This document shows positions 1 through 64,000 of a DNA stretch of 64,000 nucleotides, in pieces. Under the pieces are notes generated by a model. The model was not told the DNA's origin. It searched no databases and saw nothing but the letters and a program-made list of their open reading frames with translations. Made by a program: the position numbers and the translations under genes. Each line of letters opens with the position of its first letter. Position 1 is the stretch's first letter. The DNA is taken from NCBI GenBank assembly GCA_963781585.1, contig CAWAGQ010000010.1, positions 32,001-96,000 on the forward strand. Direction: 5' to 3'. The DNA is from an uncultured Gemmatimonadaceae bacterium. GTDB lineage: Bacteria > Gemmatimonadota > Gemmatimonadetes > Gemmatimonadales > Gemmatimonadaceae.

Positions 1-438
1 CTGGTCCGGAACGATCTCTTCCTGCACCAGGCGGACAGCGCCCACGTGCAGCTGGATTCCACCGAGTTGGCGTCCATTCGCCAGGCCTTCCGCATCATGC
101 TGATCAATTCCTGGCGGGGACTGCGGGTGGAGCCGGCGCTCCTGCGCGACAGCGCGAAGACGGTTCCGGAGCGGGAACGTCTGGCGGCGGCCAAGGTCGA
201 TGCCTTCATGGACCGGCTCATGCAGCAGCAGGAGCAGTACGTGGATGTTCAGACGCCGCTGTCGAACGCGCTCAATGAGAAGTACGACGCGAAGGTCAAC
301 ACCGTGGGTCTGGAACGGGCCGTCGCCACAGCCCAGAAGATCCGTGCGGCCGCGGATTCGGCGCAGACCAAGGGACAACCCAAGTCTGCGGTCCCGATGC
401 CCCCCACGCCGCGCGATACCGGCGGCAAGAAGAATTGA
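1..438 (+). CDS. Partial CDS (C-terminus), possibly a PpiC/SurA-like foldase
   Basis: Frame is open from base 1 (LVRNDLFLHQADSAHVQLDS...) to TGA at 436-438. Helical, with a Pro-rich tail, and directly upstream of surA. Product is inferred from context only. Confidence 0.5.
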   Translation: MVRNDLFLHQADSAHVQLDSTELASIRQAFRIMLINSWRGLRVEPALLRDSAKTVPERERLAAAKVDAFMDRLMQQQEQYVDVQTPLSNALNEKYDAKVNTVGLERAVATAQKIRAAADSAQTKGQPKSAVPMPPTPRDTGGKKN

Positions 439-444
439 CCGGCT

Positions 445-483
445 GCGCGCGCCGCCTGCGTGAGCGTCGCAGGCGGCGCGCGC
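445..483. terminator. GC-rich hairpin (16-bp stem, 7-nt loop)
   Basis: gcgcgcgccgcctgcg-tgagcgt-cgcaggcggcgcgcgc just after the stop codon. No U-tract. Confidence 0.5.
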
Positions 484-526
484 CGCGGCGCGAACCTTCG
501 ACGTTCGTCACGGGTAGTCCTCAGCG

Positions 527-1906
527 ATGAAACACGCCGAATTACTTCTGGCCGCGATGTTCTGCGCGGCGTCGCTGCCGGCGCAGCAGCCCCAGCCGGC
601 CGGCGGCGAGAAGTCGCTGGACCGGATCGTGGCGGTGGTCGGCGGCACGCCGATCCTGTGGAGCGATGTTCAGGAAGTGATCCTGCAGCGGCAAGCGTCG
701 GGTGCCTCCTTCCCCGATGATTCCGCCGGCCAGCTCGCGGTCATCAAGCAGATCGTCTCCGATCTGGTGGACGAAGAGCTGCTGGTCGAGCGGGCGTCAT
801 CCGACACCAGCATCACCGTCGCCGATTCGGATCTGGCGAACACCGTCGAACAACAGGTGAAGCAGATCCGATCGCAGATGTCGAGCGATCAGGAGTTCCT
901 GAACGCGCTGCGCGGAAGCGGTTTCGGGAGCGAGGAAGAATACCGGCGCTGGCTGACCGAACAGGCGCGCCGACGCGAGCTGCAGCAGCGGTACGTCGCC
1001 AGGCTCCAGCGTGACGGGAAGATGATCAACGTAGCCGTGAGCGATGCCGACGTGACCGACGCGTACCAGTCGATGAAGGCCAAGGGCACGCTCCCCAAGC
1101 GCCCGCCCTCGGTCACGTTCAAGCAAATCGTCATTCCCACCACTGCGTCGCCCGCGGCCCGGGCGGTCGCGCGCGCCAGGGCGGAGTCGCTGCTCGTACT
1201 GATCCGCCACGGCGCGGATTTCGAGCAGCTGGCCAAACGTGAGTCCATGGATTCGGTGACCCGGGAGCAGGGCGGCGATCTTGGCTGGAACCGTCGTGAA
1301 GCCATGGTCCCCGCTTTTGCGAACGTCATGTTCTCGCTGCCCCCGGGGCAGGTGGGGCCGGTGACCGAGACCCAGTATGGTTTTCACATCATCAAGGTCG
1401 ACCGGGCCAAGCCTACCGAGGTCAAGGCGCGCCACATTCTCATCCGCCCCACGATCGATTCCAGCGACATCGCGCGCGCCGGCGCCCTGGCCGACAGCGT
1501 GCTCGCGCTCTGGAAGGCAGGTGTGCCGTACGATACCCTGTTCCGGAAATTCCACGACCATGACGAGACGGAAGGGAGTCTCGATCCCTTTCCGATCGAC
1601 AAGCTGCCGGAATCATATCGGACCGCGTTCGACGGGATTCACAACGGCGACTTCGTGCGGCCCTTCGCCATCAACGACCCGCAGCGCGGCGTTCCCAAAT
1701 TCGTGATCGCCCAGCTGATCGATGTCAGCCAGGCCGGGGACTACACACTTCCCGATCTGCGGGACCAGATCCGCCAGCAACTGCAGAACGAGCGCTCATA
1801 CCGCCGGTTGATCGACACGCTGAAGCAGGAGACGTTCGTCTCGATCAACATCGAGGGAGCGGCGGGAATCAAGGCGCCGCCCGCCAAGGGCCGCCCGCCC
1901 CGCTGA
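527..1906 (+). CDS. surA: SurA-like periplasmic peptidyl-prolyl cis-trans isomerase/chaperone
   Basis: Signal peptide; SurA N-domain (LDRIVAVVG...ILWSDV); parvulin motifs (FEQLAKRESMD...GGDLGW, ETQYGFHIIKV, VKARHILI); adjacent to pdxA as in many bacteria. Confidence 0.88.
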   Translation: MKHAELLLAAMFCAASLPAQQPQPAGGEKSLDRIVAVVGGTPILWSDVQEVILQRQASGASFPDDSAGQLAVIKQIVSDLVDEELLVERASSDTSITVADSDLANTVEQQVKQIRSQMSSDQEFLNALRGSGFGSEEEYRRWLTEQARRRELQQRYVARLQRDGKMINVAVSDADVTDAYQSMKAKGTLPKRPPSVTFKQIVIPTTASPAARAVARARAESLLVLIRHGADFEQLAKRESMDSVTREQGGDLGWNRREAMVPAFANVMFSLPPGQVGPVTETQYGFHIIKVDRAKPTEVKARHILIRPTIDSSDIARAGALADSVLALWKAGVPYDTLFRKFHDHDETEGSLDPFPIDKLPESYRTAFDGIHNGDFVRPFAINDPQRGVPKFVIAQLIDVSQAGDYTLPDLRDQIRQQLQNERSYRRLIDTLKQETFVSINIEGAAGIKAPPAKGRPPR

Positions 1907-1931
1907 TCGCCGCCGGGGCGCTCACCGCCGC

Positions 1932-2849
1932 GTGCCAAGCCCGTCCCCCCGCCCCCGCCTCGCCGTTACGTTAGGCGACCCCCGCGGCATCGGACCCGAG
2001 GTGGTGGCCCGGGCGCTCGCGGACCCTCGCGTGGCGGGGGCCTGCGACCATGTGGTGATCGGGCCCGAGGGAACGGAAACGCCGGTGGGCCTGGCGGTGG
2101 GCACCTGGACCCGCTCCGCGCATCGCGCGGAGGCCGGACGGCTGGCGGGGCAGGCCATCGAACGCGCCGTTGCGCTCGCCGTCACTGGTGAGGTGGACGG
2201 CATCGTCACCGGTCCGATCGACAAGGCCGCCCTCCTCGAGGGGGGCTACGACTATCCGGGTCACACGGAGATGCTCGCCGCCCTGACCGGCGCCGAAGTG
2301 GCGATGATGCTCGCCTCCAACCGGCTCCGCGTCGTCCTGGCCACCACCCACGTCGCACTGCGCGACGTCCCCGCGCTGGTCACTGTCCCATGCCTGGTGC
2401 GCACCGCCGCCCTCACCCGGGAATACCTCGAGCGGTGGTTCGACATTCCGCGTCCGCGCATCGCACTCTGCGCGCTCAATCCCCACGCCGGTGACGCCGG
2501 CCGATTCGGACGCGAGGACGACGAAATCCTCGCGCCGGCCGCCCGGGCGGCCCGGATCGCGGGACCGTTCCCGGCCGACACCGTCTTCGTGCGGGCGCTG
2601 CGCGGTGAGTTCGATGCCGTCATCGCGCCCTACCATGATGTGGGCATGACGGCCATCAAGGTGGCGTCGTTCGGGCAGGCGGTGAATGTCACGCTCGGCC
2701 TTCCGTTTCCCCGCACGTCGCCGGACCATGGCACCGCGCTCGACATCGCCGGACAGGGAATCGCCGACGCCGCGAGCATGGTTGAGGCCGTGCTGCTGTG
2801 CGCGGCGATCGCGTCGCGCGTAAGGGAGTCGGCACCGGGCCGCGTATAG
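1932..2849 (+). CDS. pdxA: 4-hydroxythreonine-4-phosphate dehydrogenase PdxA
   Basis: Motifs TLGDPRGIGPE, GHTEMLA, LNPHAG, GPFPADT, YHDVG, NVTLGLPFPRTSPDHGTA. Confidence 0.95.
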   Translation: MPSPSPRPRLAVTLGDPRGIGPEVVARALADPRVAGACDHVVIGPEGTETPVGLAVGTWTRSAHRAEAGRLAGQAIERAVALAVTGEVDGIVTGPIDKAALLEGGYDYPGHTEMLAALTGAEVAMMLASNRLRVVLATTHVALRDVPALVTVPCLVRTAALTREYLERWFDIPRPRIALCALNPHAGDAGRFGREDDEILAPAARAARIAGPFPADTVFVRALRGEFDAVIAPYHDVGMTAIKVASFGQAVNVTLGLPFPRTSPDHGTALDIAGQGIADAASMVEAVLLCAAIASRVRESAPGRV

Positions 2850-2870
2850 TCCGCAGGTTGGCGGATCGAC

Positions 2871-4211
2871 TCACGGGCGCCGCGAGCCGCCGTCCGGCGT
2901 TGCCGCCCCGGGCGCGGCGACGTTCGGCTCGCGGCGCAGGGCCACGGTCTCGATCCGCCGGCCGTCCATCTCCCGGACCGTGAACGTGGTCCCGTTCACA
3001 CTCACATGGTCTCCCACCGCCGGCAGCCTGCCTAACGCTCCGAAAACATACCCGCCGATGGTCGTATAGTCGTCGTCGGGCACCGACAGCCCATACTGCT
3101 CGTTGACGTCGGTGATGTGCGTGGCCCCGGGAATCAGTGCCTCGCCGGCCGCCGAGGAGGCAGCACGCGCTTCGGGCTCGTCGTATTCATCGAGGATCTC
3201 GCCCACGATTTCCTCGAGCAGGTCTTCCATGGTCACCACGCCGGCCGTTCCCCCGAACTCATCGAGCACCACCGCCATGTGCTCCTTGAGTCGCTTGAAG
3301 TCGGCGAGAACGTCCTCTACTTCGCGCGATCCCGGCACCACGTGGACACGCCGCATGATCGACGCCACCGTGAATCCCCGCGGGTCGCGCCGCAACACCC
3401 GCAGCAGGTCCTTCGCCAGAACCAGACCCACCACGTTGTCGATGCTCCCGTCGTAGACCGGATAACGCGAGAAGTTGCTCTCCTCGACGATCGCGAGCGC
3501 GTCATCGAGCGACGCGTCGAGCGGAATGCCGACCACCTCGGTCCGGGGGGTCATCACCTCCCGCGCGTTCTTCTCCGAGAACTCGAACACGCCCTCGATG
3601 AGCTGGGCATCCTGCCGCTCGATCGCTCCGCCGACCTCGCTCTGTTCCACCAGCATCCGCAATTCCTCCGGCGAGTGAACCGCCTCGGGCGCGACATCGA
3701 CGCGCTGATGCGCCGCCCGGAGCACGGCCGCCGCCGCGTGGTTCAGCACCCAGGTGAACGGACGGGTGAGCCAGGCGAACGCCAGCAGCGGCGGCGCGAG
3801 CCACTTCGCGAATTCTTCCGGATGATTGAGCGCCATGGCGCGCGGCGCGAGCTCGCCGAACACAACGTGCAGAAAGGTGGCCAGCGCCAGCGCCAGCACG
3901 GCGGCCACCGTCAGCCGCACCGCCTCCTCGAGTCCCAGCGGGAGGGCGGTCAGCCACCCGGCGAATGTGTCCCCGAGTGCGCTTTCCGCCACCCAACCCA
4001 GCGCCAGGCTGGCCAGCGTGATCCCCAGTTGGCTTGCCGAGAGAACGCGCACGAGATTATTGGTGGCGTAGCGAGCCACCTGGGCCAGCCGGTCGCCGGC
4101 ACGAACCATCGACTCCAGCCGGATCCGGCGCGACCGGACGAGCGCAAACTCGGCGGCGACGAAGAACCCGTTCAACAGGAGCAGGATGATGATGGCGGCG
4201 AGCCGGCCCAT
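2871..4211 (-). CDS. Hemolysin-family/CNNM (DUF21)-CBS-CorC transporter-associated protein
   Basis: Motifs NGFFVAAEFALV, QLGITLASLALGW, FGELAP; CBS pair (VMTPR, SRYPV, VLDEFGGTAGVVTMEDLLEEIVGEI); CorC_HlyC tail (YTTIGG). Start moved to ATG 4211. Confidence 0.9.
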   Translation of the reverse strand: MGRLAAIIILLLLNGFFVAAEFALVRSRRIRLESMVRAGDRLAQVARYATNNLVRVLSASQLGITLASLALGWVAESALGDTFAGWLTALPLGLEEAVRLTVAAVLALALATFLHVVFGELAPRAMALNHPEEFAKWLAPPLLAFAWLTRPFTWVLNHAAAAVLRAAHQRVDVAPEAVHSPEELRMLVEQSEVGGAIERQDAQLIEGVFEFSEKNAREVMTPRTEVVGIPLDASLDDALAIVEESNFSRYPVYDGSIDNVVGLVLAKDLLRVLRRDPRGFTVASIMRRVHVVPGSREVEDVLADFKRLKEHMAVVLDEFGGTAGVVTMEDLLEEIVGEILDEYDEPEARAASSAAGEALIPGATHITDVNEQYGLSVPDDDYTTIGGYVFGALGRLPAVGDHVSVNGTTFTVREMDGRRIETVALRREPNVAAPGAATPDGGSRRP

Positions 4212-4249
4212 TTCGCCCGGAACATACCGAACGCGGTAACGCCTCGTAA

Positions 4250-5206
4250 ATGGCGCACCAATCCTCCACGTCCCAGGGCTCGACGCACACCGGACCCCAC
4301 CGGCACCACCGCCACACGCCCGGACGGGCGCGTCGGGCGCCGCCGGACGAGCCGAGGCAGCAGTCACGCCTGCGCCTGGCGCTGGTGCTCACGGCCCTGT
4401 TCCTGGTGGCCGAGGTGGTGGGCGGGTTTCTGTCGAACTCGCTGGCGCTGCTCGCCGATGCGGGTCACATGCTCACCGACGTGGGCGCGCTGTCGCTTTC
4501 CCTGTTCGTCTTCTGGTTCAGCCGGCAGCCGGCATCGCCCGGGAAGACCTACGGCTATCTGCGCTGGGAGATCCTGGCGGCCTTTCTGAACGGGGCGTTG
4601 CTGCTGGTCGTCTCGGCAGCCATCGTCTGGCAGGCACTGTTGCGCCTGCGCGCCCCGACGCCCATCGGCGGCAACCTGATGCTCGGTGTGGCGCTGGGCG
4701 GTCTGCTGGTGAACGCGGTCTCGGCGTGGGTGCTGCACCCGGTGCACGGACACAGCCTCAACACGCGCGGCGCCTACGTCCACGTGCTCGGCGATCTGCT
4801 GGGATCGATCGGCACGGTGGTGGCGGCGATGATCATCCGCACCACCGGCTGGCTGGCGGCCGACCCGATCGCGTCGCTTCTGGTGACGTTGCTGGTGGTA
4901 CGGTCGGCCTGGACGCTGGTACGCGAATCGGTCGACGTGCTGCTCGAGTCCACTCCATCGCACATCTCGTTAGGCGCCGTACGCACGCGCCTCGAGGCCA
5001 TCGCCGGCGTGGAGTCGGTGCACGATCTGCACGTCTGGACGGTCACGTCGGGCATGATCGCGATGAGCGCCCATGCGATCGTTCGCGAGCCCCGGGAAAA
5101 CCAGCAGGTGCTGGAGGCCGCCGTGCGCGAGATGGAGGGCATGGGCATCCGCCACGTCACCATGCAACTGGAGCGGCAGGAGATGTGCGCGGAACCGCAC
5201 CCCTGA
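4250..5206 (+). CDS. Cation diffusion facilitator (CzcD/ZitB-like Zn/Co/Cd efflux)
   Basis: His-rich N-terminus; motifs SLALLADAGHMLTD, HVLGD, ADPIAS, VHDLHVW; six hydrophobic segments. Confidence 0.92.
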   Translation: MAHQSSTSQGSTHTGPHRHHRHTPGRARRAPPDEPRQQSRLRLALVLTALFLVAEVVGGFLSNSLALLADAGHMLTDVGALSLSLFVFWFSRQPASPGKTYGYLRWEILAAFLNGALLLVVSAAIVWQALLRLRAPTPIGGNLMLGVALGGLLVNAVSAWVLHPVHGHSLNTRGAYVHVLGDLLGSIGTVVAAMIIRTTGWLAADPIASLLVTLLVVRSAWTLVRESVDVLLESTPSHISLGAVRTRLEAIAGVESVHDLHVWTVTSGMIAMSAHAIVREPRENQQVLEAAVREMEGMGIRHVTMQLERQEMCAEPHP

Positions 5207-5446
5207 GACCGGGCGGGCCGCGTGTGGCGGGCTTCACCCGCGTCGTGTGGCCGGGAGGTGAGCGCGACCGCCACGTCGCCCGAGACGAGGCGCGCGCCGG
5301 CGCCCAACCAGGGGAATGCCATGGGGTTGCCGCCTCCAGTGCGTCGAGGAGGCTAGCGGCTTGCCGGGACCAGCTACCGCCTCGTCCACGGTGACCGGCG
5401 CCTCCGGTCGGGCGTCCTTCGATTAGCCGAAATCCGCCCCCCGCCA

Positions 5447-5938
5447 ATGGATATGCAAACACACGCAAACGAGTTCTACATAGAGAAGATTCGCATGCCG
5501 GTCGCGCTGACGCTGACCGGGGGCGAATCGCTCAGGGGCGAGCTGTTCATTCAGGCGAGCGCGCGCAATCTCTCCGCGCTCGAAGACGCGCCGGAGTTCA
5601 TGAACTCCTCCGAACCGTTCTTTCCGCTGCGCCTGCCGGATGGCGAGACGCTTCTCATCTCCAAGAGCCACGTCCTGACAGTCCACGTGGAACGCGAGTT
5701 CGCGGCCAGCGTGGAATGGGCGTTCGGCGACAGGGTGTCCGTCGAGGTCGCCATGCAGGGCGGAGCCACCCACCACGGCCACCTGCAGGTGGAACACTAC
5801 GTCGGCCATGCGCGCGTGCTCGACTACCTCAACCGGGGGAGCGAGCCGTTCATTCTGCTGCTGCGCGAAACCGAAGTGCTGCTGCTGAACCGCCGCCACA
5901 TCGCCTTCGTCCGGCCGGTCGACGATGCCACAACTTGA
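5447..5938 (+). CDS. Hypothetical protein with two internal repeat halves (DUF6812-like), translationally coupled to pilT
   Basis: The halves resemble each other (FMNSSEPFFPL...LLISKSHVLTV and YLNRGSEPFILL...LLLNRRHIAFV). Overlaps the pilT start by 14 nt. Confidence 0.65.
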   Translation: MDMQTHANEFYIEKIRMPVALTLTGGESLRGELFIQASARNLSALEDAPEFMNSSEPFFPLRLPDGETLLISKSHVLTVHVEREFAASVEWAFGDRVSVEVAMQGGATHHGHLQVEHYVGHARVLDYLNRGSEPFILLLRETEVLLLNRRHIAFVRPVDDATT

Positions 5939-7499
5939 CCGGCTGCTGTCGGTTCTCTCGCAGAATCGGGGCGACAGCCTGCGCATCTCACAGGACGATC
6001 ACGCGCGCATGATCAAGGGCACCGCCGAGCATCCGGTAACCCGGCAGCCTCTGAGCGGGGTCCAGTTGCTCGCGCTTCTGCGCGAAGTCGCGCCGGCCGA
6101 GGTTGCGCAGCGACTGCAGAGCGGTGGCGACGCGCAGTTCGAATACGCGTTCGGAAACGAGACCTTCGTCGCGAACATCAGTTTTGCCGGCGGTCGGCTG
6201 ACCGCTGCCGTGCGGCCCAAGCCGCCGTACGCGCGGGAAAACGGGAACGGTGCAACGACGGTCGGCCACGAGGCATCGGGCGCGACACAGGAGGCCGACC
6301 CAGTGGCGGACGCCGAGGCGCGGAGCGCCCTGGACGCGCTGCTGCGTCACCAGATGGAGCGCGGGGCGTCGGACCTGCACCTTCGAAGCGGCGAGCGCGC
6401 GCTGCTGCGCGTGGACGGCGACATCGCCGTCGTCGAGGGCGGCGAGCCGCTGGAGAACGACCGACTGGAGCGGATGCTCTTCGCCATGATGCCGGACCGC
6501 AATCGACGCGAGTACCAGGAGTTGAACGACACCGACCTCGCGTACGATCTGGCTGGCGCGGGTCGATTCCGCGTCAACGTCTTCCGCGACCGGCGCGGCA
6601 TCGGCGCGGTGATGCGCGCGATTCCCTCGCGGGTCGTCACCGCCGATGAACTTGGCCTGAGCGCCGAACTGCAGGCCTTGTGCTCGCTGTCCAAGGGACT
6701 GGTGCTCGTCACCGGACCAACCGGCAGCGGAAAGTCCACCACGCTGTGCGGGCTCATCGATCTGGTGAATCGCACGCGCCGTGACCACATCGTGACCATC
6801 GAGGATCCAATCGAATTCGTGCACCAGAGCAAGGGTTGCCTGTTGACGCAGCGACAGGTCGGGGTGCACACCTCGTCGTTCAAACACGCCTTGCGTGCGA
6901 CACTGCGCGAAGACCCCGATGTGGTCCTGGTCGGCGAACTGCGCGACCTGGAGACGGTCTCGATCGCGATCGAGACGGCCGAGACCGGCCACCTGGTGTT
7001 CGGCACGCTGCACACGTCGACAGCCGCCGGCACCGTCGATCGCGTCATCGGTCAATTCCCCACCGACCGTCAGGAGCAGATCAGGGTGATGCTGGCCGAG
7101 TCGCTGAAGGGAGTCCTCTCGCAGACCCTGTGTCGCAAGATCGGCGGTGGGCGCGTGGCCGCGATGGAGATCCTGCTGGCCACTCCCGCGGTGTCGAACC
7201 TCATCCGCGAGGGGAAGACGTTCCAGATCCCGTCTGTGATGCAAACATCGCGACGGATGGGAATGGTCACCATGCACGATGCGTTGCTGGAACTGGTGGA
7301 ATCGGGCACGATCGAGGCCCACGAGGCGTTGGCGAAGGCCACGGACAAGTCGGCCATGGCGCAGGCGCTGAAGACCCGCGGCCTCGATGTCCCCGCTGGT
7401 GAGGGAGAGACTCCGCCCGAGAAGACGGGAAGCGGCGTACGCTACGACTCGGGCATCAACGCCCGAACCCCGATGCCCAGGCCCGGGATGAAGCGGTAA
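5925..7499 (+). CDS. pilT: Type IV pilus retraction ATPase PilT/PilU family, with an extra N-terminal domain
   Basis: GASDLHL; Walker [10 protein letters not shown]; Asp box TIEDPIE; Walker B VLVGE; His box [17 protein letters not shown] (AIRNLIRE variant). Confidence 0.9.
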
Positions 7500-7603
7500 G
7501 CCGGTCGCCGGCTGGAAGACGGCGAGCGGTCGGCCGGTCGCGGGCAGGAAAACGGCGCCCGATGGTGGGCGCCGCGGTGACGTGCAGGGAACACGTGCGG
7601 GTG

Positions 7604-7795
7604 CTAGCTGCTTTTCCGGTCCGGGGGGTCCTCGTCGGGCGACGACCGGTCGTCCAGTTCGCCGCGCGTCTTGGAGTATTCGTCGCGTTGGCTATACCCG
7701 TATCCGTCGAATACCTCGCCTCCTCGCATGTAGTCGTGGCCGTACCCGCGGCCGTGAGGATAGCTGCCTTTCGAGGACTCCGGATGCTGGTGCAT
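7604..7795 (-). CDS. Small hydrophilic Gly/Tyr/Asp-rich hypothetical protein (63 aa)
   Basis: ATG is preceded by a perfect AGGAGGT Shine-Dalgarno at 5-nt spacing. Fills the otherwise empty pilT-typA gap. Confidence 0.55.
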
Positions 7796-7897
7796 GGGAC
7801 ACCTCCTGCGGTAACGAGTCCAACCGCACGGTGCGCATTCCGCGCGGCGCCGGCAAGTGCTTGTATCGGTTCACGTGCCCGGTCATACTTCAAGGCT

Positions 7898-9733
7898 ATG
7901 CAGATCCGAAACATCGCCATCATCGCGCACGTCGATCACGGCAAGACCACCCTCGTCGACAAGATGTTACGTCAAGCGGGGGCATTTCGCGAGAATCAGA
8001 TCGTAGAAGAGCGGGTCATGGACTCGAACCCGCTCGAGCGGGAACGCGGTATCACGATTCTCGCCAAGAACACGGCCGTGCGTTGGCATGGCACGAAGAT
8101 CAACATCGTCGATACGCCGGGGCACTCGGATTTCGGCGGAGAGGTGGAGCGGATCATGCGTATGGTGGACGGTGTGCTGCTGGTGGTCGACGCCTTCGAC
8201 GGTCCCATGCCGCAGACGCGGTTCGTGCTGAGGAAGGCGCTTGAGCTTGGCCGTACGCCGATCGTGGTGATCAACAAGATCGATCGGTCGGGGGCTGATC
8301 CGCTCCGTGTCCACGACGAAGTGCTGGACCTCTTCATCGACCTCGAAGCCGATGCCGCTCAGCTCGACGCGCCGGTCCTCTACGCGTCGGCGCGGGAGGG
8401 GGTCGCGACCACGGACCTGGCGCAGCCGCCGACGAATCTCGAGCCGCTGTTCGAGGCGATCGTCCGGCACGTGCCGGCGCCGCCGAGCGATGCCGAGGGG
8501 CCGTTCCAGTTGCTGGTATCGACGCTCGACCATTCGCCGTACCTCGGGCGGCTGGCGATCGGCCGCATCGAGCGCGGAACCGTTCGGGTGGGTGAAGTGG
8601 TGGCCCTGCTGCCGCTGGACCCCGCGCGGGTGGCGGAAACCGCGAAGGTGACGAGGCTCTACACCCACGAGGGCCTCGAGCGCCTCGATGTCGAGTCCGC
8701 ATCGGCGGGCGACATCGTCGCGCTGGCGGGACTGGAGGGGGTGGAGATCGGTCTCACCGTGACGCACGTCGAACACCAGGAGCGGCTGGCCGGAATCGCT
8801 GTTGAGGAGCCGACCATCTCGGTGGACTTCGTGGTGAACAACTCGCCGTTCGCGGGTCGCGAGGGGCGGTTCATCACGTCGCGGCAGCTTCGCGAGCGGC
8901 TGTATCGCGAGCTCGAGCGCAACGTCGCGCTGCGCGTGGAGGACACCGACGCGACCGATACCTGGACCGTGTCCGGACGCGGCGAGCTGCACCTGTCGAT
9001 CCTGATGGAGACGATGCGGCGCGAGGGATACGAGTTCCAGGTGTCGCGTCCGCGGGTGATCACGCGCGAGGGGCCTAACGGCGAGCGGCTGGAGCCGTAC
9101 GAGGAACTGACGGTCGACGTGCCCGAGACCTACCTCGGCGCGGTGATCGAACGCCTGGGTGGCCGACGCGCCGAGCTGCTCGACATGCGCAATCCGGGGC
9201 AGGGGAACGTGCGCCTGCGTTACGCCATTCCGGCGCGCGGGCTGTTCGGCTATCGGAGCGAGTTTCTCACCGACACCCGCGGCACCGGCGTCATCCACCA
9301 CCGCTTCTATCACTATGGACCGTGGGCCGGACCGATTCCGGGACGGACGCGCGGCGCGCTGGTGTCGATGGAGAACGGGATCGCGGTGGGGTTTGCGCTG
9401 TTCAATCTGCAGGAACGCTCGACCCTGTTCGTGGCGCCCGGGACGGCGGTCTATGAAGGGATGATCGTGGGAGAGAACTCGCGTCCCGGCGACATGGACG
9501 TCAATCCTACCAAGGAAAAAAAGCTGACGAACATGCGGACGAAGGCGAGTGACGAGAACATTCAGCTGGAGCCACCGCGGGAGTTGACGCTGGAAGGAGC
9601 GCTGGAGTATATCGAGGACGACGAGCTGATCGAAGTGACGCCGCACTCGATCCGTCTCCGCAAGCGGTTGCTGAGCCTGAACGACAGAAAGAAGCTCTCG
9701 CGTGAACAGAAGCGCGAGCGCGCGCTGGTCTAA
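7898..9733 (+). CDS. typA: Translational GTPase TypA/BipA
   Basis: Motifs [82 protein letters not shown]. Start moved to ATG 7898. Confidence 0.97.
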
Positions 9734-9753
9734 CCTTCCACGGAGACCCTGGT

Positions 9754-10113
9754 ATGCGGGACGAGTTCGAATCGTCGGAGCAATCCGGCGAGGTGCGGCG
9801 TGTGGACTGCGCGGCGCGGTTCACGCCGCCTCGCGAGGGCGATGAGGACTTCGACGACGACACGGATACGGACGACGATCTCGACGACGACGACGGTGAA
9901 TTCGACGATTCCGAGAATCTCGAATTCGACGACGATCTCGACGCCGATGACGAGAACGATGACGACTCGGAGGGGGACGACGCGGAGGATGATGACGACG
10001 ACGACGAATTCGACAGCGACTTCGACGAAGATCTCATCGACCTCGACGACGAGTACGATGACTTCGATGAGGAGGACCGGCACAAGCCGGGCCACCATCG
10101 GGACGAGGATTAG
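9754..10113 (+). CDS. Highly acidic low-complexity hypothetical protein (about 55% Asp/Glu)
   Basis: GGAG upstream of the ATG; begins 20 nt after the typA stop; strong GAC/GAT/GAA codon periodicity. Confidence 0.6.
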   Translation: MRDEFESSEQSGEVRRVDCAARFTPPREGDEDFDDDTDTDDDLDDDDGEFDDSENLEFDDDLDADDENDDDSEGDDAEDDDDDDEFDSDFDEDLIDLDDEYDDFDEEDRHKPGHHRDED

Positions 10114-10170
10114 GGGAAAGGGCCATCCGTCATGGGCCACCGGCCACGTCCCCCGAGCGCTTCCGCCCGC

Positions 10171-10198
10171 TTGATTCGCCGCCCGGTCCCCTTAGTTT
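10171..10198 (+). promoter_or_regulatory. Putative rRNA promoter (sigma70-like)
   Basis: TTGATT, 16-bp spacer, TAGTTT, then a GC-rich stretch, about 190 nt upstream of the 16S gene. Confidence 0.55.
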
Positions 10199-10248
10199 TG
10201 ACGTCCCGCTGACGCAGGTCGGCGGGACGTGGTGTTCGGTGGATCACC

Positions 10249-10274
10249 GGTTGTTTGACAATCGAGCGTGTGCG
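10249..10274 (+). promoter_or_regulatory. boxA-like antitermination element and 5' arm of the 16S processing stem
   Basis: GGTTGTTTGACAAT resembles boxA. ATCGAGCGTGTGCG (10261-10274) is the exact reverse complement of 12004-12017. Confidence 0.6.
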
Positions 10275-10381
10275 TGTGGGGTTCTCGCCGATCCGCTGCG
10301 ATCGTGCGCAGCGGGGAGAGTCGAGACACGATGGATTCGGGGCGCGGTCCACGATCGCGCCCGCATGAGCTACATCGAACT

Positions 10382-11920
<1,539 letters not shown>

Positions 11921-12029
11921 ACGGAGCAGGCGAGTAGGACTCGGCGCCTAACGAACATGGTTCGGGGCGCCGGCCGAAAGCGGCTCACCAGTCGCACCCC
12001 GCCCGCACACGCTCGATGCTACTTTACGG

Positions 12030-12060
12030 ATCCCCGACCCCGCTCGGCAGGGCCGGGGAT
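12030..12060. terminator. Imperfect hairpin between the 16S trailer and the convergent gene
   Basis: atccccgaccccgc-tcg-gcagggccggggat, two mismatches, 3 nt from the stop codon of the convergent CDS. Confidence 0.45.
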
Positions 12061-12063
12061 TCG

Positions 12064-14592
12064 CTACTTCACCATCACCGACGCGCTGCCGCTCCTCGCC
12101 CCGCAGGTCGCCGACACCGTCGCCCCACCCTTCGATATCCCCGTCACGGTGAGAGCGATCTCTCCGCTGCCGTCGGTCAGGCCCTGCACGGGCGTGACGA
12201 TGACCCGCAGGAGATTGCTCGATGCCATCGTGCACGGGCGCCCCGATAGCGGAGCCCCGCCGCCATCCGTCACCTGCACGGTCAGCGATCCCTTCTTCCC
12301 CACGCCCACGTTCAGCGTTGCGGGGACGATGGTCACGCGGCCGACCCCAGGCACCACCCGCATCACCACCGCGTCACTGATGCCTCCGCTCGTGGCCGTG
12401 ATGCTCACCGGGCCGGCGGACACGCCGGTCACCGTCACCGCCAGCTCGCCCGAGGAGTTCGAGGTGCCCGAATCCGGCGCGACCGACGCCAGCGAAGGAT
12501 CGCTGCTGACCACCCCCACGTGCTGGCCCGGAACCGGCTGGCCCCCGCCGTCGAGCAGCCTTATGGTGCCCCCGACCGTCCCCGGGATGATCACGGAATC
12601 GGCCGCCAGCGACAACGCCACGCTCGTCACCGTTGGTCCCACCGTCACCATCGACGTCCCATGCGAGGTGTCCACCTGCGCCGTAATCGTCGCCAGGCCG
12701 TTCCCCACCGCCGAGACCAGTCCGGCCGCGGACACGGTGGCAACCGTTCCATCCGAACTGGACCAGCTCGTGGCCCGGCCGCCTAACGCCGAACCGCTCA
12801 CTGCCAGCCCGCCCGAATCGCGCGGCGTCGCCGCCAGCGGCGCCGTCGCGGGCGCGACCAGGACGACCGTCGTCGGCATCACATCCACCGACACGATCGC
12901 CACCAGGTCCACCGTCACCGACGACTTCCCCGATATGCCCTCGCTGGTGGCGGTAATGGTCGCTGAGCCCGGCGCCACACCGGTGACCACACCGCTGCCC
13001 GCGTCCACCGCGGCCACCAACGGTGCCGACGAGGTCCAGACGATTGCCCGTCCGGTGATCACGCTGCCCGACGCATCCCGCGTCTCAGCGGCAAACCGTC
13101 GCGCATACGTCGAGCCGACGTGCACCGTCGCTGCCGACGGATGCACCAGTACCGACGCCACCGGCGCGGACGTGACGTTCAGAGCGCTCGATCCACTCGG
13201 CGTCGTGCCGCCGATGCCCCCGCCCGGAGACGACGCGCTGATCGTCGCCTGACCAGCCGAGATGCCGGTCACCAGGCCGCTCTGCGAGACCGACGCCACC
13301 GAGCCGGCGTTCGACGCCCAGACAATGGTCCGACCCGTGAGCACGCTGCCCCGCGCGTCACGTGCGGTCGCGGTGAGCTGAACGGTTCGCTTCTCCTCCA
13401 CCGTGGCCGGGGACGGAGTGACCTCCAGCGTTGCGATCGGCGCGAGCGCCACCGTGACCACAGTCGTGCCGATGACCATGCCATCGGTGGCCGTCACCGT
13501 GACGGTGCCGACGGCAACCGCGGAAAGCACTCCGGCTCCGCTGACCGTGGCAACGTTCACGTCGCCGGTGGCCCACGAGATCGAATCGCCCGTGATCACG
13601 TTCCCCTGTGCGTCGCGCACGGTCGCCAACATCGGCAGAGTCTCTCCGACCGTGAGCGCGGGCGACGCCGGCGTGACCTGCAGCGTGACGGCCACTCCAG
13701 GGGTGACTGTCACTTCGGACGTGCCGCTCACGCCGCCCGACGTGGCGGTGATCGTCGCGCTTCCCGGGCTCACGCTCTGTACACGTCCGCTGCTCGAGAC
13801 CACGGCGACACTCTGGTCGCTCGAGCTCCACACCACCAGGCGCCCGGCAAGCGGATTGCCGTCGCGGTCGCTGATGATCGTGGCGAGCTGCACGAAGCCG
13901 CCGGAGGGGAGCCTTGCGGTCGGAGGCGTCACCACCACCGACGATACCGGAACCAGAACGACAGTCACGAGCGCAGTCCCGATCACGCCGCCCGCCGCCG
14001 CGCGGATGAGCGTCGCGCCCGGGGCGACGCCCGTCACAACGCCGGACGCGCTCACCGTCGCTATCGCGGGATCAGCAGAAGTCCAGTCGATGACGATGCC
14101 AGCGAGCGGGTTACCGTCGGCGTCACGGGCCTCCGCACCGAACGGAACGGTCCTGCCCACTTCCACGTCTGATTGCGGCGGTGCGACCGCGACGTGAGCC
14201 ACCGGGCGGGGGGTGACGGTGACGACGGCGATTCCCGACGTCCCCCTGAGTGAGGCAGCGATCTGCGTCGTCCCCGGCGCCAGCCCCGTCACCACCCCCG
14301 ACCGGCTGATGCTCGCGATGGTGGTGTTTTCCACGGACCAGAACGCGCTCCGCGCTTCCACGTCGTTCCCGTCCTGGTTGAACGTGAAGGCCGACAGCGT
14401 CGCGGTCCCTCCGATCGTGACCGTCACCCGGTCCGGGCGCACTTCAAGCAGCCCAGTCACGTTGGCAGCGGTAGGGGACGCCGCCTCCTGGCAGGAGAAC
14501 GCCGATCCCACGATCGTTGCGACCGCGAGCAGGCGCCACGGCCCATTCCGGGGGACGCCCTTACGCGCCTGTCGTCGCGCGCCCATCACCAT
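12064..14592 (-). CDS. Lipoprotein with about 9 tandem bacterial Ig-like (Big_2-type) domains
   Basis: Lipobox-like IVGSAFS-C; repeats of W.S.d..vAtV...G.VTGV.PG.a.I.A. Start chosen at ATG 14592 (14586 also possible). Confidence 0.85.
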   Translation of the reverse strand: MVMGARRQARKGVPRNGPWRLLAVATIVGSAFSCQEAASPTAANVTGLLEVRPDRVTVTIGGTATLSAFTFNQDGNDVEARSAFWSVENTTIASISRSGVVTGLAPGTTQIAASLRGTSGIAVVTVTPRPVAHVAVAPPQSDVEVGRTVPFGAEARDADGNPLAGIVIDWTSADPAIATVSASGVVTGVAPGATLIRAAAGGVIGTALVTVVLVPVSSVVVTPPTARLPSGGFVQLATIISDRDGNPLAGRLVVWSSSDQSVAVVSSSGRVQSVSPGSATITATSGGVSGTSEVTVTPGVAVTLQVTPASPALTVGETLPMLATVRDAQGNVITGDSISWATGDVNVATVSGAGVLSAVAVGTVTVTATDGMVIGTTVVTVALAPIATLEVTPSPATVEEKRTVQLTATARDARGSVLTGRTIVWASNAGSVASVSQSGLVTGISAGQATISASSPGGGIGGTTPSGSSALNVTSAPVASVLVHPSAATVHVGSTYARRFAAETRDASGSVITGRAIVWTSSAPLVAAVDAGSGVVTGVAPGSATITATSEGISGKSSVTVDLVAIVSVDVMPTTVVLVAPATAPLAATPRDSGGLAVSGSALGGRATSWSSSDGTVATVSAAGLVSAVGNGLATITAQVDTSHGTSMVTVGPTVTSVALSLAADSVIIPGTVGGTIRLLDGGGQPVPGQHVGVVSSDPSLASVAPDSGTSNSSGELAVTVTGVSAGPVSITATSGGISDAVVMRVVPGVGRVTIVPATLNVGVGKKGSLTVQVTDGGGAPLSGRPCTMASSNLLRVIVTPVQGLTDGSGEIALTVTGISKGGATVSATCGARSGSASVMVK

Positions 14593-14892
14593 GCCTGAAG
14601 ATCCGCACGCTGCGAAATCCTGCTGTGCCGGACCGGTGTGCGGTCCCCCGGTCGCGGCTGGACCTTGGAATATCCGCGCTCCACATCGTGGCGCAATGTC
14701 TGCGCCTGCCCGCTGCCGGCCGCCGTGAGCGGCGACACATGCTCGCCGTCGGGAGGGCGAGCTCACCTCCGGCCCGCCGCAGGCGGTCTCATGCGACCCG
14801 ACTCACTCGTACCGGCGTGGCGGAAACCTGCCTCCGTGCTCGACTTCGCCTCCGGTTGGTCCGCTCACGCTCCGAACGCGATCGCGAGTCCA

Positions 14893-16110
14893 TCACGGGC
14901 GATCCGCAGACGCACCGAACGACACCAAGAGCCCCAGTCCCACCCGCCGACCTGGCACAACGAGCACGATGGGTACCGGCCCGCCATCGCTGCGCGGCAG
15001 CGCCAGTGCCACCTGTGCGGCGCTCCCGCTCCGCGACGGCTGACCCGGCGAGGTGTCGATGATCGCCTCTGCGCGCGCGCGCGTCCCTCTCGCGTAGGCC
15101 ATGGCTTCGATGGACGCTCCCAGCCAGAGCGCGCCCGCGCCGGCGGCGCCGACCACGAAGTGCGGTCGCTCCGTCCGGGGAATCGAGTCGGAGTACGGGT
15201 TCCCGAACGGATCCGTGAATTGCTGGACTCGAATCGTCTCCTGGGAGAGAAAACCGTAGTAGACCGCGCCGGCCACGGCACCGAGCACCGCCAGTCCGAG
15301 CAGCGGACGGCCGGTGTTCATCTGCCCCAACCCGGGCACGATCCCCGAGAGGAGCGCGCGACCGGGACTGTAGACGCGATCCTGGAGACGCGCCGAAGCC
15401 GTCCGGATCGCAGCGCGGTCGGTGGCCGCGGGGGCGAGGTCGAGGTACTTCTCGAAGTCCCCGATGGCGGCCGCGCGCTCTCCTCGGGCGGCGCGGGCGA
15501 GGCCGCGGTTGTAGTACGCCTCGCCCGCAGTGGGGAGCTGGGTGGCGACGGCCCCGAAAACGGCTTCGGCGGCGGCGAACTGGCGCCGCTCGAGCAGGGC
15601 CACGCCGGAACGGAAGTTCGCCCGGGCTTCGTCCACCCGTGCCAGCTCCGAGGCCGGCACCAGCCGCACGACCCGGCCCCGGACCTCGTCTCCGTCCGGC
15701 GCGTTAGGCGAGAGCGTCAGGTAGCGGCAGTATTCGCGCACCGCGGCAGTGGCCGAATCGAGCGCCTCGTATTCGCGCCCGAGGTAGTACGCGACCCGCG
15801 CGTTCGACGGCGCCCGTAGCGCCGCCTTGAAGAATGCGTCGCGTGCCGCGGCGTGCTCCCCCTGCAGCGCCGCTTCCTGGCCGTCGGCGATGAGCTGACG
15901 TGCCTCCGCGTCGTCCCCGGACCCCGTACCGATCGGTGCCCCCGGGGTCGTGGGCAAGTACCTGGTGCATCCGGAGGCTCCGCTGGACGCGAGCGTCGGC
16001 TTCGGGGCAAGGCGCTGGGCGTCGGCGCGACCCGCGACCGCGGCCAGTGGCATCGCTATCGCGGCCAGGACCAGTGCGCGTCGAAGAATGAATCCCGCCA
16101 CCGGATGCAC
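14893..16110 (-). CDS. Exported tetratricopeptide-repeat protein with a C-terminal hydrophobic (DUF5683-like) region
   Basis: Signal peptide ending ADA-Q; TPR patterns (AYYLGREYEAL...YLTLSP, AYYNRGLARAARG...FEKYLDLAP); SPGRALLSGIVPGLGQM motif followed by hydrophobic segments. Confidence 0.78.
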   Translation of the reverse strand: MHPVAGFILRRALVLAAIAMPLAAVAGRADAQRLAPKPTLASSGASGCTRYLPTTPGAPIGTGSGDDAEARQLIADGQEAALQGEHAAARDAFFKAALRAPSNARVAYYLGREYEALDSATAAVREYCRYLTLSPNAPDGDEVRGRVVRLVPASELARVDEARANFRSGVALLERRQFAAAEAVFGAVATQLPTAGEAYYNRGLARAARGERAAAIGDFEKYLDLAPAATDRAAIRTASARLQDRVYSPGRALLSGIVPGLGQMNTGRPLLGLAVLGAVAGAVYYGFLSQETIRVQQFTDPFGNPYSDSIPRTERPHFVVGAAGAGALWLGASIEAMAYARGTRARAEAIIDTSPGQPSRSGSAAQVALALPRSDGGPVPIVLVVPGRRVGLGLLVSFGASADRP

Positions 16111-16120
16111 GTGGTCGCTC

Positions 16121-19100
16121 CTAGTTCACGGTGATGGACGAGGTCGCCACCTTCCCCTCGCACGTCACGGTAATGGTCGCTGTTCCGGTGGCCACCGGTG
16201 TAACGGTCAGTACGATCTGACCAAGGGGATCCGTGTTGCCGGATGTCGGCGCCACCGTCGCTACGTTGGTGTCGCTGGACATGACCGTGCAAGCCCGCCC
16301 AGCCAGCGCCGCGTGTGAAGCGTCTTCGACGTTCGCCGTCAGCGAGGCAGCCGTGGGTACCGTCAAGGGGGGAACCGGGTCCGGCGTGATGAAGACGGTG
16401 TCGACTGCAGCCAGCACGCGCACCACGACCACTCCCACCTGTCCCTCGCTGGTGGCCGAAATCGTGCTGTTCCCGGCCGAGACGCCCGTGATCAGCCCGG
16501 TGGACGGGTCCACCGTCGCCACCGATGGATCGCTCGACGCCCAGATGATCGGGCGTCCGGTGAGGGTGTTGTTGGCGGCATCTTTGAGCGTCGCCGTGGC
16601 CTGCAGCGAGGTGGTGCCGAGAATTGAATCGCCCGGAGTCGTGACCGTTACCGTACTGACGTGAGCCAGCACCCGAACGTCGTAGGCGCCGATCTTCGTT
16701 TCGCTCGTCGCCGTGATTGTCACCGTGCCGCTCGACACGCCGGTGATCAATCCGGTCAACGGATCGACCGTTGCCAGAGATGGATCCCCTGAAGCCCAGG
16801 TGACCGGCCTGCCGGTCAGTGTGTTGTTGCTCGCGTCCTTGAGCGTTGCGGTGGCCTGCAGCGTCCCCGTGCCGAGGATCGAGTCTCCCGCGGCAGTCAC
16901 GGTCACCGTGTTCACCGGCGCCAGCATGTGCACGGGCAAGCTCCCCACGATGCCCGCGCTGGTGGCGGTGATGTTCACGTTCCCCGGCGCAACGCCGGTG
17001 ATGGTGATGGCGACCTGACCTGAGCCGTTCGAGGTCGCGCTCCCCGGAGCGACCGTGGCCACGGACGGGTTGCTCGAGGCGATGGTGACGGTGCGTCCCG
17101 GGATTGGGGTGCTCGTGGCATCGCGCACGGTCGCTGTCGCCGATAGCGTCCCGGTGCCGACGATCAAGGTGTCGACTGGCGCGGTCACCGGCACCGAGCC
17201 CACCGCGGCGAGCACGTGGACCACCAGGTTGTCGCTCTTCCCTTCAACGGTCGCCGTGATCGTGGCAGTCCCGGGTGACACGCCGGTGATGAGCCCCGAC
17301 GCCGAATTGACCGTGGCGACGGGAGTCGCATTGCTGGACCATGTGATCGGGCGCCCGGTAAGGAGGTTGTTGCCCGCGTCGCGAAGCGTCGCCGCAGCCT
17401 GCAGCGTCGCCGTGCCGATGATCGAATCCGCCGGTGCGGTCACCGAAACGGAATTCACCGACGCCAGCATCCGGACCGGGAGCGTGCCGCTCACGCCGCT
17501 GCTGGTGGCGGTGATGGTGGCCGTCCCGGGCGACACGCTCGTTACGCTGATCGGCACGTTGCCCCCAGCGCCGGACGTGGCGTTTGAAGGACTCACGGTG
17601 GCTACCCCGATGTTGTTCGAGGAGATCGTGACCGTGCGTCCGGGAAGTGGGTTGTTGTTGGTGTCGCGCACCCTGGCGTTGGCCGACAGCGACCCGGCGC
17701 CAATCAGCGAGTCGGGGTTGGCCGTCACCTGCACCGAGCCCACGCCCGTGACCACGCGAATGCTCTTCGTTCCCTGTTTCGACTCGCTGGTGGCGGTGAT
17801 GGTCGTGGTACCGTCCGCGACACCGGTGATAAGCCCGGTGGACGCGTTCACCGTTGCCACCGATGGACTGCTGCTGGTCCACGCGATCGGGCGTCCGGTA
17901 AGAATGACGCTGCCGGCGTCCCTGAGCGTCGCCGTCGCCTGCAGCGTGGAGGTGCCGACGATGGAATCACTGGGCGCCGTCACGGTCACCGTGCTCACCG
18001 GATTCAGCATCCGCAGCGCAGTCGACCCGCTGTGTCCGCCGCTGCTCGCGTTGATGGTCGCCGAGCCCGCAGCGACACCCGTGACGGTGATGGCGACGGT
18101 CCCCGTCGCACTGGTTGTCGCCGAGAGGGGCGCCACGGTTGCGACCGCGGGATTCGACGAGGAGATGGCCACCGAACGGCCAGGGAGCGGGTTCGAGCCC
18201 GCGTCGCGGACGGTGATGGTGCCCGACACGGTGCCGGGGAGGATCAACGAGTCAGGCGCCACGGCAACGACCACCGATCCCGTACCGGCCAGCACCGTGA
18301 TGTCCGACGTGGCACTCTTGCCGGCGACCGTCGCGGTGATGGTGGCCGATCCCAGCGCAACCGCGGTCACCAGTCCGGTCTGACTGATGGTGGCGGCGGC
18401 CGCATTGCTGGTGTTCCAGGACGTGGATCGGCCGCCTAACGCCACTCCGGCGATCGCGCCGCCGGAGGAATCGCGCGCCGTGACGATCAGCTGCTGGGTC
18501 CCCGGCGGGACCAGCGTCGCCGTCGGCGGCGACAGATCGACGCGCTCGATCGGCACCAGGTCGATCGTCGCGCTCGCGGTGCCCAGGATTCCCTCACTCA
18601 GCGCCCGAATCTGGGTCACCCCCGGCGCCACGCCGGTGACCACGCCGGCCAACGCGTCGACGCTGGCGGCCGCAGGATTCGAGGACGACCACAACACGGT
18701 CCGCCCGGTGAGTTCGTGACCGAGCGCGTCCTTCATGGTGGCGGTGAATCGCACCCCATACGTCGCACCGACGTGCACCGTCGCCGGATCGGGCGTCACC
18801 ACCACTGATGCCACGGGCGCGTTGGACACCGACAGGCTCGCCGTGCCCTCGACGCTCCCGGGAGGGGGCGCACCGGGTGTGGTCACTGTGGCCGTGATGA
18901 TGGCGCTGCCCACCGCCACGCCGGTCGCGACGCCGCTCGCGCCGTCGATCGTGGCCACCGTAGGATCGCTGCTCGACCACACTACCGTGCGGCCGCTCAC
19001 CGTGAGCGGCACACCACCGGCATCGAACAGGTTGACGCCGAAGTTGGTCGTCTCGTTCACCCGGATCGACGCGGTCGAGGGCACGACATTCATGGTGGCG

Positions 19101-20014
19101 ACCGGCACGAGGCCCACCGTCACAGTGGCCGTGCCCTTGGGTGTCGATCCTCCCGGGCCGCTCTCCGGTGACGACGCGGTGACGGTGGCGGTGCCCGGAC
19201 TGACCCCGGTCACTACCCCCTGCTGCGAGACTGCCGCGATCGCGTCATTGCTCGACGACCAGACGATCGTACGTCCGGTGAGCGCATTGCCGTCGGCGTC
19301 CGCAGCGGTGGCGGTGAGCGGTTGCGTGCGCCCCACCTGGACGCTGACGCTGGGTGGCGCGATCATGATGGTGGCCACGGGGACTGGTACGACGGTCACG
19401 ATGGCGGTCCCCTGGACCGCGTCGACTGTGGCGTGGATGGTGGCCGCTCCGGGCGCGACGCCGCTCACGATCCCGTTTTCGTTCACCGTGGCGACGGACG
19501 GATCGCTCGACGACCAGACCGCCGTCCGCCCGCTGATCTGGCCGCCACCCGCGTCCAGAACCTCCAGAACCAGCTCCTTGCTGCTCCCGACTTCGACGCT
19601 GGTGGCCGACGGAGTCAAACGTACGATCGCCACCGGCGGATTCGTGACCGTGACCGCCACGAACGCCGGCACGCCCCGACTCGATGCGGCGATCTGGGTC
19701 GCGCCGGGTGACACCGCCGTCACCACGCCCGCCTGGCTCACGGTTGCGATGGCGCGATTCTGCGACGACCAGAATACACGGGCCACGATCTCCTGACCGG
19801 CATCATCGAACACGTGCGCCGCCACCGGCGCGTTCGCGCCGGCCGCGAGGTTCAGCACCTGCGGGTCGACGCCCACCCGACTCACCTTTTCCTCGCGCGG
19901 CGACAGCGGATTGTCGCACGAGATCAGGAGCGCGGCGTAGGCCAGCGCGAGTGGCAGGCGTCGCGCGCGTCCCGTTCGACTGGTTTCCGACACGCCCGAC
20001 TGCACCGACCGCAC
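16121..20014 (-). CDS. Large lipoprotein with about 14 tandem bacterial Ig-like domains
   Basis: Lipobox ALLIS-C; Thr/Val/Ser/Gly-rich ~85-90 aa repeats (VWSSSDPSVATV...GIVSGVAPG). Confidence 0.9.
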   Translation of the reverse strand: MRSVQSGVSETSRTGRARRLPLALAYAALLISCDNPLSPREEKVSRVGVDPQVLNLAAGANAPVAAHVFDDAGQEIVARVFWSSQNRAIATVSQAGVVTAVSPGATQIAASSRGVPAFVAVTVTNPPVAIVRLTPSATSVEVGSSKELVLEVLDAGGGQISGRTAVWSSSDPSVATVNENGIVSGVAPGAATIHATVDAVQGTAIVTVVPVPVATIMIAPPSVSVQVGRTQPLTATAADADGNALTGRTIVWSSSNDAIAAVSQQGVVTGVSPGTATVTASSPESGPGGSTPKGTATVTVGLVPVATMNVVPSTASIRVNETTNFGVNLFDAGGVPLTVSGRTVVWSSSDPTVATIDGASGVATGVAVGSAIITATVTTPGAPPPGSVEGTASLSVSNAPVASVVVTPDPATVHVGATYGVRFTATMKDALGHELTGRTVLWSSSNPAAASVDALAGVVTGVAPGVTQIRALSEGILGTASATIDLVPIERVDLSPPTATLVPPGTQQLIVTARDSSGGAIAGVALGGRSTSWNTSNAAAATISQTGLVTAVALGSATITATVAGKSATSDITVLAGTGSVVVAVAPDSLILPGTVSGTITVRDAGSNPLPGRSVAISSSNPAVATVAPLSATTSATGTVAITVTGVAAGSATINASSGGHSGSTALRMLNPVSTVTVTAPSDSIVGTSTLQATATLRDAGSVILTGRPIAWTSSSPSVATVNASTGLITGVADGTTTITATSESKQGTKSIRVVTGVGSVQVTANPDSLIGAGSLSANARVRDTNNNPLPGRTVTISSNNIGVATVSPSNATSGAGGNVPISVTSVSPGTATITATSSGVSGTLPVRMLASVNSVSVTAPADSIIGTATLQAAATLRDAGNNLLTGRPITWSSNATPVATVNSASGLITGVSPGTATITATVEGKSDNLVVHVLAAVGSVPVTAPVDTLIVGTGTLSATATVRDATSTPIPGRTVTIASSNPSVATVAPGSATSNGSGQVAITITGVAPGNVNITATSAGIVGSLPVHMLAPVNTVTVTAAGDSILGTGTLQATATLKDASNNTLTGRPVTWASGDPSLATVDPLTGLITGVSSGTVTITATSETKIGAYDVRVLAHVSTVTVTTPGDSILGTTSLQATATLKDAANNTLTGRPIIWASSDPSVATVDPSTGLITGVSAGNSTISATSEGQVGVVVVRVLAAVDTVFITPDPVPPLTVPTAASLTANVEDASHAALAGRACTVMSSDTNVATVAPTSGNTDPLGQIVLTVTPVATGTATITVTCEGKVATSSITVN

Positions 20015-20028
20015 CGACCGCGCCGGAC

Positions 20029-22836
20029 CTAACGTGGCGCTACGACGCGTGTGGGGAGCGCCGCGTTCTCGCGATCACCGCCACCCAACTGACCGTCGAC
20101 GTTGTAGCCCCAGCAGTACGCTTCGTTCAGCGTCGTGATGGCGCAGGTGTGCGCGCCGCTCGCGTGCAGCGCGGCCAGACGGGACAATCCGGTCACCGCC
20201 ACCGGACGGGAGTGATCGGTGGTGGTGCCGTCACCAAGCTGGCCGTACGCGTTGCGTCCCCAGCACAGCGCCCGCCCGTCGATCGTACGGGCGCAGGAGT
20301 GTCCGCTTCCCGCCACCACCGTCAGAAACGTCGCGGACGCATCCACCACGCGGGGGAACAGCGCCGGTACGCCCGGCGTGCCGGTGCCGAGTTGCCCGTA
20401 GTTGTTCTGACCCCAGCAATACGCCATGCCGGACGGTGCGACCCCGCACGAGTGCGCGCTCCCGGCGGCAATGCTGATGAACCGCGCGTCGGTTGCCACC
20501 GCAACGGGCGTGGTGCGGTCGGTGGTGCTTCCATCACCGAGCTGTCCGTTCCGATTCTCGCCCCAGCAATAGCCAATTCCGTCGAGTGTGAGCGCGCACG
20601 TGTGGTTCCAGCCGACCGCCAGGACCGCAACCGTGGCGGGAAGGGGAACAGGGACAGGCGCCGTTCTGGAGGAACGAGTGCCGTCTCCGAGCTGACCGTA
20701 CGCATTCGCGCCCCAGCAGAAGACAATCCCGGCCCGCGACAGCGCGCAGGTATGAGCGGCGCCGGTGCGCACCAACTGGAAGGTCGTGGCGCTGTTCACG
20801 TGAACCGGTGCCGCGCGCACCGACGTCGTGCCATCGCCGAGCTGTCCGGAATCGTTCTTTCCCCAGCAGTAGAGTTCACCGCCTGCTGTAACGCCGCAGG
20901 TGTGCCAGGCACCGGCCGCGATCTGGGTGAAGCCGAAGTCGCCCACCACCGGTTCCGGCGAGGTGCGTCCCTGGAACGATCCGTCGCCCAGTTGACCGCT
21001 CTCGTTGTTTCCCCAGCACGCCGCGCGCCCGTTGTCACCGATCAGACAGGAGTGTCGACTGCCGGCCGTAATGGTGCCGCGAACCACAGGGAAGATGAGC
21101 GCACGTACGGGCGTCGCCGGCGGGACCGGAGTCGTGTTCACCGTCGAGGACTGGCGTGTGAGCGTGGAGCCCGCTGCCCCGCCAGCAACCGGTGGCGGAG
21201 TGCCGGAGACCGTCGGGGCTATCCGCGCGACGGAATCGCGTGAACCCGGGGACGTTCGCGTTCGCGCGGTGGCGGAGTTCGGGACCGGCTCTCCGGCACT
21301 CTTCGCGGCGGTCACGCCGCTCTTCCTGGCGGCAGCCTCGTCGCGCGGTGGGGTGAGGGGTCCTGGCGAGGAGCTGACGTGCGCGTCGGGTACGGTGCGA
21401 CCCGCGAGCGTGTCGGGCGGGGCCGCTGCCGCGAGGTCAAAGGTGGAATCCGATTGCTTGCGCACCGAGTCGGCGCTGGCAACGGGCACTTCCACGGCGG
21501 CCCGATCGTTCATGAGGGCGACTGAGCCCCCTGCCGCAGCGCCGACGTCCCGCGCTGGCAACCCGAGCCCGAACCAGAGCGCGCCCGCGCTGGCGATCAG
21601 CACCATACCGCCGGCGGCGAGCCAGAGTCCGAAACGCGACTCCCGACGAACCTCCTTCTGTACCTCAAAACCCCGGAGCACGGGCTCGATCGCGTCCACT
21701 TGCTCGAACGACAGCTCCTTCAGCGCTCCATCGGGGTCCGTGGTCGCCGGCGCGTCCGCGGGCGAGCCAACACGCACCGCCTGACGATCGAACTTGACCG
21801 TCTGGAGCACCGCCTCGCTCGCGGGACCGCCCTCGCCGCGCGCCTGGCGCGTCGTCGCTGAGCGTCGTCGCCGGCGCCTTGCCGACTGCCATTCCCGGAA
21901 TCCCGGCGGCATCGGCTCGCTGCTCAACAGCGCGAGAAACCGCCCGGCGCTGCTCCAGCGGCGGTCGGGGTTCTTCTGCATCAGCCCCTCCAGCAGGTAC
22001 TGGAGGGTGGGGGACACGTCCTTGCGGAATTCGTCCAGGGGTGCCAGGAAATCGTGCTTCTGCCGGTAGATCACGTTGTACAGCGTCTCGCCGGACCACG
22101 GGCGGGCACCAGTCAGCATCTCCCAACCGACCATGCCCAGGCTGTACAGATCGCTGCGTCCGTCGATGTGAAATCCGTCGATCTGCTCGGGCGCCATGTA
22201 GGTCGGCGTGCCGATGGTGGTGCCGGTGGCGGTGAGCTCGGTGGGGGCGTCCAGCACGCGCGCCACGCCGAAGTCCGACAGCATTGCGCGTCCCGAGACT
22301 TCGTCGAGGAAGATGTTCTCCGGCTTCACATCCCGATGCACCACCCCCGCCTTGTGGGCGTAGGCCAGCGCGCGGGCCACGTCGCGCAGCACGTGCTCGG
22401 CGCGCGTGACGTCGAATGGTCCGGCCTCGAGCGCCGCCTTCAGCGTGCGTCCCGGCACCAGCTGCATTACGAGCGCCAGGCTGCCGTCGGAGAGGTGTCG
22501 TATCGCGTAGACGCCGACGATGTTCGGATGCTGCAGCTGGGCCACCGTCCGCGCCTCGCGGGCCAGCCGCGACACGGCTTCTGCGTCGGGAGAAAGGCGA
22601 GGCTGTACCACCTTGATCGCCACGTCACGCTGCAGGGCGCGGTCGCGTGCGCGGAACACCACCGCCATCCCCCCGCGCCCCAGCTCACCCAGCAGCTCGT
22701 AATCGGGATCGAGCTCACTCGGCCAGAGCGCGGGTCCTCCCCCCGGGTCCCGGCCGCCCTCTCCGAAGGCTGGCTCCGTCACCGGTGCCTCACGCGGCGG
22801 CAGTTCGCCCGGTACGTGTTCGCCGTCGCTCCGCAT
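20029..22836 (-). CDS. Transmembrane Hanks-type Ser/Thr kinase with a C-terminal 7-repeat RCC1/BLIP-II beta-propeller
   Basis: Kinase motifs LGRGGMAVV, VAIK, HRDVKPEN, DFG, GTPTYMAPE; TM segment FGLWLAAGGMVLIASAGALWFGL; seven G..H[TS]C...CWG.N..GQLG repeats. Confidence 0.92.
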   Translation of the reverse strand: MRSDGEHVPGELPPREAPVTEPAFGEGGRDPGGGPALWPSELDPDYELLGELGRGGMAVVFRARDRALQRDVAIKVVQPRLSPDAEAVSRLAREARTVAQLQHPNIVGVYAIRHLSDGSLALVMQLVPGRTLKAALEAGPFDVTRAEHVLRDVARALAYAHKAGVVHRDVKPENIFLDEVSGRAMLSDFGVARVLDAPTELTATGTTIGTPTYMAPEQIDGFHIDGRSDLYSLGMVGWEMLTGARPWSGETLYNVIYRQKHDFLAPLDEFRKDVSPTLQYLLEGLMQKNPDRRWSSAGRFLALLSSEPMPPGFREWQSARRRRRRSATTRQARGEGGPASEAVLQTVKFDRQAVRVGSPADAPATTDPDGALKELSFEQVDAIEPVLRGFEVQKEVRRESRFGLWLAAGGMVLIASAGALWFGLGLPARDVGAAAGGSVALMNDRAAVEVPVASADSVRKQSDSTFDLAAAAPPDTLAGRTVPDAHVSSSPGPLTPPRDEAAARKSGVTAAKSAGEPVPNSATARTRTSPGSRDSVARIAPTVSGTPPPVAGGAAGSTLTRQSSTVNTTPVPPATPVRALIFPVVRGTITAGSRHSCLIGDNGRAACWGNNESGQLGDGSFQGRTSPEPVVGDFGFTQIAAGAWHTCGVTAGGELYCWGKNDSGQLGDGTTSVRAAPVHVNSATTFQLVRTGAAHTCALSRAGIVFCWGANAYGQLGDGTRSSRTAPVPVPLPATVAVLAVGWNHTCALTLDGIGYCWGENRNGQLGDGSTTDRTTPVAVATDARFISIAAGSAHSCGVAPSGMAYCWGQNNYGQLGTGTPGVPALFPRVVDASATFLTVVAGSGHSCARTIDGRALCWGRNAYGQLGDGTTTDHSRPVAVTGLSRLAALHASGAHTCAITTLNEAYCWGYNVDGQLGGGDRENAALPTRVVAPR

Positions 22837-22848
22837 CGCGATCCCGGG

Positions 22849-23601
22849 TCAATGCTCATGGTAGACGAACACCACCGCACCCATCTCCAGTCGGTCTCCC
22901 TCCTGGAGGGTGAGCGCGCGGCCGGTTGGCGGGAGCGCCACACCGTTCAACGTCACCGGATTCGTCTGCGAGAGGTTGGCGAGGTGCCAGCGACCGGCGG
23001 AATACGAGAGTCGTGCGTGCTGGCGGCTCACGGTTGGATCGATCAATTGCACGTGCCGCAGCGGCGGACCCTCGCTCCGGCCGAACGTGACCGTGGTGCT
23101 CTCCTCCCCGACGCGACGCATGAAATGGATCTCCTGACCGACGTCGGTTCCGCCAACCACCTCCAGTCGACCCGGCAGGAACTCCAGAGTGCCTTCTTCC
23201 GCGCGATAATAGCGGACCTGACTCCCGGCGACCAAGTGCCCGCCATCCGGGATCTCCTGCGTTATCGCCTCCATCGGCTGCGTGGGCCGCTCGATGATCG
23301 GCTCGTCGGCCACGAGGATCACATCGTCTTCCTCCGCCTCCGTGACTGATCTCGCGGTAGGGGGCACCTGGCGAATGGAGGGGGGTGAGCGGTGCGGGGA
23401 GGGCTGGACCTCGCGCAGGGCAGGCGGTCTGGTCAAGGGAACGTCGGTTGCCATCAGAGGCATGATCAGCGCGGGCGCAGTGTGGCGACGCAGCGCCAGG
23501 TCGCGCCGCCAGCGGACGATTCGTAGTCCCGCCAGCACGAGTGCCAGGGCAACGACCATGGCGCCCGCAATGATGAGAAGGTTGACAGTGCTGACTCCCA
23601 T
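22849..23601 (-). CDS. Membrane-anchored FHA domain protein
   Basis: N-terminal TM, Pro-rich linker, FHA motifs TFGRS, VSRQHA, SQTNP, GDRLEMG. Start moved to ATG 23601. Confidence 0.85.
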   Translation of the reverse strand: MGVSTVNLLIIAGAMVVALALVLAGLRIVRWRRDLALRRHTAPALIMPLMATDVPLTRPPALREVQPSPHRSPPSIRQVPPTARSVTEAEEDDVILVADEPIIERPTQPMEAITQEIPDGGHLVAGSQVRYYRAEEGTLEFLPGRLEVVGGTDVGQEIHFMRRVGEESTTVTFGRSEGPPLRHVQLIDPTVSRQHARLSYSAGRWHLANLSQTNPVTLNGVALPPTGRALTLQEGDRLEMGAVVFVYHEH

Positions 23602-23809
23602 TCCGGCTTGACGGCTCCGTGACAGAGTGCGCAGGCGACTCCCCTGACCAACTCGCCTCCGGTACCGGTGCTGGTGCCCGGCTGTCCGAAACGCCCTCCT
23701 TGGCGACACGGGCCCCGGGACGCGGCACGGCCCCCAGTCCTAAGCTAGACGCGCCTCACGGGCGCGCCAGTGACCAACGCTACCGAGCGCCTGGCGGCGT
23801 ACCGGATGG

Positions 23810-24601
23810 CTATTTGGCCCTGAATCGGAACACCACCTCCCCCATCTCGATTCGATCGCCCTCGTTCAGCAACACCGAGCCGTCGTCCCCTTCGAGCGGA
23901 GTGTCGTTGACGATCACCGGGTTGGTGGCCGACATGTTGCCCAGGCGCCATCGACGTCCTTCCAGGGTGAGTTTCGCGTGCAAGCGGCTCACGGTGTGCT
24001 CATGGAGCTGCACGTGGCGATACTGGGGTCCGTCGCTCCGGCCAAAGGTGACCACCGTGTCCTTCTCGCCCGGATGTCGCACGAAGCGGATTTCCTGTCC
24101 CACGTCGCGGCCCTCAATCACCTCGAGCCTGCCCGGAAGGAACTGGAGCGTGCCGTCGGGCGTTCGCTGCGGACGCCGTGGCGGGGTACGCGGCTCTGCT
24201 CGCGACGTCGTTGATTCGGTCGCAAAGGTCTCGAGCCGGAGGTGAGGCGCTGAGGGTTCGGTGGACGCACCCGCACCCGCGTCCGCGACCGCCGGTCCAT
24301 CCGTACCGGTGGCGGATGCCACGGTGACGTTCGGCTCTGCTGACGGGCGCGCCGGATACTGTGGAGGGCTCGCGACGCGCCCCGGCTGCGCCGCGGGTTG
24401 GGCCGCGGGTTGCGGCGTCGGGCTCGATCGGATGGGGCGGGGAGGAACGATGTCGCGCGGTACGTTCAGTACTGCGACCGCGATGGGGCGGTGCATTTTG
24501 CGGCGACGGTTCATCCGGGGGAGCATCACGCCGAACAGCACCGCGAGAGCGATCGCGGCGACCGGAAGCAGCACGATAACGACGATGTCGTTACTCCTCA
24601 C
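23810..24601 (-). CDS. Membrane-anchored FHA domain protein (paralog of 22849-23601)
   Basis: N-terminal TM, Pro-rich linker, FHA motifs TFGRS, VSRLHA, SATNP, GDRIEMG. Confidence 0.85.
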   Translation of the reverse strand: MRSNDIVVIVLLPVAAIALAVLFGVMLPRMNRRRKMHRPIAVAVLNVPRDIVPPRPIRSSPTPQPAAQPAAQPGRVASPPQYPARPSAEPNVTVASATGTDGPAVADAGAGASTEPSAPHLRLETFATESTTSRAEPRTPPRRPQRTPDGTLQFLPGRLEVIEGRDVGQEIRFVRHPGEKDTVVTFGRSDGPQYRHVQLHEHTVSRLHAKLTLEGRRWRLGNMSATNPVIVNDTPLEGDDGSVLLNEGDRIEMGEVVFRFRAK

Positions 24602-24902
24602 AGGGCGGGTACGTCGCTGCAGAGAAGGTCAATGACCAGAGGGTGAAGTTGGGAGGTCGGTGTCAGAGATCGGACCGTGGAACCGCCCGGCGCGCGCAGG
24701 ACGCCGGATAAAGGGTATTAGGCCCCTCATTATAGATAGTACGACGAAGCAGGTTCGAGCGTGTGACGGAGAGCACTCAGTCAGGTAGCGAGGGTGAATC
24801 CAACCGTTCGGAATCCGGAGGCTCGCGTCGATTTCCCGATCGCTTCTCGACCCCTGTGCCTGGGAGGCTCCCTGACGCAAAAGAGCTATGCAGTCATTGA
24901 AG

Positions 24903-24931
24903 TTGGATGGAGGAACGGGGCGCGTTAAAAT
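24903..24931 (+). promoter_or_regulatory. Putative sigma70 promoter of tRNA-Ile
   Basis: TTGGAT-17 bp-TAAAAT. A second candidate, TTGGCG-18 bp-TAGGTT, lies at 24948-24977. Confidence 0.55.
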
Positions 24932-24991
24932 AGTTGTGTCGGCGGAATTGGCGCGACGAGGTGACGCAGCTTAGGTTGTCAGCCCTTGTAA

Positions 24992-25065
<74 letters not shown>

Positions 25066-25081
25066 TTTCTTCACGGTGTTT

Positions 25082-25116
25082 GCCCGTCGGAGCCCAGGGG
25101 CTCTGCGCGGGCTTTT
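25082..25116 (+). terminator. Rho-independent terminator after tRNA-Ile
   Basis: gcccg..ggagcc-cagg-ggctct..cgggc hairpin followed by TTTT. Confidence 0.65.
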
Positions 25117-25298
25117 CGCGTGCAGCATGGCGCTTCGAGCTTTCAGGATTGAGCCGCTGGCCCTCCATTCGGGCGCTCCATTCGCCTCGCCGTTCCGGGA
25201 CGCAGATGGGTTGCCGGGTTGAGGCGGCGGCTCCGCGAAAGACGCCACCCGAGGTCGTCGGTAGAGAGGCTCAGAAGTGGCCACTCTGGACACACTGT

Positions 25299-25323
25299 AT
25301 GACCGGTTGGAAGTTGCGGTCAT
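25299..25323. promoter_or_regulatory. Inverted repeat, putative antitoxin operator
   Basis: ATGACCG-11 bp-CGGTCAT, overlapping the antitoxin start codon. Confidence 0.45.
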
Positions 25324-25540
25324 GAAGAAGATCACTGCGGAAAAGTTCGAGGAGCAGTGTCTCGCTATTCTCGAGGGACTGGGTCCCGAAGGCGTCGTGG
25401 TCACGAAGCACGGCCGGCCCGTGGCCCGCGTACTCCCGATGCGAGAATCGTCGGCGGAGCTGATTGGGGCGCTGAGGGGGCAGGTCACGATCAAGGGCGA
25501 CTTGCTCAGCACTGGCGTATCGTGGGAGGCCGATCGTTAG
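25322..25540 (+). CDS. Type II antitoxin, Phd/YefM family
   Basis: MKKITAEKFEEQCLAIL...VVVTKHGRPVARVLP is the typical Phd/YefM pattern. Confidence 0.82.
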   Translation: MKKITAEKFEEQCLAILEGLGPEGVVVTKHGRPVARVLPMRESSAELIGALRGQVTIKGDLLSTGVSWEADR

Positions 25541-25720
25541 GCTCGACACGCATGTGCTCGTGTTCGCCCTGGCCGGCAAGCTCACGAGGACCAAGCGGCG
25601 AGTCGTCACGGCCGAAACGTGGAGGTCCCGGCCATCGTGCTCTGGGAGCTGGCAAAGCGCGTGCAGCCAGGCCGTCTGGAGCTCGATCTCGATGACGCCG
25701 AGAAGGTGCAGCTCCCGAGC
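25533..25720 (+). pseudogene. vapC: VapC/PIN-domain toxin pseudogene (frameshifted, truncated)
   Basis: LDTHVLVFAL in one frame, then AIVLWELAK...GRLELDLDD in another. No ATG before LDTH, and the C-terminal half of the PIN domain is missing. Confidence 0.75.
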
Positions 25721-25901
25721 CGGAGGAGGACAAATCCGGAATCAGGCTGAGAAATGTGCTCTCCATCCATATCCCGATCATGAGGATCGTGAACGATCCC
25801 GGAATTGGCTCGAGTCGACCGGAGGGAGCGGAGGAACACAGAGCTATTGAACGGCCGGGACGAGACACATCTTTGAGGGCACACCCATGCCGGATCATTC
25901 C

Positions 25902-26435
25902 ATGCGCCGTTTCCTCGTGCTCTTCGCTCTCGCTGCGTGCGCGTCCCCGAAAACGTCCGGCACAGACGAGATTACGCCACGACAGGCAACGGTGCTCACC
26001 GATGACCGCGTCATCAAGGCGGACGCCCCGCGCGCGGTGAGCCTCGAGATCGCCGCACCGCCAACGTCGGTCTGGACGATCGTCAAGCGAGTCTACCAGT
26101 CTCTCGAGGTTCCCGTCACGGTCGAGAACACGAAAACCCGGCAGATCGGCAACAACGACTTCTTCAAGTCACGCTCGATGGCGGGGCTCCCCATGTCGCA
26201 CTTCGTCGACTGCGGCACCGGCATGACGGGCTCGAAGGCAGACTCCTACCGGATCCACATGTCCGCTCTCACGATCGTCGCACCAAACGGGCAGGGCGGA
26301 ACCCGCCTCGAGACGACTTTCGTGCCGATCGGCCAGGATGTCAGCGGCGGGAGCGCCGATCGCATTTCCTGCGGCACGACCGGGAACTTCGAGGCGTTGA
26401 TCAACGAGAACGTGCGCGACAACGTGAAACGATAG
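25902..26435 (+). CDS. Hypothetical lipoprotein
   Basis: MRRFLVLFALAA-C lipobox; two further Cys (VDCG, ISCG). Confidence 0.75.
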   Translation: MRRFLVLFALAACASPKTSGTDEITPRQATVLTDDRVIKADAPRAVSLEIAAPPTSVWTIVKRVYQSLEVPVTVENTKTRQIGNNDFFKSRSMAGLPMSHFVDCGTGMTGSKADSYRIHMSALTIVAPNGQGGTRLETTFVPIGQDVSGGSADRISCGTTGNFEALINENVRDNVKR

Positions 26436-26560
26436 GAGCCCTCCGCCCGCGCGTGTTGTCCGGCGCGCTCGCAGGCTCCGCCGACCGGGCGGCGTGGCGC
26501 GACCGGATGCAGCCATCGGGCTGGCATACTCAGCCGGCAGGCTCCATCTTGCTCCCGGTC

Positions 26561-28816
26561 ATGAGTCTGCAAGAGCGCCTCGAGCAAAGCCTCGCCGGAC
26601 GGTACGCTGTTGAGCGAGAGCTCGGCGAGGGCGGGATGGCAATCGTGTTTCTCGCCCGGGACCTCCGCCACGACCGCAGCGTCGCACTCAAGGTGCTGAG
26701 GCCGGAGGTGTCCGCGGAAATCGGCGCCGAGCGCTTCCTCGGCGAGATCAAGATGGCCGCGCGACTCACTCACCCGCACATCCTCCCGGTTCACGACTCG
26801 GGCGACGCCGACGGCCTCCTGTTCTACGTGATGCCGAACATGCAGGGGCGCTCGCTGCGAGAGCTGCTCAATCGCGAGAAGCAGCTGCCGCTTGAGGATG
26901 CCCTCCGCATCACGCGCGAGATCGCGTCCGCGCTCGACTACGCACACCGCCAACAGGTGATCCACCGCGACGTGAAGCCCGAGAACATTCTGCTGCACGA
27001 GGGCGCGGCGATGATGGCGGATTTCGGTATCGGCAAGGCCCTGAGCGGCGGAAAGTCGGTGACCAGGACGGGGATGACGCTGGGCACTCCGGCGTACATG
27101 AGTCCCGAACAGGCGGGCGGCGAGAGCGACGTCGATGGCCGCAGCGATCTCTACAGCCTCGGCTGCGTGCTCTACGAAATGCTCACCGGTGAAGTGCCGT
27201 TCGGCGGCCCGACGGCAGCGGCGATGATCGCCAAGCGATTCGTATCGCCGGTACCGCGCGTTCGCGTGACCCGCGATGTTCCGGAGGCGGTGGAGGCGGC
27301 GGTAACTCGCGCGCTTGCGCGGACGCCGGTGGACCGGTTTCGGACCGGTGCGGAGTTCGCCGATGCGCTACGAATGGTTCTCGGCGACGGTCACGCGGGG
27401 CCGACACGTACCCCGCCCGAGATCAGGAGCACTTCCGCCGGAAAGTCCATTGCCGTCCTGCCGCTCACGAATCGGAGCGCCGATCCGGAAAACGAGTACT
27501 TCAGCGACGGGATGACCGAGGAGATCATCAACGTGCTGGGCAAGGTCGCCGGCATTCAGGTGGCGTCCTGCACATCGAGCTTCGCGTTCAAAGGAAAGGA
27601 CGTCGACATCCGCCAGATCGGCGAAAAGCTCGGCGTGGGTACGGTACTCGAGGGCGGCGTGCGCAAGGTGGGCAACCGGATCCGCGTGACGGCCCAGCTC
27701 ACCGACGTTCACACCGGGTATACGCTCTGGACCGAGACCTACGATCGACAGCTGGAGGACGTCTTTGCCATCCAGGACGAAATCTCCCGCGCCATCGTGG
27801 ACGCGCTGAAGCTCAAGCTCGTCGGGGCCGACTCGCTGGTGGCCCCAGCGACCACGAATCTCGAAGCCTACACCCTGTATCTGCAGGGGCGATTCGTGTT
27901 CAACAAGTTCACCGAGCCGGATCTCCGAAAGGCCATCGAAGTGTTCGAGCAGGCGCTGGCGATCGACCCGGGCTACGCGAAGGCCCATGCCGGCATCGCC
28001 GATAGCTGGTCCCGCCTTGCGGACGATTGGGTGGCTCCCGCCGAATCCTACCCCCAGGCGGAGGCGGCAGCCCGACGGGCACTCGCCCTGGACGCCAACC
28101 TGCCCGACGCGCTGACCGCGCTCGGGAGAGTGCACTGCTGGTACCGCTGGGACTTCGGCCTGGCCGAGCGCGAACTCCGCGCGTCGATTGCGATCAGCCC
28201 CAACACGGCCGAGACACATTTCGTGCTGGGTACCACGCTACCGGCGCTCGGGAGATTGTCGGAGTCGATCGGCGAGATGCGCCAGGCGCTGGTGTTCGAC
28301 CCGCTTTCTCCCGTCTATGGGCGGTACCTCGGCCGGTTTCTGGTCTACGCGGGTGAGTACGACGCGGCAATCCGCCAGGGCCACATGACCCTCGAGCTTC
28401 ATGCCGGCTACACACCCGCGTACGTGAACATCGGAGCAGCCTACCTGGGACAGGGCAAGGCGACGGAAGCCCTCGATTGGTTCCAGCGCGGGCAGTCGCT
28501 CGATTCGGCTGTGCGATCGTACGATGCGTATATCGTTCGTGCCCTCGCGGCGCTCGGCGAGCGGGAGGAGGCTGAGGCAATCCTCCGCCGGCTGGAGGGG
28601 CAGGGTGCCAGGCAGTACATCCGCGCCGAGAGCCTGGCCATGGGCTATGCAGCAACCGGCGACCGCGACCGCGCGTTCCTCTACCTCGAGCGGGCGTTCC
28701 GAGAGCGGTCGGCCGGTCTGATTTTCCTTCACGTCGATACGGGATACCATCCACTTCGCACCGATCCGCGGTACGCCGAACTTGTCGGCCGCATCGGACT
28801 GCGGCCGGAGACATGA
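26561..28816 (+). CDS. Ser/Thr protein kinase with TolB-like domain and TPR repeats
   Basis: Kinase motifs LGEGGMAIV, VALK, HRDVKPEN, DFG, GTPAYMSPE; SIAVLPL.N.S.DPENEYFSDGMTEEII domain; C-terminal TPRs. Start at ATG 26561. Confidence 0.92.
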   Translation: MSLQERLEQSLAGRYAVERELGEGGMAIVFLARDLRHDRSVALKVLRPEVSAEIGAERFLGEIKMAARLTHPHILPVHDSGDADGLLFYVMPNMQGRSLRELLNREKQLPLEDALRITREIASALDYAHRQQVIHRDVKPENILLHEGAAMMADFGIGKALSGGKSVTRTGMTLGTPAYMSPEQAGGESDVDGRSDLYSLGCVLYEMLTGEVPFGGPTAAAMIAKRFVSPVPRVRVTRDVPEAVEAAVTRALARTPVDRFRTGAEFADALRMVLGDGHAGPTRTPPEIRSTSAGKSIAVLPLTNRSADPENEYFSDGMTEEIINVLGKVAGIQVASCTSSFAFKGKDVDIRQIGEKLGVGTVLEGGVRKVGNRIRVTAQLTDVHTGYTLWTETYDRQLEDVFAIQDEISRAIVDALKLKLVGADSLVAPATTNLEAYTLYLQGRFVFNKFTEPDLRKAIEVFEQALAIDPGYAKAHAGIADSWSRLADDWVAPAESYPQAEAAARRALALDANLPDALTALGRVHCWYRWDFGLAERELRASIAISPNTAETHFVLGTTLPALGRLSESIGEMRQALVFDPLSPVYGRYLGRFLVYAGEYDAAIRQGHMTLELHAGYTPAYVNIGAAYLGQGKATEALDWFQRGQSLDSAVRSYDAYIVRALAALGEREEAEAILRRLEGQGARQYIRAESLAMGYAATGDRDRAFLYLERAFRERSAGLIFLHVDTGYHPLRTDPRYAELVGRIGLRPET

Positions 28817-28924
28817 GCGCTCGTTGGTGGCGCGTGATCCCGGCGTCAGGCGGCTCCGGCACCTTCTCCTCCAGCGCCTTGGGGGCGGCGGGTTCCCGCT
28901 CGCGTAGTCTGTCGGCCTCGCGCC

Positions 28925-31603
28925 CTACTCCGCCCGCATGGCGATCGACGGGTCGACGCCCGTCGCGCGGCGACTCGGCACCGCGCACGCCACGATCGCC
29001 GTAGCCAGCAGCACAATACCTGCGGCGCCAAAGGACGACGGGTCGGTGCGCGACAGGCCGTACAGCATCTTTTCCACGGCTTTGGTGGCCCACCAGGCCC
29101 CCACCAGTCCGAACGCGAGCCCGAACGTCGCCAACAAGAGCCCGTTCCGCACCACACCCCCGGCGATGGTGCGCCGCGTCGCGCCCAGCGCCATGCGAAT
29201 TCCAATCTCCCGTGTTCGCTGCGCCACGCTGTACGCCATGACGCCATACAAGCCGATTGCCGCGAGCACGACTGCGATAATAGTGAACGCGGCCAGCAGC
29301 ACCATCGTGAACCGCGGGCCCTCCACACTGCGCTCCATCGCGGCGTCGATGTCCACCAGTTCCGGCGGCGGCAGGTGGGGATCGAGTTCTGCAACCAGAG
29401 CCCGCAGTCCCGGCATCGCCTGAAAACCAGGCTTCATGCGGACGATGACGGCGAGCGCGTAGTAGCCGGGAGAGGGGAGGTACAGCGTCGGATCGCTGCG
29501 CTGATCGGTCAGGCCGCCGGTTGCGGCGTCGGCGACGACACCGACGATGGTGCGCCACCGGCCGCCACCGTCGATCTGTACGAGACGGACACGGGTCCCC
29601 AGCACCGAGCGTCCGTGCCCCATCTTCCTGGCGAATCCTTCGTTCACGATGATCTGGCCGCCCGCGCGCGACGAATCGGTGAACGTGGTCCCCTCCACGA
29701 TGCGCATGCCCATGACGCGGAAATACGCCGGCTCGACCGCGTTGTACCGGATGAACGACGAAGTCCCTTTCGGCGGAGGGGGATCGTTCTCGCCCTGGAG
29801 GGCACCGATCAGGAACCGGTAGCCCGGCGGTGCGCCGTCGGCAAGCGTCGCGGCCTCCACACCCGGCATCGCGCGCAGCCGCCGGACCAGCTCCTCGTCG
29901 AATGCGCGCCTGGCCGTGTCGTTAGGGTAACGGCGCTCCGGCAGGTCCGGGGTCACCGCGTACAGTCCGCGCGGTGCGAATCCCGGGTCGGTCGACTGGA
30001 GCCTGATCACGCTGCGCACGAGCAGGGTGGCACCGACGAGCAGCGTGGTCGAGAGCGCCATCTCGCTCACCACCAGCACCGATCGCAACCGGTTGTGGCG
30101 GCGGGCATGGGATGTCGTGAGGGCACCGGCTTTGAGGGATTCATGCGTCGAGTACCGGGCCGACTGGAGCGAACCGATCAGTCCCACGCCCAGGCCGGCA
30201 GCCAGCGAGAGCGCGATCGTCACCAGCAGCGCCGTGCCGTTGAGCGTCGCGGCGCTCAATTCGATCACGCTTGCGGGCCGGAGCGCGATCGCCGCGCGCA
30301 AGCCGGCGTAGCCAATGGCCAGACCGCCAACGCATCCCGCGGTGGCGAGCACCAGACTCTCGGTCAGGAGCTGCCGGACCACGCGGAGCTTGTTCGCGCC
30401 CAGCGCGGCGCGCACCGCCAGCTCACGCTGCCGCGTCGCTGCGCGCGCCAGCAGCAGGTGCGCCACGTTGGCGCAGGCGATGAGCAGCACGAGCGCCACC
30501 GCACCGCTCAGCAGCAGGAGTGATTCGTGGAAACCGACCATCTCGCCGGGAGACGTCAGCTTCGTGCGAAAACGCATCTCATCACCACTGATGCCCTGGG
30601 TGCGCGCGGTGAGCGAATCGAGCTCCTGGGCAGCGTTCGCGAATGACACTCCCGGGCGCAGGCGCCCGACCAGCGCGACTCCCATCGTGCTGTCGGTCAA
30701 CTCCAGCGGAAGCCACAGGTCCGTCGTTGTCTGCCGAATCCGCGGGAGTCGCATGGCTTCCGGCATCACGCCGACGATCGTATAGGACTTGTCATCGACC
30801 GCGATCGCTCGGTCGATGACCTGGGAGTCCGCCCCGAACCGGGAGCGCCACATGCCTTCGCCGATCATGACGACGGGTGCGCGTTCGGCGACGTCGGACG
30901 ACGTGAACGCCCGCCCCAGCAGGGGAAGTTGTCCGGCAAGAGCAGGGAAGCCCGGTGTGATCCGCGCGGCGTGCGCCGTGGACGGTGTGCCGCCTGGCGG
31001 CTCGAGGGTGACGTCGGTATTGGTGTACGCTTGCAGCGACTCGAAGGACCGGTTGCCTTCGATCCAGGCGCGCGCCAGCGTGTAATCGGGGTTGATCGTT
31101 ATCCGGATGCCGGTCTCGTTGCCGGAAGTCGGCTCCTGAAAGACGAGCATGACGCGGTCGGCATCGGGATAGGGCAGCGGATGCAGAATGAGGCTGTTCA
31201 CCACGCTGAACACCGCAGTGTTGGCGCCGATGCCGAGCGCCAGGGTGAGAACGGCGGCCGCGGTCCATCCCTTCTGGCGTCCGAGAGTGCGCAGCGCGAA
31301 CCGCACGTCCTGCAGAAATGCATCCACGATCTGGGCTCGAGCGGCGCGCCGTTCTCTCCGGGCGGTAATGGTGACGCATTCCGCGCGTACGCCCGCCAGG
31401 TCGCCAAGTCGCCGCATGACGGCGGCCCTGGCGTCGGCCTCGGACATGCCGCGCGCGACGTAGTCGCGCACCCGCATCTCGAAGTGAAAGCGCAACTCGT
31501 CGTCCACGTCGGCGTCGGCGCGCGGGCCGAAAAACCGCAGGTAGCGGCGCCAGGTGCGGGCGACGCGCGCGCCCGGAGCCGGCGTCTGGGTCGGATCCTG
31601 CAT
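28925..31603 (-). CDS. ADOP-type duplicated MacB/FtsX-like ABC permease
   Basis: Prefix domain (DVDDELRFHFEM); motifs TLALGIGANTAVFS, LLIACANVA, QRTREIGIRMALGA, VDPSIAMRAE. Confidence 0.92.
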   Translation of the reverse strand: MQDPTQTPAPGARVARTWRRYLRFFGPRADADVDDELRFHFEMRVRDYVARGMSEADARAAVMRRLGDLAGVRAECVTITARRERRAARAQIVDAFLQDVRFALRTLGRQKGWTAAAVLTLALGIGANTAVFSVVNSLILHPLPYPDADRVMLVFQEPTSGNETGIRITINPDYTLARAWIEGNRSFESLQAYTNTDVTLEPPGGTPSTAHAARITPGFPALAGQLPLLGRAFTSSDVAERAPVVMIGEGMWRSRFGADSQVIDRAIAVDDKSYTIVGVMPEAMRLPRIRQTTTDLWLPLELTDSTMGVALVGRLRPGVSFANAAQELDSLTARTQGISGDEMRFRTKLTSPGEMVGFHESLLLLSGAVALVLLIACANVAHLLLARAATRQRELAVRAALGANKLRVVRQLLTESLVLATAGCVGGLAIGYAGLRAAIALRPASVIELSAATLNGTALLVTIALSLAAGLGVGLIGSLQSARYSTHESLKAGALTTSHARRHNRLRSVLVVSEMALSTTLLVGATLLVRSVIRLQSTDPGFAPRGLYAVTPDLPERRYPNDTARRAFDEELVRRLRAMPGVEAATLADGAPPGYRFLIGALQGENDPPPPKGTSSFIRYNAVEPAYFRVMGMRIVEGTTFTDSSRAGGQIIVNEGFARKMGHGRSVLGTRVRLVQIDGGGRWRTIVGVVADAATGGLTDQRSDPTLYLPSPGYYALAVIVRMKPGFQAMPGLRALVAELDPHLPPPELVDIDAAMERSVEGPRFTMVLLAAFTIIAVVLAAIGLYGVMAYSVAQRTREIGIRMALGATRRTIAGGVVRNGLLLATFGLAFGLVGAWWATKAVEKMLYGLSRTDPSSFGAAGIVLLATAIVACAVPSRRATGVDPSIAMRAE

Positions 31604-31611
31604 CACGCGAC

Positions 31612-31956
31612 TCAGGCCGCGCGCGGCGCCGTCTCGAGCACCTTCGAGACCGCCTTGGCAAACCGGGACCAGTACTGATGCGACGCGCCGAGTTGTTTCT
31701 TTCCCGCCGCGGTCAGCCGGTAGAACTTGGCGCGCCGGTTGTGATCGGAGATGCCCCACTCTGCGGTGATGAGTCCGCGCTCCTCGAGTTTATGGAGGGC
31801 GGGATAGAGCGAGCCTTCTTCGACCTGGAGCACGTCATCGGTGCATTGCTCGATCCACCGCGCGATGCCGTAGCCGTGTGACGGCGCCCACGACAGCGTC
31901 TTCAGGATCATGAGGTCGAGGGTGCCTTTCAGGAATTCGATGGACGGGTCGGCCAT
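31612..31956 (-). CDS. PadR-family transcriptional regulator (acidobacterial type)
   Basis: Motifs LKGTLDLMILKTL, HGYGIARWI, EGSLYPALHKLE, RRAKFYRLT. Confidence 0.93.
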   Translation of the reverse strand: MADPSIEFLKGTLDLMILKTLSWAPSHGYGIARWIEQCTDDVLQVEEGSLYPALHKLEERGLITAEWGISDHNRRAKFYRLTAAGKKQLGASHQYWSRFAKAVSKVLETAPRAA

Positions 31957-31963
31957 GGCGCAT

Positions 31964-32007
31964 CTCCCATAGGTCTCCGAGGTATATACCTAGTAAACCT
32001 ACTGGAG
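31964..32007. promoter_or_regulatory. Imperfect 44-bp inverted repeat, putative PadR operator
   Basis: Perfect core AGGTATATACCT (31980-31991) with TAGGT/ACCTA and CTCC/GGAG outer arms, immediately upstream of padR. Confidence 0.6.
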
Positions 32008-32063
32008 CGCAAGGCCGTGACGCGCACGCCGTACTCTCGATCCCCGGACTCCTGCGTCGGCTT

Positions 32064-32834
32064 CTACTCGTACAGATCGCTGGGGTCCGCCGCCGCGAGC
32101 TCCACCAGGAACCCCGCGATCTTCTCCGAGACGAGCCGCGCATACGCGGCGCCCTTGTCCGCGGTCGCCTCACGCGGATCGCCAACGCCCGTATCATCCG
32201 TCACCTGACTCCACTCGCGAGGCGCCCACACCCACCTCTCCCGCAGTCCCTTCAGCTTGAATCCACGCGCCGCGCCCGGGCCGGCGTCGGTCAGCGGACG
32301 CACCAGCGCCGGAGCGCAGTGCAACATCACGCTCGTCTCCATCTCGCCCGCGTGATCGCCGGGACGGAAGTGCTTGTTCGGATCGACCGCCTGGTACCAG
32401 TTCACCGCGCAGAGGAACACGTCCGGATACTTCGGCTGCAGCTCTCGCACCATCTGCCGGAAGTCGTTCCCTCCGTGGCCGTTGAAGATCAGCAGCTTGG
32501 GGATTCGCTGATGCGCCAGCGACGCCACCACATCCTCCAGCACCGCGGCCTGCGTGCCCGGATTCATGTTGATCGTGAGCGGGATGTCGAGCTGGCCGGT
32601 GTTCACGCCAAACGGAATGCACGGCAGCACGATGACCCTGGCGCCGCTCTCCCACGCGATGCGCGCCGATTCGGTCGCGATGTAGTCGGTGAGCACCATA
32701 TCCGTGGCGTACGGAAGGTGATAGTTGTGGGCCTCGACGGCGCCCCACGGCAATACCGCGACCTGGAAAGCGGTTTCCCTGACGGCTTTCCAGGCGGCTT
32801 CGGCGAGAACGTAGGGGCGCGGCTGGTTGCTCAT
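32064..32834 (-). CDS. Creatininase/amidohydrolase family protein
   Basis: Motifs LPWGAVEAHNYHLPYATD, NGHGGN, DHAGEMETS, GVGDP..ATADKG. Start ATG 32834 overlaps the upstream stop. Confidence 0.88.
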   Translation of the reverse strand: MSNQPRPYVLAEAAWKAVRETAFQVAVLPWGAVEAHNYHLPYATDMVLTDYIATESARIAWESGARVIVLPCIPFGVNTGQLDIPLTINMNPGTQAAVLEDVVASLAHQRIPKLLIFNGHGGNDFRQMVRELQPKYPDVFLCAVNWYQAVDPNKHFRPGDHAGEMETSVMLHCAPALVRPLTDAGPGAARGFKLKGLRERWVWAPREWSQVTDDTGVGDPREATADKGAAYARLVSEKIAGFLVELAAADPSDLYE

Positions 32835-33568
32835 GGGCCGACCTGGGACTCTGTCGCGCGGCGGCGGTAGGCACGCCACTCGCGCCAGGTTGGAGTGGTG
32901 AAGTAGCGGCCATCGTTCTGTGGCTGCCGCGGAATCGCGTCGAATCCCTGCTCTCGAACCCGGTCGATGAATTCACCCAGCACCGGCACCGCGTCGCGGA
33001 GCAGCCTGGCGCGCAACTCGCCGGCACTCCTGACCGTGACCGGGACCGCATGCCGCAGCACGATGTCGCCATCGTCCAGCCGCGGCGTCATGTAGTGGAG
33101 CGTCCACCCCGCCTTGGCGACGTCGTTGCCGGCAAGCGTCCAGAACTCCGACTTCACACCGCGATAGTCGGGGAGCCAGCCGGTGTGCAGGTTGAGGAAG
33201 CCATGCTTCATGTCGTTCAGCGTGCGGGCGGTGACGATCGACGTGCCGAATCCGATAACGAGATCCTGGCCGCCGAAGGCGAATCCATTGATGCTCGCTA
33301 CCGTCTCGTGCGGTGGGAAGGGCAGGGCCGGCAAATGCTGTCGTCCCTCGCGCCGGAACCAGCCGTTGAGCCACACCTGAAAGGCGGCGTTGACGGGTCC
33401 GAGGCGCCGGAGCTTGCGCCAGTAGAACCGCCACCCCGGTCTGCCGGTCTCGATGATCAGCCGATCGACCTTGCCCGCGGCGTGCAGACTCGCGGCAAGA
33501 TATCGGCCGAACACCGAATCATGCGTGACCAGGACGACGCGGATCGCGTGAGCCGGAGCGGCGTTCAT
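32831..33568 (-). CDS. Formyltransferase (N10-formyl-THF-dependent) family protein
   Basis: Catalytic motifs NLHTGWLPDYRG, GWTLHYM, LDDGDIV. Confidence 0.82.
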   Translation of the reverse strand: MNAAPAHAIRVVLVTHDSVFGRYLAASLHAAGKVDRLIIETGRPGWRFYWRKLRRLGPVNAAFQVWLNGWFRREGRQHLPALPFPPHETVASINGFAFGGQDLVIGFGTSIVTARTLNDMKHGFLNLHTGWLPDYRGVKSEFWTLAGNDVAKAGWTLHYMTPRLDDGDIVLRHAVPVTVRSAGELRARLLRDAVPVLGEFIDRVREQGFDAIPRQPQNDGRYFTTPTWREWRAYRRRATESQVGP

Positions 33569-34436
33569 CGAGAGGCGTCAGTGGATACCCGGCGAAGAGG
33601 ACGTCCGCCAGTTCCCGGATGTTCACGAAGGTGATGCGGTAGTCGTTCCGTTCCGCCATGGTCTGCAGGTGGCGGAGATTCGCGCGCAGATTCCGGAACC
33701 TGTACAGCCGGTCGCGCCAGTCGCCGAGCGCGGGGACGAGCTCGTCGGCGTGAAAATAGGAGACGAAGAAGTCCGAACCGCTGCGAAAGAAATCCGCCAG
33801 CAGCGAGCGGTAGAGGACCGGCGCGGTGGTGGTGGTGAGCATGACGCGCTCGGTTCGGAAGCGGCGCGCGAGGAGCCGGTGCCGAAACGTGTAGACCGGT
33901 ATCATGCGCACGTCGTGCCAGACCATTGGGCGATAGGCGAACTGCGACCAGTCATAGGCATCCACCTGGCCGTTGCCCGGGAAACGCATCCTCGGCGCCG
34001 GGCTGTAGTCGATTCGGACTCCGGCCTCGTGCAGGTGCGTGATCGAGAACTCGTTCTGGAAGGTCCATCCCATGTGGATCACCTCCGGGCGCCCGAGTGC
34101 TTCGGATCCGAGCCGGATGTTCTCCAGGATGTTGTCCTCGGAGATATCCTGCCGGCCCTGACGATCGAAGTAGTGGAGATGCCATGCGATGGCCGACCCG
34201 TGCTGGCGGGCGGCACTCCAGATCTCCCGATAGTGATCGTAGCAGTATCCGGCCGACCCGCAGTAGTCCCGAACCTGGGTGTCGGCCCGCACGTTGAGGG
34301 TCCACTTCACGTCGGGCAGGTCCAGCAGGCGGGGAAGGGCCTCGATCCCGCGCCAGGTCAGTCGTTGCGGATAGCTGTCCCGATCGGGGTCGCAGTCGAT
34401 GCCGATGGCGACGTAGAGGTCCTTCACCGGGCGCAA
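33519..34436 (-). CDS. Hypothetical protein, possibly polysaccharide-deacetylase-like
   Basis: IGIDCD near the N-terminus, IAWHLH, MGWT, DYS, SYFHADEL resemble NodB-like barrel motifs. TTG start; function is weakly supported. Confidence 0.55.
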   Translation of the reverse strand: MRPVKDLYVAIGIDCDPDRDSYPQRLTWRGIEALPRLLDLPDVKWTLNVRADTQVRDYCGSAGYCYDHYREIWSAARQHGSAIAWHLHYFDRQGRQDISEDNILENIRLGSEALGRPEVIHMGWTFQNEFSITHLHEAGVRIDYSPAPRMRFPGNGQVDAYDWSQFAYRPMVWHDVRMIPVYTFRHRLLARRFRTERVMLTTTTAPVLYRSLLADFFRSGSDFFVSYFHADELVPALGDWRDRLYRFRNLRANLRHLQTMAERNDYRITFVNIRELADVLFAGYPLTPLDERRSGSRDPRRPGHA

Positions 34437-34624
34437 CTTAGAGGCCGGTGCCGGAATCGCAATTATTGGTGTGGGTAAACAGGGTTAGACTCGGATTTCA
34501 CGGAAACTCGCGTCCGGGCCCATTTCCCCGGCGATGTAACCGTTTGGTTCGCTTCGTCCCTCCCTCCTCATTTTCGCGCGGTTTCGGCGCTACTTTCGAG
34601 GCCCTCACGAGAGCGGAGAAACGT

Positions 34625-35941
34625 ATGGCTGAGACGTCACCTCGCGGTCGATTCGAGTGGCATGAGCTGCTCACCTCGGACACCGATGCCGCCGCGAAAT
34701 TCTATCCGGCTGTGACCGGATGGGGGATCATGCCGTTCGCGGACGATCCTTCCTACCGTATGTGGACGGCTGCCGGAGCGTCGATCGGCGGGCTGATGGC
34801 CCTGCCTGACGAGGCGAAGGCGATGGGCGAGCCGCCGAACTGGCTTCCCTACGTTGCCGTGCCCGACGTCGACATCACCGTTAGGCAGGCGATGGCCATG
34901 AGCGCCAGGACGTACGTGGAGCCCCGCGACATCCCGAATGTCGGCCGGTTCGCGGTGCTCGCCGATCCCCAGGGCGCCACCTTTGCTGTCTACAGCGCCG
35001 CGGGACGCTGGCCCGGGCACGAGGGACCGGCCAACATGGGGGAGTTCTCGTGGCACGAGCTGATGACCAGCGACTGGCGGAGCGCGCTGGTGTTCTACCA
35101 GGCACTCTTCGGCTGGGACGCCACGTCGTCCATGGACATGGGGCCTGGTGGGATCTATCAGATGTTCGGTCGCAACGGGATTCCGCTGGGCGGCATTTAC
35201 AACAAGCCGCCTAACGTCGAGGGAGGAGCGCGCTGGCTCGGCTACGTGCGCGTCCCCGACGCCGACAAACTGGTGCAGGTGGTGGTGAAGCGCGGCGGCG
35301 CGGTCGTGAGCGGCCCGATGGAAGTGCCTGGAGGTGATCGCATCGTGACCTGCCGCGATCCCCAGGGTGCCCAGTTCGCGGTCCATACCCTCGCCGCGGA
35401 CATCCAGTCCCGCGCCGGGGGCGCAGCGTCGGCCCCGTCGGCGAAGGCCCCGGCGGCGAAGGCCCCGGCGGCGTCGGCCCCGTCGGCGAAGGCTCCCGCT
35501 GCGAAGGCCCCGGCGGCGAAGGCCCCCGCTGCGAAGCGCGCGGCGGCCCGGGTGACGAAGAAGGCGCGTCGAGGGGCGAAGCCCCGTGCGACTGCACGAT
35601 CGCGGGCTCGGACCAAGAGCAAGGCAAAAGCCGCGTCAGCCAGAGGCACACGGAGGAAGAGTGCGGGACGCGGTGCCGCCGCCAGGAAGCGCGCGACAAG
35701 GGTCGCTGCACGTCGGACCGCCAAGGCAACGCGCCCGAAGAGAGGCACGCGCCGTGCGTCATCCCGTGGCCCGGCAGCACGCAAGCGCGGTTCGGCGTCG
35801 CGTGGCCCGGCAGCACGCAAGCGCGGTTCGGCGTCGCGTGGCCCGGCAGCACGCAAGCGCGGTTCGGCGTCGCGTGGCCCGGCAGGACGCAAGCGCCGCT
35901 CGGCGTCCCGTCGCACGACAGGACGCAAGCGACGTCGCTGA
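34625..35941 (+). CDS. VOC (glyoxalase/bleomycin-resistance) double-domain protein with a long Ala/Lys/Arg-rich tail
   Basis: Two repeats of F.WHEL.TSD...A..FY...GW...W..YV.VPD...DPQGA.F; C-terminal ~175 aa low-complexity basic tail; GGAG RBS. Confidence 0.85.
   Translation: MAETSPRGRFEWHELLTSDTDAAAKFYPAVTGWGIMPFADDPSYRMWTAAGASIGGLMALPDEAKAMGEPPNWLPYVAVPDVDITVRQAMAMSARTYVEPRDIPNVGRFAVLADPQGATFAVYSAAGRWPGHEGPANMGEFSWHELMTSDWRSALVFYQALFGWDATSSMDMGPGGIYQMFGRNGIPLGGIYNKPPNVEGGARWLGYVRVPDADKLVQVVVKRGGAVVSGPMEVPGGDRIVTCRDPQGAQFAVHTLAADIQSRAGGAASAPSAKAPAAKAPAASAPSAKAPAAKAPAAKAPAAKRAAARVTKKARRGAKPRATARSRARTKSKAKAASARGTRRKSAGRGAAARKRATRVAARRTAKATRPKRGTRRASSRGPAARKRGSASRGPAARKRGSASRGPAARKRGSASRGPAGRKRRSASRRTTGRKRRR
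35765..35908 (+). repeat. 36-bp coding tandem repeat (3 perfect copies plus 1 degenerate)
   Basis: CGTGGCCCGGCAGCACGCAAGCGCGGTTCGGCGTCG at 35765, 35801 and 35837, with a variant at 35873. Encodes RGPAARKRGSAS. Confidence 0.95.
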
Positions 35942-35981
35942 GCACGCGCCGGCCCGCGCTGCTCCGCGATCGATGACGCTC

Positions 35982-36015
35982 ATCGGGCGCGCCGCGAATT
36001 CGCGGCGCGCCCGAT
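35982..36015. repeat. Perfect 34-bp palindrome (terminator-like hairpin)
   Basis: ATCGGGCGCGCCGCGAA|TTCGCGGCGCGCCCGAT, 40 nt after the VOC gene stop. Confidence 0.8.
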
Positions 36016-36181
36016 CCGCACTCGATCTCGAGGCCTCGCCCGGAATCGAAGCGTCCTCGCACACGCAGATTGACTTCTCCCCACCCGGCCTGGGGGACGG
36101 CGCGCGGTTCACGCTGATGCGAAGCCGGTAGCCGAGTGGCGCGAGCGGGTCCAGATTGTCCCACGATCAAGGAGGATCCCC

Positions 36182-37258
36182 GTGACCCGCTGGACTCTGG
36201 CGTTACTCGCCGCCTGCGCGCCCGCCATCCTGTGCGCTCAGGCATCGGTTCCTGAAATCCCGTTCGACGGCGACGTCGATTTTCTCAAACTGCCCGCCGA
36301 CATGTACCTCGGCGAGGTCGCCGGCGTGGCGGTGAACTCGAAGGGGCACCTCTTCATCTTCAGCCGCACCGGTGAGCGGACCACGGTTCACGGGGCGACC
36401 GCCTCACAGCTCTTCGAGTTCGGGCCCGACGGCAAGTACATCCGCGAGATCGGCAGGAACCTCTACGGGTTCGCGTTCGCGCACACGGTCCGCATCGATT
36501 CGGACGACAACATCTGGGCGACGGACGAAGGCACGAACATGATCATCAAGTTCAATCCGGAGGGCCGCGTACTGATGGTACTCGGACGACGCGAGGAGGC
36601 CGCCGAGCCCGCGCCGCCTCGTCCCGCCGGATCGCCGCCGCCCCGCGCCGGCTGGGGCTCGTTCAACCGCCCCACCGACGTGGCGTGGGACACCCACGGC
36701 AACATCTTCATCGCCGACGGCTACGGCAACTCGCGGGTGGTGAAGGTCGATCGCAGCGGCCGATGGGTTAAGACATGGGGCGAACGCGGTACCGACGCAG
36801 GACAATTCAACACGCCCCACACGATCGCCAACGATGCGCGTGGAAACATCTACGTCGGCGACCGTGGCAACCGCCGCGTGCAGGTCTTCGATCCGGACGG
36901 CAACTTCGAACGACAGTTCACCATCGATGTCCCGTTTACGAAGGAACCGAACATCCTGCTCGGCGCCGCGCCGGGCGGAGGCGGCAACCCACTGTCGCAG
37001 TCGGGCGCGCCGTGGGCGATGTGCATTACGCCGGCGCCGAACGAGTTCCTGTACGTTGCCGATGCGGTGCCGGGCCGGATCTACAAGCTCACCCTGGACG
37101 GCAAGGTGGTGGGGGTGCTCGGCGAAGCGGGCAAGCAACCGAAGCAGTTCGGATGGATCCACGAGATCGCATGTCCATCAGAGAACACGTTGTACGTGGG
37201 CGAGCTCCTGAACTGGCGGATGCAGCGGCTCATGCTGCGGCCCAGAACGGTGCAGTAG
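36182..37258 (+). CDS. Secreted NHL-repeat beta-propeller (peptidyl-alpha-hydroxyglycine lyase-like)
   Basis: Signal peptide; NHL repeats FNRPTDVAWD...IFIADGYGNSRV and FNTPHTIA...IYVGDRGNRRVQVFD; AAGGAGG RBS. Confidence 0.85.
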   Translation: MTRWTLALLAACAPAILCAQASVPEIPFDGDVDFLKLPADMYLGEVAGVAVNSKGHLFIFSRTGERTTVHGATASQLFEFGPDGKYIREIGRNLYGFAFAHTVRIDSDDNIWATDEGTNMIIKFNPEGRVLMVLGRREEAAEPAPPRPAGSPPPRAGWGSFNRPTDVAWDTHGNIFIADGYGNSRVVKVDRSGRWVKTWGERGTDAGQFNTPHTIANDARGNIYVGDRGNRRVQVFDPDGNFERQFTIDVPFTKEPNILLGAAPGGGGNPLSQSGAPWAMCITPAPNEFLYVADAVPGRIYKLTLDGKVVGVLGEAGKQPKQFGWIHEIACPSENTLYVGELLNWRMQRLMLRPRTVQ

Positions 37259-37264
37259 GAGCGA

Positions 37265-38152
37265 TCAGGCGCGATCGGCCGGCGCATCGCTCCCGCGGGG
37301 ACGCGCCGCGGACGGGAGCGGTGCGCCGGCCTCCGCGCCCGATTCGGGGCCGCGGTCGAAGTGCACGTCGAGCTGCGGGAACGCGATCGTGATGCTCGCG
37401 CTCTTCAGTGCGTGCCAGATCGCGAAGTTGAGATCAGACCGCGCGACGCGCGCTCCCCACGGATCGCGGGTCCAGATGGAGACCTCGAAGTCCACCGAGG
37501 AGTTGCCGAACTCGGAGAGCAGTACGCGAGGTTCCATCGACGGAACCCGACCGGGAACGCCGCGCGCGGCGATGGTCAGAACACGGTAGGTGAGGTCGAG
37601 GTCGGAGGCGTAGGCCACGCCCACACTGGTCCGCACGCGGAAGATATTGTCCCGCAGCGTGATGCTCTTGACGGTGTTCTGCACCAGCGTGGCGTTCGGT
37701 ACGATCAGGTCCTCCTCATCGCGTGTACGCACGATGCTCGCACGCAGTCCCACCCGCGTTACGCGCACCACGGTCCCATCCACCTCGAGCACGTCCCCCG
37801 GCCTGATCGTGCGCTCGAACAGGAGGACGAGGCCGGCGACGAAGTTCGCCGTGACATTCTGCAGGGCGAAGCCGAGGGCGGCGGCGAAGAAGGCGCCGGC
37901 AGTGACCAGCGCCACGAGATTCACCCCGACCGACTGCAGGGTGATGACGAGTGCCAGCGTGACCAGGACGTACTGACCGAGCTGGGTCAGCACCGAGATC
38001 GATCCCGACTTGTCGACGCCGCGCCGGTCCAGGGCACGGTGGAGCGCGCCCCGCATGAGCCCGGTGACCACGATCGCGGCCACGGTCACCAGGAGCACCG
38101 TGATCAGGATCGAGACCGAGCTCGGGAGTCCGAGTAGCGTGAAGCGGGGCAC
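37265..38152 (-). CDS. Small-conductance mechanosensitive channel MscS family
   Basis: Motifs LGFALQNVTANFVAGLVLLFER..RPGD.LEV, IVPNATL, VGVAYASD, ITIAFPQLDVH. Confidence 0.9.
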   Translation of the reverse strand: MPRFTLLGLPSSVSILITVLLVTVAAIVVTGLMRGALHRALDRRGVDKSGSISVLTQLGQYVLVTLALVITLQSVGVNLVALVTAGAFFAAALGFALQNVTANFVAGLVLLFERTIRPGDVLEVDGTVVRVTRVGLRASIVRTRDEEDLIVPNATLVQNTVKSITLRDNIFRVRTSVGVAYASDLDLTYRVLTIAARGVPGRVPSMEPRVLLSEFGNSSVDFEVSIWTRDPWGARVARSDLNFAIWHALKSASITIAFPQLDVHFDRGPESGAEAGAPLPSAARPRGSDAPADRA

Positions 38153-38249
38153 GGGGGCGAGGGTTGCGAAGGAGCGACCGGAACGGGAGGGAGAACCTGC
38201 ACCGAGTTCGGGCGCGGAGCAATCGACGCCAGGCCGGCAACCAATTCCC

Positions 38250-38283
38250 CACCCTAAGTGTCTACCCTAAGACACTTGGGGTG
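38250..38283. promoter_or_regulatory. 14-bp inverted repeat, putative PadR operator
   Basis: CACCCTAAGTGTCT-ACCCTA-AGACACTTGGGGTG (one mismatch), 13 nt upstream of the padR ATG. Confidence 0.65.
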
Positions 38284-38296
38284 AGTACCATTCTGT

Positions 38297-38620
38297 ATGG
38301 CACTGCTCAAAGGGACGCTCGACGTGCTGGTGCTGAAGACCCTCTCCTGGGGTCCGATGCACGCCTTCGAGATCGCGACCTGGCTGGAAGACCGATCGAG
38401 CGGGCGGCTCCGGATCCAGGACGCGGCTCTCCTCCAGGCGCTGCACCGTCTGGAAGAGCGCAGGCTGCTGATCGCCGAATGGGGCACCACGAGGAACGAC
38501 CGGCGGGCGCGTTACTATCGACTCAGCGCGGCGGGCCGGGCCCACCTGCGCTCGGAGAGCGAGCGCCTCGTGGACCACGTGGGCGCGCTGACGACGATCC
38601 TTACCGCCCAGCGCAGCTGA
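38297..38620 (+). CDS. PadR-family transcriptional regulator (acidobacterial type)
   Basis: Motifs LLKGTLDVLVLKTLSWGPMH, ALHRLE, RRARYYRLS. Confidence 0.9.
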   Translation: MALLKGTLDVLVLKTLSWGPMHAFEIATWLEDRSSGRLRIQDAALLQALHRLEERRLLIAEWGTTRNDRRARYYRLSAAGRAHLRSESERLVDHVGALTTILTAQRS

Positions 38621-38636
38621 TCATGGTGCGCGTCCC

Positions 38637-41378
38637 GTGACCTGGGGAGAGATCCGCGTCGGCGTGCGACGGCTCTTTCGCCTGCCGCTGCGCTCCGCGG
38701 AACGTATTCGCGCCGACGCGGAGGAGGAGCTCCGCGCGATGTTCGCGGCACGCGTAGAGCACCACATCGCGCGCGGCATGGCGCCCGAGGCCGCACGTGC
38801 CGAAGCCCTCCGCCGGCTTGGCGTCGACGAGCACGATGCGCCAGTGACCATCCACCACTCGGCCGAACTCCGGGAGCGACGAATGCGCATGCGAGGCTAT
38901 CTGGACGACATATGGCAGGACGTGCGCTATGCGGTCCGTGGTGTCCGACTGCACCCTGGCTTCGCGCTCGCCGTAGCAACCATTCTCGGTCTCGGCATCG
39001 GGGCGAACACGGCGATGTTCCAGATCGTCGACCAGCTCCTGCTGCGACCGCCGGCGTACCTCCGACATCCCTCGCTCACGCACCGCGTGTATCTGAACCG
39101 GATGGTGCAGGGCGAGAACTTTGCGCAACAGAACATTCAGTATCGTCGATTCCAGGATCTCGCGCGCACCACCTCGTCGTTCCGCCGGCTGGCCGGGGTG
39201 TTCTACCCGCGGGTGGCGATCGGTGTGGGCCAGGATGCGCGCGAGATGCGCGTCGGTGCGGTGAGCGCGAGTACGTTCGGGTTCTTCGACGCCAGGCCGG
39301 TAGTGGGGCGCTTCTTCTCGCCGACCGAGGATGCGACGCCGTCGGGATCGGAGGTGGCGGTCCTGAGCTACGCATACTGGAGCAGCCACTTCGGCGCCGA
39401 TCCGGCGGTGGTCGGGCAGTCGCTGCAGATCGGCCCTCGCGCGTTCACCATCATCGGCGTCGCTCCCGAGCGCTTCCGGGCAACGTCTACTTTGTCGCCG
39501 GTCGCGTTCATTCCGATCACCTCGTTCGCGTACCTGATGCTCGGTCGCCCCGGCTGGACCGGCTATTACGAGGGCTACACCAACTCGTGGATGGAGATGC
39601 TTGTCGAACGGAAGCCGGAGGTGACGGTGGCGGCGGCAACCGCCGATCTCACGCACGCGTTCCTCGACAGTTATCGATCACAGCTCGAGCTTCATCAGAC
39701 CTCGGTGCCGATCGCCGTCGCGCGGCCGCATGCGTCGCTGGGCCCGGTGCTGGCCGAGCGCGGGCCCAACCAGGGCAGCCTCTCGAAGGTGGCGATCTGG
39801 CTGGTTGGCGTTGCGGTGATCGTGCTGCTGATCGCCTGCGCCAATGTCGCAAACCTGTTGCTCGCCCGCACGCTCCGGCGCCGGCGCGAGATCGCGCTGC
39901 GTCTCGCGCTCGGGGTGCGGCGGGGCCGGCTCCTGCGCCAACTCGTCATCGAGAGCCTGGCACTCGCGATACTGGGCACCACGCTCGGACTGGTGCTGGC
40001 GCAGTGGGGAGGTGCCGTGCTGCGCGCACAATTCCTCGCCGGCGGCGAAGCGACGTCGCCGTTGCGGGACGCCCGAGTGCTGCTCTTCGCGTTAGGCGCA
40101 ACTGTCCTGGTGGGCATGCTGACGGGCCTCGCACCGGCCGCCTACAGCCTGCGCAGCGATGTCGCCAGCACCCTCAAGGCAGGCATGCATGAGGGGACGT
40201 ATCGGCGAAGCGTCGTGCGCACCGGACTGCTGGTGCTGCAGGGCGCCCTGTCGGTCGTGCTCCTGGTGGGCGCTGGGCTGTTTGTCCGCAGCGTGCGGCG
40301 GCTCGACGGCCTTCGGTTGGGTTACGACGTGAGCAACGTGGCGGAGGTGTGGCCCGAGATGCGCGGCGTGGCGCTCGACAGCGCGCGCGGGGCCGCGCTG
40401 CGCAACGCCCTCCTCGACCGGGCTCGCGCGTTGCCCCAAGTGGTCGCGGCCACGCGCGCCTCCACCATTCCCTTCTACCAGGAGTGGGACGAGGAGATTT
40501 TCGTGGCTGGTGTCGATACCGCGCGGCTCCATCAGCTGGGACCATTCACGATTCAGACGGCGTCACCGGACTACTTCAGGACCTTGGGCACGCGCCTGGT
40601 GCGCGGTCGTCCGTTCACACCCGGAGACGGCGCCGGCGCTCCACCGGTGATGATCGTCAGCGATGCCATGGCGGCGGCGCTCTGGCGGGGCGCGGACGCG
40701 CTCGGAAAGTGCATTCGCGTTGGCGCAGACACGTCGCCCTGTCGCGAGGTGGTCGGCATCGCGGAAACCGCGCGAACGCAGAATTTCCGCCACGATTCCG
40801 GATTCGCCTACTACCTTCCCATCGATCAGGCGGACGCGACCGGCGGCGGGCTCTTCGTGCGCGTGAAAGGGGAGGCGACTGACGAGGCCGACGGTATTCG
40901 GCGCGCCCTGCAGCCGTTGATGCCCGATGTCTCGTACCTGACCGTGACGCCGCTGGCGGAGCGACTCGCGCCGGCCATGCGATCCTGGCGGCTGGGCGCC
41001 ATGATGTTCAGTCTCTTTGGCGCGCTGGCGCTCCTGCTCGCCGCGTTCGGCCTGTACAGCGTGGTGGCCTACAGCGTAACGCAGCGACGTCACGAACTCG
41101 GTGTGCGAATGGCGCTCGGTGCCCGAAGGGAGGTCGTACTTCGGCTGGTTCTGCTTGATGCCGTTCGCGTCGGCGCGGCGGGAATCCTGCTGGGTGGCGC
41201 GGTCGCACTCTGGGCAACGCGATGGGTCGCGCCGCTGCTGTACCAGGTGTCGCCGCGCGATCCTGCCGTGTATGGCACGGTGGCCGCGGTCCTGCTGGTG
41301 GTGACGGTGGCGGCGGGTCTGGCGCCGGCCCTGCGTGCCACGCGGGTCGATCCGGCCTCGGCGTTGCGGGCGGAGTAG
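38637..41378 (+). CDS. ADOP-type duplicated ABC permease
   Basis: Motifs LGIGANTAMF, LLIACANVANLLLAR, QRRHELGVRMALGA, RVDPASALRAE. Confidence 0.92.
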   Translation: MTWGEIRVGVRRLFRLPLRSAERIRADAEEELRAMFAARVEHHIARGMAPEAARAEALRRLGVDEHDAPVTIHHSAELRERRMRMRGYLDDIWQDVRYAVRGVRLHPGFALAVATILGLGIGANTAMFQIVDQLLLRPPAYLRHPSLTHRVYLNRMVQGENFAQQNIQYRRFQDLARTTSSFRRLAGVFYPRVAIGVGQDAREMRVGAVSASTFGFFDARPVVGRFFSPTEDATPSGSEVAVLSYAYWSSHFGADPAVVGQSLQIGPRAFTIIGVAPERFRATSTLSPVAFIPITSFAYLMLGRPGWTGYYEGYTNSWMEMLVERKPEVTVAAATADLTHAFLDSYRSQLELHQTSVPIAVARPHASLGPVLAERGPNQGSLSKVAIWLVGVAVIVLLIACANVANLLLARTLRRRREIALRLALGVRRGRLLRQLVIESLALAILGTTLGLVLAQWGGAVLRAQFLAGGEATSPLRDARVLLFALGATVLVGMLTGLAPAAYSLRSDVASTLKAGMHEGTYRRSVVRTGLLVLQGALSVVLLVGAGLFVRSVRRLDGLRLGYDVSNVAEVWPEMRGVALDSARGAALRNALLDRARALPQVVAATRASTIPFYQEWDEEIFVAGVDTARLHQLGPFTIQTASPDYFRTLGTRLVRGRPFTPGDGAGAPPVMIVSDAMAAALWRGADALGKCIRVGADTSPCREVVGIAETARTQNFRHDSGFAYYLPIDQADATGGGLFVRVKGEATDEADGIRRALQPLMPDVSYLTVTPLAERLAPAMRSWRLGAMMFSLFGALALLLAAFGLYSVVAYSVTQRRHELGVRMALGARREVVLRLVLLDAVRVGAAGILLGGAVALWATRWVAPLLYQVSPRDPAVYGTVAAVLLVVTVAAGLAPALRATRVDPASALRAE

Positions 41379-41463
41379 GCGGGGACCAACCTTTGGCGGA
41401 ACGCTCGGTGTCCAAACCCGTACCGCCGGGCCATCGTCCCGACCAAGCACCGAGAGGACCAGC

Positions 41464-43959
41464 ATGCCAGCCATTCTCCGCGGGTTTCGTCCCATCCTTC
41501 GATCGCTCGGACGCAGCCGGGCCTTCACAGCCGCCGCCATCCTGACACTCGGGTTGGGGATGGGGGCCAGCGCGGCGATCTACACGCTGCTGCAGCGCGT
41601 CGTGCTCGATCCACTCCCCTATCCCGATCCCGACCGGCTGGTGCGAGTGAGAAATCCCGTGCCGGGTGTGGGTGCGGACGAGGAGTGGAATATCTCTTCG
41701 GCGCAGTATTTCTACTACACGCAACACGTCCACCTGTTGGCGCAGATCGGCGTCTACTCGCAGGATGGGTCCAACTTCACGTCGACGCAGGCGCCGCAGC
41801 GCGTCCGCGTGGCAAGTGTGTCCGCGCCGGTGCTGGGCCTCATCGGGGCGCACCCCGCGCGGGGGCGACTCCTGGGTGCGGATGACGATCGCCCGGGCGC
41901 CGCGCCGGTGGTGATGCTGTCGTACAATTTCTGGCAGCGTCAGTTCGGCGGGGACGCCTCGGTCGTCGGGAGCACCATTCGCCTGGACGACCAGCCGTGC
42001 CAGGTGATCGGCGTGATGGCGCGTGGCGTGGAGCTCCCGCCCGATCGGGGAGAGACGATGCGCACGGCGAGCGATGTCTGGGTCACCAAGCAGCTCGATC
42101 CGGCGGGTCCGTTCTACAACAATCACGTGCTCCCGGCGATCGCGCGGCTGGCGCCCGGTGCGACACCGACGGCAGCGGAGCGGGAGCTGGCACAGTTGCG
42201 GTCGCAGTTGCCGGAGGCGTTTCCGCGTGCGTACTCGCAGGAGTTCTTTGACCGGTACGGCTTTCACGCTCGCCTCTACGACCTCAAGCAGTTCGTGGTG
42301 GGAGACGCGGCGCGCAACCTGTGGATCCTGTTTGCGGCGGTGGGTCTGGTGCTGCTCATTGCCTGTGCCAACGTGGCCAATCTGCTGCTCGTGCGACTGG
42401 AGGGACGGCGCCGCGACACCGCCATTCGTACGGCGTTAGGCGCGGGGTGGCGCGAACTATCTGGTGACGCCTTGCGCGAGGGCGCAGTGCTGGCCACCGC
42501 CGGAGGCGCGCTGGCGCTGCTGCTCGGGTACCTGAGCACGCGGTGGCTGGTGTCGCTGGCGCCGTCGGGGTTGCCGAGGCTGGAGGAGATCCGGCTCGAC
42601 CTGCACAGCCTCGCGTTCGCGCTCGGCATGGCGGTCGCCGTTGCCCTCGCACTGGCGCTGGTGCCCGCGCTGCAGTTCCGGTCTCCGGCACACGTCGGCT
42701 CGCTCAGCGAAGGTGGACGGGGCGGGACGGCCGGTGTGGACCGCCATCGCCTGCGGGGCGCCCTGGTGATTTCCCAGGTGGCGCTGGCGCTCATCCTGGT
42801 GGTGAGCGCGGGGTTGCTGCTGCGCAGCTTCACGCGGCTCCGGTCGGTGAACCCGGGAGTGAATCCCGGCGGCGTGCTCACTGTGCAGCTGTACCTCCCG
42901 TATCAGCGCTATGACAGCGTGTCGAAAGTGTGGCGCTTCTACTCGGCGATGGTCGAGCGGTTGCGCGCGACGCCCGGCGTGAGCGCTGCGGGCGTGTCCG
43001 AAGGACTGCCGTTCCAGGACAGTTACGGTTGCACGGTGCAGGGTTTCGAGGACAAGGCCGTGTATCAGCGCGTGAAGGACGCCAACATGACCACGTGCGC
43101 CGGCCAGGAAGCCACATCGCCGGGCTTCCTCGAGACTCTCGGCATTCCGTTGATTGCCGGCCGGATGTTCACGGCCGGCGACAACGAGGAGCCGAAGGCC
43201 GGCGCCGTGGTCGTGAGCAAGGCGTTCGCGGATCGCTTCTGGCCCGGTGAGAATCCGATCGGGAAGGGGGTGAATCCGAACGGTCGCGACGGTCCCACGT
43301 TCTACCATGTGGTTGGTGTCGTGGGCGACGTGCATGGGTCGTCGGTGGTCGATGCCCCGGCAATCGCGATCTACTATCCGGTGGTGCCGATGCCGACCGT
43401 GCGTTTCAACGCACCGCGCGGTGTGTATCTCGTGGTACGGACGTCGAAGAGTGATCCCCTGTCGTATCTGGCGGCCGTACGGAACGCCGTCGCGGCAATC
43501 GATCCCGCGATTCCGCTCGCGAACGCGGCGTCAATGGACACGATCGTCGCGCAATCGATGAGCCGGCTCACCTTCATGATGACGCTGCTCGCCATCGCCG
43601 GCGTGGTTGCGCTGCTGCTGGCGGCGATCGGCCTCTACGGTCTCATTTCCTATGTGGTGGGGCGTCGCACGAACGAAATCGGTGTGCGGCTGGCGCTCGG
43701 CGCACAGCCGGGGCAGGTGCAGGGCCTGATCGTGCGCGGCGCCGTCGGTCTCACCCTGGTGGGCCTGGTGTGTGGCATCGCGGGCGCGGCGGTGTTCACG
43801 CGCGTGCTCCGCGGCCTCCTGTACGGCGTTGCCGCATCGGATCCGTGGTCCTATCTGCTCGCGTGCGTAGTGTTGGCGACGGTGGCCGCGGTCGCGGCGT
43901 GGGTGCCGGCGCGGCGCGCCGCTCGCGTCGATCCCACGGTGGCGCTCCGGTTCGACTGA
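41464..43959 (+). CDS. ADOP-type duplicated ABC permease (no prefix domain)
   Basis: Motifs TLGLGMGASAAIY, LLIACANVANL, RRTNEIGVRLALGA, RVDPTVALRFD. Start at ATG 41464 after GAGGA. Confidence 0.9.
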   Translation: MPAILRGFRPILRSLGRSRAFTAAAILTLGLGMGASAAIYTLLQRVVLDPLPYPDPDRLVRVRNPVPGVGADEEWNISSAQYFYYTQHVHLLAQIGVYSQDGSNFTSTQAPQRVRVASVSAPVLGLIGAHPARGRLLGADDDRPGAAPVVMLSYNFWQRQFGGDASVVGSTIRLDDQPCQVIGVMARGVELPPDRGETMRTASDVWVTKQLDPAGPFYNNHVLPAIARLAPGATPTAAERELAQLRSQLPEAFPRAYSQEFFDRYGFHARLYDLKQFVVGDAARNLWILFAAVGLVLLIACANVANLLLVRLEGRRRDTAIRTALGAGWRELSGDALREGAVLATAGGALALLLGYLSTRWLVSLAPSGLPRLEEIRLDLHSLAFALGMAVAVALALALVPALQFRSPAHVGSLSEGGRGGTAGVDRHRLRGALVISQVALALILVVSAGLLLRSFTRLRSVNPGVNPGGVLTVQLYLPYQRYDSVSKVWRFYSAMVERLRATPGVSAAGVSEGLPFQDSYGCTVQGFEDKAVYQRVKDANMTTCAGQEATSPGFLETLGIPLIAGRMFTAGDNEEPKAGAVVVSKAFADRFWPGENPIGKGVNPNGRDGPTFYHVVGVVGDVHGSSVVDAPAIAIYYPVVPMPTVRFNAPRGVYLVVRTSKSDPLSYLAAVRNAVAAIDPAIPLANAASMDTIVAQSMSRLTFMMTLLAIAGVVALLLAAIGLYGLISYVVGRRTNEIGVRLALGAQPGQVQGLIVRGAVGLTLVGLVCGIAGAAVFTRVLRGLLYGVAASDPWSYLLACVVLATVAAVAAWVPARRAARVDPTVALRFD

Positions 43960-44013
43960 CGCGCTTCGATCAGGCGAACAGCTGCCCGTGCGCTGGACCG
44001 GCCGAGGCCGGCG

Positions 44014-44793
44014 TCAGCCGCCCCCGGCGGCGGGCGGATGCAATCCGGCCTCCAGCACACCGGCCATCACGCCGTATCCGCCGGTGATGCGATGCCCGCC
44101 ATCGCGCTCGACGCGGCTGACGACGGTCGTGTCCACGTCGCGGCACAGCGAATCGCGATCATCCCGCCCGTACACGCAGAGGACGCGAAGTCCGCGCAGG
44201 CGCTCCACCTCCGGAGCCACGGGAACGTCGTCCGGCCGGGAAACGTCGCGCACGAGATCGCTCAGGTGGAACTGGAAGTTCGCCTGCCGGCCTGGACTCA
44301 CCAGCGCTACCATGTTAACCCGCTCGCGAAGGTCGGCCGGTAGCCGGGCGGCGATGAACGGAGCAACGTCGGCGCCGCGCGAATAACCGAGGAGCAGGAG
44401 GCGGTCGCGATTCCAGCGGGAGAGATAGCTGCGCGACAGGCATTCCACGTCCCAGGCGGCTTCGTCGGGATCCCGCTTCTGGCGCAGATACGCGCGCATA
44501 TTGAGGCCGACGATATCGGCGCCATGGACGAGCAGGCCCTGCGCGACCCGCTCGTCGGCGCGCGCCCAGCCGCCATCGCCGGTAAGCAGCACGACAAGGG
44601 TCGGGTTCGAGTCCGGCGACGCGCGTCGCTCGATGGCCGGAAGCCGCGCGGTGCGGAGGGAGTCACACGGCGCGCGCTGCACCCACGCGTGGGCGGTGGA
44701 GGGCGTGGCCAGGAACAGGGCCACCACCGGGAGGCACCGGTTCAGGGGAAACCGCGACCCCGACTTCGACTCCGATCCCATCTTCCTGTTCAC
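44014..44793 (-). CDS. AcvB/VirJ-family alpha/beta hydrolase (lysyl-phosphatidylglycerol hydrolase-like)
   Basis: Motifs LLTGDGGW, nucleophile GYSRGAD, LCVYG..D.DSLC, GGH; signal-like N-terminus. Start is uncertain. Confidence 0.82.
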   Translation of the reverse strand: MNRKMGSESKSGSRFPLNRCLPVVALFLATPSTAHAWVQRAPCDSLRTARLPAIERRASPDSNPTLVVLLTGDGGWARADERVAQGLLVHGADIVGLNMRAYLRQKRDPDEAAWDVECLSRSYLSRWNRDRLLLLGYSRGADVAPFIAARLPADLRERVNMVALVSPGRQANFQFHLSDLVRDVSRPDDVPVAPEVERLRGLRVLCVYGRDDRDSLCRDVDTTVVSRVERDGGHRITGGYGVMAGVLEAGLHPPAAGGG

Positions 44794-45040
44794 CTCGCGT
44801 CAGGCGTCGGGCTCACGGCCAACGAGCCGCCGATCGAGCACCGAGTGTACACCGCAGCCGGTTCGCGGAAGCCACGGCAATCGAGCGCACCCGCGGTGCC
44901 GCCGGCTCTACCATCCCGGGACAGGGCGCCGTAATCTCTCGTTTAGAATCGGTTCGTTAAGAGTTAAGGTCCGCGCCAGACCTCCAGGACCAGCACCGCC
45001 GATTCGTTCGGACGAATCACTTCGGTCTCTCTCGAGCCGT

Positions 45041-45982
45041 ATGTCTCTGCTCTCGCTCGACAGCGTAACGAAGCGCTTCGACAGCATCGTGGCCGTGAAC
45101 GACGTGTCGTTCACCGTCAGCCGCGGCGAAGTAGTCGGCTTTCTCGGCCCCAATGGTGCCGGGAAGTCGACCACCATGCGCATGATCACGCAGGTGTTCG
45201 ACCCCGACGCCGGCGTGATTCGGCTGGACGGCGTCCCGCTGGACGACGCCGGGCGCGACGCGAAGCGGCGCATCGGCTTCCTGCCCGAGAACAATCCGCT
45301 GTACACCGAGATGCTCGTCTCCGAGTATCTCGACTTCGTGGCCAGCCTCCGCGAGCTCGAAGGCGACGTGAGGCGCAGGGCGGTCGACGAAGCCGTGTCT
45401 GCGACGGCGATCGGCGATGTGTACTACCGACCGATCGGCGAGCTGTCGAAGGGATTCAGGCAGCGGGTCGGACTGGCGGCCGCGATTCTCCATCGTCCCG
45501 ATCTGCTGGTTCTCGACGAGCCGACCGAAGGCCTCGACCCGAATCAGCGGGTGGAGATCCGGCGCCTCATCGCGGCGCTCGGACGCGAGCGCACCGTCAT
45601 GCTGTCGACCCATGTGCTTCCCGAGGTGCAGCACACCTGTTCGCGGGTGATCATCATCAATCGCGGAGCCATCGTGGCCGACGGTACGGTGGACGTTCTC
45701 GCCGCGCGCGCGGCGGAAGGAGCGCGGGTAAGCGTTGAGGCGACGGGAGACGACATCGAAGCGCAGGTGGCGCGCCTGGACGGTGTACAGGTGACCGAAC
45801 GCCGGGAGTCCGGCGACCGCCGGGTGCGACTCTCGCTGTCGATCACGGGGGAACGCGACGTGCGACCGGAAATCTTCGAGCTGGCAAAGTCGCGCGGATG
45901 GACGCTGTTCGAGCTCCATCAGGAAGCCGCCAGCCTCGAGGATCTCTTCCGCGAGTTGACCGCCGTGGAGGCCGCGCCATGA
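45041..45982 (+). CDS. ABC transporter ATP-binding protein (GldA-like)
   Basis: Walker A GPNGAGKST, signature LSKGFRQR, Walker B LVLDEP, H-loop STH. Start at ATG 45041. Confidence 0.93.
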   Translation: MSLLSLDSVTKRFDSIVAVNDVSFTVSRGEVVGFLGPNGAGKSTTMRMITQVFDPDAGVIRLDGVPLDDAGRDAKRRIGFLPENNPLYTEMLVSEYLDFVASLRELEGDVRRRAVDEAVSATAIGDVYYRPIGELSKGFRQRVGLAAAILHRPDLLVLDEPTEGLDPNQRVEIRRLIAALGRERTVMLSTHVLPEVQHTCSRVIIINRGAIVADGTVDVLAARAAEGARVSVEATGDDIEAQVARLDGVQVTERRESGDRRVRLSLSITGERDVRPEIFELAKSRGWTLFELHQEAASLEDLFRELTAVEAAP

Positions 45983-48219
45983 CGCGCGTCTGGACGATTG
46001 CGCGGCGCGAGTGGCGGGCGCTGTTCGACCATCCCACGGGATACGTCCTGCTGGTGGTCTTCGCCGCCGTCAATTCCTTCCTGTTCTTTCGTCAGGCGTA
46101 TCTGTCCAACGTCGCCAGCCTGCGCCCGATGCTCGACCTGCTGCCGTGGGTCTTCCTGTTCTTCGTGCCCGCGGTTGCCATGCGGACGCTGGCCGAGGAC
46201 AATCGCAGCGGGATGCTCGAGGTGGTGCTGACGCAATCCCTGACTGAAGGCGAACTGGTGGCCGGGAAATACCTGGGGGCGGTGCTGTTCCTGTGGTGCG
46301 CGCTGTCGGTCACGTTTGCCATTCCGCTGGGGCTGTCGCTGGGCGCCCACCTGCATTGGGGGACGATCGTCGCGCAGTATGTTGGCGCGGCGCTCCTGGC
46401 GGCGGGGATGTGCGGTGTCGGCGTCTGGGCATCGACCCTTACCCGCAGCCAGATCATGGCGTTCATCCTGGCGGTATCGGTGATGTTCGTGCTGATCCTG
46501 CTTGGCCTGAATCCGCTCATCGTCGGGCTGCCGCCGTCGCTGGGCAGTGTGGCCGCGCGCATCGGTGTCCTTTCGCACTTCGAGAATATCGGGCGTGGCG
46601 TGATCGACCTGCGGGACGCCATCTACTTCCTGTCGCTGGCGGGCCTGTTTCTCGTCTTCTCCTACGGTGCGCTGTTGCGACGCAAGCTGGCGCCCGGCGG
46701 CGCCCCCGCGCGCCGCATGCGGATGGGCATGGTGCTCGTCACCGGCATCCTGGTAGTGGTGAACCTGCTGGGTGGGTACATCGGAGGGCGGCTGGACCTC
46801 ACTCCCGGCCATGCGTACACCCTCTCCGGCACCACCAGGCAGCTTGTCGGGAGTCTCGGCGACATCCTCACGGTCAAGGTCTTCGCTTCCGACGCGCTGC
46901 CGACCGAGATTTCGCTGATCAAACGCGACGTGGATGATCTTCTGGCCGACATTCGCTCGTCGGGGAAGGGGAAGGTGCGCGTGGTGACGCGCAATCCGAC
47001 GGACGACGAATCCGCGCGCCGCGATGCCGGCAGTCTGGGCATCAGGCCGGTGCAGTTCAACGTGGTGGGGCAGAGCGAGCTCCAGGTAAAGGAAGGGTAT
47101 CTCGGGCTCGCCCTCCAGTACGGCGGACAGACCGAGATCATCCCGTTCATCGATCACACCGACGACCTGGAGTACCGGATCGCGTCGGACGTGCGAGCGC
47201 TCACGCGCACCGGCAAGTCGGCGGTGGCGATCGCCAGCAGCGTCAGCACGCCTAACGGCGGTGTCGAGGACCTGCGGACGCAACTGGCCAAGTCGTACGA
47301 GGTGCGCGATCTGTCGCTGAGCGACGCGGCCCAGCCGGCGGCCGACGTGGCCGCGGTGGTGCTGGCCGGGGTCCCCGATTCCCTGCCGGCAGGCGCCGCC
47401 GACCGTCTGACGGCGTACCTCCGGCGTGGCGGCAGCGTGCTGGTACTGGCAAACGGCATGCAGCTCTCGCCCCAGATGCCGATCGCGATGCCCCGCCCGG
47501 TCACGTGGAACGACGTGCTGAAGCCCCTGGGCGTGTCGGTGCGCAGCGACATGGTGTATGACCTGCTCACGGCCGAATCGGTGCCGGGGCGATCGACGTT
47601 CATGGGCATGCGCGTGATGCAGCGGTATCCCTTCTTCTTTCACGCCAACAGCACGGGGAAGTCCGTCGTCAATCGACAGGTGAGCGATGTCCTGCTGACC
47701 TGGCCCAGCAGCATCGACACGACCGGCGCCAGGCCGGGGACTATCACGCCCCTCCTCGTGTCGAGCCGCGGTTCGGGGGTCGCCACCGGCGAGACGACGA
47801 TCGATCCCGGACGTGATTTTCCGCAGACTGACCTCGCTCCGCGCCTGCTGGCCGTCCAGGTGGCGGCGGGTGCCGCGAACGACACGACCGCGCCCCGCGG
47901 GCGCGCCATCGTGATTGGTGACGCGACCTTCGCCAGCGACCCATTCGCCGAACAGGCACCGGAGAACCTCGACTTCGTGCTCAACGCGGTGGACTGGCTC
48001 GCGCAGGACGAGGCCCTGATCGCCATCCGTTCGAAGGACCGGCGTCCGCCCAGCCTCGCCTTTGCCGGCACCGCGTCGCGCAACGTCGCCAAGTACGGCA
48101 ACATGATCGGCATCCCGGCACTGCTCGCCCTGGCCGGCGTGGTCCGCCTGACGCGTCGCCGTCGCCGCACCCACCGCAGGTACCGGCCCTTGACCTCTGA
48201 GCGGGCGGGTGCGTCATGA
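45979..48219 (+). CDS. Fused ABC-2 permease (GldF-like) plus GldG/ABC_transp_aux domain
   Basis: IARREWRALF.HP.GY, AMRTLAED.RSG..E, RGVIDLRD.IYF, then RLDLT...YTLS, LEYRI, NAVDWL, and a C-terminal TM. Confidence 0.85.
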   Translation: MTRVWTIARREWRALFDHPTGYVLLVVFAAVNSFLFFRQAYLSNVASLRPMLDLLPWVFLFFVPAVAMRTLAEDNRSGMLEVVLTQSLTEGELVAGKYLGAVLFLWCALSVTFAIPLGLSLGAHLHWGTIVAQYVGAALLAAGMCGVGVWASTLTRSQIMAFILAVSVMFVLILLGLNPLIVGLPPSLGSVAARIGVLSHFENIGRGVIDLRDAIYFLSLAGLFLVFSYGALLRRKLAPGGAPARRMRMGMVLVTGILVVVNLLGGYIGGRLDLTPGHAYTLSGTTRQLVGSLGDILTVKVFASDALPTEISLIKRDVDDLLADIRSSGKGKVRVVTRNPTDDESARRDAGSLGIRPVQFNVVGQSELQVKEGYLGLALQYGGQTEIIPFIDHTDDLEYRIASDVRALTRTGKSAVAIASSVSTPNGGVEDLRTQLAKSYEVRDLSLSDAAQPAADVAAVVLAGVPDSLPAGAADRLTAYLRRGGSVLVLANGMQLSPQMPIAMPRPVTWNDVLKPLGVSVRSDMVYDLLTAESVPGRSTFMGMRVMQRYPFFFHANSTGKSVVNRQVSDVLLTWPSSIDTTGARPGTITPLLVSSRGSGVATGETTIDPGRDFPQTDLAPRLLAVQVAAGAANDTTAPRGRAIVIGDATFASDPFAEQAPENLDFVLNAVDWLAQDEALIAIRSKDRRPPSLAFAGTASRNVAKYGNMIGIPALLALAGVVRLTRRRRRTHRRYRPLTSERAGAS

Positions 48220-49133
48220 GTCGCTCCCTGCTGCAACGCCTGCTCCTGGTTCTCGTCGGCGTGCTGGTGCTGTGGGGCGTCGCCGCGATCACCCGTCGCT
48301 CCCGGCAGGATCGCCCGATCGCATTCGCGATTCCTCATATCGATACCGCGGCGGTGGACACCGTGTCGATCTCGAGTCCTCGCGACACCATCCTGCTCGG
48401 TCGCGGACCAGGCGGAACGTGGCGCGTGAACGACCAGGCGGCCGCCGCGACCGAAATGAGCGACCTCCTTCGTGCTCTGGTGGATACCGACGCGTGGGGA
48501 GAATTGGTCGCGCAGAGCGCGGAGTCGCAGGCGCGACTCGGCGTGGCTGCCGACAGCGCGAAGCGTTTCCGGGTGGCGAGTCACGGCCGGACGGTGTTGA
48601 ACCTGCTGACCGGCAAGCAGACCAGCGACTACGGTGGCGTCTACGTCCGCCGTGACGGCGAGGACGCCGTGTATGCGTGGCACGGCGGTTTTGCGTCCGC
48701 GCTCGTTCGTGCGCCTGACGAGTGGCGCGACAAGCGGATCGCGAGCGTGGCGGCCGACAGTGTGGCGGCCATCGAGATTCAGCGCGGGCCGAGCCGGTAC
48801 TCGCTGCGGCGATCGGGGAAGTCATGGAAGGTGGGAGCGAACGCCGATGCCGATTCGGGGGTGGTGGCGCGCGTCCTGGAGGCGTACGGCGACCTGCGCG
48901 CGTCGGGTTTCGCGACACCGGCGCAGGCCGACTCGGCGGATTTCCGCCATCCCGATCGTCACACGCGACTCGTCTCGAGGGCCGGAGCGACTCTGGTGAG
49001 CCTGGTGTTCGATTCCACGGGCAGCGGCGTGTGGACGCGCGCCGACACCGGCGGCACGGTGTTCAAGCTCGACGCGTGGATGCTGGAGCAGTTGACGCCG
49101 GCGGAGAGCAGCGTCCGAAAGAAGAGGCCATAG
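48216..49133 (+). CDS. DUF4340-like membrane-anchored protein
   Basis: N-terminal TM, two repeated halves, YVRR...WRDKRI motif; usual third gene of Gld-like ABC operons; ATGA overlap. Confidence 0.72.
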   Translation: MSRSLLQRLLLVLVGVLVLWGVAAITRRSRQDRPIAFAIPHIDTAAVDTVSISSPRDTILLGRGPGGTWRVNDQAAAATEMSDLLRALVDTDAWGELVAQSAESQARLGVAADSAKRFRVASHGRTVLNLLTGKQTSDYGGVYVRRDGEDAVYAWHGGFASALVRAPDEWRDKRIASVAADSVAAIEIQRGPSRYSLRRSGKSWKVGANADADSGVVARVLEAYGDLRASGFATPAQADSADFRHPDRHTRLVSRAGATLVSLVFDSTGSGVWTRADTGGTVFKLDAWMLEQLTPAESSVRKKRP

Positions 49134-49282
49134 CCGCCGGAACGAAGGGCAGGGGGGAGGGGCCGCGGACCAGAGGTCATGGTCAAGAGCCGGGGCCATC
49201 GGGTCCGGACGAGGGCTGCGCTGGCTCCCGATAGCACCCGCGGGTAGGTTCAGCCGGCCTCCAATCTCCGAGTGTCGGGATC

Positions 49283-51034
49283 ATGCCGGTGTCGCTGCGG
49301 TCCGCCCTTCTCGTCCTGCCTTCGTGCGCCGTGGTGGCGGCAGGCTGTTCGTCGCACCCGGCGCCAGCCGATCTCGTCCTCATGCACGGCCGCGTCTACA
49401 CGCTGCGCTGGGCCGAGCCGTCCCTCGACGGCACGCCATCAGCGGCCGCTCCCCACGATACCAATGGCTGGCATCCCGACGCGCAGGCGATCGCGATCCG
49501 CGGCGGTACGATTCTGTACGTGGGCGATGATGCCGGTATCGAGCCGTATCGGGGGCCGGCGACGCAGGTGGTGGATCTGGCGGGCGCCACCGCCGTGCCG
49601 GGCCTGATCGACGCCCACGTCCACCTGGCCACGCTCGGTGAGAAGCTTTCGCTGCTCGATCTGACGGGGGTGCCTGACGAGAGCGAGGCGGTGGCGCGCG
49701 TGGTGGCACGGGCTCGTGACGCAGCGCCGGGAGAGTGGATCCTCGGGACCGGATGGGACGAAGGAGCCTGGGCCAACCGATATCCCACCATGGAGCGTCT
49801 GAGCCGCAGCGTGCCGGATCATCCCGTCTACCTGCGCGGGTTGCACGGTTTCGCGGCCTGGGGGAACCGACTGGCCTTCGAGCGCGCCGGCATCGGCCGC
49901 AACACACCCAACCCGCCGGGCGGGCAGATCCTGCGGGATCCGCGCGGCAATCCCACCGGCATCGTCCTCAACAGCGCCGTCGGCCTGCTGGCCAAGGCCG
50001 TTCCACCACGCACCGCCGAGCAGATGCAGCGCGACATCCGTGCCGCACTCATCGCGATGGCGCGGGCCGGCTACGTCTCGGTGCACGAGGCCGGTGCCGA
50101 CAGCGCCGAGCTGGCGGCGTTTCAGGCGCTGGCGCAGCGGAACGAGCTCACCATCCGGGTCTACGTGATGCTGCTCGCGACCGATACCGCCCTGTTGCGA
50201 CGGTGGCTGGAGCGGGGGCCGGATACCAGCTCCGGGCGACTGATCGTGCGAGCCGTCAAGGCGTTCGCCGACGGCGCGTTAGGCTCTCGGGGCGCGCGGT
50301 TGCTCGAGGACTATGCCGACGCGCCGGGCGCGCGCGGCATTACGGGCGGCGCCTACGGCTACGACTCCGCGCTGGTGGGCGCCATGATGCGGCGCGGCTT
50401 CCAGATCGCCGTCCATGCCATCGGCGATGCCGCGAATCGCGAGACGCTCGACTTCCTGTCCGCGGCCCACGCCGACGCCCCGCGCGCGGTCGGCACCCGC
50501 AACCGAATCGAGCACGCGCAGGTGCTGAGTCCCGCCGACCTCCCCCGGTTCGCGAGCACGGGCACCATTGCCTCGATGCAGCCCTCGCACGCGGTGGAAG
50601 ACATGGGCTGGGCGGAGGCGCGGCTGGGTTCGTGGCGGATCCGCAATGCCTATGCGTGGAGGTCCCTGCGCCGCAGCGGCGCCCGTCTGGTGTTCAGTTC
50701 CGACCTGCCGGCCACCGACTACAACATCTTCTACGGCCTTCACTCAGCCATCACGCGCCAGGGGAGAGACGGACTTCCGCCGGACGGGTGGTACGTTGAT
50801 CAGCGGATGACTCCCGAGGAAGCGTTGCGCGGGTTCACCACCTGGGCCGCATACGCCGAGTTTGCCGAGGATCGCACGGGCGTGCTGGCGCCAGGACGAA
50901 CCGCCGACCTGACGGTCATGAGTCTCGATCCGCTGGTGACCGGCACCTCCGATCCCCAGGCCCTGCTGCGAGGGAACATCGTGCTGACCGTGGCTGGCGG
51001 ACGGGTGGTGTACGCGGCAGGCGTCACGCAGTAG
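49283..51034 (+). CDS. Amidohydrolase family 3 (YtcJ-like), probable lipoprotein
   Basis: Motifs PGLIDAHVH, KAFADGALGSR, HAIGD, RIEHAQ, SMQPSH, FSSD; VAAG-C lipobox. Confidence 0.9.
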   Translation: MPVSLRSALLVLPSCAVVAAGCSSHPAPADLVLMHGRVYTLRWAEPSLDGTPSAAAPHDTNGWHPDAQAIAIRGGTILYVGDDAGIEPYRGPATQVVDLAGATAVPGLIDAHVHLATLGEKLSLLDLTGVPDESEAVARVVARARDAAPGEWILGTGWDEGAWANRYPTMERLSRSVPDHPVYLRGLHGFAAWGNRLAFERAGIGRNTPNPPGGQILRDPRGNPTGIVLNSAVGLLAKAVPPRTAEQMQRDIRAALIAMARAGYVSVHEAGADSAELAAFQALAQRNELTIRVYVMLLATDTALLRRWLERGPDTSSGRLIVRAVKAFADGALGSRGARLLEDYADAPGARGITGGAYGYDSALVGAMMRRGFQIAVHAIGDAANRETLDFLSAAHADAPRAVGTRNRIEHAQVLSPADLPRFASTGTIASMQPSHAVEDMGWAEARLGSWRIRNAYAWRSLRRSGARLVFSSDLPATDYNIFYGLHSAITRQGRDGLPPDGWYVDQRMTPEEALRGFTTWAAYAEFAEDRTGVLAPGRTADLTVMSLDPLVTGTSDPQALLRGNIVLTVAGGRVVYAAGVTQ

Positions 51035-51037
51035 TGC

Positions 51038-51077
51038 GCACCAGGCGGCCGGTCGCATGCGACCGGCCGCCTGGTGC
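51038..51077. terminator. Perfect 40-bp palindrome between convergent genes
   Basis: GCACCAGGCGGCCGGTCGCA|TGCGACCGGCCGCCTGGTGC. Confidence 0.8.
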
Positions 51078-51103
51078 CTCCTCCTCCTCCTCACCGATGC
51101 CGG

Positions 51104-53728
51104 CTATTCCTCTGCCGCGCCGGCCTTTCCCTTCAGGGCGTCCGCGATGCGATGGCGCAGGTCGGCGACGTGCGCCCGCGTCATCTTGTCGCCCTTGTTC
51201 TCCGCGGCCTTGAGGTCGGCGTCGAGCTCACGCAGCTCATTCCGCACCGCGGCGTTGATGTCGGTGAGTTTGACATCGAGCTGCGGCGGGCCGCCGGCGC
51301 GGCCACCCCCGCCTCCACGTCCACCCGCCGCGGCTGCGGGCGCCGCCGGCGGATTGAGCTTCGTGTTCAGATTCTCCACGTAGGCTCGCTGCAACGCCCG
51401 TCGATAGACGTCGATGTTCTGGCCCTTCCCCAGCTCGGTGAAAATGCCGTGGCGAACGTCGCTCAGCAATTCGGGGATGCTGTATCCTTCCCCCGGTTCC
51501 GCCAGCGCCTCGTACTCGCTCAGTCGAATCAGTCGGTTGTTCTGCAGCACCGAATTGAGCAGCGAGGACTGCGCGCTGACCACACGCGCCACTTCGCCGA
51601 AGGGCTCGATGCGCTTGGTGATGTTCTCGTCCAGGAAGAAGGTCGGCGTCTGGAACGCGTTTTCGTTGAGGAAGTGGACGGCGGCCTGCTGGCGTGCCTT
51701 GCTGAGGGGCACGAAGCGGACTCCGGTCTGGCTTCCGTACTTCTCCTGCGATTCCGCGCCTCCCACGACATTCGCGACGTGGCCCAGTTCGGTGCGCCAC
51801 TGTCCGATCATCCGGCCGTACAGGTCGCCCAGATCGTCGTACCCCTCGGTCGGCTTGACCGTCGCGGGAATGAGATACGCCATCTCTCGCTTGAGATTCC
51901 TGATGCCGAGGCCTGTGGCCTTCACCGGATCCTGGTCGCCCACCGCCTCGGTCTCATCTCCCGGGTCGCTTCCCGCCTGCCCCGACGTGGAGAAGCGCAA
52001 CCACGGCTTGGTGTCCTGCTCACGCGCCCAGGTGTCGAGCGTCACGCGCTCCTGATCGGCCGAGTGCGCCGTCGGAATCGGCTTGTAGCCCCACATGGTT
52101 GCCCAGATGTCGTACGGTCCAATGCCCGGCACGAGCAGGTCGACCGGCACGTGGTCTTCCGGCTGTATCAGGTAGTTGAACCGCGAGTAGTCCATGATGG
52201 TGGGCGTGTGCTGGTATTTCCGGAGGAACGACACACTGCGAAGCGAGTCGGTCGGATACTCGGAGCTGGCCTTCATGTTGTGCTGGAAGCCCAGCGTGTG
52301 CCCCACCTCGTGGGCGAGCACGAATTCCAGCAGCCGGCCCATCAGGGAATCCGGATACGGGAAGGTGCGAGCCCGGGGATCGTTGGCCGATGCCTGCGTG
52401 AAGTACCAGCCCAGCTGAAGCCGCTGCACGTTCTGGTAGAACTGGATGTGCGCGTTGAGAATCTCCCCCGAGCGCGGGTCGTGGACGTTGGGACCCGACG
52501 CGTTCTCGGTCGTCGACGGGAGCCAGCGCACCACCGAGTACCGCGCGTCTTCCGGCGACCAGTCCGGATCGTTAGGCGCGTCGCGAGCCACGATCGCGTG
52601 GCTGAATCCCGCCGCCTCGAACGCCGGCTGCCAGTCTTCGATCGCCTTCTTGAACCACGGCACCCACTTCCTGGGCGTGGCCGGATCGATGTAGTACACG
52701 ATCGGCTTCACCGGATCTGAGACGGCGGCCGTGGGATCCTTCTTCTCCAGGCGGTAGCGGGTGATGAAGCACTTCTCGTTCACGCGATCGTTCGTGTCGG
52801 TATAGTCGGTCGCCCGCACCGAGAAGTAGCCCACCCGATTGTCGCAATAGCGGGGCATCATCGGCACGTCGGGAAGCCGATGGAAGCTCCAGCTCATCAC
52901 GATCGTATTGGATGGGTTGGTGTTGGTGGCGCCGCCACGACCACCTGGCGGTGCGCCTCCCCCCGCGCCGCCCCGCCCACCGGCGTTCTGCTGGGCGAAG
53001 GTGAGCGTGGAATAGACGTTCACGTTGTCGGGAAATGGTGTCGCGCTTTCGATCCACGACCGCGCGGCATCGACGTTGCCGGGGATGCGGCTGCCGGGTC
53101 CCAGCTCGGTGGGCGGCTGGGTGAACAGCCGTGAGACGTCGATGACCATCGAGCTGTCGGGCCCGAACGCCTCCACGTTGAACGACGCGACGATCGGATG
53201 GACATTCGCATCCCGCACCGCCCGATACTCGGGAACCGCCGTGTCCACGAGGGCCTCGTACGACACGCTGCGAAGGTAGACCCGGTTGTCCCGCCGCTCC
53301 CACCGGTACACGCGGTTGCTTACCGCCTGCCCGCCGTAGCCGCTCCCCAGCACGGTCCGCGCGATCTCCGTGACCAGCAGCTCGTCCTTGTCGAGCTGCG
53401 ACGCGGGAATCTCGAACAACACGCGCGATCCGATGTGGTGCACGGTGAACATGCCGCTGCGTGACTTCGCTTCAGCCGTCACCACGCGACGATACGGCTG
53501 CGGATTCGGCTCGGCAGTCGCGCCCTGCGCGCCGCCCTGGGCGCCACGCCCGCCGCGCCCTCCGCCTCCCCCGCCAGCTGGCTCCGGCGCTCCGGTGTCG
53601 GTGCGAGGAGTGGGAACCGTGTTCCCGCGTCCGCTCGGTTGCGGGGCGGGCGCCGGAGCCGGTGCCGGCTTCGAGCAGGCGCCGAGAAGGAGCACGGCGA
53701 TGGCGTGACGCAGATGGAGTCGTCGCAT
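51104..53728 (-). CDS. Zinc-dependent metalloprotease lipoprotein (DUF5117/DUF4953, EcxA-like metzincin)
   Basis: Lipobox LLGA-C; HEVGHTLGFQH zinc motif; Met-turn TIMDY; DPRSGEIL; PVKPIVYYID. Start at ATG 53728. Confidence 0.9.
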   Translation of the reverse strand: MRRLHLRHAIAVLLLGACSKPAPAPAPAPQPSGRGNTVPTPRTDTGAPEPAGGGGGGRGGRGAQGGAQGATAEPNPQPYRRVVTAEAKSRSGMFTVHHIGSRVLFEIPASQLDKDELLVTEIARTVLGSGYGGQAVSNRVYRWERRDNRVYLRSVSYEALVDTAVPEYRAVRDANVHPIVASFNVEAFGPDSSMVIDVSRLFTQPPTELGPGSRIPGNVDAARSWIESATPFPDNVNVYSTLTFAQQNAGGRGGAGGGAPPGGRGGATNTNPSNTIVMSWSFHRLPDVPMMPRYCDNRVGYFSVRATDYTDTNDRVNEKCFITRYRLEKKDPTAAVSDPVKPIVYYIDPATPRKWVPWFKKAIEDWQPAFEAAGFSHAIVARDAPNDPDWSPEDARYSVVRWLPSTTENASGPNVHDPRSGEILNAHIQFYQNVQRLQLGWYFTQASANDPRARTFPYPDSLMGRLLEFVLAHEVGHTLGFQHNMKASSEYPTDSLRSVSFLRKYQHTPTIMDYSRFNYLIQPEDHVPVDLLVPGIGPYDIWATMWGYKPIPTAHSADQERVTLDTWAREQDTKPWLRFSTSGQAGSDPGDETEAVGDQDPVKATGLGIRNLKREMAYLIPATVKPTEGYDDLGDLYGRMIGQWRTELGHVANVVGGAESQEKYGSQTGVRFVPLSKARQQAAVHFLNENAFQTPTFFLDENITKRIEPFGEVARVVSAQSSLLNSVLQNNRLIRLSEYEALAEPGEGYSIPELLSDVRHGIFTELGKGQNIDVYRRALQRAYVENLNTKLNPPAAPAAAAGGRGGGGGRAGGPPQLDVKLTDINAAVRNELRELDADLKAAENKGDKMTRAHVADLRHRIADALKGKAGAAEE

Positions 53729-53862
53729 GGTCGGAAGCGAAAGGGTCGAGGGCAACGAACGCAGCCGTACAATCGTGTCGCCAGAATGCCGCTTCGTCAA
53801 TTCATCCCTGTCCCGCGCGGTGGGCCGCGCCGATGGTCCGGGGGGCTCATTAGATTCGCAAA

Positions 53863-54645
53863 ATGCCACCCCTGAACCGACTCGCCCGGGATAAGCTGGG
53901 CCTGCTGCTCAGCTCGGCGGTCCTCCTTGTGCCGGTCCTGGCGGCCCGGGCCCAGGACCGGGCGTGGCGCACCACCGTCGAGGCGGGCGCGAACCTGCTG
54001 TTCGGTTCGGCGCAGGGACGTGTTGTCTCCGGAACCGTCGGGACCTCGCATGCCGACAGCACGCTCGAGCTGCGCTGGGACGTGAGCCTCACCTATGCGG
54101 ACTCGCGCGACAACGATGGCCGCCGCCGCGTGACGGCGCGTTCGTGGCGTACGACGGCGGGAGCGGACTACCTCCCGCAAGGGCGGTGGAGCCCGTTCTG
54201 GTTCGGGAGTGCCGAAGCCAACTATCAACAGAGGATCGCCCGGCGCTACGGCAACGGCGTGGGCGGCAAGCTGACCCTTCGGCGCTGGGGCGAACATGAC
54301 GACCTCAGCGTGAGTCTCGCGACGTTGTGGGAGCACACGAACGTTCTGCATCCCGACCCTGCGACGGCGCCGGTTTCCACCCGGGTGCGCTGGTCGCTGC
54401 GGTTCCGGTTCCGGAAGCAGCTGGGCCCCAGCGTGCACGTTTCGCAGGTGACGTTCTACCAGCCGGCGGTGGATGCGTTAGGCACGTATACCGCCGACTT
54501 CAACACCGTGCTGGCGGTCAACGTCACGACGGCAGTGGCGCTGACGGTGACCCTCCGGGACCGGTACGACAGCGAGGCGCGCAGTCGAGGGGCGTCAAGC
54601 AACAACGACGGCCAGTTCCTGTTCGGGGTGAAGGCGGGGTTCTGA
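53863..54645 (+). CDS. DUF481-like outer-membrane beta-barrel protein
   Basis: Signal peptide, alternating beta-strand pattern, C-terminal Phe (FGVKAGF). Confidence 0.72.
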   Translation: MPPLNRLARDKLGLLLSSAVLLVPVLAARAQDRAWRTTVEAGANLLFGSAQGRVVSGTVGTSHADSTLELRWDVSLTYADSRDNDGRRRVTARSWRTTAGADYLPQGRWSPFWFGSAEANYQQRIARRYGNGVGGKLTLRRWGEHDDLSVSLATLWEHTNVLHPDPATAPVSTRVRWSLRFRFRKQLGPSVHVSQVTFYQPAVDALGTYTADFNTVLAVNVTTAVALTVTLRDRYDSEARSRGASSNNDGQFLFGVKAGF

Positions 54646-54750
54646 CGAACGGGGCAGCTGGCAGCACTCAGCCACCACCTTTCAGCGAACGGCTCCTCAG
54701 CCAACCGCCACCAGCTTCCCTGGTGGCTGATCGCCGAACGCTGTTCCTGA

Positions 54751-55509
54751 TCATTCGGGCGCCGGGGACCCCGGGGCCCGCTCGGCGTCGCGAAACCGCG
54801 GGTTACCGTGCCGGAAATCCTCCGGCCGCGCCACCTTGCGATTGATCCATTCGATCACGGCGGCGAACCCCAGGCTCTCGGGGTCGTGCCGCAGGTAGCC
54901 CGGCACCACGTCGAGCACGCGAAACCCGCGGTGGAGCTGAAAGGTCAGCGTGGGATCGGTCAGTTCTCCGCGGATTACGTGCTCGACATAGTCGGCGGCG
55001 CTCATCGCCGCGGCCTGGCGGTGATAGCCACGCAGACGCGATCCCGCACGGATCCGCAGCAGGCCGAGACGCTGGATCAGGCGACGTCGTGATTCGTAGA
55101 GCAGGCTGCCCACGCCGTGCCCCTGCATCGAGGGATCGACCATGACTTCGGCGCCGTACAGGGTGCGCCCCTGCACCGGATCATGATTGGTGAACATCCC
55201 ATGGTCGGTGAAGTCCCGCCAGCTGGTGGCGACCTCGTAGTCGTCCCAGAGCACGATCAGGCTGGCGGCCATCCCGGCCACGCGGCCCGACTTCGCCTCC
55301 ACGGCAACGAACTGCCCGTCCGGGAACACCGCCAGGTGGGAGGCGAGCTGCGCTTCACTCCAGGGCGGCGACGTCGGGTAGACGTGGGCGGTGACCGCCA
55401 CGATGCCGGCGAAATCGGCCGGAGTCGTTAGGCGCACGAAATACTCTCCGCGCCGGCCGGCCACCGGGGCACCGCTCACCGGCAGGCCACCGCGTCTGTC
55501 ACCAGGCAC
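54751..55509 (-). CDS. GNAT-family N-acetyltransferase
   Basis: Motifs FPDGQFVA, LYGAEVMVDP..QGHGVGS.LY, DPTLTFQL..GF. Start is uncertain. Confidence 0.85.
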   Translation of the reverse strand: MPGDRRGGLPVSGAPVAGRRGEYFVRLTTPADFAGIVAVTAHVYPTSPPWSEAQLASHLAVFPDGQFVAVEAKSGRVAGMAASLIVLWDDYEVATSWRDFTDHGMFTNHDPVQGRTLYGAEVMVDPSMQGHGVGSLLYESRRRLIQRLGLLRIRAGSRLRGYHRQAAAMSAADYVEHVIRGELTDPTLTFQLHRGFRVLDVVPGYLRHDPESLGFAAVIEWINRKVARPEDFRHGNPRFRDAERAPGSPAPE

Positions 55510-55831
55510 TCATCGAACGGGAGATTCTCCATGCGCGCGCTCGCGAATCGTGGATGGTCGGTGAATTGCCCGGTCCCATTACCGTCCCGCACTTCGCGGC
55601 GTGACGCGGCCCGTCCCTCAGCGGCCGCCCGCCCCAGGACGCTGGTCCGTCCCCCGTACGGAGGCCCCTGGCATACGCCGTTTTCGAACCGAATTCATCC
55701 CGCCCGGTGGCGGCGGTGTCCTGCCGTGGAGCGCCGGGCGCCGACCCACCAGGCCGCGCACCGGTATCTTCCCCCGGGGAGAAGATCGTGGCGCGACGCA
55801 GACCCCCACCCCGGTTGAACGCCCGCGATGC

Positions 55832-56839
55832 CTAACGTTCGAGATCCAGCCGCCCGATGCGCTGAATCCCGCTCTCGGCGAGCCAGATCCGATGATTCTT
55901 CGGATCGGAATACACGTTGCGAACCACCGAACCCCGGGTGGGAATCTTGACCGTCACCATCTGCTCCGTCTTCGGATCGAATCCCACCATGTTACCGGGA
56001 CCGGACTCGTTGTACCAGATGCGCCCGTCGCTGCCGATCGCGATCCCGTACGGCGCCGACCGGGCCCCCGACGGAGAGGCCCACTCCCGTACCTGGCCGG
56101 TCTTCGGATCGAGTCGGCCGAGAAAGCCGCGCGCGTAATCGGAATACCAGACCATGCCGTCGCTCGTAACCTCAAGCCGGCGTGGTCGCGCGCTGCTCTC
56201 GGGCAACACGAACTCCCGGATTGCGCCGCTTACCGGATCAACCCGACCGAGCTTGTTGGTCCCGAACAACGCGATCCAGAGCATGCCGTCGGGCGCACGC
56301 CGAAGGCCGTACGGCAGCGAGCGTGGCGTGGGACAGTCGAACGTGCGCACATTCCCGGTGGCCGGATCGAGCTCGCCGTACGCATTGTTGGTCTGCGCCG
56401 TGAACCAGATCTTGTTCCCCACCGCCAGTGGCGTATGCGGAGCGTTGACCGCGGCGGGGAGCTTGAACTCGGTGATCTTCATCGTCCGCGGATCGAGCCG
56501 GCCGATGACGCCCGCACGCTGGCCGGTGTACCAGACCATTCCGTTCGCGTCTGGGACAATGCCGTGTGGTCCGGAGGCCGGCGTCGGTGTCGCGACATCC
56601 GTGAAAGCACCCGTCGCCGGATCCAACCGACCGATGAAGCTGTTGTTCTGGTCGGTATACCAAACCACCCCGTCCGGGGTCATCGCCGGATCGTGCGGGA
56701 ACGCCCCCGCGCGCGGGATCTCGAACTCGACAATCGAGGGCGCGACGCTCGGGACGGAGCGTGGCGCGTGCGCCGCGCCAGGCAACGACACGGTCGCGAT
56801 CGACGCCGCACACGTGGCGGCAAGGAGTCGACGAAACAT
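55832..56839 (-). CDS. Virginiamycin B lyase (Vgb)-like secreted beta-propeller
   Basis: Repeats P...GPHGI..D..G.VWYT....IGRLDP.TG...EF; signal peptide; AGGAGGT RBS. Confidence 0.85.
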   Translation of the reverse strand: MFRRLLAATCAASIATVSLPGAAHAPRSVPSVAPSIVEFEIPRAGAFPHDPAMTPDGVVWYTDQNNSFIGRLDPATGAFTDVATPTPASGPHGIVPDANGMVWYTGQRAGVIGRLDPRTMKITEFKLPAAVNAPHTPLAVGNKIWFTAQTNNAYGELDPATGNVRTFDCPTPRSLPYGLRRAPDGMLWIALFGTNKLGRVDPVSGAIREFVLPESSARPRRLEVTSDGMVWYSDYARGFLGRLDPKTGQVREWASPSGARSAPYGIAIGSDGRIWYNESGPGNMVGFDPKTEQMVTVKIPTRGSVVRNVYSDPKNHRIWLAESGIQRIGRLDLER

Positions 56840-56940
56840 GGATCCACCTCCTGGAGAGCGACTGCCTCTGATGGTTCCTGTGGATGATACTAGACCGGCG
56901 CTCCCTCGTCTGCCCGTCTCCGCCGCCGCACTGATTGGGC

Positions 56941-57636
56941 TTAGTCCACTGCCGCCGACCGGTGAGTCGCCGGATCTGACGTCGCCAGCGCTGCCATGAA
57001 GCGCCGCGCGCGTTCGGCGCCGGGGCCCGGAGAACGCGGACCAGGCGCGTTGGGCACCGGAGCCACATCGAGCACGGCGAAGGTCGGACCGGGTGCGTCC
57101 AGGATCGCACGCACGTCGCGTTTCCAGGCCGCCAGGTCGTCAACGCGAAGCGTCGAGCGAAACCGGCAAGCCTGTGCGATCGCGACAAAATCGATGTCTC
57201 GTCCATCCTGTCTGCCGGACGCCGCCCCTGGGGTTGGCTGCGATCCCGTGATTTCGTAGACACCGTTGTCGAACACGAGTACCACAAGGTTGCCGGGTGC
57301 CGCGGCCGGAATGGACACCAGTGAGCCGAGGTTCATGAGCATCGACCCGTCGCCGTTGCAAACGATGACCTTGCGGTCCGGACGCGCGAGGGCCAGCCCC
57401 AGACCCAGTGAGGTCGCGTGCCCCATGCTCGAGGGCACGTAGACGAGATCCAGCGGACCCGCACCCAGCCCTATCCACTCCCGGGCGACCCCCATTGCCG
57501 TTACCACGATCTCGTCGTGGTATCGCGCAGTGTGCAGAAGGCGTACCACCTCGGACAGGGGCATGCGCGACCGTGTCCGGCGCGACTCGGGCGAGTTGCG
57601 TCCGGGTGTGGCTCGACTGCCGGCGGATCCGGTCAT
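56941..57636 (-). CDS. TPP-dependent decarboxylase beta subunit (sulfopyruvate/phosphonopyruvate decarboxylase-like)
   Basis: SSMGHATSLGLGLAL; TPP motif GDGSMLMN...DNGVYEITGSQ. ATG overlaps the alpha-subunit stop. Confidence 0.82.
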   Translation of the reverse strand: MTGSAGSRATPGRNSPESRRTRSRMPLSEVVRLLHTARYHDEIVVTAMGVAREWIGLGAGPLDLVYVPSSMGHATSLGLGLALARPDRKVIVCNGDGSMLMNLGSLVSIPAAAPGNLVVLVFDNGVYEITGSQPTPGAASGRQDGRDIDFVAIAQACRFRSTLRVDDLAAWKRDVRAILDAPGPTFAVLDVAPVPNAPGPRSPGPGAERARRFMAALATSDPATHRSAAVD

Positions 57637-58121
57637 GCCTTGCCCTCGGCGATGAGCGCTGCGCCGGGAATGACGGCGGCGCGGCAATGCCGAACGTGCT
57701 GCACGATCGCGGGGAGTTGATCGGGCGACGTGATGAGCCGATAGTCGATTTCCCAGGCCCGAAGGATCGGCTCGGTGAACACCAGGCACGTGTCGCCAGG
57801 CAGCGTTTCCTGATTGAGATAGCTCCGGTATCCGATGAGGCTGAACAGCGGCAGTTTCCAGTCGTGCAGAATGTTCCGGAGCGCGTCACCGGACTCGAAG
57901 AGCCCGGTGCACTGAATCATCACGAGCGGCATCGCGCCGCCCAGATACAGCCCTGCCGCCACGCCCCACGCCTCGCCTTCGCGGCAGACGCGGACCAGCC
58001 GGGTGGTCCCGGTCCCTTCGATCGCCTGTTCCCACCGTCCGATCGTGCTGTCCGGCACCGTCACCACGTGCGTGACGCCTAACGACGTTACCAGCGAAGC
58101 GATTTGGGGGCCGGAGAACAT
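57633..58121 (-). CDS. TPP-dependent decarboxylase alpha subunit (ComD-like)
   Basis: Motifs VVTVPDS, REGEAWGVAAGLYLGG, IQCTGL, LIGYR, TEPIL. Confidence 0.82.
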   Translation of the reverse strand: MFSGPQIASLVTSLGVTHVVTVPDSTIGRWEQAIEGTGTTRLVRVCREGEAWGVAAGLYLGGAMPLVMIQCTGLFESGDALRNILHDWKLPLFSLIGYRSYLNQETLPGDTCLVFTEPILRAWEIDYRLITSPDQLPAIVQHVRHCRAAVIPGAALIAEGKA

Positions 58122-58390
58122 GGTGGTGGAAGGCCGGCGGTCGGTGACGGGCTGTCCTCGAGGATCCGGATATTAGGCAGGAGTGGTGTACGCGGCCAAA
58201 CCGGACGCGCTCGCGAGCGCCGAACCTGCAATTCCCTCGATGGCCACCTCAGGGAATGCCTGACACGACCATCAGAAATGTGAGATGTGGGCACGAGCGG
58301 AGAAGCCGGCGAGGCGTGACCGGGAGCCGACCTCTGCAGTCAATATGGGCCGGGACTCTAAATCCACCGCACGAGGGAAGATACCCGCAC

Positions 58391-60733
58391 ATGCGCAGCA
58401 TCCTACCGGCCTGGCAATCCGCATTTGACACAGCGACGGCGGCGGTGCTCGACGCGCAGTACGCCGCGGCGGAACGCATCATCAACGGCGTTCGTATCGC
58501 CGTCATCGGCCTGCTCGGCATCGTCGCGGGTCTGTGGGCGCCGTACCTGACCCACGACCTGAACTGGGTCAACATCGTGGTTTGCGCCCCGATGCTGCTC
58601 TGGGCGATCGGTCAGCACCTGATACTGCACAAGCCGGGGCGGCGCTGGACGCACTTGTCGGCCCTCAATACCTACCTCGACATCACCGCGGTCTCGCTGC
58701 TGCTGCTCGGGTACGGGCTGTTCGGCATGCCCGATCTGGCGGTCAAGTCGCCGATGTGGACCGCGTATCTGGTGATCCTGGCGGCGCGCCCCTTCACCGG
58801 GTCGCCGTCTCGCGCCGCCAAGGCCACGGCTACCGCGGCCCTGCAGTACGCGGCGATCGCTCTCTTCTTCCTCGTCACTACGCGGCTTCCGCTGCTCAGC
58901 AGCCCGCTCGATTCGGTGCGGGCCAGCGGCACCACCCCGCTCGACGAGGGCGCGAAGGTGCTGCTCATCGTGGTCGGAGGCATCGTCCTGACGTACGCCA
59001 CCGCCTGGAACGAGAGGACACTGCGTCGATCCGTCGACGGCATGCGCGCGTCTGAGGAACGATTCCGCGCGGTGTTCGAGCACTCGGCGGTGGGCATCAT
59101 CGTCCTCGACGGCGACGCGCGTGTCCTGCACGCCAATTCGGCATTCGAGCGGTTTCTCGACCTGTCGCTTCGCGACATGAGCGGACGCCACCTGTCGGAC
59201 TTCGCCCCGGCCGAGGACGCCGATGCGACGGCGATCCTGGCGCGCGAGGTGGCGGAGGGAATGCGGGAGAACGCCACCTCGGAGGTGCGATTCGTGGGAC
59301 GCCACGGGCACGTGGCGTGGGGTACACTGACCGTGTCGCGGGCGCAGGAGAAGGACGCTCTGCATCTGATTGCGATGGTGCAGGACATTTCGGAGCGCAA
59401 AGCGCTGGAGGCCCAGCTCCTGCACCAGGCGTTCCACGACCCCCTGACCGCACTCGCCAATCGTGCCCTGTTCCGCGACCGGCTCGAGCACGCGCTCGCG
59501 CGAACCGAGCGCGAATCGGGACGGATCGCGGTCATGCTGCTCGACCTCGACAACTTCAAGTCAGTGAATGACACGCAGGGCCACGCGGCCGGCGATCGGA
59601 TGCTCGAGGTGGTGGCCGCGCGTCTTCGGAGCGCGACCCGAGGGTGCGATACGGTGGCCCGACTGGGCGGCGACGAATTCGCGGTCCTGCTCGAGCAGAT
59701 GCACGCCTCGAAGGGTGCGGAGGTGGTGGCGTCGCGAATCGTCGAAGCTCTGCGCCTCCCGGTTGAGATTTCGCTCGGCCGCGTGATGACCGTGGGCGCC
59801 AGCGTGGGCATCGCGGTGCTCGGCGGCGAGGAAGGCGCCGAGGAGCTGCTGCGGAACGCCGACGTCGCGATGTACGAGGCGAAACACCGGGCACGCGGCC
59901 GCTGGGTGATCTACGACCCCGAGATGCACGCGGCGCTGGTGGATCGCGTGTCGCTGGAGGTCGACTTGCGACGTGCCATCGAGCGCGAGGAACTGACGGT
60001 GGCCTATCAGCCGATCGTCGACCTGCGATCCAGCGAGGTCACCGGCGTGGAGGCTCTGCTCCGATGGTCGCATCCCAAGCGCGGCGAAGTGGCGCCCAAG
60101 ACCTTCATCCCGGTGGCCGAGGAGAGCGGGCTGATTCTCTCGTTAGGAAGCTGGGTGCTGCACCAGGCGTGCAACCAGGCGGCGGACTGGAACCATCGAC
60201 GATCTGCGCTGCCGCTGACCGTCACGGTCAATCTGTCGGGCAAGCAGTTGCTTCACGATGCCCTGGTGGACGACGTGCGTTCGGCGCTGGTCGAGGCCGG
60301 CCTGTCGCCAACCAACCTGATCCTCGAGATCACCGAAACCGTGCTGATGCACGAAACCGAAACGACGCTCCGTCGCCTCCGCGAGCTGAAGGAGCTCGGG
60401 GTGCGGCTGGCGATCGACGACTTCGGCACCGGCTACTCGTCGCTGTCGTATCTCCAGCAGTTTCCGGTCGACGTGCTCAAGATCGATCAGTCGTTCGTCG
60501 ATGGTCTGCTGCGCGGAACGAACGACGCAGCGCTGGTGCGCACCATCGTCTCCCTGGCCGGCACCCTGACGCTGCGGACCATCGCCGAAGGAGTGGAGGA
60601 TGTGCGGCAGGAGGAGCAGTTGCGCGCGCTTGGATGCAACGCCGCACAGGGGTTCCTGTTCAGCCGCCCCATGGCGGCGGCCCAGATCGACGCCCTGCTG
60701 GGAGCAAAGGCGGCGTCCGGCGCCGCGGCATAG
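58391..60733 (+). CDS. Membrane PAS-GGDEF-EAL diguanylate cyclase/phosphodiesterase
   Basis: About six N-terminal TM segments; PAS (EERFRAVFE...QDISERK); HDPLT, RxxD I-site, RLGGDEF, EALLRW, DDFGTGYSSL. Confidence 0.94.
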   Translation: MRSILPAWQSAFDTATAAVLDAQYAAAERIINGVRIAVIGLLGIVAGLWAPYLTHDLNWVNIVVCAPMLLWAIGQHLILHKPGRRWTHLSALNTYLDITAVSLLLLGYGLFGMPDLAVKSPMWTAYLVILAARPFTGSPSRAAKATATAALQYAAIALFFLVTTRLPLLSSPLDSVRASGTTPLDEGAKVLLIVVGGIVLTYATAWNERTLRRSVDGMRASEERFRAVFEHSAVGIIVLDGDARVLHANSAFERFLDLSLRDMSGRHLSDFAPAEDADATAILAREVAEGMRENATSEVRFVGRHGHVAWGTLTVSRAQEKDALHLIAMVQDISERKALEAQLLHQAFHDPLTALANRALFRDRLEHALARTERESGRIAVMLLDLDNFKSVNDTQGHAAGDRMLEVVAARLRSATRGCDTVARLGGDEFAVLLEQMHASKGAEVVASRIVEALRLPVEISLGRVMTVGASVGIAVLGGEEGAEELLRNADVAMYEAKHRARGRWVIYDPEMHAALVDRVSLEVDLRRAIEREELTVAYQPIVDLRSSEVTGVEALLRWSHPKRGEVAPKTFIPVAEESGLILSLGSWVLHQACNQAADWNHRRSALPLTVTVNLSGKQLLHDALVDDVRSALVEAGLSPTNLILEITETVLMHETETTLRRLRELKELGVRLAIDDFGTGYSSLSYLQQFPVDVLKIDQSFVDGLLRGTNDAALVRTIVSLAGTLTLRTIAEGVEDVRQEEQLRALGCNAAQGFLFSRPMAAAQIDALLGAKAASGAAA

Positions 60734-60779
60734 CACGCCGGGCGCGTATCGCCACCCTACGTCCTGGTGAACCGCGTCG

Positions 60780-61952
60780 TTACCGCGGCTTCACGGCGCC
60801 ACCATCGGTGGCGGACTTCTTCGACGGATCTTCGTAGGGCCGGAGCCACCACTCCAGAAAGACCCACGAGCGGTTCCATGAGTCGATCTGCTCCGGCGTG
60901 TCTTCCCGCTCCAGGGTAACCGGATTCACGCGACGGCTGAACGTGTGTCCGCCGCCGGCGGGCCCCACCGGCGGATCCACGTAGACCTTTGTCTCCGCGA
61001 GGTCCGGCTTCAGCGCGCGGAGCTTCCAGACGAGCTGCTGATCCTCGACGTAGTTCACGTCGGTGTCGTTGGTCGCGACGTGGACGAGGATCGGGATGTG
61101 CAGGTCCTCCACGTGGTAGAGCGGCGAACGCTTGATGTACTCGTCCGGCTTTTCGAACGGGAGCCCGCCGATGCCCGGCTCGGCCGCATAATCCCGCTGG
61201 TATCCCGGTCCCTTCATCGAGAGACGAAAGACCAGATTCGACACCGGAACGATCGCCGCCGCCGCTTTGAACGGCGTGTCCTTGCGCATCGCGAGATGCG
61301 CGGTGATGAAGCCACCATGGCTCCACCCCATGATTCCGATGCGCTCCGGATCCACGTACGACAGCGATTTCAGATAGTCGACGGCGGTGGCCACGTCATC
61401 GAGTTCCTTGCCGCCGTAGTCGATGGCCATGTAGTGCGCCTCGCCGTAGCCGGTGCTGCCCCGATACTCGGGACAGATGATTACGTAGCCCCGTTGCACG
61501 GCTTCCTTCACGAACGGGAACATGCTCGTCCCCCAGTCACCGTGCACGCCGCCGTGCACCCACACCATCGCTGCGTGTCCGTGCGTGCCGCGCCGCTCCA
61601 GAGGCTCGAACAGGTACGCGGGGATCACCATCCCGTCGGCGCTGCTCTTGTAGCTCACCTTCCGATAGCTCATGCCGCCGGCGCTGCGCGCCGCGTAGAT
61701 GCTGTCGGTACGCGTCTTGGCAACGATCTGCCGTTCGAAATCGGCCTTGGGCAGGTCCTCCGGCCGGTTGCTCACATAGAGACGCGCTGCGCGCGCACTG
61801 TCCATGGCCACCGGCGCGCGTCGGAACCGGCGTGCGGTGTCGGGGCGCGTTTGCTGCGCGACCACGGCACCCGGCACCACGACGAGCGTGAATGCGGCGG
61901 CGAACAGGATGCGACGTGAAGACCGGGGAAAACGGGCGGAAAGACCGGGCAT
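60780..61952 (-). CDS. Secreted S9-family (prolyl oligopeptidase-like) peptidase
   Basis: Motifs WVHGG, EYRGSTGYG, nucleophile GWSHGG, DTDV, GGHTF; signal peptide. Start at ATG 61952. Confidence 0.9.
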   Translation of the reverse strand: MPGLSARFPRSSRRILFAAAFTLVVVPGAVVAQQTRPDTARRFRRAPVAMDSARAARLYVSNRPEDLPKADFERQIVAKTRTDSIYAARSAGGMSYRKVSYKSSADGMVIPAYLFEPLERRGTHGHAAMVWVHGGVHGDWGTSMFPFVKEAVQRGYVIICPEYRGSTGYGEAHYMAIDYGGKELDDVATAVDYLKSLSYVDPERIGIMGWSHGGFITAHLAMRKDTPFKAAAAIVPVSNLVFRLSMKGPGYQRDYAAEPGIGGLPFEKPDEYIKRSPLYHVEDLHIPILVHVATNDTDVNYVEDQQLVWKLRALKPDLAETKVYVDPPVGPAGGGHTFSRRVNPVTLEREDTPEQIDSWNRSWVFLEWWLRPYEDPSKKSATDGGAVKPR

Positions 61953-62159
61953 GGAATCCTCGCGGGGGGGTCGATGGCTCCGACTCTGTATACGGAGGAG
62001 TCCACGGCGAGGTTGAACCAGGCATCGGTCCGACCCTTTCGACCACCCGGCCCACAAAGTGCGACCCCATGGGGCCGCTGATCGGACCAATGGGGTCACA
62101 CGCCGCCGTCCCGGAAGCACCTCCGGGTGCCGGACCGTCCGGCACCCGCACGCCGTGCC

Positions 62160-62516
62160 TCAGCGCGTCGCGACCAGGATGCCGATGCGGTCGCCGGGCG
62201 ATACGCGCACGTCGCCGGTGTTCGCGTCGAAGCCTGATTCCGGATGCACAAAGAAATCGATGTGAGGCCGGTCGAACACCAGCCATCGCGGAACCTCCAC
62301 GACCGCCGAACCGTGAGCCGCCACACGGCCGATCCGGACTTCCTGATTGTCCCGCTGTGCGTACAGCACAACAGACATCGCACGGTTGTTCTGGATCTCG
62401 ACAGTGACCGGGGCCTGCGGCGCAGGGGTTCGCGTACTGCGCGCCGCCGGCGTGGACGCAAACGCGCTCGACGCGGAAGCGGTCACGGCTGCAACGGTCA
62501 GGTACAGTGATCTCAT
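62160..62516 (-). CDS. Small secreted hypothetical protein
   Basis: GGGAGG RBS; signal peptide ending AFA; beta-rich body (VTVEIQNN...RIGRV). Confidence 0.7.
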   Translation of the reverse strand: MRSLYLTVAAVTASASSAFASTPAARSTRTPAPQAPVTVEIQNNRAMSVVLYAQRDNQEVRIGRVAAHGSAVVEVPRWLVFDRPHIDFFVHPESGFDANTGDVRVSPGDRIGILVATR

Positions 62517-62699
62517 GAGACCTCCCGGAGCCCGGCTCCGGCTGATGACGGAAGAGTGAGAGCGGACGGCGCCACGCCGGCGGTCGGTGACTTGCTGTGC
62601 GCCGGAGGGGTGAGGCCGCGCGCGCCGTACTACGGTGGGGCGGGGGGATCTCCCGGCACGGTCGCTGCATGGAATCTGACGACCGCATCCTAACGACAG

Positions 62700-62795
62700 C
62701 GTTACGATCGTCTGTCGGGAGACGTGCAGTCGTTCCGCGAGGTGGGCTTGCGACCAGTCGCGCTCGGCCCGCAGCACCGTCATCCGCCTCTTCAT
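62700..62795 (-). pseudogene. Truncated XRE-family HTH regulator
   Basis: MKRRMTVLRAERDWSQAHLAERLHVSRQTI matches the XRE HTH start, then similarity is lost. AGGAG upstream. Confidence 0.7.
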
Positions 62796-62839
62796 CCGTA
62801 CCGTCTCCTGGCGAGTGCGAGGCCGGGGAAGCCGAGCGC

Positions 62840-62990
62840 GGGGAGCATCACCCATACCTGGTCGTAGCTCCAGTCCTCGAACTTGAAGGTGATGGCTCGC
62901 TGCAGCAGGCCGAGCGTCAACGGCACGTGAAGCCCGGGAACTGTTCAGGAACAGGATCGTGAGCAGGAACGCGGAGGCGAGGGCTTCGAC
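62840..62990 (-). pseudogene. Frameshifted remnant of a small membrane protein
   Basis: VEALASAFLLTILFL in one frame continues as LTLGLLQRAITFKFEDWSYDQVWVMLP in another. Confidence 0.5.
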
Positions 62991-63316
62991 CGGCGATTCC
63001 CCGCCGGAGCGGGTTCGAGGCCGCACGTTTCGTCCGTATGGCTGAGCTCACCGTCCCTCCAGTGAGGTGTTCGCGACAAGCCGTAAAGCTACCTCGGCCG
63101 GCCACTTGGCCGGCCGCGTGCAGCGATCCCTCGGTCACTGGCACACAGTCCGTGGGTCCGTCGGCATCGGACTCCGTTCAACGTGCCTCCTGTCCATGCG
63201 CTGGCGACCGCCGTGCTGTGAGCGCCGGCGCGCGGTTGCGCGTATCCCTTGAGCGCATCACACTGAGCACGCGCCGGAGAGCCCGGCGCCGCAATCCACA
63301 AGTCGGAGGAAACGAC

Positions 63317-64000
63317 ATGTCTCTTCGGTCGCGTTCGACGCGCCGATTCGCGTGGCTGCTACTGGTAGCCGCGTGGTCGCTGATCCGGGTTCCCGCGGCG
63401 GTGGCCCAGCAGAAAGTCGACGAGGAGTACACGAAGCAGATCAAGCAATTTCTGCGCGATCCGCGCATCTCGACCGAGCTGGTGGATCATCTGCCGGCGT
63501 CCAGCACGGTGCCGACGCCCCTGGCCCACTTTGGCCACATCATCGGCGCGTGGGGCATTCTCGACAACAGCGAGCAGATGAACGCGTACCTCGAGAAGGT
63601 CGCCAAAGCGGCCCCGGCGCGCGCGAAGTACTGGACGATCGGCAAGTCCGAGGAAGGACGGGACATGTCCGTGCTGGTGATCGCGAACGAGGAGACGATC
63701 CGCAATCTCGATCGGTACAAGGGATACCTGGCCGCGCTCACCGATCCGCGAAAGACCACGCAGGCGCAGGCCGAGCAGATGATCAAGGTCGCGAAACCGA
63801 TCTACTGGATCACCAGCGGCATGCATTCGCCGGAGACCGGCGGTCCGGAGATGCTGATGGAGCTGGCGTATCGCCTGGTGGTGGAAGAGACGCCGCTCAT
63901 CCAGAACATCCGGAACAACGTGATCACGATGATCACGCCGGTGGTGGAGACGGACGGTCGCGACAAGGTGGTGGACGCGTACAATTACGGCAAAGCGCAT
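63317..64000 (+). CDS. M14-family zinc carboxypeptidase, secreted (partial, runs off the window)
   Basis: GGAGGA RBS and ATG 63317; signal peptide; IGKSEEGR; zinc motif GMHSPE; TPVVETDGRD. Absent from the ORF track because no stop falls in the window. Confidence 0.88.
   Translation, partial: MSLRSRSTRRFAWLLLVAAWSLIRVPAAVAQQKVDEEYTKQIKQFLRDPRISTELVDHLPASSTVPTPLAHFGHIIGAWGILDNSEQMNAYLEKVAKAAPARAKYWTIGKSEEGRDMSVLVIANEETIRNLDRYKGYLAALTDPRKTTQAQAEQMIKVAKPIYWITSGMHSPETGGPEMLMELAYRLVVEETPLIQNIRNNVITMITPVVETDGRDKVVDAYNYGKAH

Follow-up and report, generated by a model that had tools for sequence, protein, structure and literature searches.

The locus comprises six open reading frames, all on the minus strand, that span positions 12064..24601 of the window (the whole 64,000-nucleotide stretch of DNA that was analysed) in a soil Gemmatimonadaceae bacterium. 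The initial annotation had described six co-oriented genes, here termed g1 to g6, with the middle four separated by only 10–14 nt, and the coordinates bear out both statements: the spacers measure 12 nt between g2 and g3, 14 nt between g3 and g4 and 10 nt between g4 and g5, with wider gaps between g1 and g2 (100 nt) and between g5 and g6 (at least 126 nt). The same annotation held that all products are membrane-anchored or exported, which agrees with the hydrophobic segments, lipoboxes and signal-like helix predicted in them. The divergent intergenic region between g1 and the tRNA-Ile(GAT) gene (24602..24991, with no strand assigned) presumably holds the putative cluster promoter. No match to the sigma-70 consensus was found in 9700–26500, and in an alignment of 12 loci conserved boxes appeared in this type of region only beside the tRNA gene. 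On one side the cluster is flanked by an orphan 16S copy and on the other by the only tRNA-Ile(GAT) gene of the genome, and an unrelated kinase gene is found nearby at 26453–28816.

The encoded proteins

The first two genes encode predicted membrane-tethered FHA proteins, g1 (23810..24601, minus strand, 263 aa) and g2 (22849..23709, minus strand, 286 aa in its longest frame), which score 40.8 and 50.2 bits on the Pfam FHA family PF00498 (cut-off 20.7). In g1, a TM-like segment at aa 6–24 is followed by the stretch RMNRRRK, a Pro/Ala-rich linker and the FHA domain at aa 184–254 (nt 23840–24052). The TM-like segment of g2 lies at aa 44–62 and its FHA domain at aa 207–277 (nt 22879–23091), and its translation may begin only at an internal Met, aa 36. 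Each protein has one hydrophobic segment, after which come Arg/Lys-rich stretches. FHA domains bind phosphothreonine through a Gly-Arg pair, a Ser-x-x-His motif and an Asn, and this set corresponds to G187, R188, S205, H208 and N227 (g1 numbering), which, together with R206, are invariant in all 40 cluster FHA sequences; the N-terminal TM-like segment is likewise present in 40 of 40. g2 is a paralogue of g1, and in L002 the two cross-match with 55–56% identity over the FHA domain. It is missing from many orthologous loci, the single-FHA loci including L009, L011, L014–L016, L066 and L072.

The third gene, g3 (20029..22836, minus strand, 935 aa), encodes a predicted receptor Ser/Thr kinase with an RCC1-like propeller. 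The kinase domain at aa 46–296 (nt 21949–22701) scores 176.9 bits against a cut-off of 31.7 (PF00069), and the RCC1-like domain, with seven RCC1 stretches, scores 283.5 against 150 (PF25390 / PF00415). The single hydrophobic segment is a TM segment at aa 402–428 (nt 21553–21633), and a low-complexity linker precedes the seven-bladed propeller at aa ~588–935 (nt 20032–21075). Hanks kinases rely on the Lys of VAIK and on the HRD, DFG and APE motifs, and K75, H167-R168-D169, D188-F189-G190 and P216-E217 are invariant in all 34 g3 orthologues. The same holds for T346 (codon 21799–21801) and R351 of a juxtamembrane T-x-x-[F/Y/L]-x-R motif (34 of 34 kinases), and for 14 cysteines that form seven Cys...Cys pairs with a spacing of 50–51 residues; most blades read H-x-C...C-W-G. 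The closest solved propellers are those of UVR8 and HERC2.

Two of the products are predicted Ig-repeat lipoproteins. The larger, g4 (16121..20014, minus strand, 1297 aa), matches Big_2 with 369 bits in 13 stretches, and g6 (12064..14766, minus strand, 900 aa in its longest frame) with 227 bits in 7 stretches. A jackhmmer search seeded with one g4 unit recovered exactly 14 Ig units in g4, the number initially annotated, and 9 in g6. The Ig proteins also match Invasin_D3 and Big_1, and the intimin match is weak. Motif evidence points to a lipobox in g4 (L-I-S-C, then D-N-P-L) and a lipobox-like A-F-S-C in g6, whose signal-peptide-like N-terminus begins at an internal Met near 14598; this is the probable start and gives a protein of 844 aa. 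A lipobox is found in most orthologous Ig proteins, and position +2 is often Asp or Glu. In E. coli, Asp or Glu at this position keeps a lipoprotein at the inner membrane, a rule that may not be that of Gemmatimonadota.

The remaining product, g5 (14893..16110, minus strand, 405 aa), is a predicted signal peptide-TPR protein with a membrane hairpin (TPR_9, 38.7 bits against 35) and serves as the signature of the module. An N-terminal signal-like helix at aa 1–31, ending in A-D-A before a Q, and two later helices were identified. The parts that follow the N-terminus are a TPR domain (aa 64–241), a P-G-x-G-Q motif, a helix (269–286), a beta-hairpin (290–314) and a second helix (318–348). The AlphaFold2 model has a pLDDT of 84.6 and a pTM of 0.75, with a low-confidence C-terminal tail. 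Residues C48, C128, P259, G260 and G262 are invariant both in a set of 23 and in a set of 34 orthologues, and 438 clusters (50% identity) match g5 at E<=1e-30; fold searches with g5 returned generic TPR proteins only. The two invariant cysteines per propeller blade and C48/C128 of the TPR protein are consistent with an oxidising periplasmic location.

Conservation and variation across Gemmatimonadota

Out of 69 public loci, 61 have a TPR-domain match, and 31 of these include at least 7 kb upstream of the TPR homologue. A kinase was detected in 27 of the 31, RCC1 in 27, FHA in 26, Ig in 26 and all four in 24, with FHA present in 26 of the 27 kinase-bearing loci; four (L063, L082, L083, L089) have a TPR homologue with no kinase or RCC1 nearby. 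Between the FHA stop and the match to the kinase domain lie 30–134 nt in 26 of 27 loci; the gap between the stop of the last Ig gene and the TPR-domain match, which begins ~55 codons into its gene, is 146–316 nt in 25 of 27. The frame that begins between –14 (an overlap) and +21 nt after the RCC1 gene was examined in 33 loci, and in 27 of them it encodes an Ig-type protein of 356–2321 aa. Judged from these distances, the spacing of the cluster is operon-like.

The conserved unit consists of four genes (FHA, kinase-RCC1, Ig and TPR), or of three where Ig is absent. The latter is the case in L013, L073 and L074, which lack an Ig gene between RCC1 and TPR, so Ig is not essential to the core. The second FHA gene and the second Ig gene are variable extras. 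An Ig gene 3' of the TPR gene occurs in some loci only (the window, L002, L005/L057, L006/L055, L049 and L059), and g6, a paralogue of g4, is an accessory that varies between loci. Of the six-gene module initially proposed, the part that stands is a conserved unit containing all four gene types in 24 of 31 loci, while the second FHA gene and g6 do not belong to its constant set.

At the genome level, a search at E<=1e-10 recovered the TPR protein from 54 of 401 genomes of the phylum (G000 included), with 36 of 93 in family f1, 4 of 7 in f4, 13 of 70 in f7 and 0 of 166 in f2. Among the matches listed, beyond which there are 225 more, and with two candidates per genome scored, kinase and RCC1 occur in one frame in at least 40 genomes besides G000; 39 of 40 are TPR-positive, and in 33 of the 39 the kinase-RCC1 and TPR genes are no more than 12 kb apart on one strand of the same contig. 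The locus and genome counts are drawn from related genomes and hence are not independent. The synteny comparison suggested by the initial annotation turned out positive within the phylum, as three or more families of the class retain the joint occurrence of the genes, their order and their close packing, and negative beyond it, the cluster having been found in Gemmatimonadota and in none of the other phyla. Since the arrangement recurs in many genomes, it goes far beyond chance.

Certain lineages depart from the common layout. In f7 the genes stand in a permuted order, TPR-Ig-Ig-FHA::PP2C-kinase/RCC1, so that selection acts on the set and not on an inherited order; PP2C is fused there to the FHA protein. 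Profile searches with Pfam and NCBIfam detected no PP2C, VWA or T6SS family in the six cluster proteins; the absence claimed in the initial annotation is thus correct for this cluster, but the f7 module does include a PP2C. A giant DUF11 protein and further Ig proteins are encoded 3' of the TPR gene in f7. In f4 the propeller carries a DnaJ head instead of a kinase, or is headless, and FHA was not detected in L024, the single DnaJ-headed locus mapped for it. These f4 forms suggest that the periplasmic trio has a role that does not strictly need phosphorylation. Natural fusions were also observed, namely DnaJ-TM-Big_1-RCC1, TM-Big_1-RCC1, Big_2-RCC1x2 and Big_1-TPR-hairpin, and the joining of Big_1 and Big_2 to RCC1 and of Big_1 to TPR indicates that the periplasmic parts are linked.

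A candidate trans-envelope signalling pathway

The genes appear to form a functional unit, a reading supported by the conservation of co-occurrence, order and spacing, by the FHA gene travelling with the kinase (26 of 27) and by the fusions that join the periplasmic parts. The cluster belongs to a known type of bacterial signalling pathway, of which it is an uncharacterised form. On balance, it is probably a lineage-restricted, trans-envelope receptor-kinase/FHA signalling module of the Gemmatimonadota class, a phosphorylation switch for monitoring the cell envelope in which the periplasmic propeller would act together with the TPR and Ig proteins.

In such a module g3 would be the receptor, with its kinase in the cytoplasm, and the TM helix and flexible linker would carry the disulfide-rich seven-bladed propeller into the periplasm. 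The propeller may there contact g5, whose TPR domain would be periplasmic and held at the inner membrane by the helical hairpin, a proposed topology with which the positive charges that follow the second g5 helix are at odds. In most lineages the long Ig-repeat lipoprotein g4 may be a further partner of the propeller, with g6 as an accessory. A change in the periplasmic partners, brought about by the envelope state or a bound ligand, would alter kinase activity; the kinase would autophosphorylate the invariant juxtamembrane Thr346, and pThr346 would then be read by g1 or g2 through its FHA domain, both proteins being presumably anchored in the same membrane by their N-termini. The catalytic residues of the kinase and the residues with which FHA domains bind phosphothreonine are all intact, and the Thr motif is invariant. 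A juxtamembrane phosphothreonine as an FHA docking site is an established theme, and T346 could be conserved for a reason other than FHA docking.

A broader and more tentative possibility is that the conserved element is the periplasmic platform itself, that is, the RCC1 propeller, the TPR-hairpin protein and the Ig lipoprotein, which may constitute a previously undescribed envelope-monitoring device of Gemmatimonadota pluggable into different cytoplasmic outputs. The outputs would be a Hanks kinase read by a tethered FHA protein (with or without fused PP2C), a complete DnaJ co-chaperone, or none. If so, one extracytoplasmic sensor would drive phospho-signalling or Hsp70 recruitment at the membrane.

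Known systems and alternative readings

The initial annotation recognised no named system in this combination, and none has emerged: no curated NCBIfam model exceeds its cut-off for the cluster proteins, PADLOC recognises a kinase domain only and literature searches yielded no description of the cluster. The nearest likeness in logic is the TagQ/TagR-PpkA-Fha1 threonine phosphorylation pathway of the P. aeruginosa H1-T6SS. There PpkA, a Hanks kinase with a periplasmic domain, is proposed to be the target of a lipoprotein in the membrane and a second protein in the periplasm, Fha1 is the phosphothreonine reader, and the genes together form a self-contained sensor module (Kolesnikov et al. 2026, PMC13713981). 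The cluster similarly encodes together a Hanks kinase with an ectodomain, a predicted lipoprotein and periplasmic partner, and a putative FHA reader, with contacts that would be analogous. By this analogy the cluster resembles the pathway in logic without belonging to it. There is no T6SS in the cluster proteins or flanks, and no TssC (PF05943) was found in its own genome, which is 93.5% complete. The ectodomain of g3 is an RCC1 propeller, whereas PpkA carries a VWA domain. Where the pathway has TagQ and TagR, the cluster encodes the TPR-hairpin protein of the membrane and a lipoprotein of Ig repeats; unlike TagQRST-PpkA-PppA, it has no TagS/TagT, and PppA is absent from the host family. Unlike Fha1/TagH, g1 and g2 are predicted to be membrane-anchored, and they score 23.1 and 30.5 bits against 120.25 (TIGR03354).

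The comparison with PpkA and Fha1, which serve the T6SS, also lends itself to a different reading, in which the cluster is a structural or adhesive envelope assembly: the TPR protein and propeller would hold an Ig-rod lipoprotein acting as tether, spacer, fibre or adhesin, and the kinase and FHA proteins would only regulate its assembly or placement. The Ig proteins are long and of variable length (356–2321 aa across loci, 14 and 9 units here), as surface adhesins are, and their Invasin_D3, Big_1 and weak intimin matches point the same way, as do the persistence of the periplasmic trio with a DnaJ head or no head and the DUF11 giant and extra Ig proteins of f7. However, the Ig gene is absent from the otherwise complete L013, L073 and L074, the conserved f1 set has no outer-membrane beta-barrel, secretion or usher gene, and the +2 Asp/Glu of the close clade would mean inner-membrane retention if the E. 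coli rule applies. A structural or adhesive assembly seems rather unlikely.

As regards the favoured receptor-kinase/FHA module, a further parallel is M. tuberculosis PknD, a kinase with a TM segment and an extracellular beta-propeller. From its Pfam domains and TM-like segment, g3 would likewise be a one-pass receptor with an intracellular Hanks kinase and an extracytoplasmic propeller. The g3 propeller differs in being RCC1-type, with seven blades and two cysteines per blade, and not NHL; g3 scores 110.6 against a cut-off of 839 on the PknD model NF009651, and only the cluster has its own set of FHA, TPR and Ig partner genes.

The actinobacterial PknA/PknB-FhaA/FhaB (FipA) system is similar in another way, with small FHA genes beside the kinase. 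Among solved structures, the kinase domain of g3 comes nearest to PknB and PknA of M. tuberculosis (E about 1e-49), the best NCBIfam match of g1 is FhaB/FipA, and the layout of the latter, a TM anchor and an FHA domain, is that of g1 and g2. A regulator of cell wall or division, with a propeller sensing peptidoglycan fragments, could be envisaged on these grounds, yet we regard it as improbable. The scores fall far under the cut-offs, with 30.1 and 25.6 bits against 125 for the two FHA proteins on FhaB/FipA and 266.7 against 450 for g3 on PknB_PASTA, the latter match being limited to the kinase part. There is no PASTA domain, RodA, PbpA, PstP, PBP and PP2C are absent from the neighbours, and the envelope is Gram-negative. 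Besides, the same genome has two separate FHA-FHA-PP2C loci elsewhere that suit such a role better.

An anti-phage defence system built around the Ser/Thr kinase (PD-T4-6-like or MADS-like) is very improbable: the PADLOC PD-T4-6 and mad6 models match g3 (E down to 1e-85), as do NCBIfam MAD6 and PglW below cut-off, but the PADLOC matches cover the generic kinase domain only, the kinase at 26453–28816 scores just as highly, none of the other five proteins is matched by PADLOC, and a fixed chromosomal site between BipA and the tRNA gene across genera, with a distribution that tracks family lines, is unlike that of a mobile defence island. It is equally hard to credit that functionally unrelated genes simply inherited their adjacency, for although the T2SSE ATPase, BipA and tRNA-Ile genes are also kept around the cluster in the close subclade, more distant genera retain it between different flanks, f7 keeps the set in another order, the intergenic gaps are 10–14 nt and members of the cluster are fused to one another.

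Gene layout and residues of the cluster proteins

The six genes all lie on the minus strand and were recovered as open reading frames, in keeping with the co-oriented group described in the initial annotation: the FHA proteins g1 (23810-24601, 263 aa) and g2 (22849-23709, 286 aa), the kinase-propeller protein g3 (20029-22836, 935 aa), the Ig-repeat proteins g4 (16121-20014, 1297 aa) and g6 (12064-14766, 900 aa in its longest frame), and the TPR-hairpin protein g5 (14893-16110, 405 aa). The middle four genes are separated by 12 nt (g2-g3), 14 nt (g3-g4) and 10 nt (g4-g5), matching the gaps of 10-14 nt read previously, and the outer spacers measure 100 nt (g1-g2) and at least 126 nt (g5-g6), with an internal Met of g6 near 14598 marking the start of a signal-like N-terminus. 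A promoter scan found no sigma-70 matches around the cluster, and a terminator scan found fewer terminator-like sites there than in shuffles.

Pfam models exceed their curated cut-offs for FHA in g1 and g2, for Pkinase and an RCC1-like propeller with seven RCC1 stretches in g3, for Big_2/Big_1 arrays in g4 and g6, and for TPR in g5. A jackhmmer search seeded with one g4 unit counted 14 Ig units in g4, the same number as first reported, and 9 in g6; per-domain conservation of g4 singled out no unit as specially conserved. With regard to localisation, hydrophobicity and motifs predict that g1 and g2 each have an N-terminal anchor with Arg/Lys clusters after it; they also predict a single transmembrane (TM) segment in g3 (aa 402-428) between kinase and propeller, lipoboxes in g4 (LISC) and g6 (AFSC), and a signal-like helix ending in A-D-A|Q in g5, with two more helices further on; these predictions are consistent with the earlier view that all products are membrane-anchored or exported. 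As that view also held, PP2C, VWA and T6SS families are absent from the six cluster proteins when searched with Pfam and NCBIfam models.

The catalytic Lys, HRD, DFG and APE of the kinase are invariant in 34 g3 orthologues, as are 14 Cys residues of the propeller, two in each of the seven blades. The juxtamembrane linker between the kinase domain and the TM segment is otherwise unalignable and contains a sole motif of its kind, T346-x-x-[F/Y/L]-x-R351, in which T and R are invariant in 34/34 orthologues; we propose T346 as a candidate autophosphorylated docking site. The positions that we take to be the phosphothreonine-binding set, Gly-Arg, Ser-Arg-x-His and Asn, are invariant among the 40 FHA sequences from the clusters, and a TM-like segment lies N-terminal of the FHA domain in 40/40. 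A homologue search with the RCC1 region brought up generic RCC1 proteins by the thousand and was not informative. The g3 orthologue of the same-genus genome G001 appears as two abutting pieces in different frames (aa 1-119 and 120-935; locus L002, 14925-14927), a break in the kinase domain that reflects a frameshift or else an error of assembly.

C48 and C128 of g5 are invariant among orthologues and constitute a candidate disulfide, and a P-G-x-G-Q motif ahead of the first membrane helix is likewise invariant. An AlphaFold2 model of g5 (34 sequences, pLDDT 84.6, pTM 0.75) predicts TPR helices at 64-241, two further helices (269-286 and 318-348) linked through a confidently modelled beta-hairpin (290-314), and a disordered tail. 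Both Foldseek against the PDB (MamA, consensus TPRs) and the VIA wide fold search (Z 11-14 over residues 63-246) retrieved only generic TPR proteins with this model. In the C-terminal half, a Pfam match to DUF6677 is sub-threshold (19.1 bits vs 24.3), and the ESM Atlas yielded Gemmatimonadota TPR clusters and a weak DUF5683 lead (0.88). The C-terminus of many orthologues is an alternating hydrophobic strand whose last residue is Phe (for example ...VRF), which recalls an outer-membrane beta-signal or donor strand; members of the window's clade have a few residues beyond this strand, and the tail (window 14893-15030) is of low confidence in the model.

Conservation and distribution of the module

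The gene set was mapped by tblastn with domain-sized queries on 69 fetched public loci, of which 61 have a TPR-domain match and 31 of these have at least 7 kb of upstream sequence. Within these 31 loci, the kinase was found in 27, RCC1 in 27, FHA in 26 and an Ig gene in 26, with all four in 24. Kinase and RCC1 are missing together in four loci (L063, L082, L083, L089), the Ig gene in two (L073, L074) and the FHA match in one (L036). The FHA stop lies 30-134 nt from the kinase-domain match in 26/27 loci, and the last Ig stop 146-316 nt from the TPR-domain match in 25/27, a match that starts about 55 codons inside its gene. Furthermore, for 27 of 33 loci examined, the start of the Ig gene lies at -14 to +21 nt relative to the end of the RCC1 gene, and the spacing throughout the loci is operon-like.

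A whole-protein g3 search of 401 phylum genomes found kinase and RCC1 in one open frame in at least 40 genomes besides the window's own; the search scored two candidates per genome and returned 225 more matches beyond those listed, which makes these counts a floor. Among the matches listed, 39 of these 40 genomes are TPR-positive, the exception being G247 (53 genomes besides the window's own are TPR-positive), and in 33 of the 39 the kinase-RCC1 and TPR genes share contig and strand and lie less than 12 kb apart. The 40 include one unpublished genome, G008, without which the figures among the matches listed become 38/39 and 32/38. The genomes counted are related, hence not independent samples. 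Nevertheless, mere inherited synteny is disfavoured because in Gemmatimonas-type loci the flanks differ, the cluster lying amid unrelated genes such as CBM9/DUF5916, glucose dehydrogenase, TspO and Nramp. The cluster is confirmed as a real, conserved module that co-occurs in other genomes, although the six genes initially grouped together reduce to a core of four.

The most specific protein of the cluster is g5. Its profile, built from 34 orthologues, matches 438 clusters (50% identity) at E<=1e-30 among 1.84 billion representatives, and the titles of related records name Gemmatimonadaceae, Gemmatimonas, Gemmatimonadales, Longimicrobiales and Gemmatimonadota. No convincing member from outside Gemmatimonadota appeared among the related records retrieved, the few otherwise-labelled ones being weak TPR-only matches or one "Kuenenia"-titled metagenome bin. 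At E<=1e-10, g5 is present in 54/401 sampled phylum genomes, counting the window's own; excluding it, the matches fall in families f1 (36/93), f4 (4/7) and f7 (13/70), with 0/166 in f2 and none in the 64 genomes of eight other sampled families. The isolate Roseisolibacter sp. H3M3-2 is also on record with a g5 homologue, on a contig of 913 nt (L081).

Variant architectures, related systems and a possible mechanism

Family f7 presents another gene order, with TPR, a small Big_2 protein, a large Big_1/Invasin_D3 protein, a TM-FHA-PP2C fusion and the kinase (L026 and L033, by Pfam and TM prediction), and in six f7 genomes (G348, G261, G385, G243, G323, G271) a kinase-RCC1 fusion lies 6-11 kb downstream of TPR. 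At the f4 locus L024, the propeller protein has the architecture DnaJ (J domain, zinc finger, C-terminal domain)-TM-Big_1-RCC1; the TPR gene and a gene for a Big_2/fn3 protein come next, and FHA has no match in this locus. DnaJ and RCC1 occur in one frame in 4/41 searched f4 genomes (G398, G445, G427, G201), with a TPR match directly after DnaJ-RCC1 in G201, and the f4 locus L025 encodes a headless TM-Big_1-RCC1. In L097-L099, a kinase and a short hairpin protein have a Big_2-RCC1x2 lipoprotein as their neighbour, and L089 and L093 encode a Big_1-TPR-hairpin fusion. Together, the variants suggest that the propeller, TPR-hairpin and Ig modules group together in the periplasm, that FHA (and PP2C) accompany the kinase, and that the cytoplasmic head is exchangeable. 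In a further f7 locus (L021, 13642-19896), the TPR gene and a small Big_2 protein are followed by a protein of more than 2085 aa with 14 DUF11 stretches, which extends past the end of the fetched stretch.

With regard to known systems, the closest in logic is TagQ/TagR-PpkA-Fha1 (PMC13713981), but the cluster's ectodomain and partners differ from it. Family searches found no T6SS family in the cluster or its flanks and no TssC (PF05943) in its genome, which is 93.5% complete, and the cluster FHA proteins reach 23-30 bits with the TagH model, whose cut-off is 120; for these reasons the cluster is not placed in that system. PknD-type propeller kinases share the layout of g3, but the g3 propeller is RCC1-type and the PknD model falls far below its cut-off. 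Among solved structures, the g3 kinase is closest to PknB and PknA; unlike PknB/FhaA/FhaB, however, the cluster has no PASTA domain and no RodA, PBP or PP2C neighbours, and the FhaB model is not matched. As for defence systems, the PADLOC matches are limited to the kinase domain. No description of the cluster was found in the open-access papers and preprints searched, in line with the earlier remark that the combination was not recognised as a named system. The module has a core of four genes, is best classed with the receptor-kinase/FHA pathways and is apparently undescribed so far.

We propose a mechanism in which the kinase domain and tethered FHA domains would face the cytoplasm, and the propeller, TPR domain and Ig rod would lie in the periplasm, where the partners might modulate the g3 kinase. 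Phosphorylated T346 could then recruit g1 or g2, and a PP2C might reset the switch; f7 has an FHA-PP2C fusion, and the window's own genome has four PP2C genes outside the cluster, two of them beside other FHA genes. The main rival is a structural or tethering role. Since DnaJ-headed and headless variants exist in which the periplasmic trio is kept, these architectures show that the trio has a role not strictly needing phosphorylation, and it is on this ground that the structural reading is retained beside the signalling one.

Gemmatimonadota are abundant in soil and, to our knowledge, almost unstudied genetically; we also know of very few bacterial receptor Ser/Thr kinases with a known input or partner set. 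The module offers a defined, conserved set comprising an ectodomain, two envelope partners, an FHA reader, a candidate docking Thr and, in one family, a fused phosphatase, along with natural variants with swapped cytoplasmic heads. The signalling mechanism is therefore concretely testable with regard to binding partners and the role of T346, and the module provides a handle on envelope monitoring in this phylum. It represents no new principle, because T6SS already provide examples of kinase-FHA pathways that have accessory lipoproteins in the periplasm.

Flanking RNA genes and genomic setting

A 16S rRNA gene (10382-11920, plus strand) is convergent with g6, 144 nt from its stop. Another contig carries a complete 16S-23S-5S operon with a 281-nt spacer devoid of tRNA, which rules out that the cluster splits an rrn operon. 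The window 16S is an orphan second copy, 100% identical to that of the operon over 1574 nt (10367-11940), a stretch covering the gene and about 15-20 nt on either side. Lineages differ in whether an orphan 16S lies between the TPR gene (or g6) and BipA: it is found at the BipA site in L044, L052 and L053, the last a 522-kb contig, is cut at contig ends in L008, L029, L047, L050 and L076, and is absent from the TPR-BipA site in, for example, L034. A high proportion of unlinked rRNA genes in Gemmatimonadetes is reported by Brewer et al. (preprint 10.1101/705046). A 136-aa ORF (9730-10140) lacks conservation at the corresponding position in L027.

On the other side, tRNA-Ile(GAT) (24992-25065, plus strand) is divergent from g1 and is the sole one that aragorn detects in the 17-contig assembly. 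At least 20 related loci share this divergent arrangement of the tRNA and the first FHA gene. In an alignment of 12 loci, conserved boxes precede the tRNA, TTGAC-like at about 52-57 nt and TA-rich at about 27-33 nt upstream of it. In the whole genome, aragorn lists 63 tRNAs, among them three putative ones: a tRNA-SeC, a 'tRNA-Stop(tta)' and one with a four-base anticodon. After the tRNA, an 87-aa ORF (25277-25540, plus strand) has a weak Phd/YefM match (E 0.0015, 18.7 bits vs a cut-off of 29.8), and the frames downstream of it (25554-25850) resemble no intact partner; this region may be a decayed toxin-antitoxin pair at the tRNA site. Further on (25887-28816, plus strand), a second Hanks kinase (787 aa, C-terminal TPR repeats) is immediately preceded by a 182-aa ORF that has a lipoprotein-like N-terminus and matches no Pfam family; the kinase occupies the same position in the same-genus locus L002 and was not seen in the available upstream sequence of the other loci.

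Elsewhere in the genome, RCC1 paralogue matches on contigs C5 (194560-195585) and C8 (201462-202487) both show 34.402% identity over 343 aa, and the PP2C matches on the same two contigs have equal frame lengths of 303 aa. This likeness suggests a duplicated region or redundant contigs, the contamination estimate of the assembly being 7.19%.
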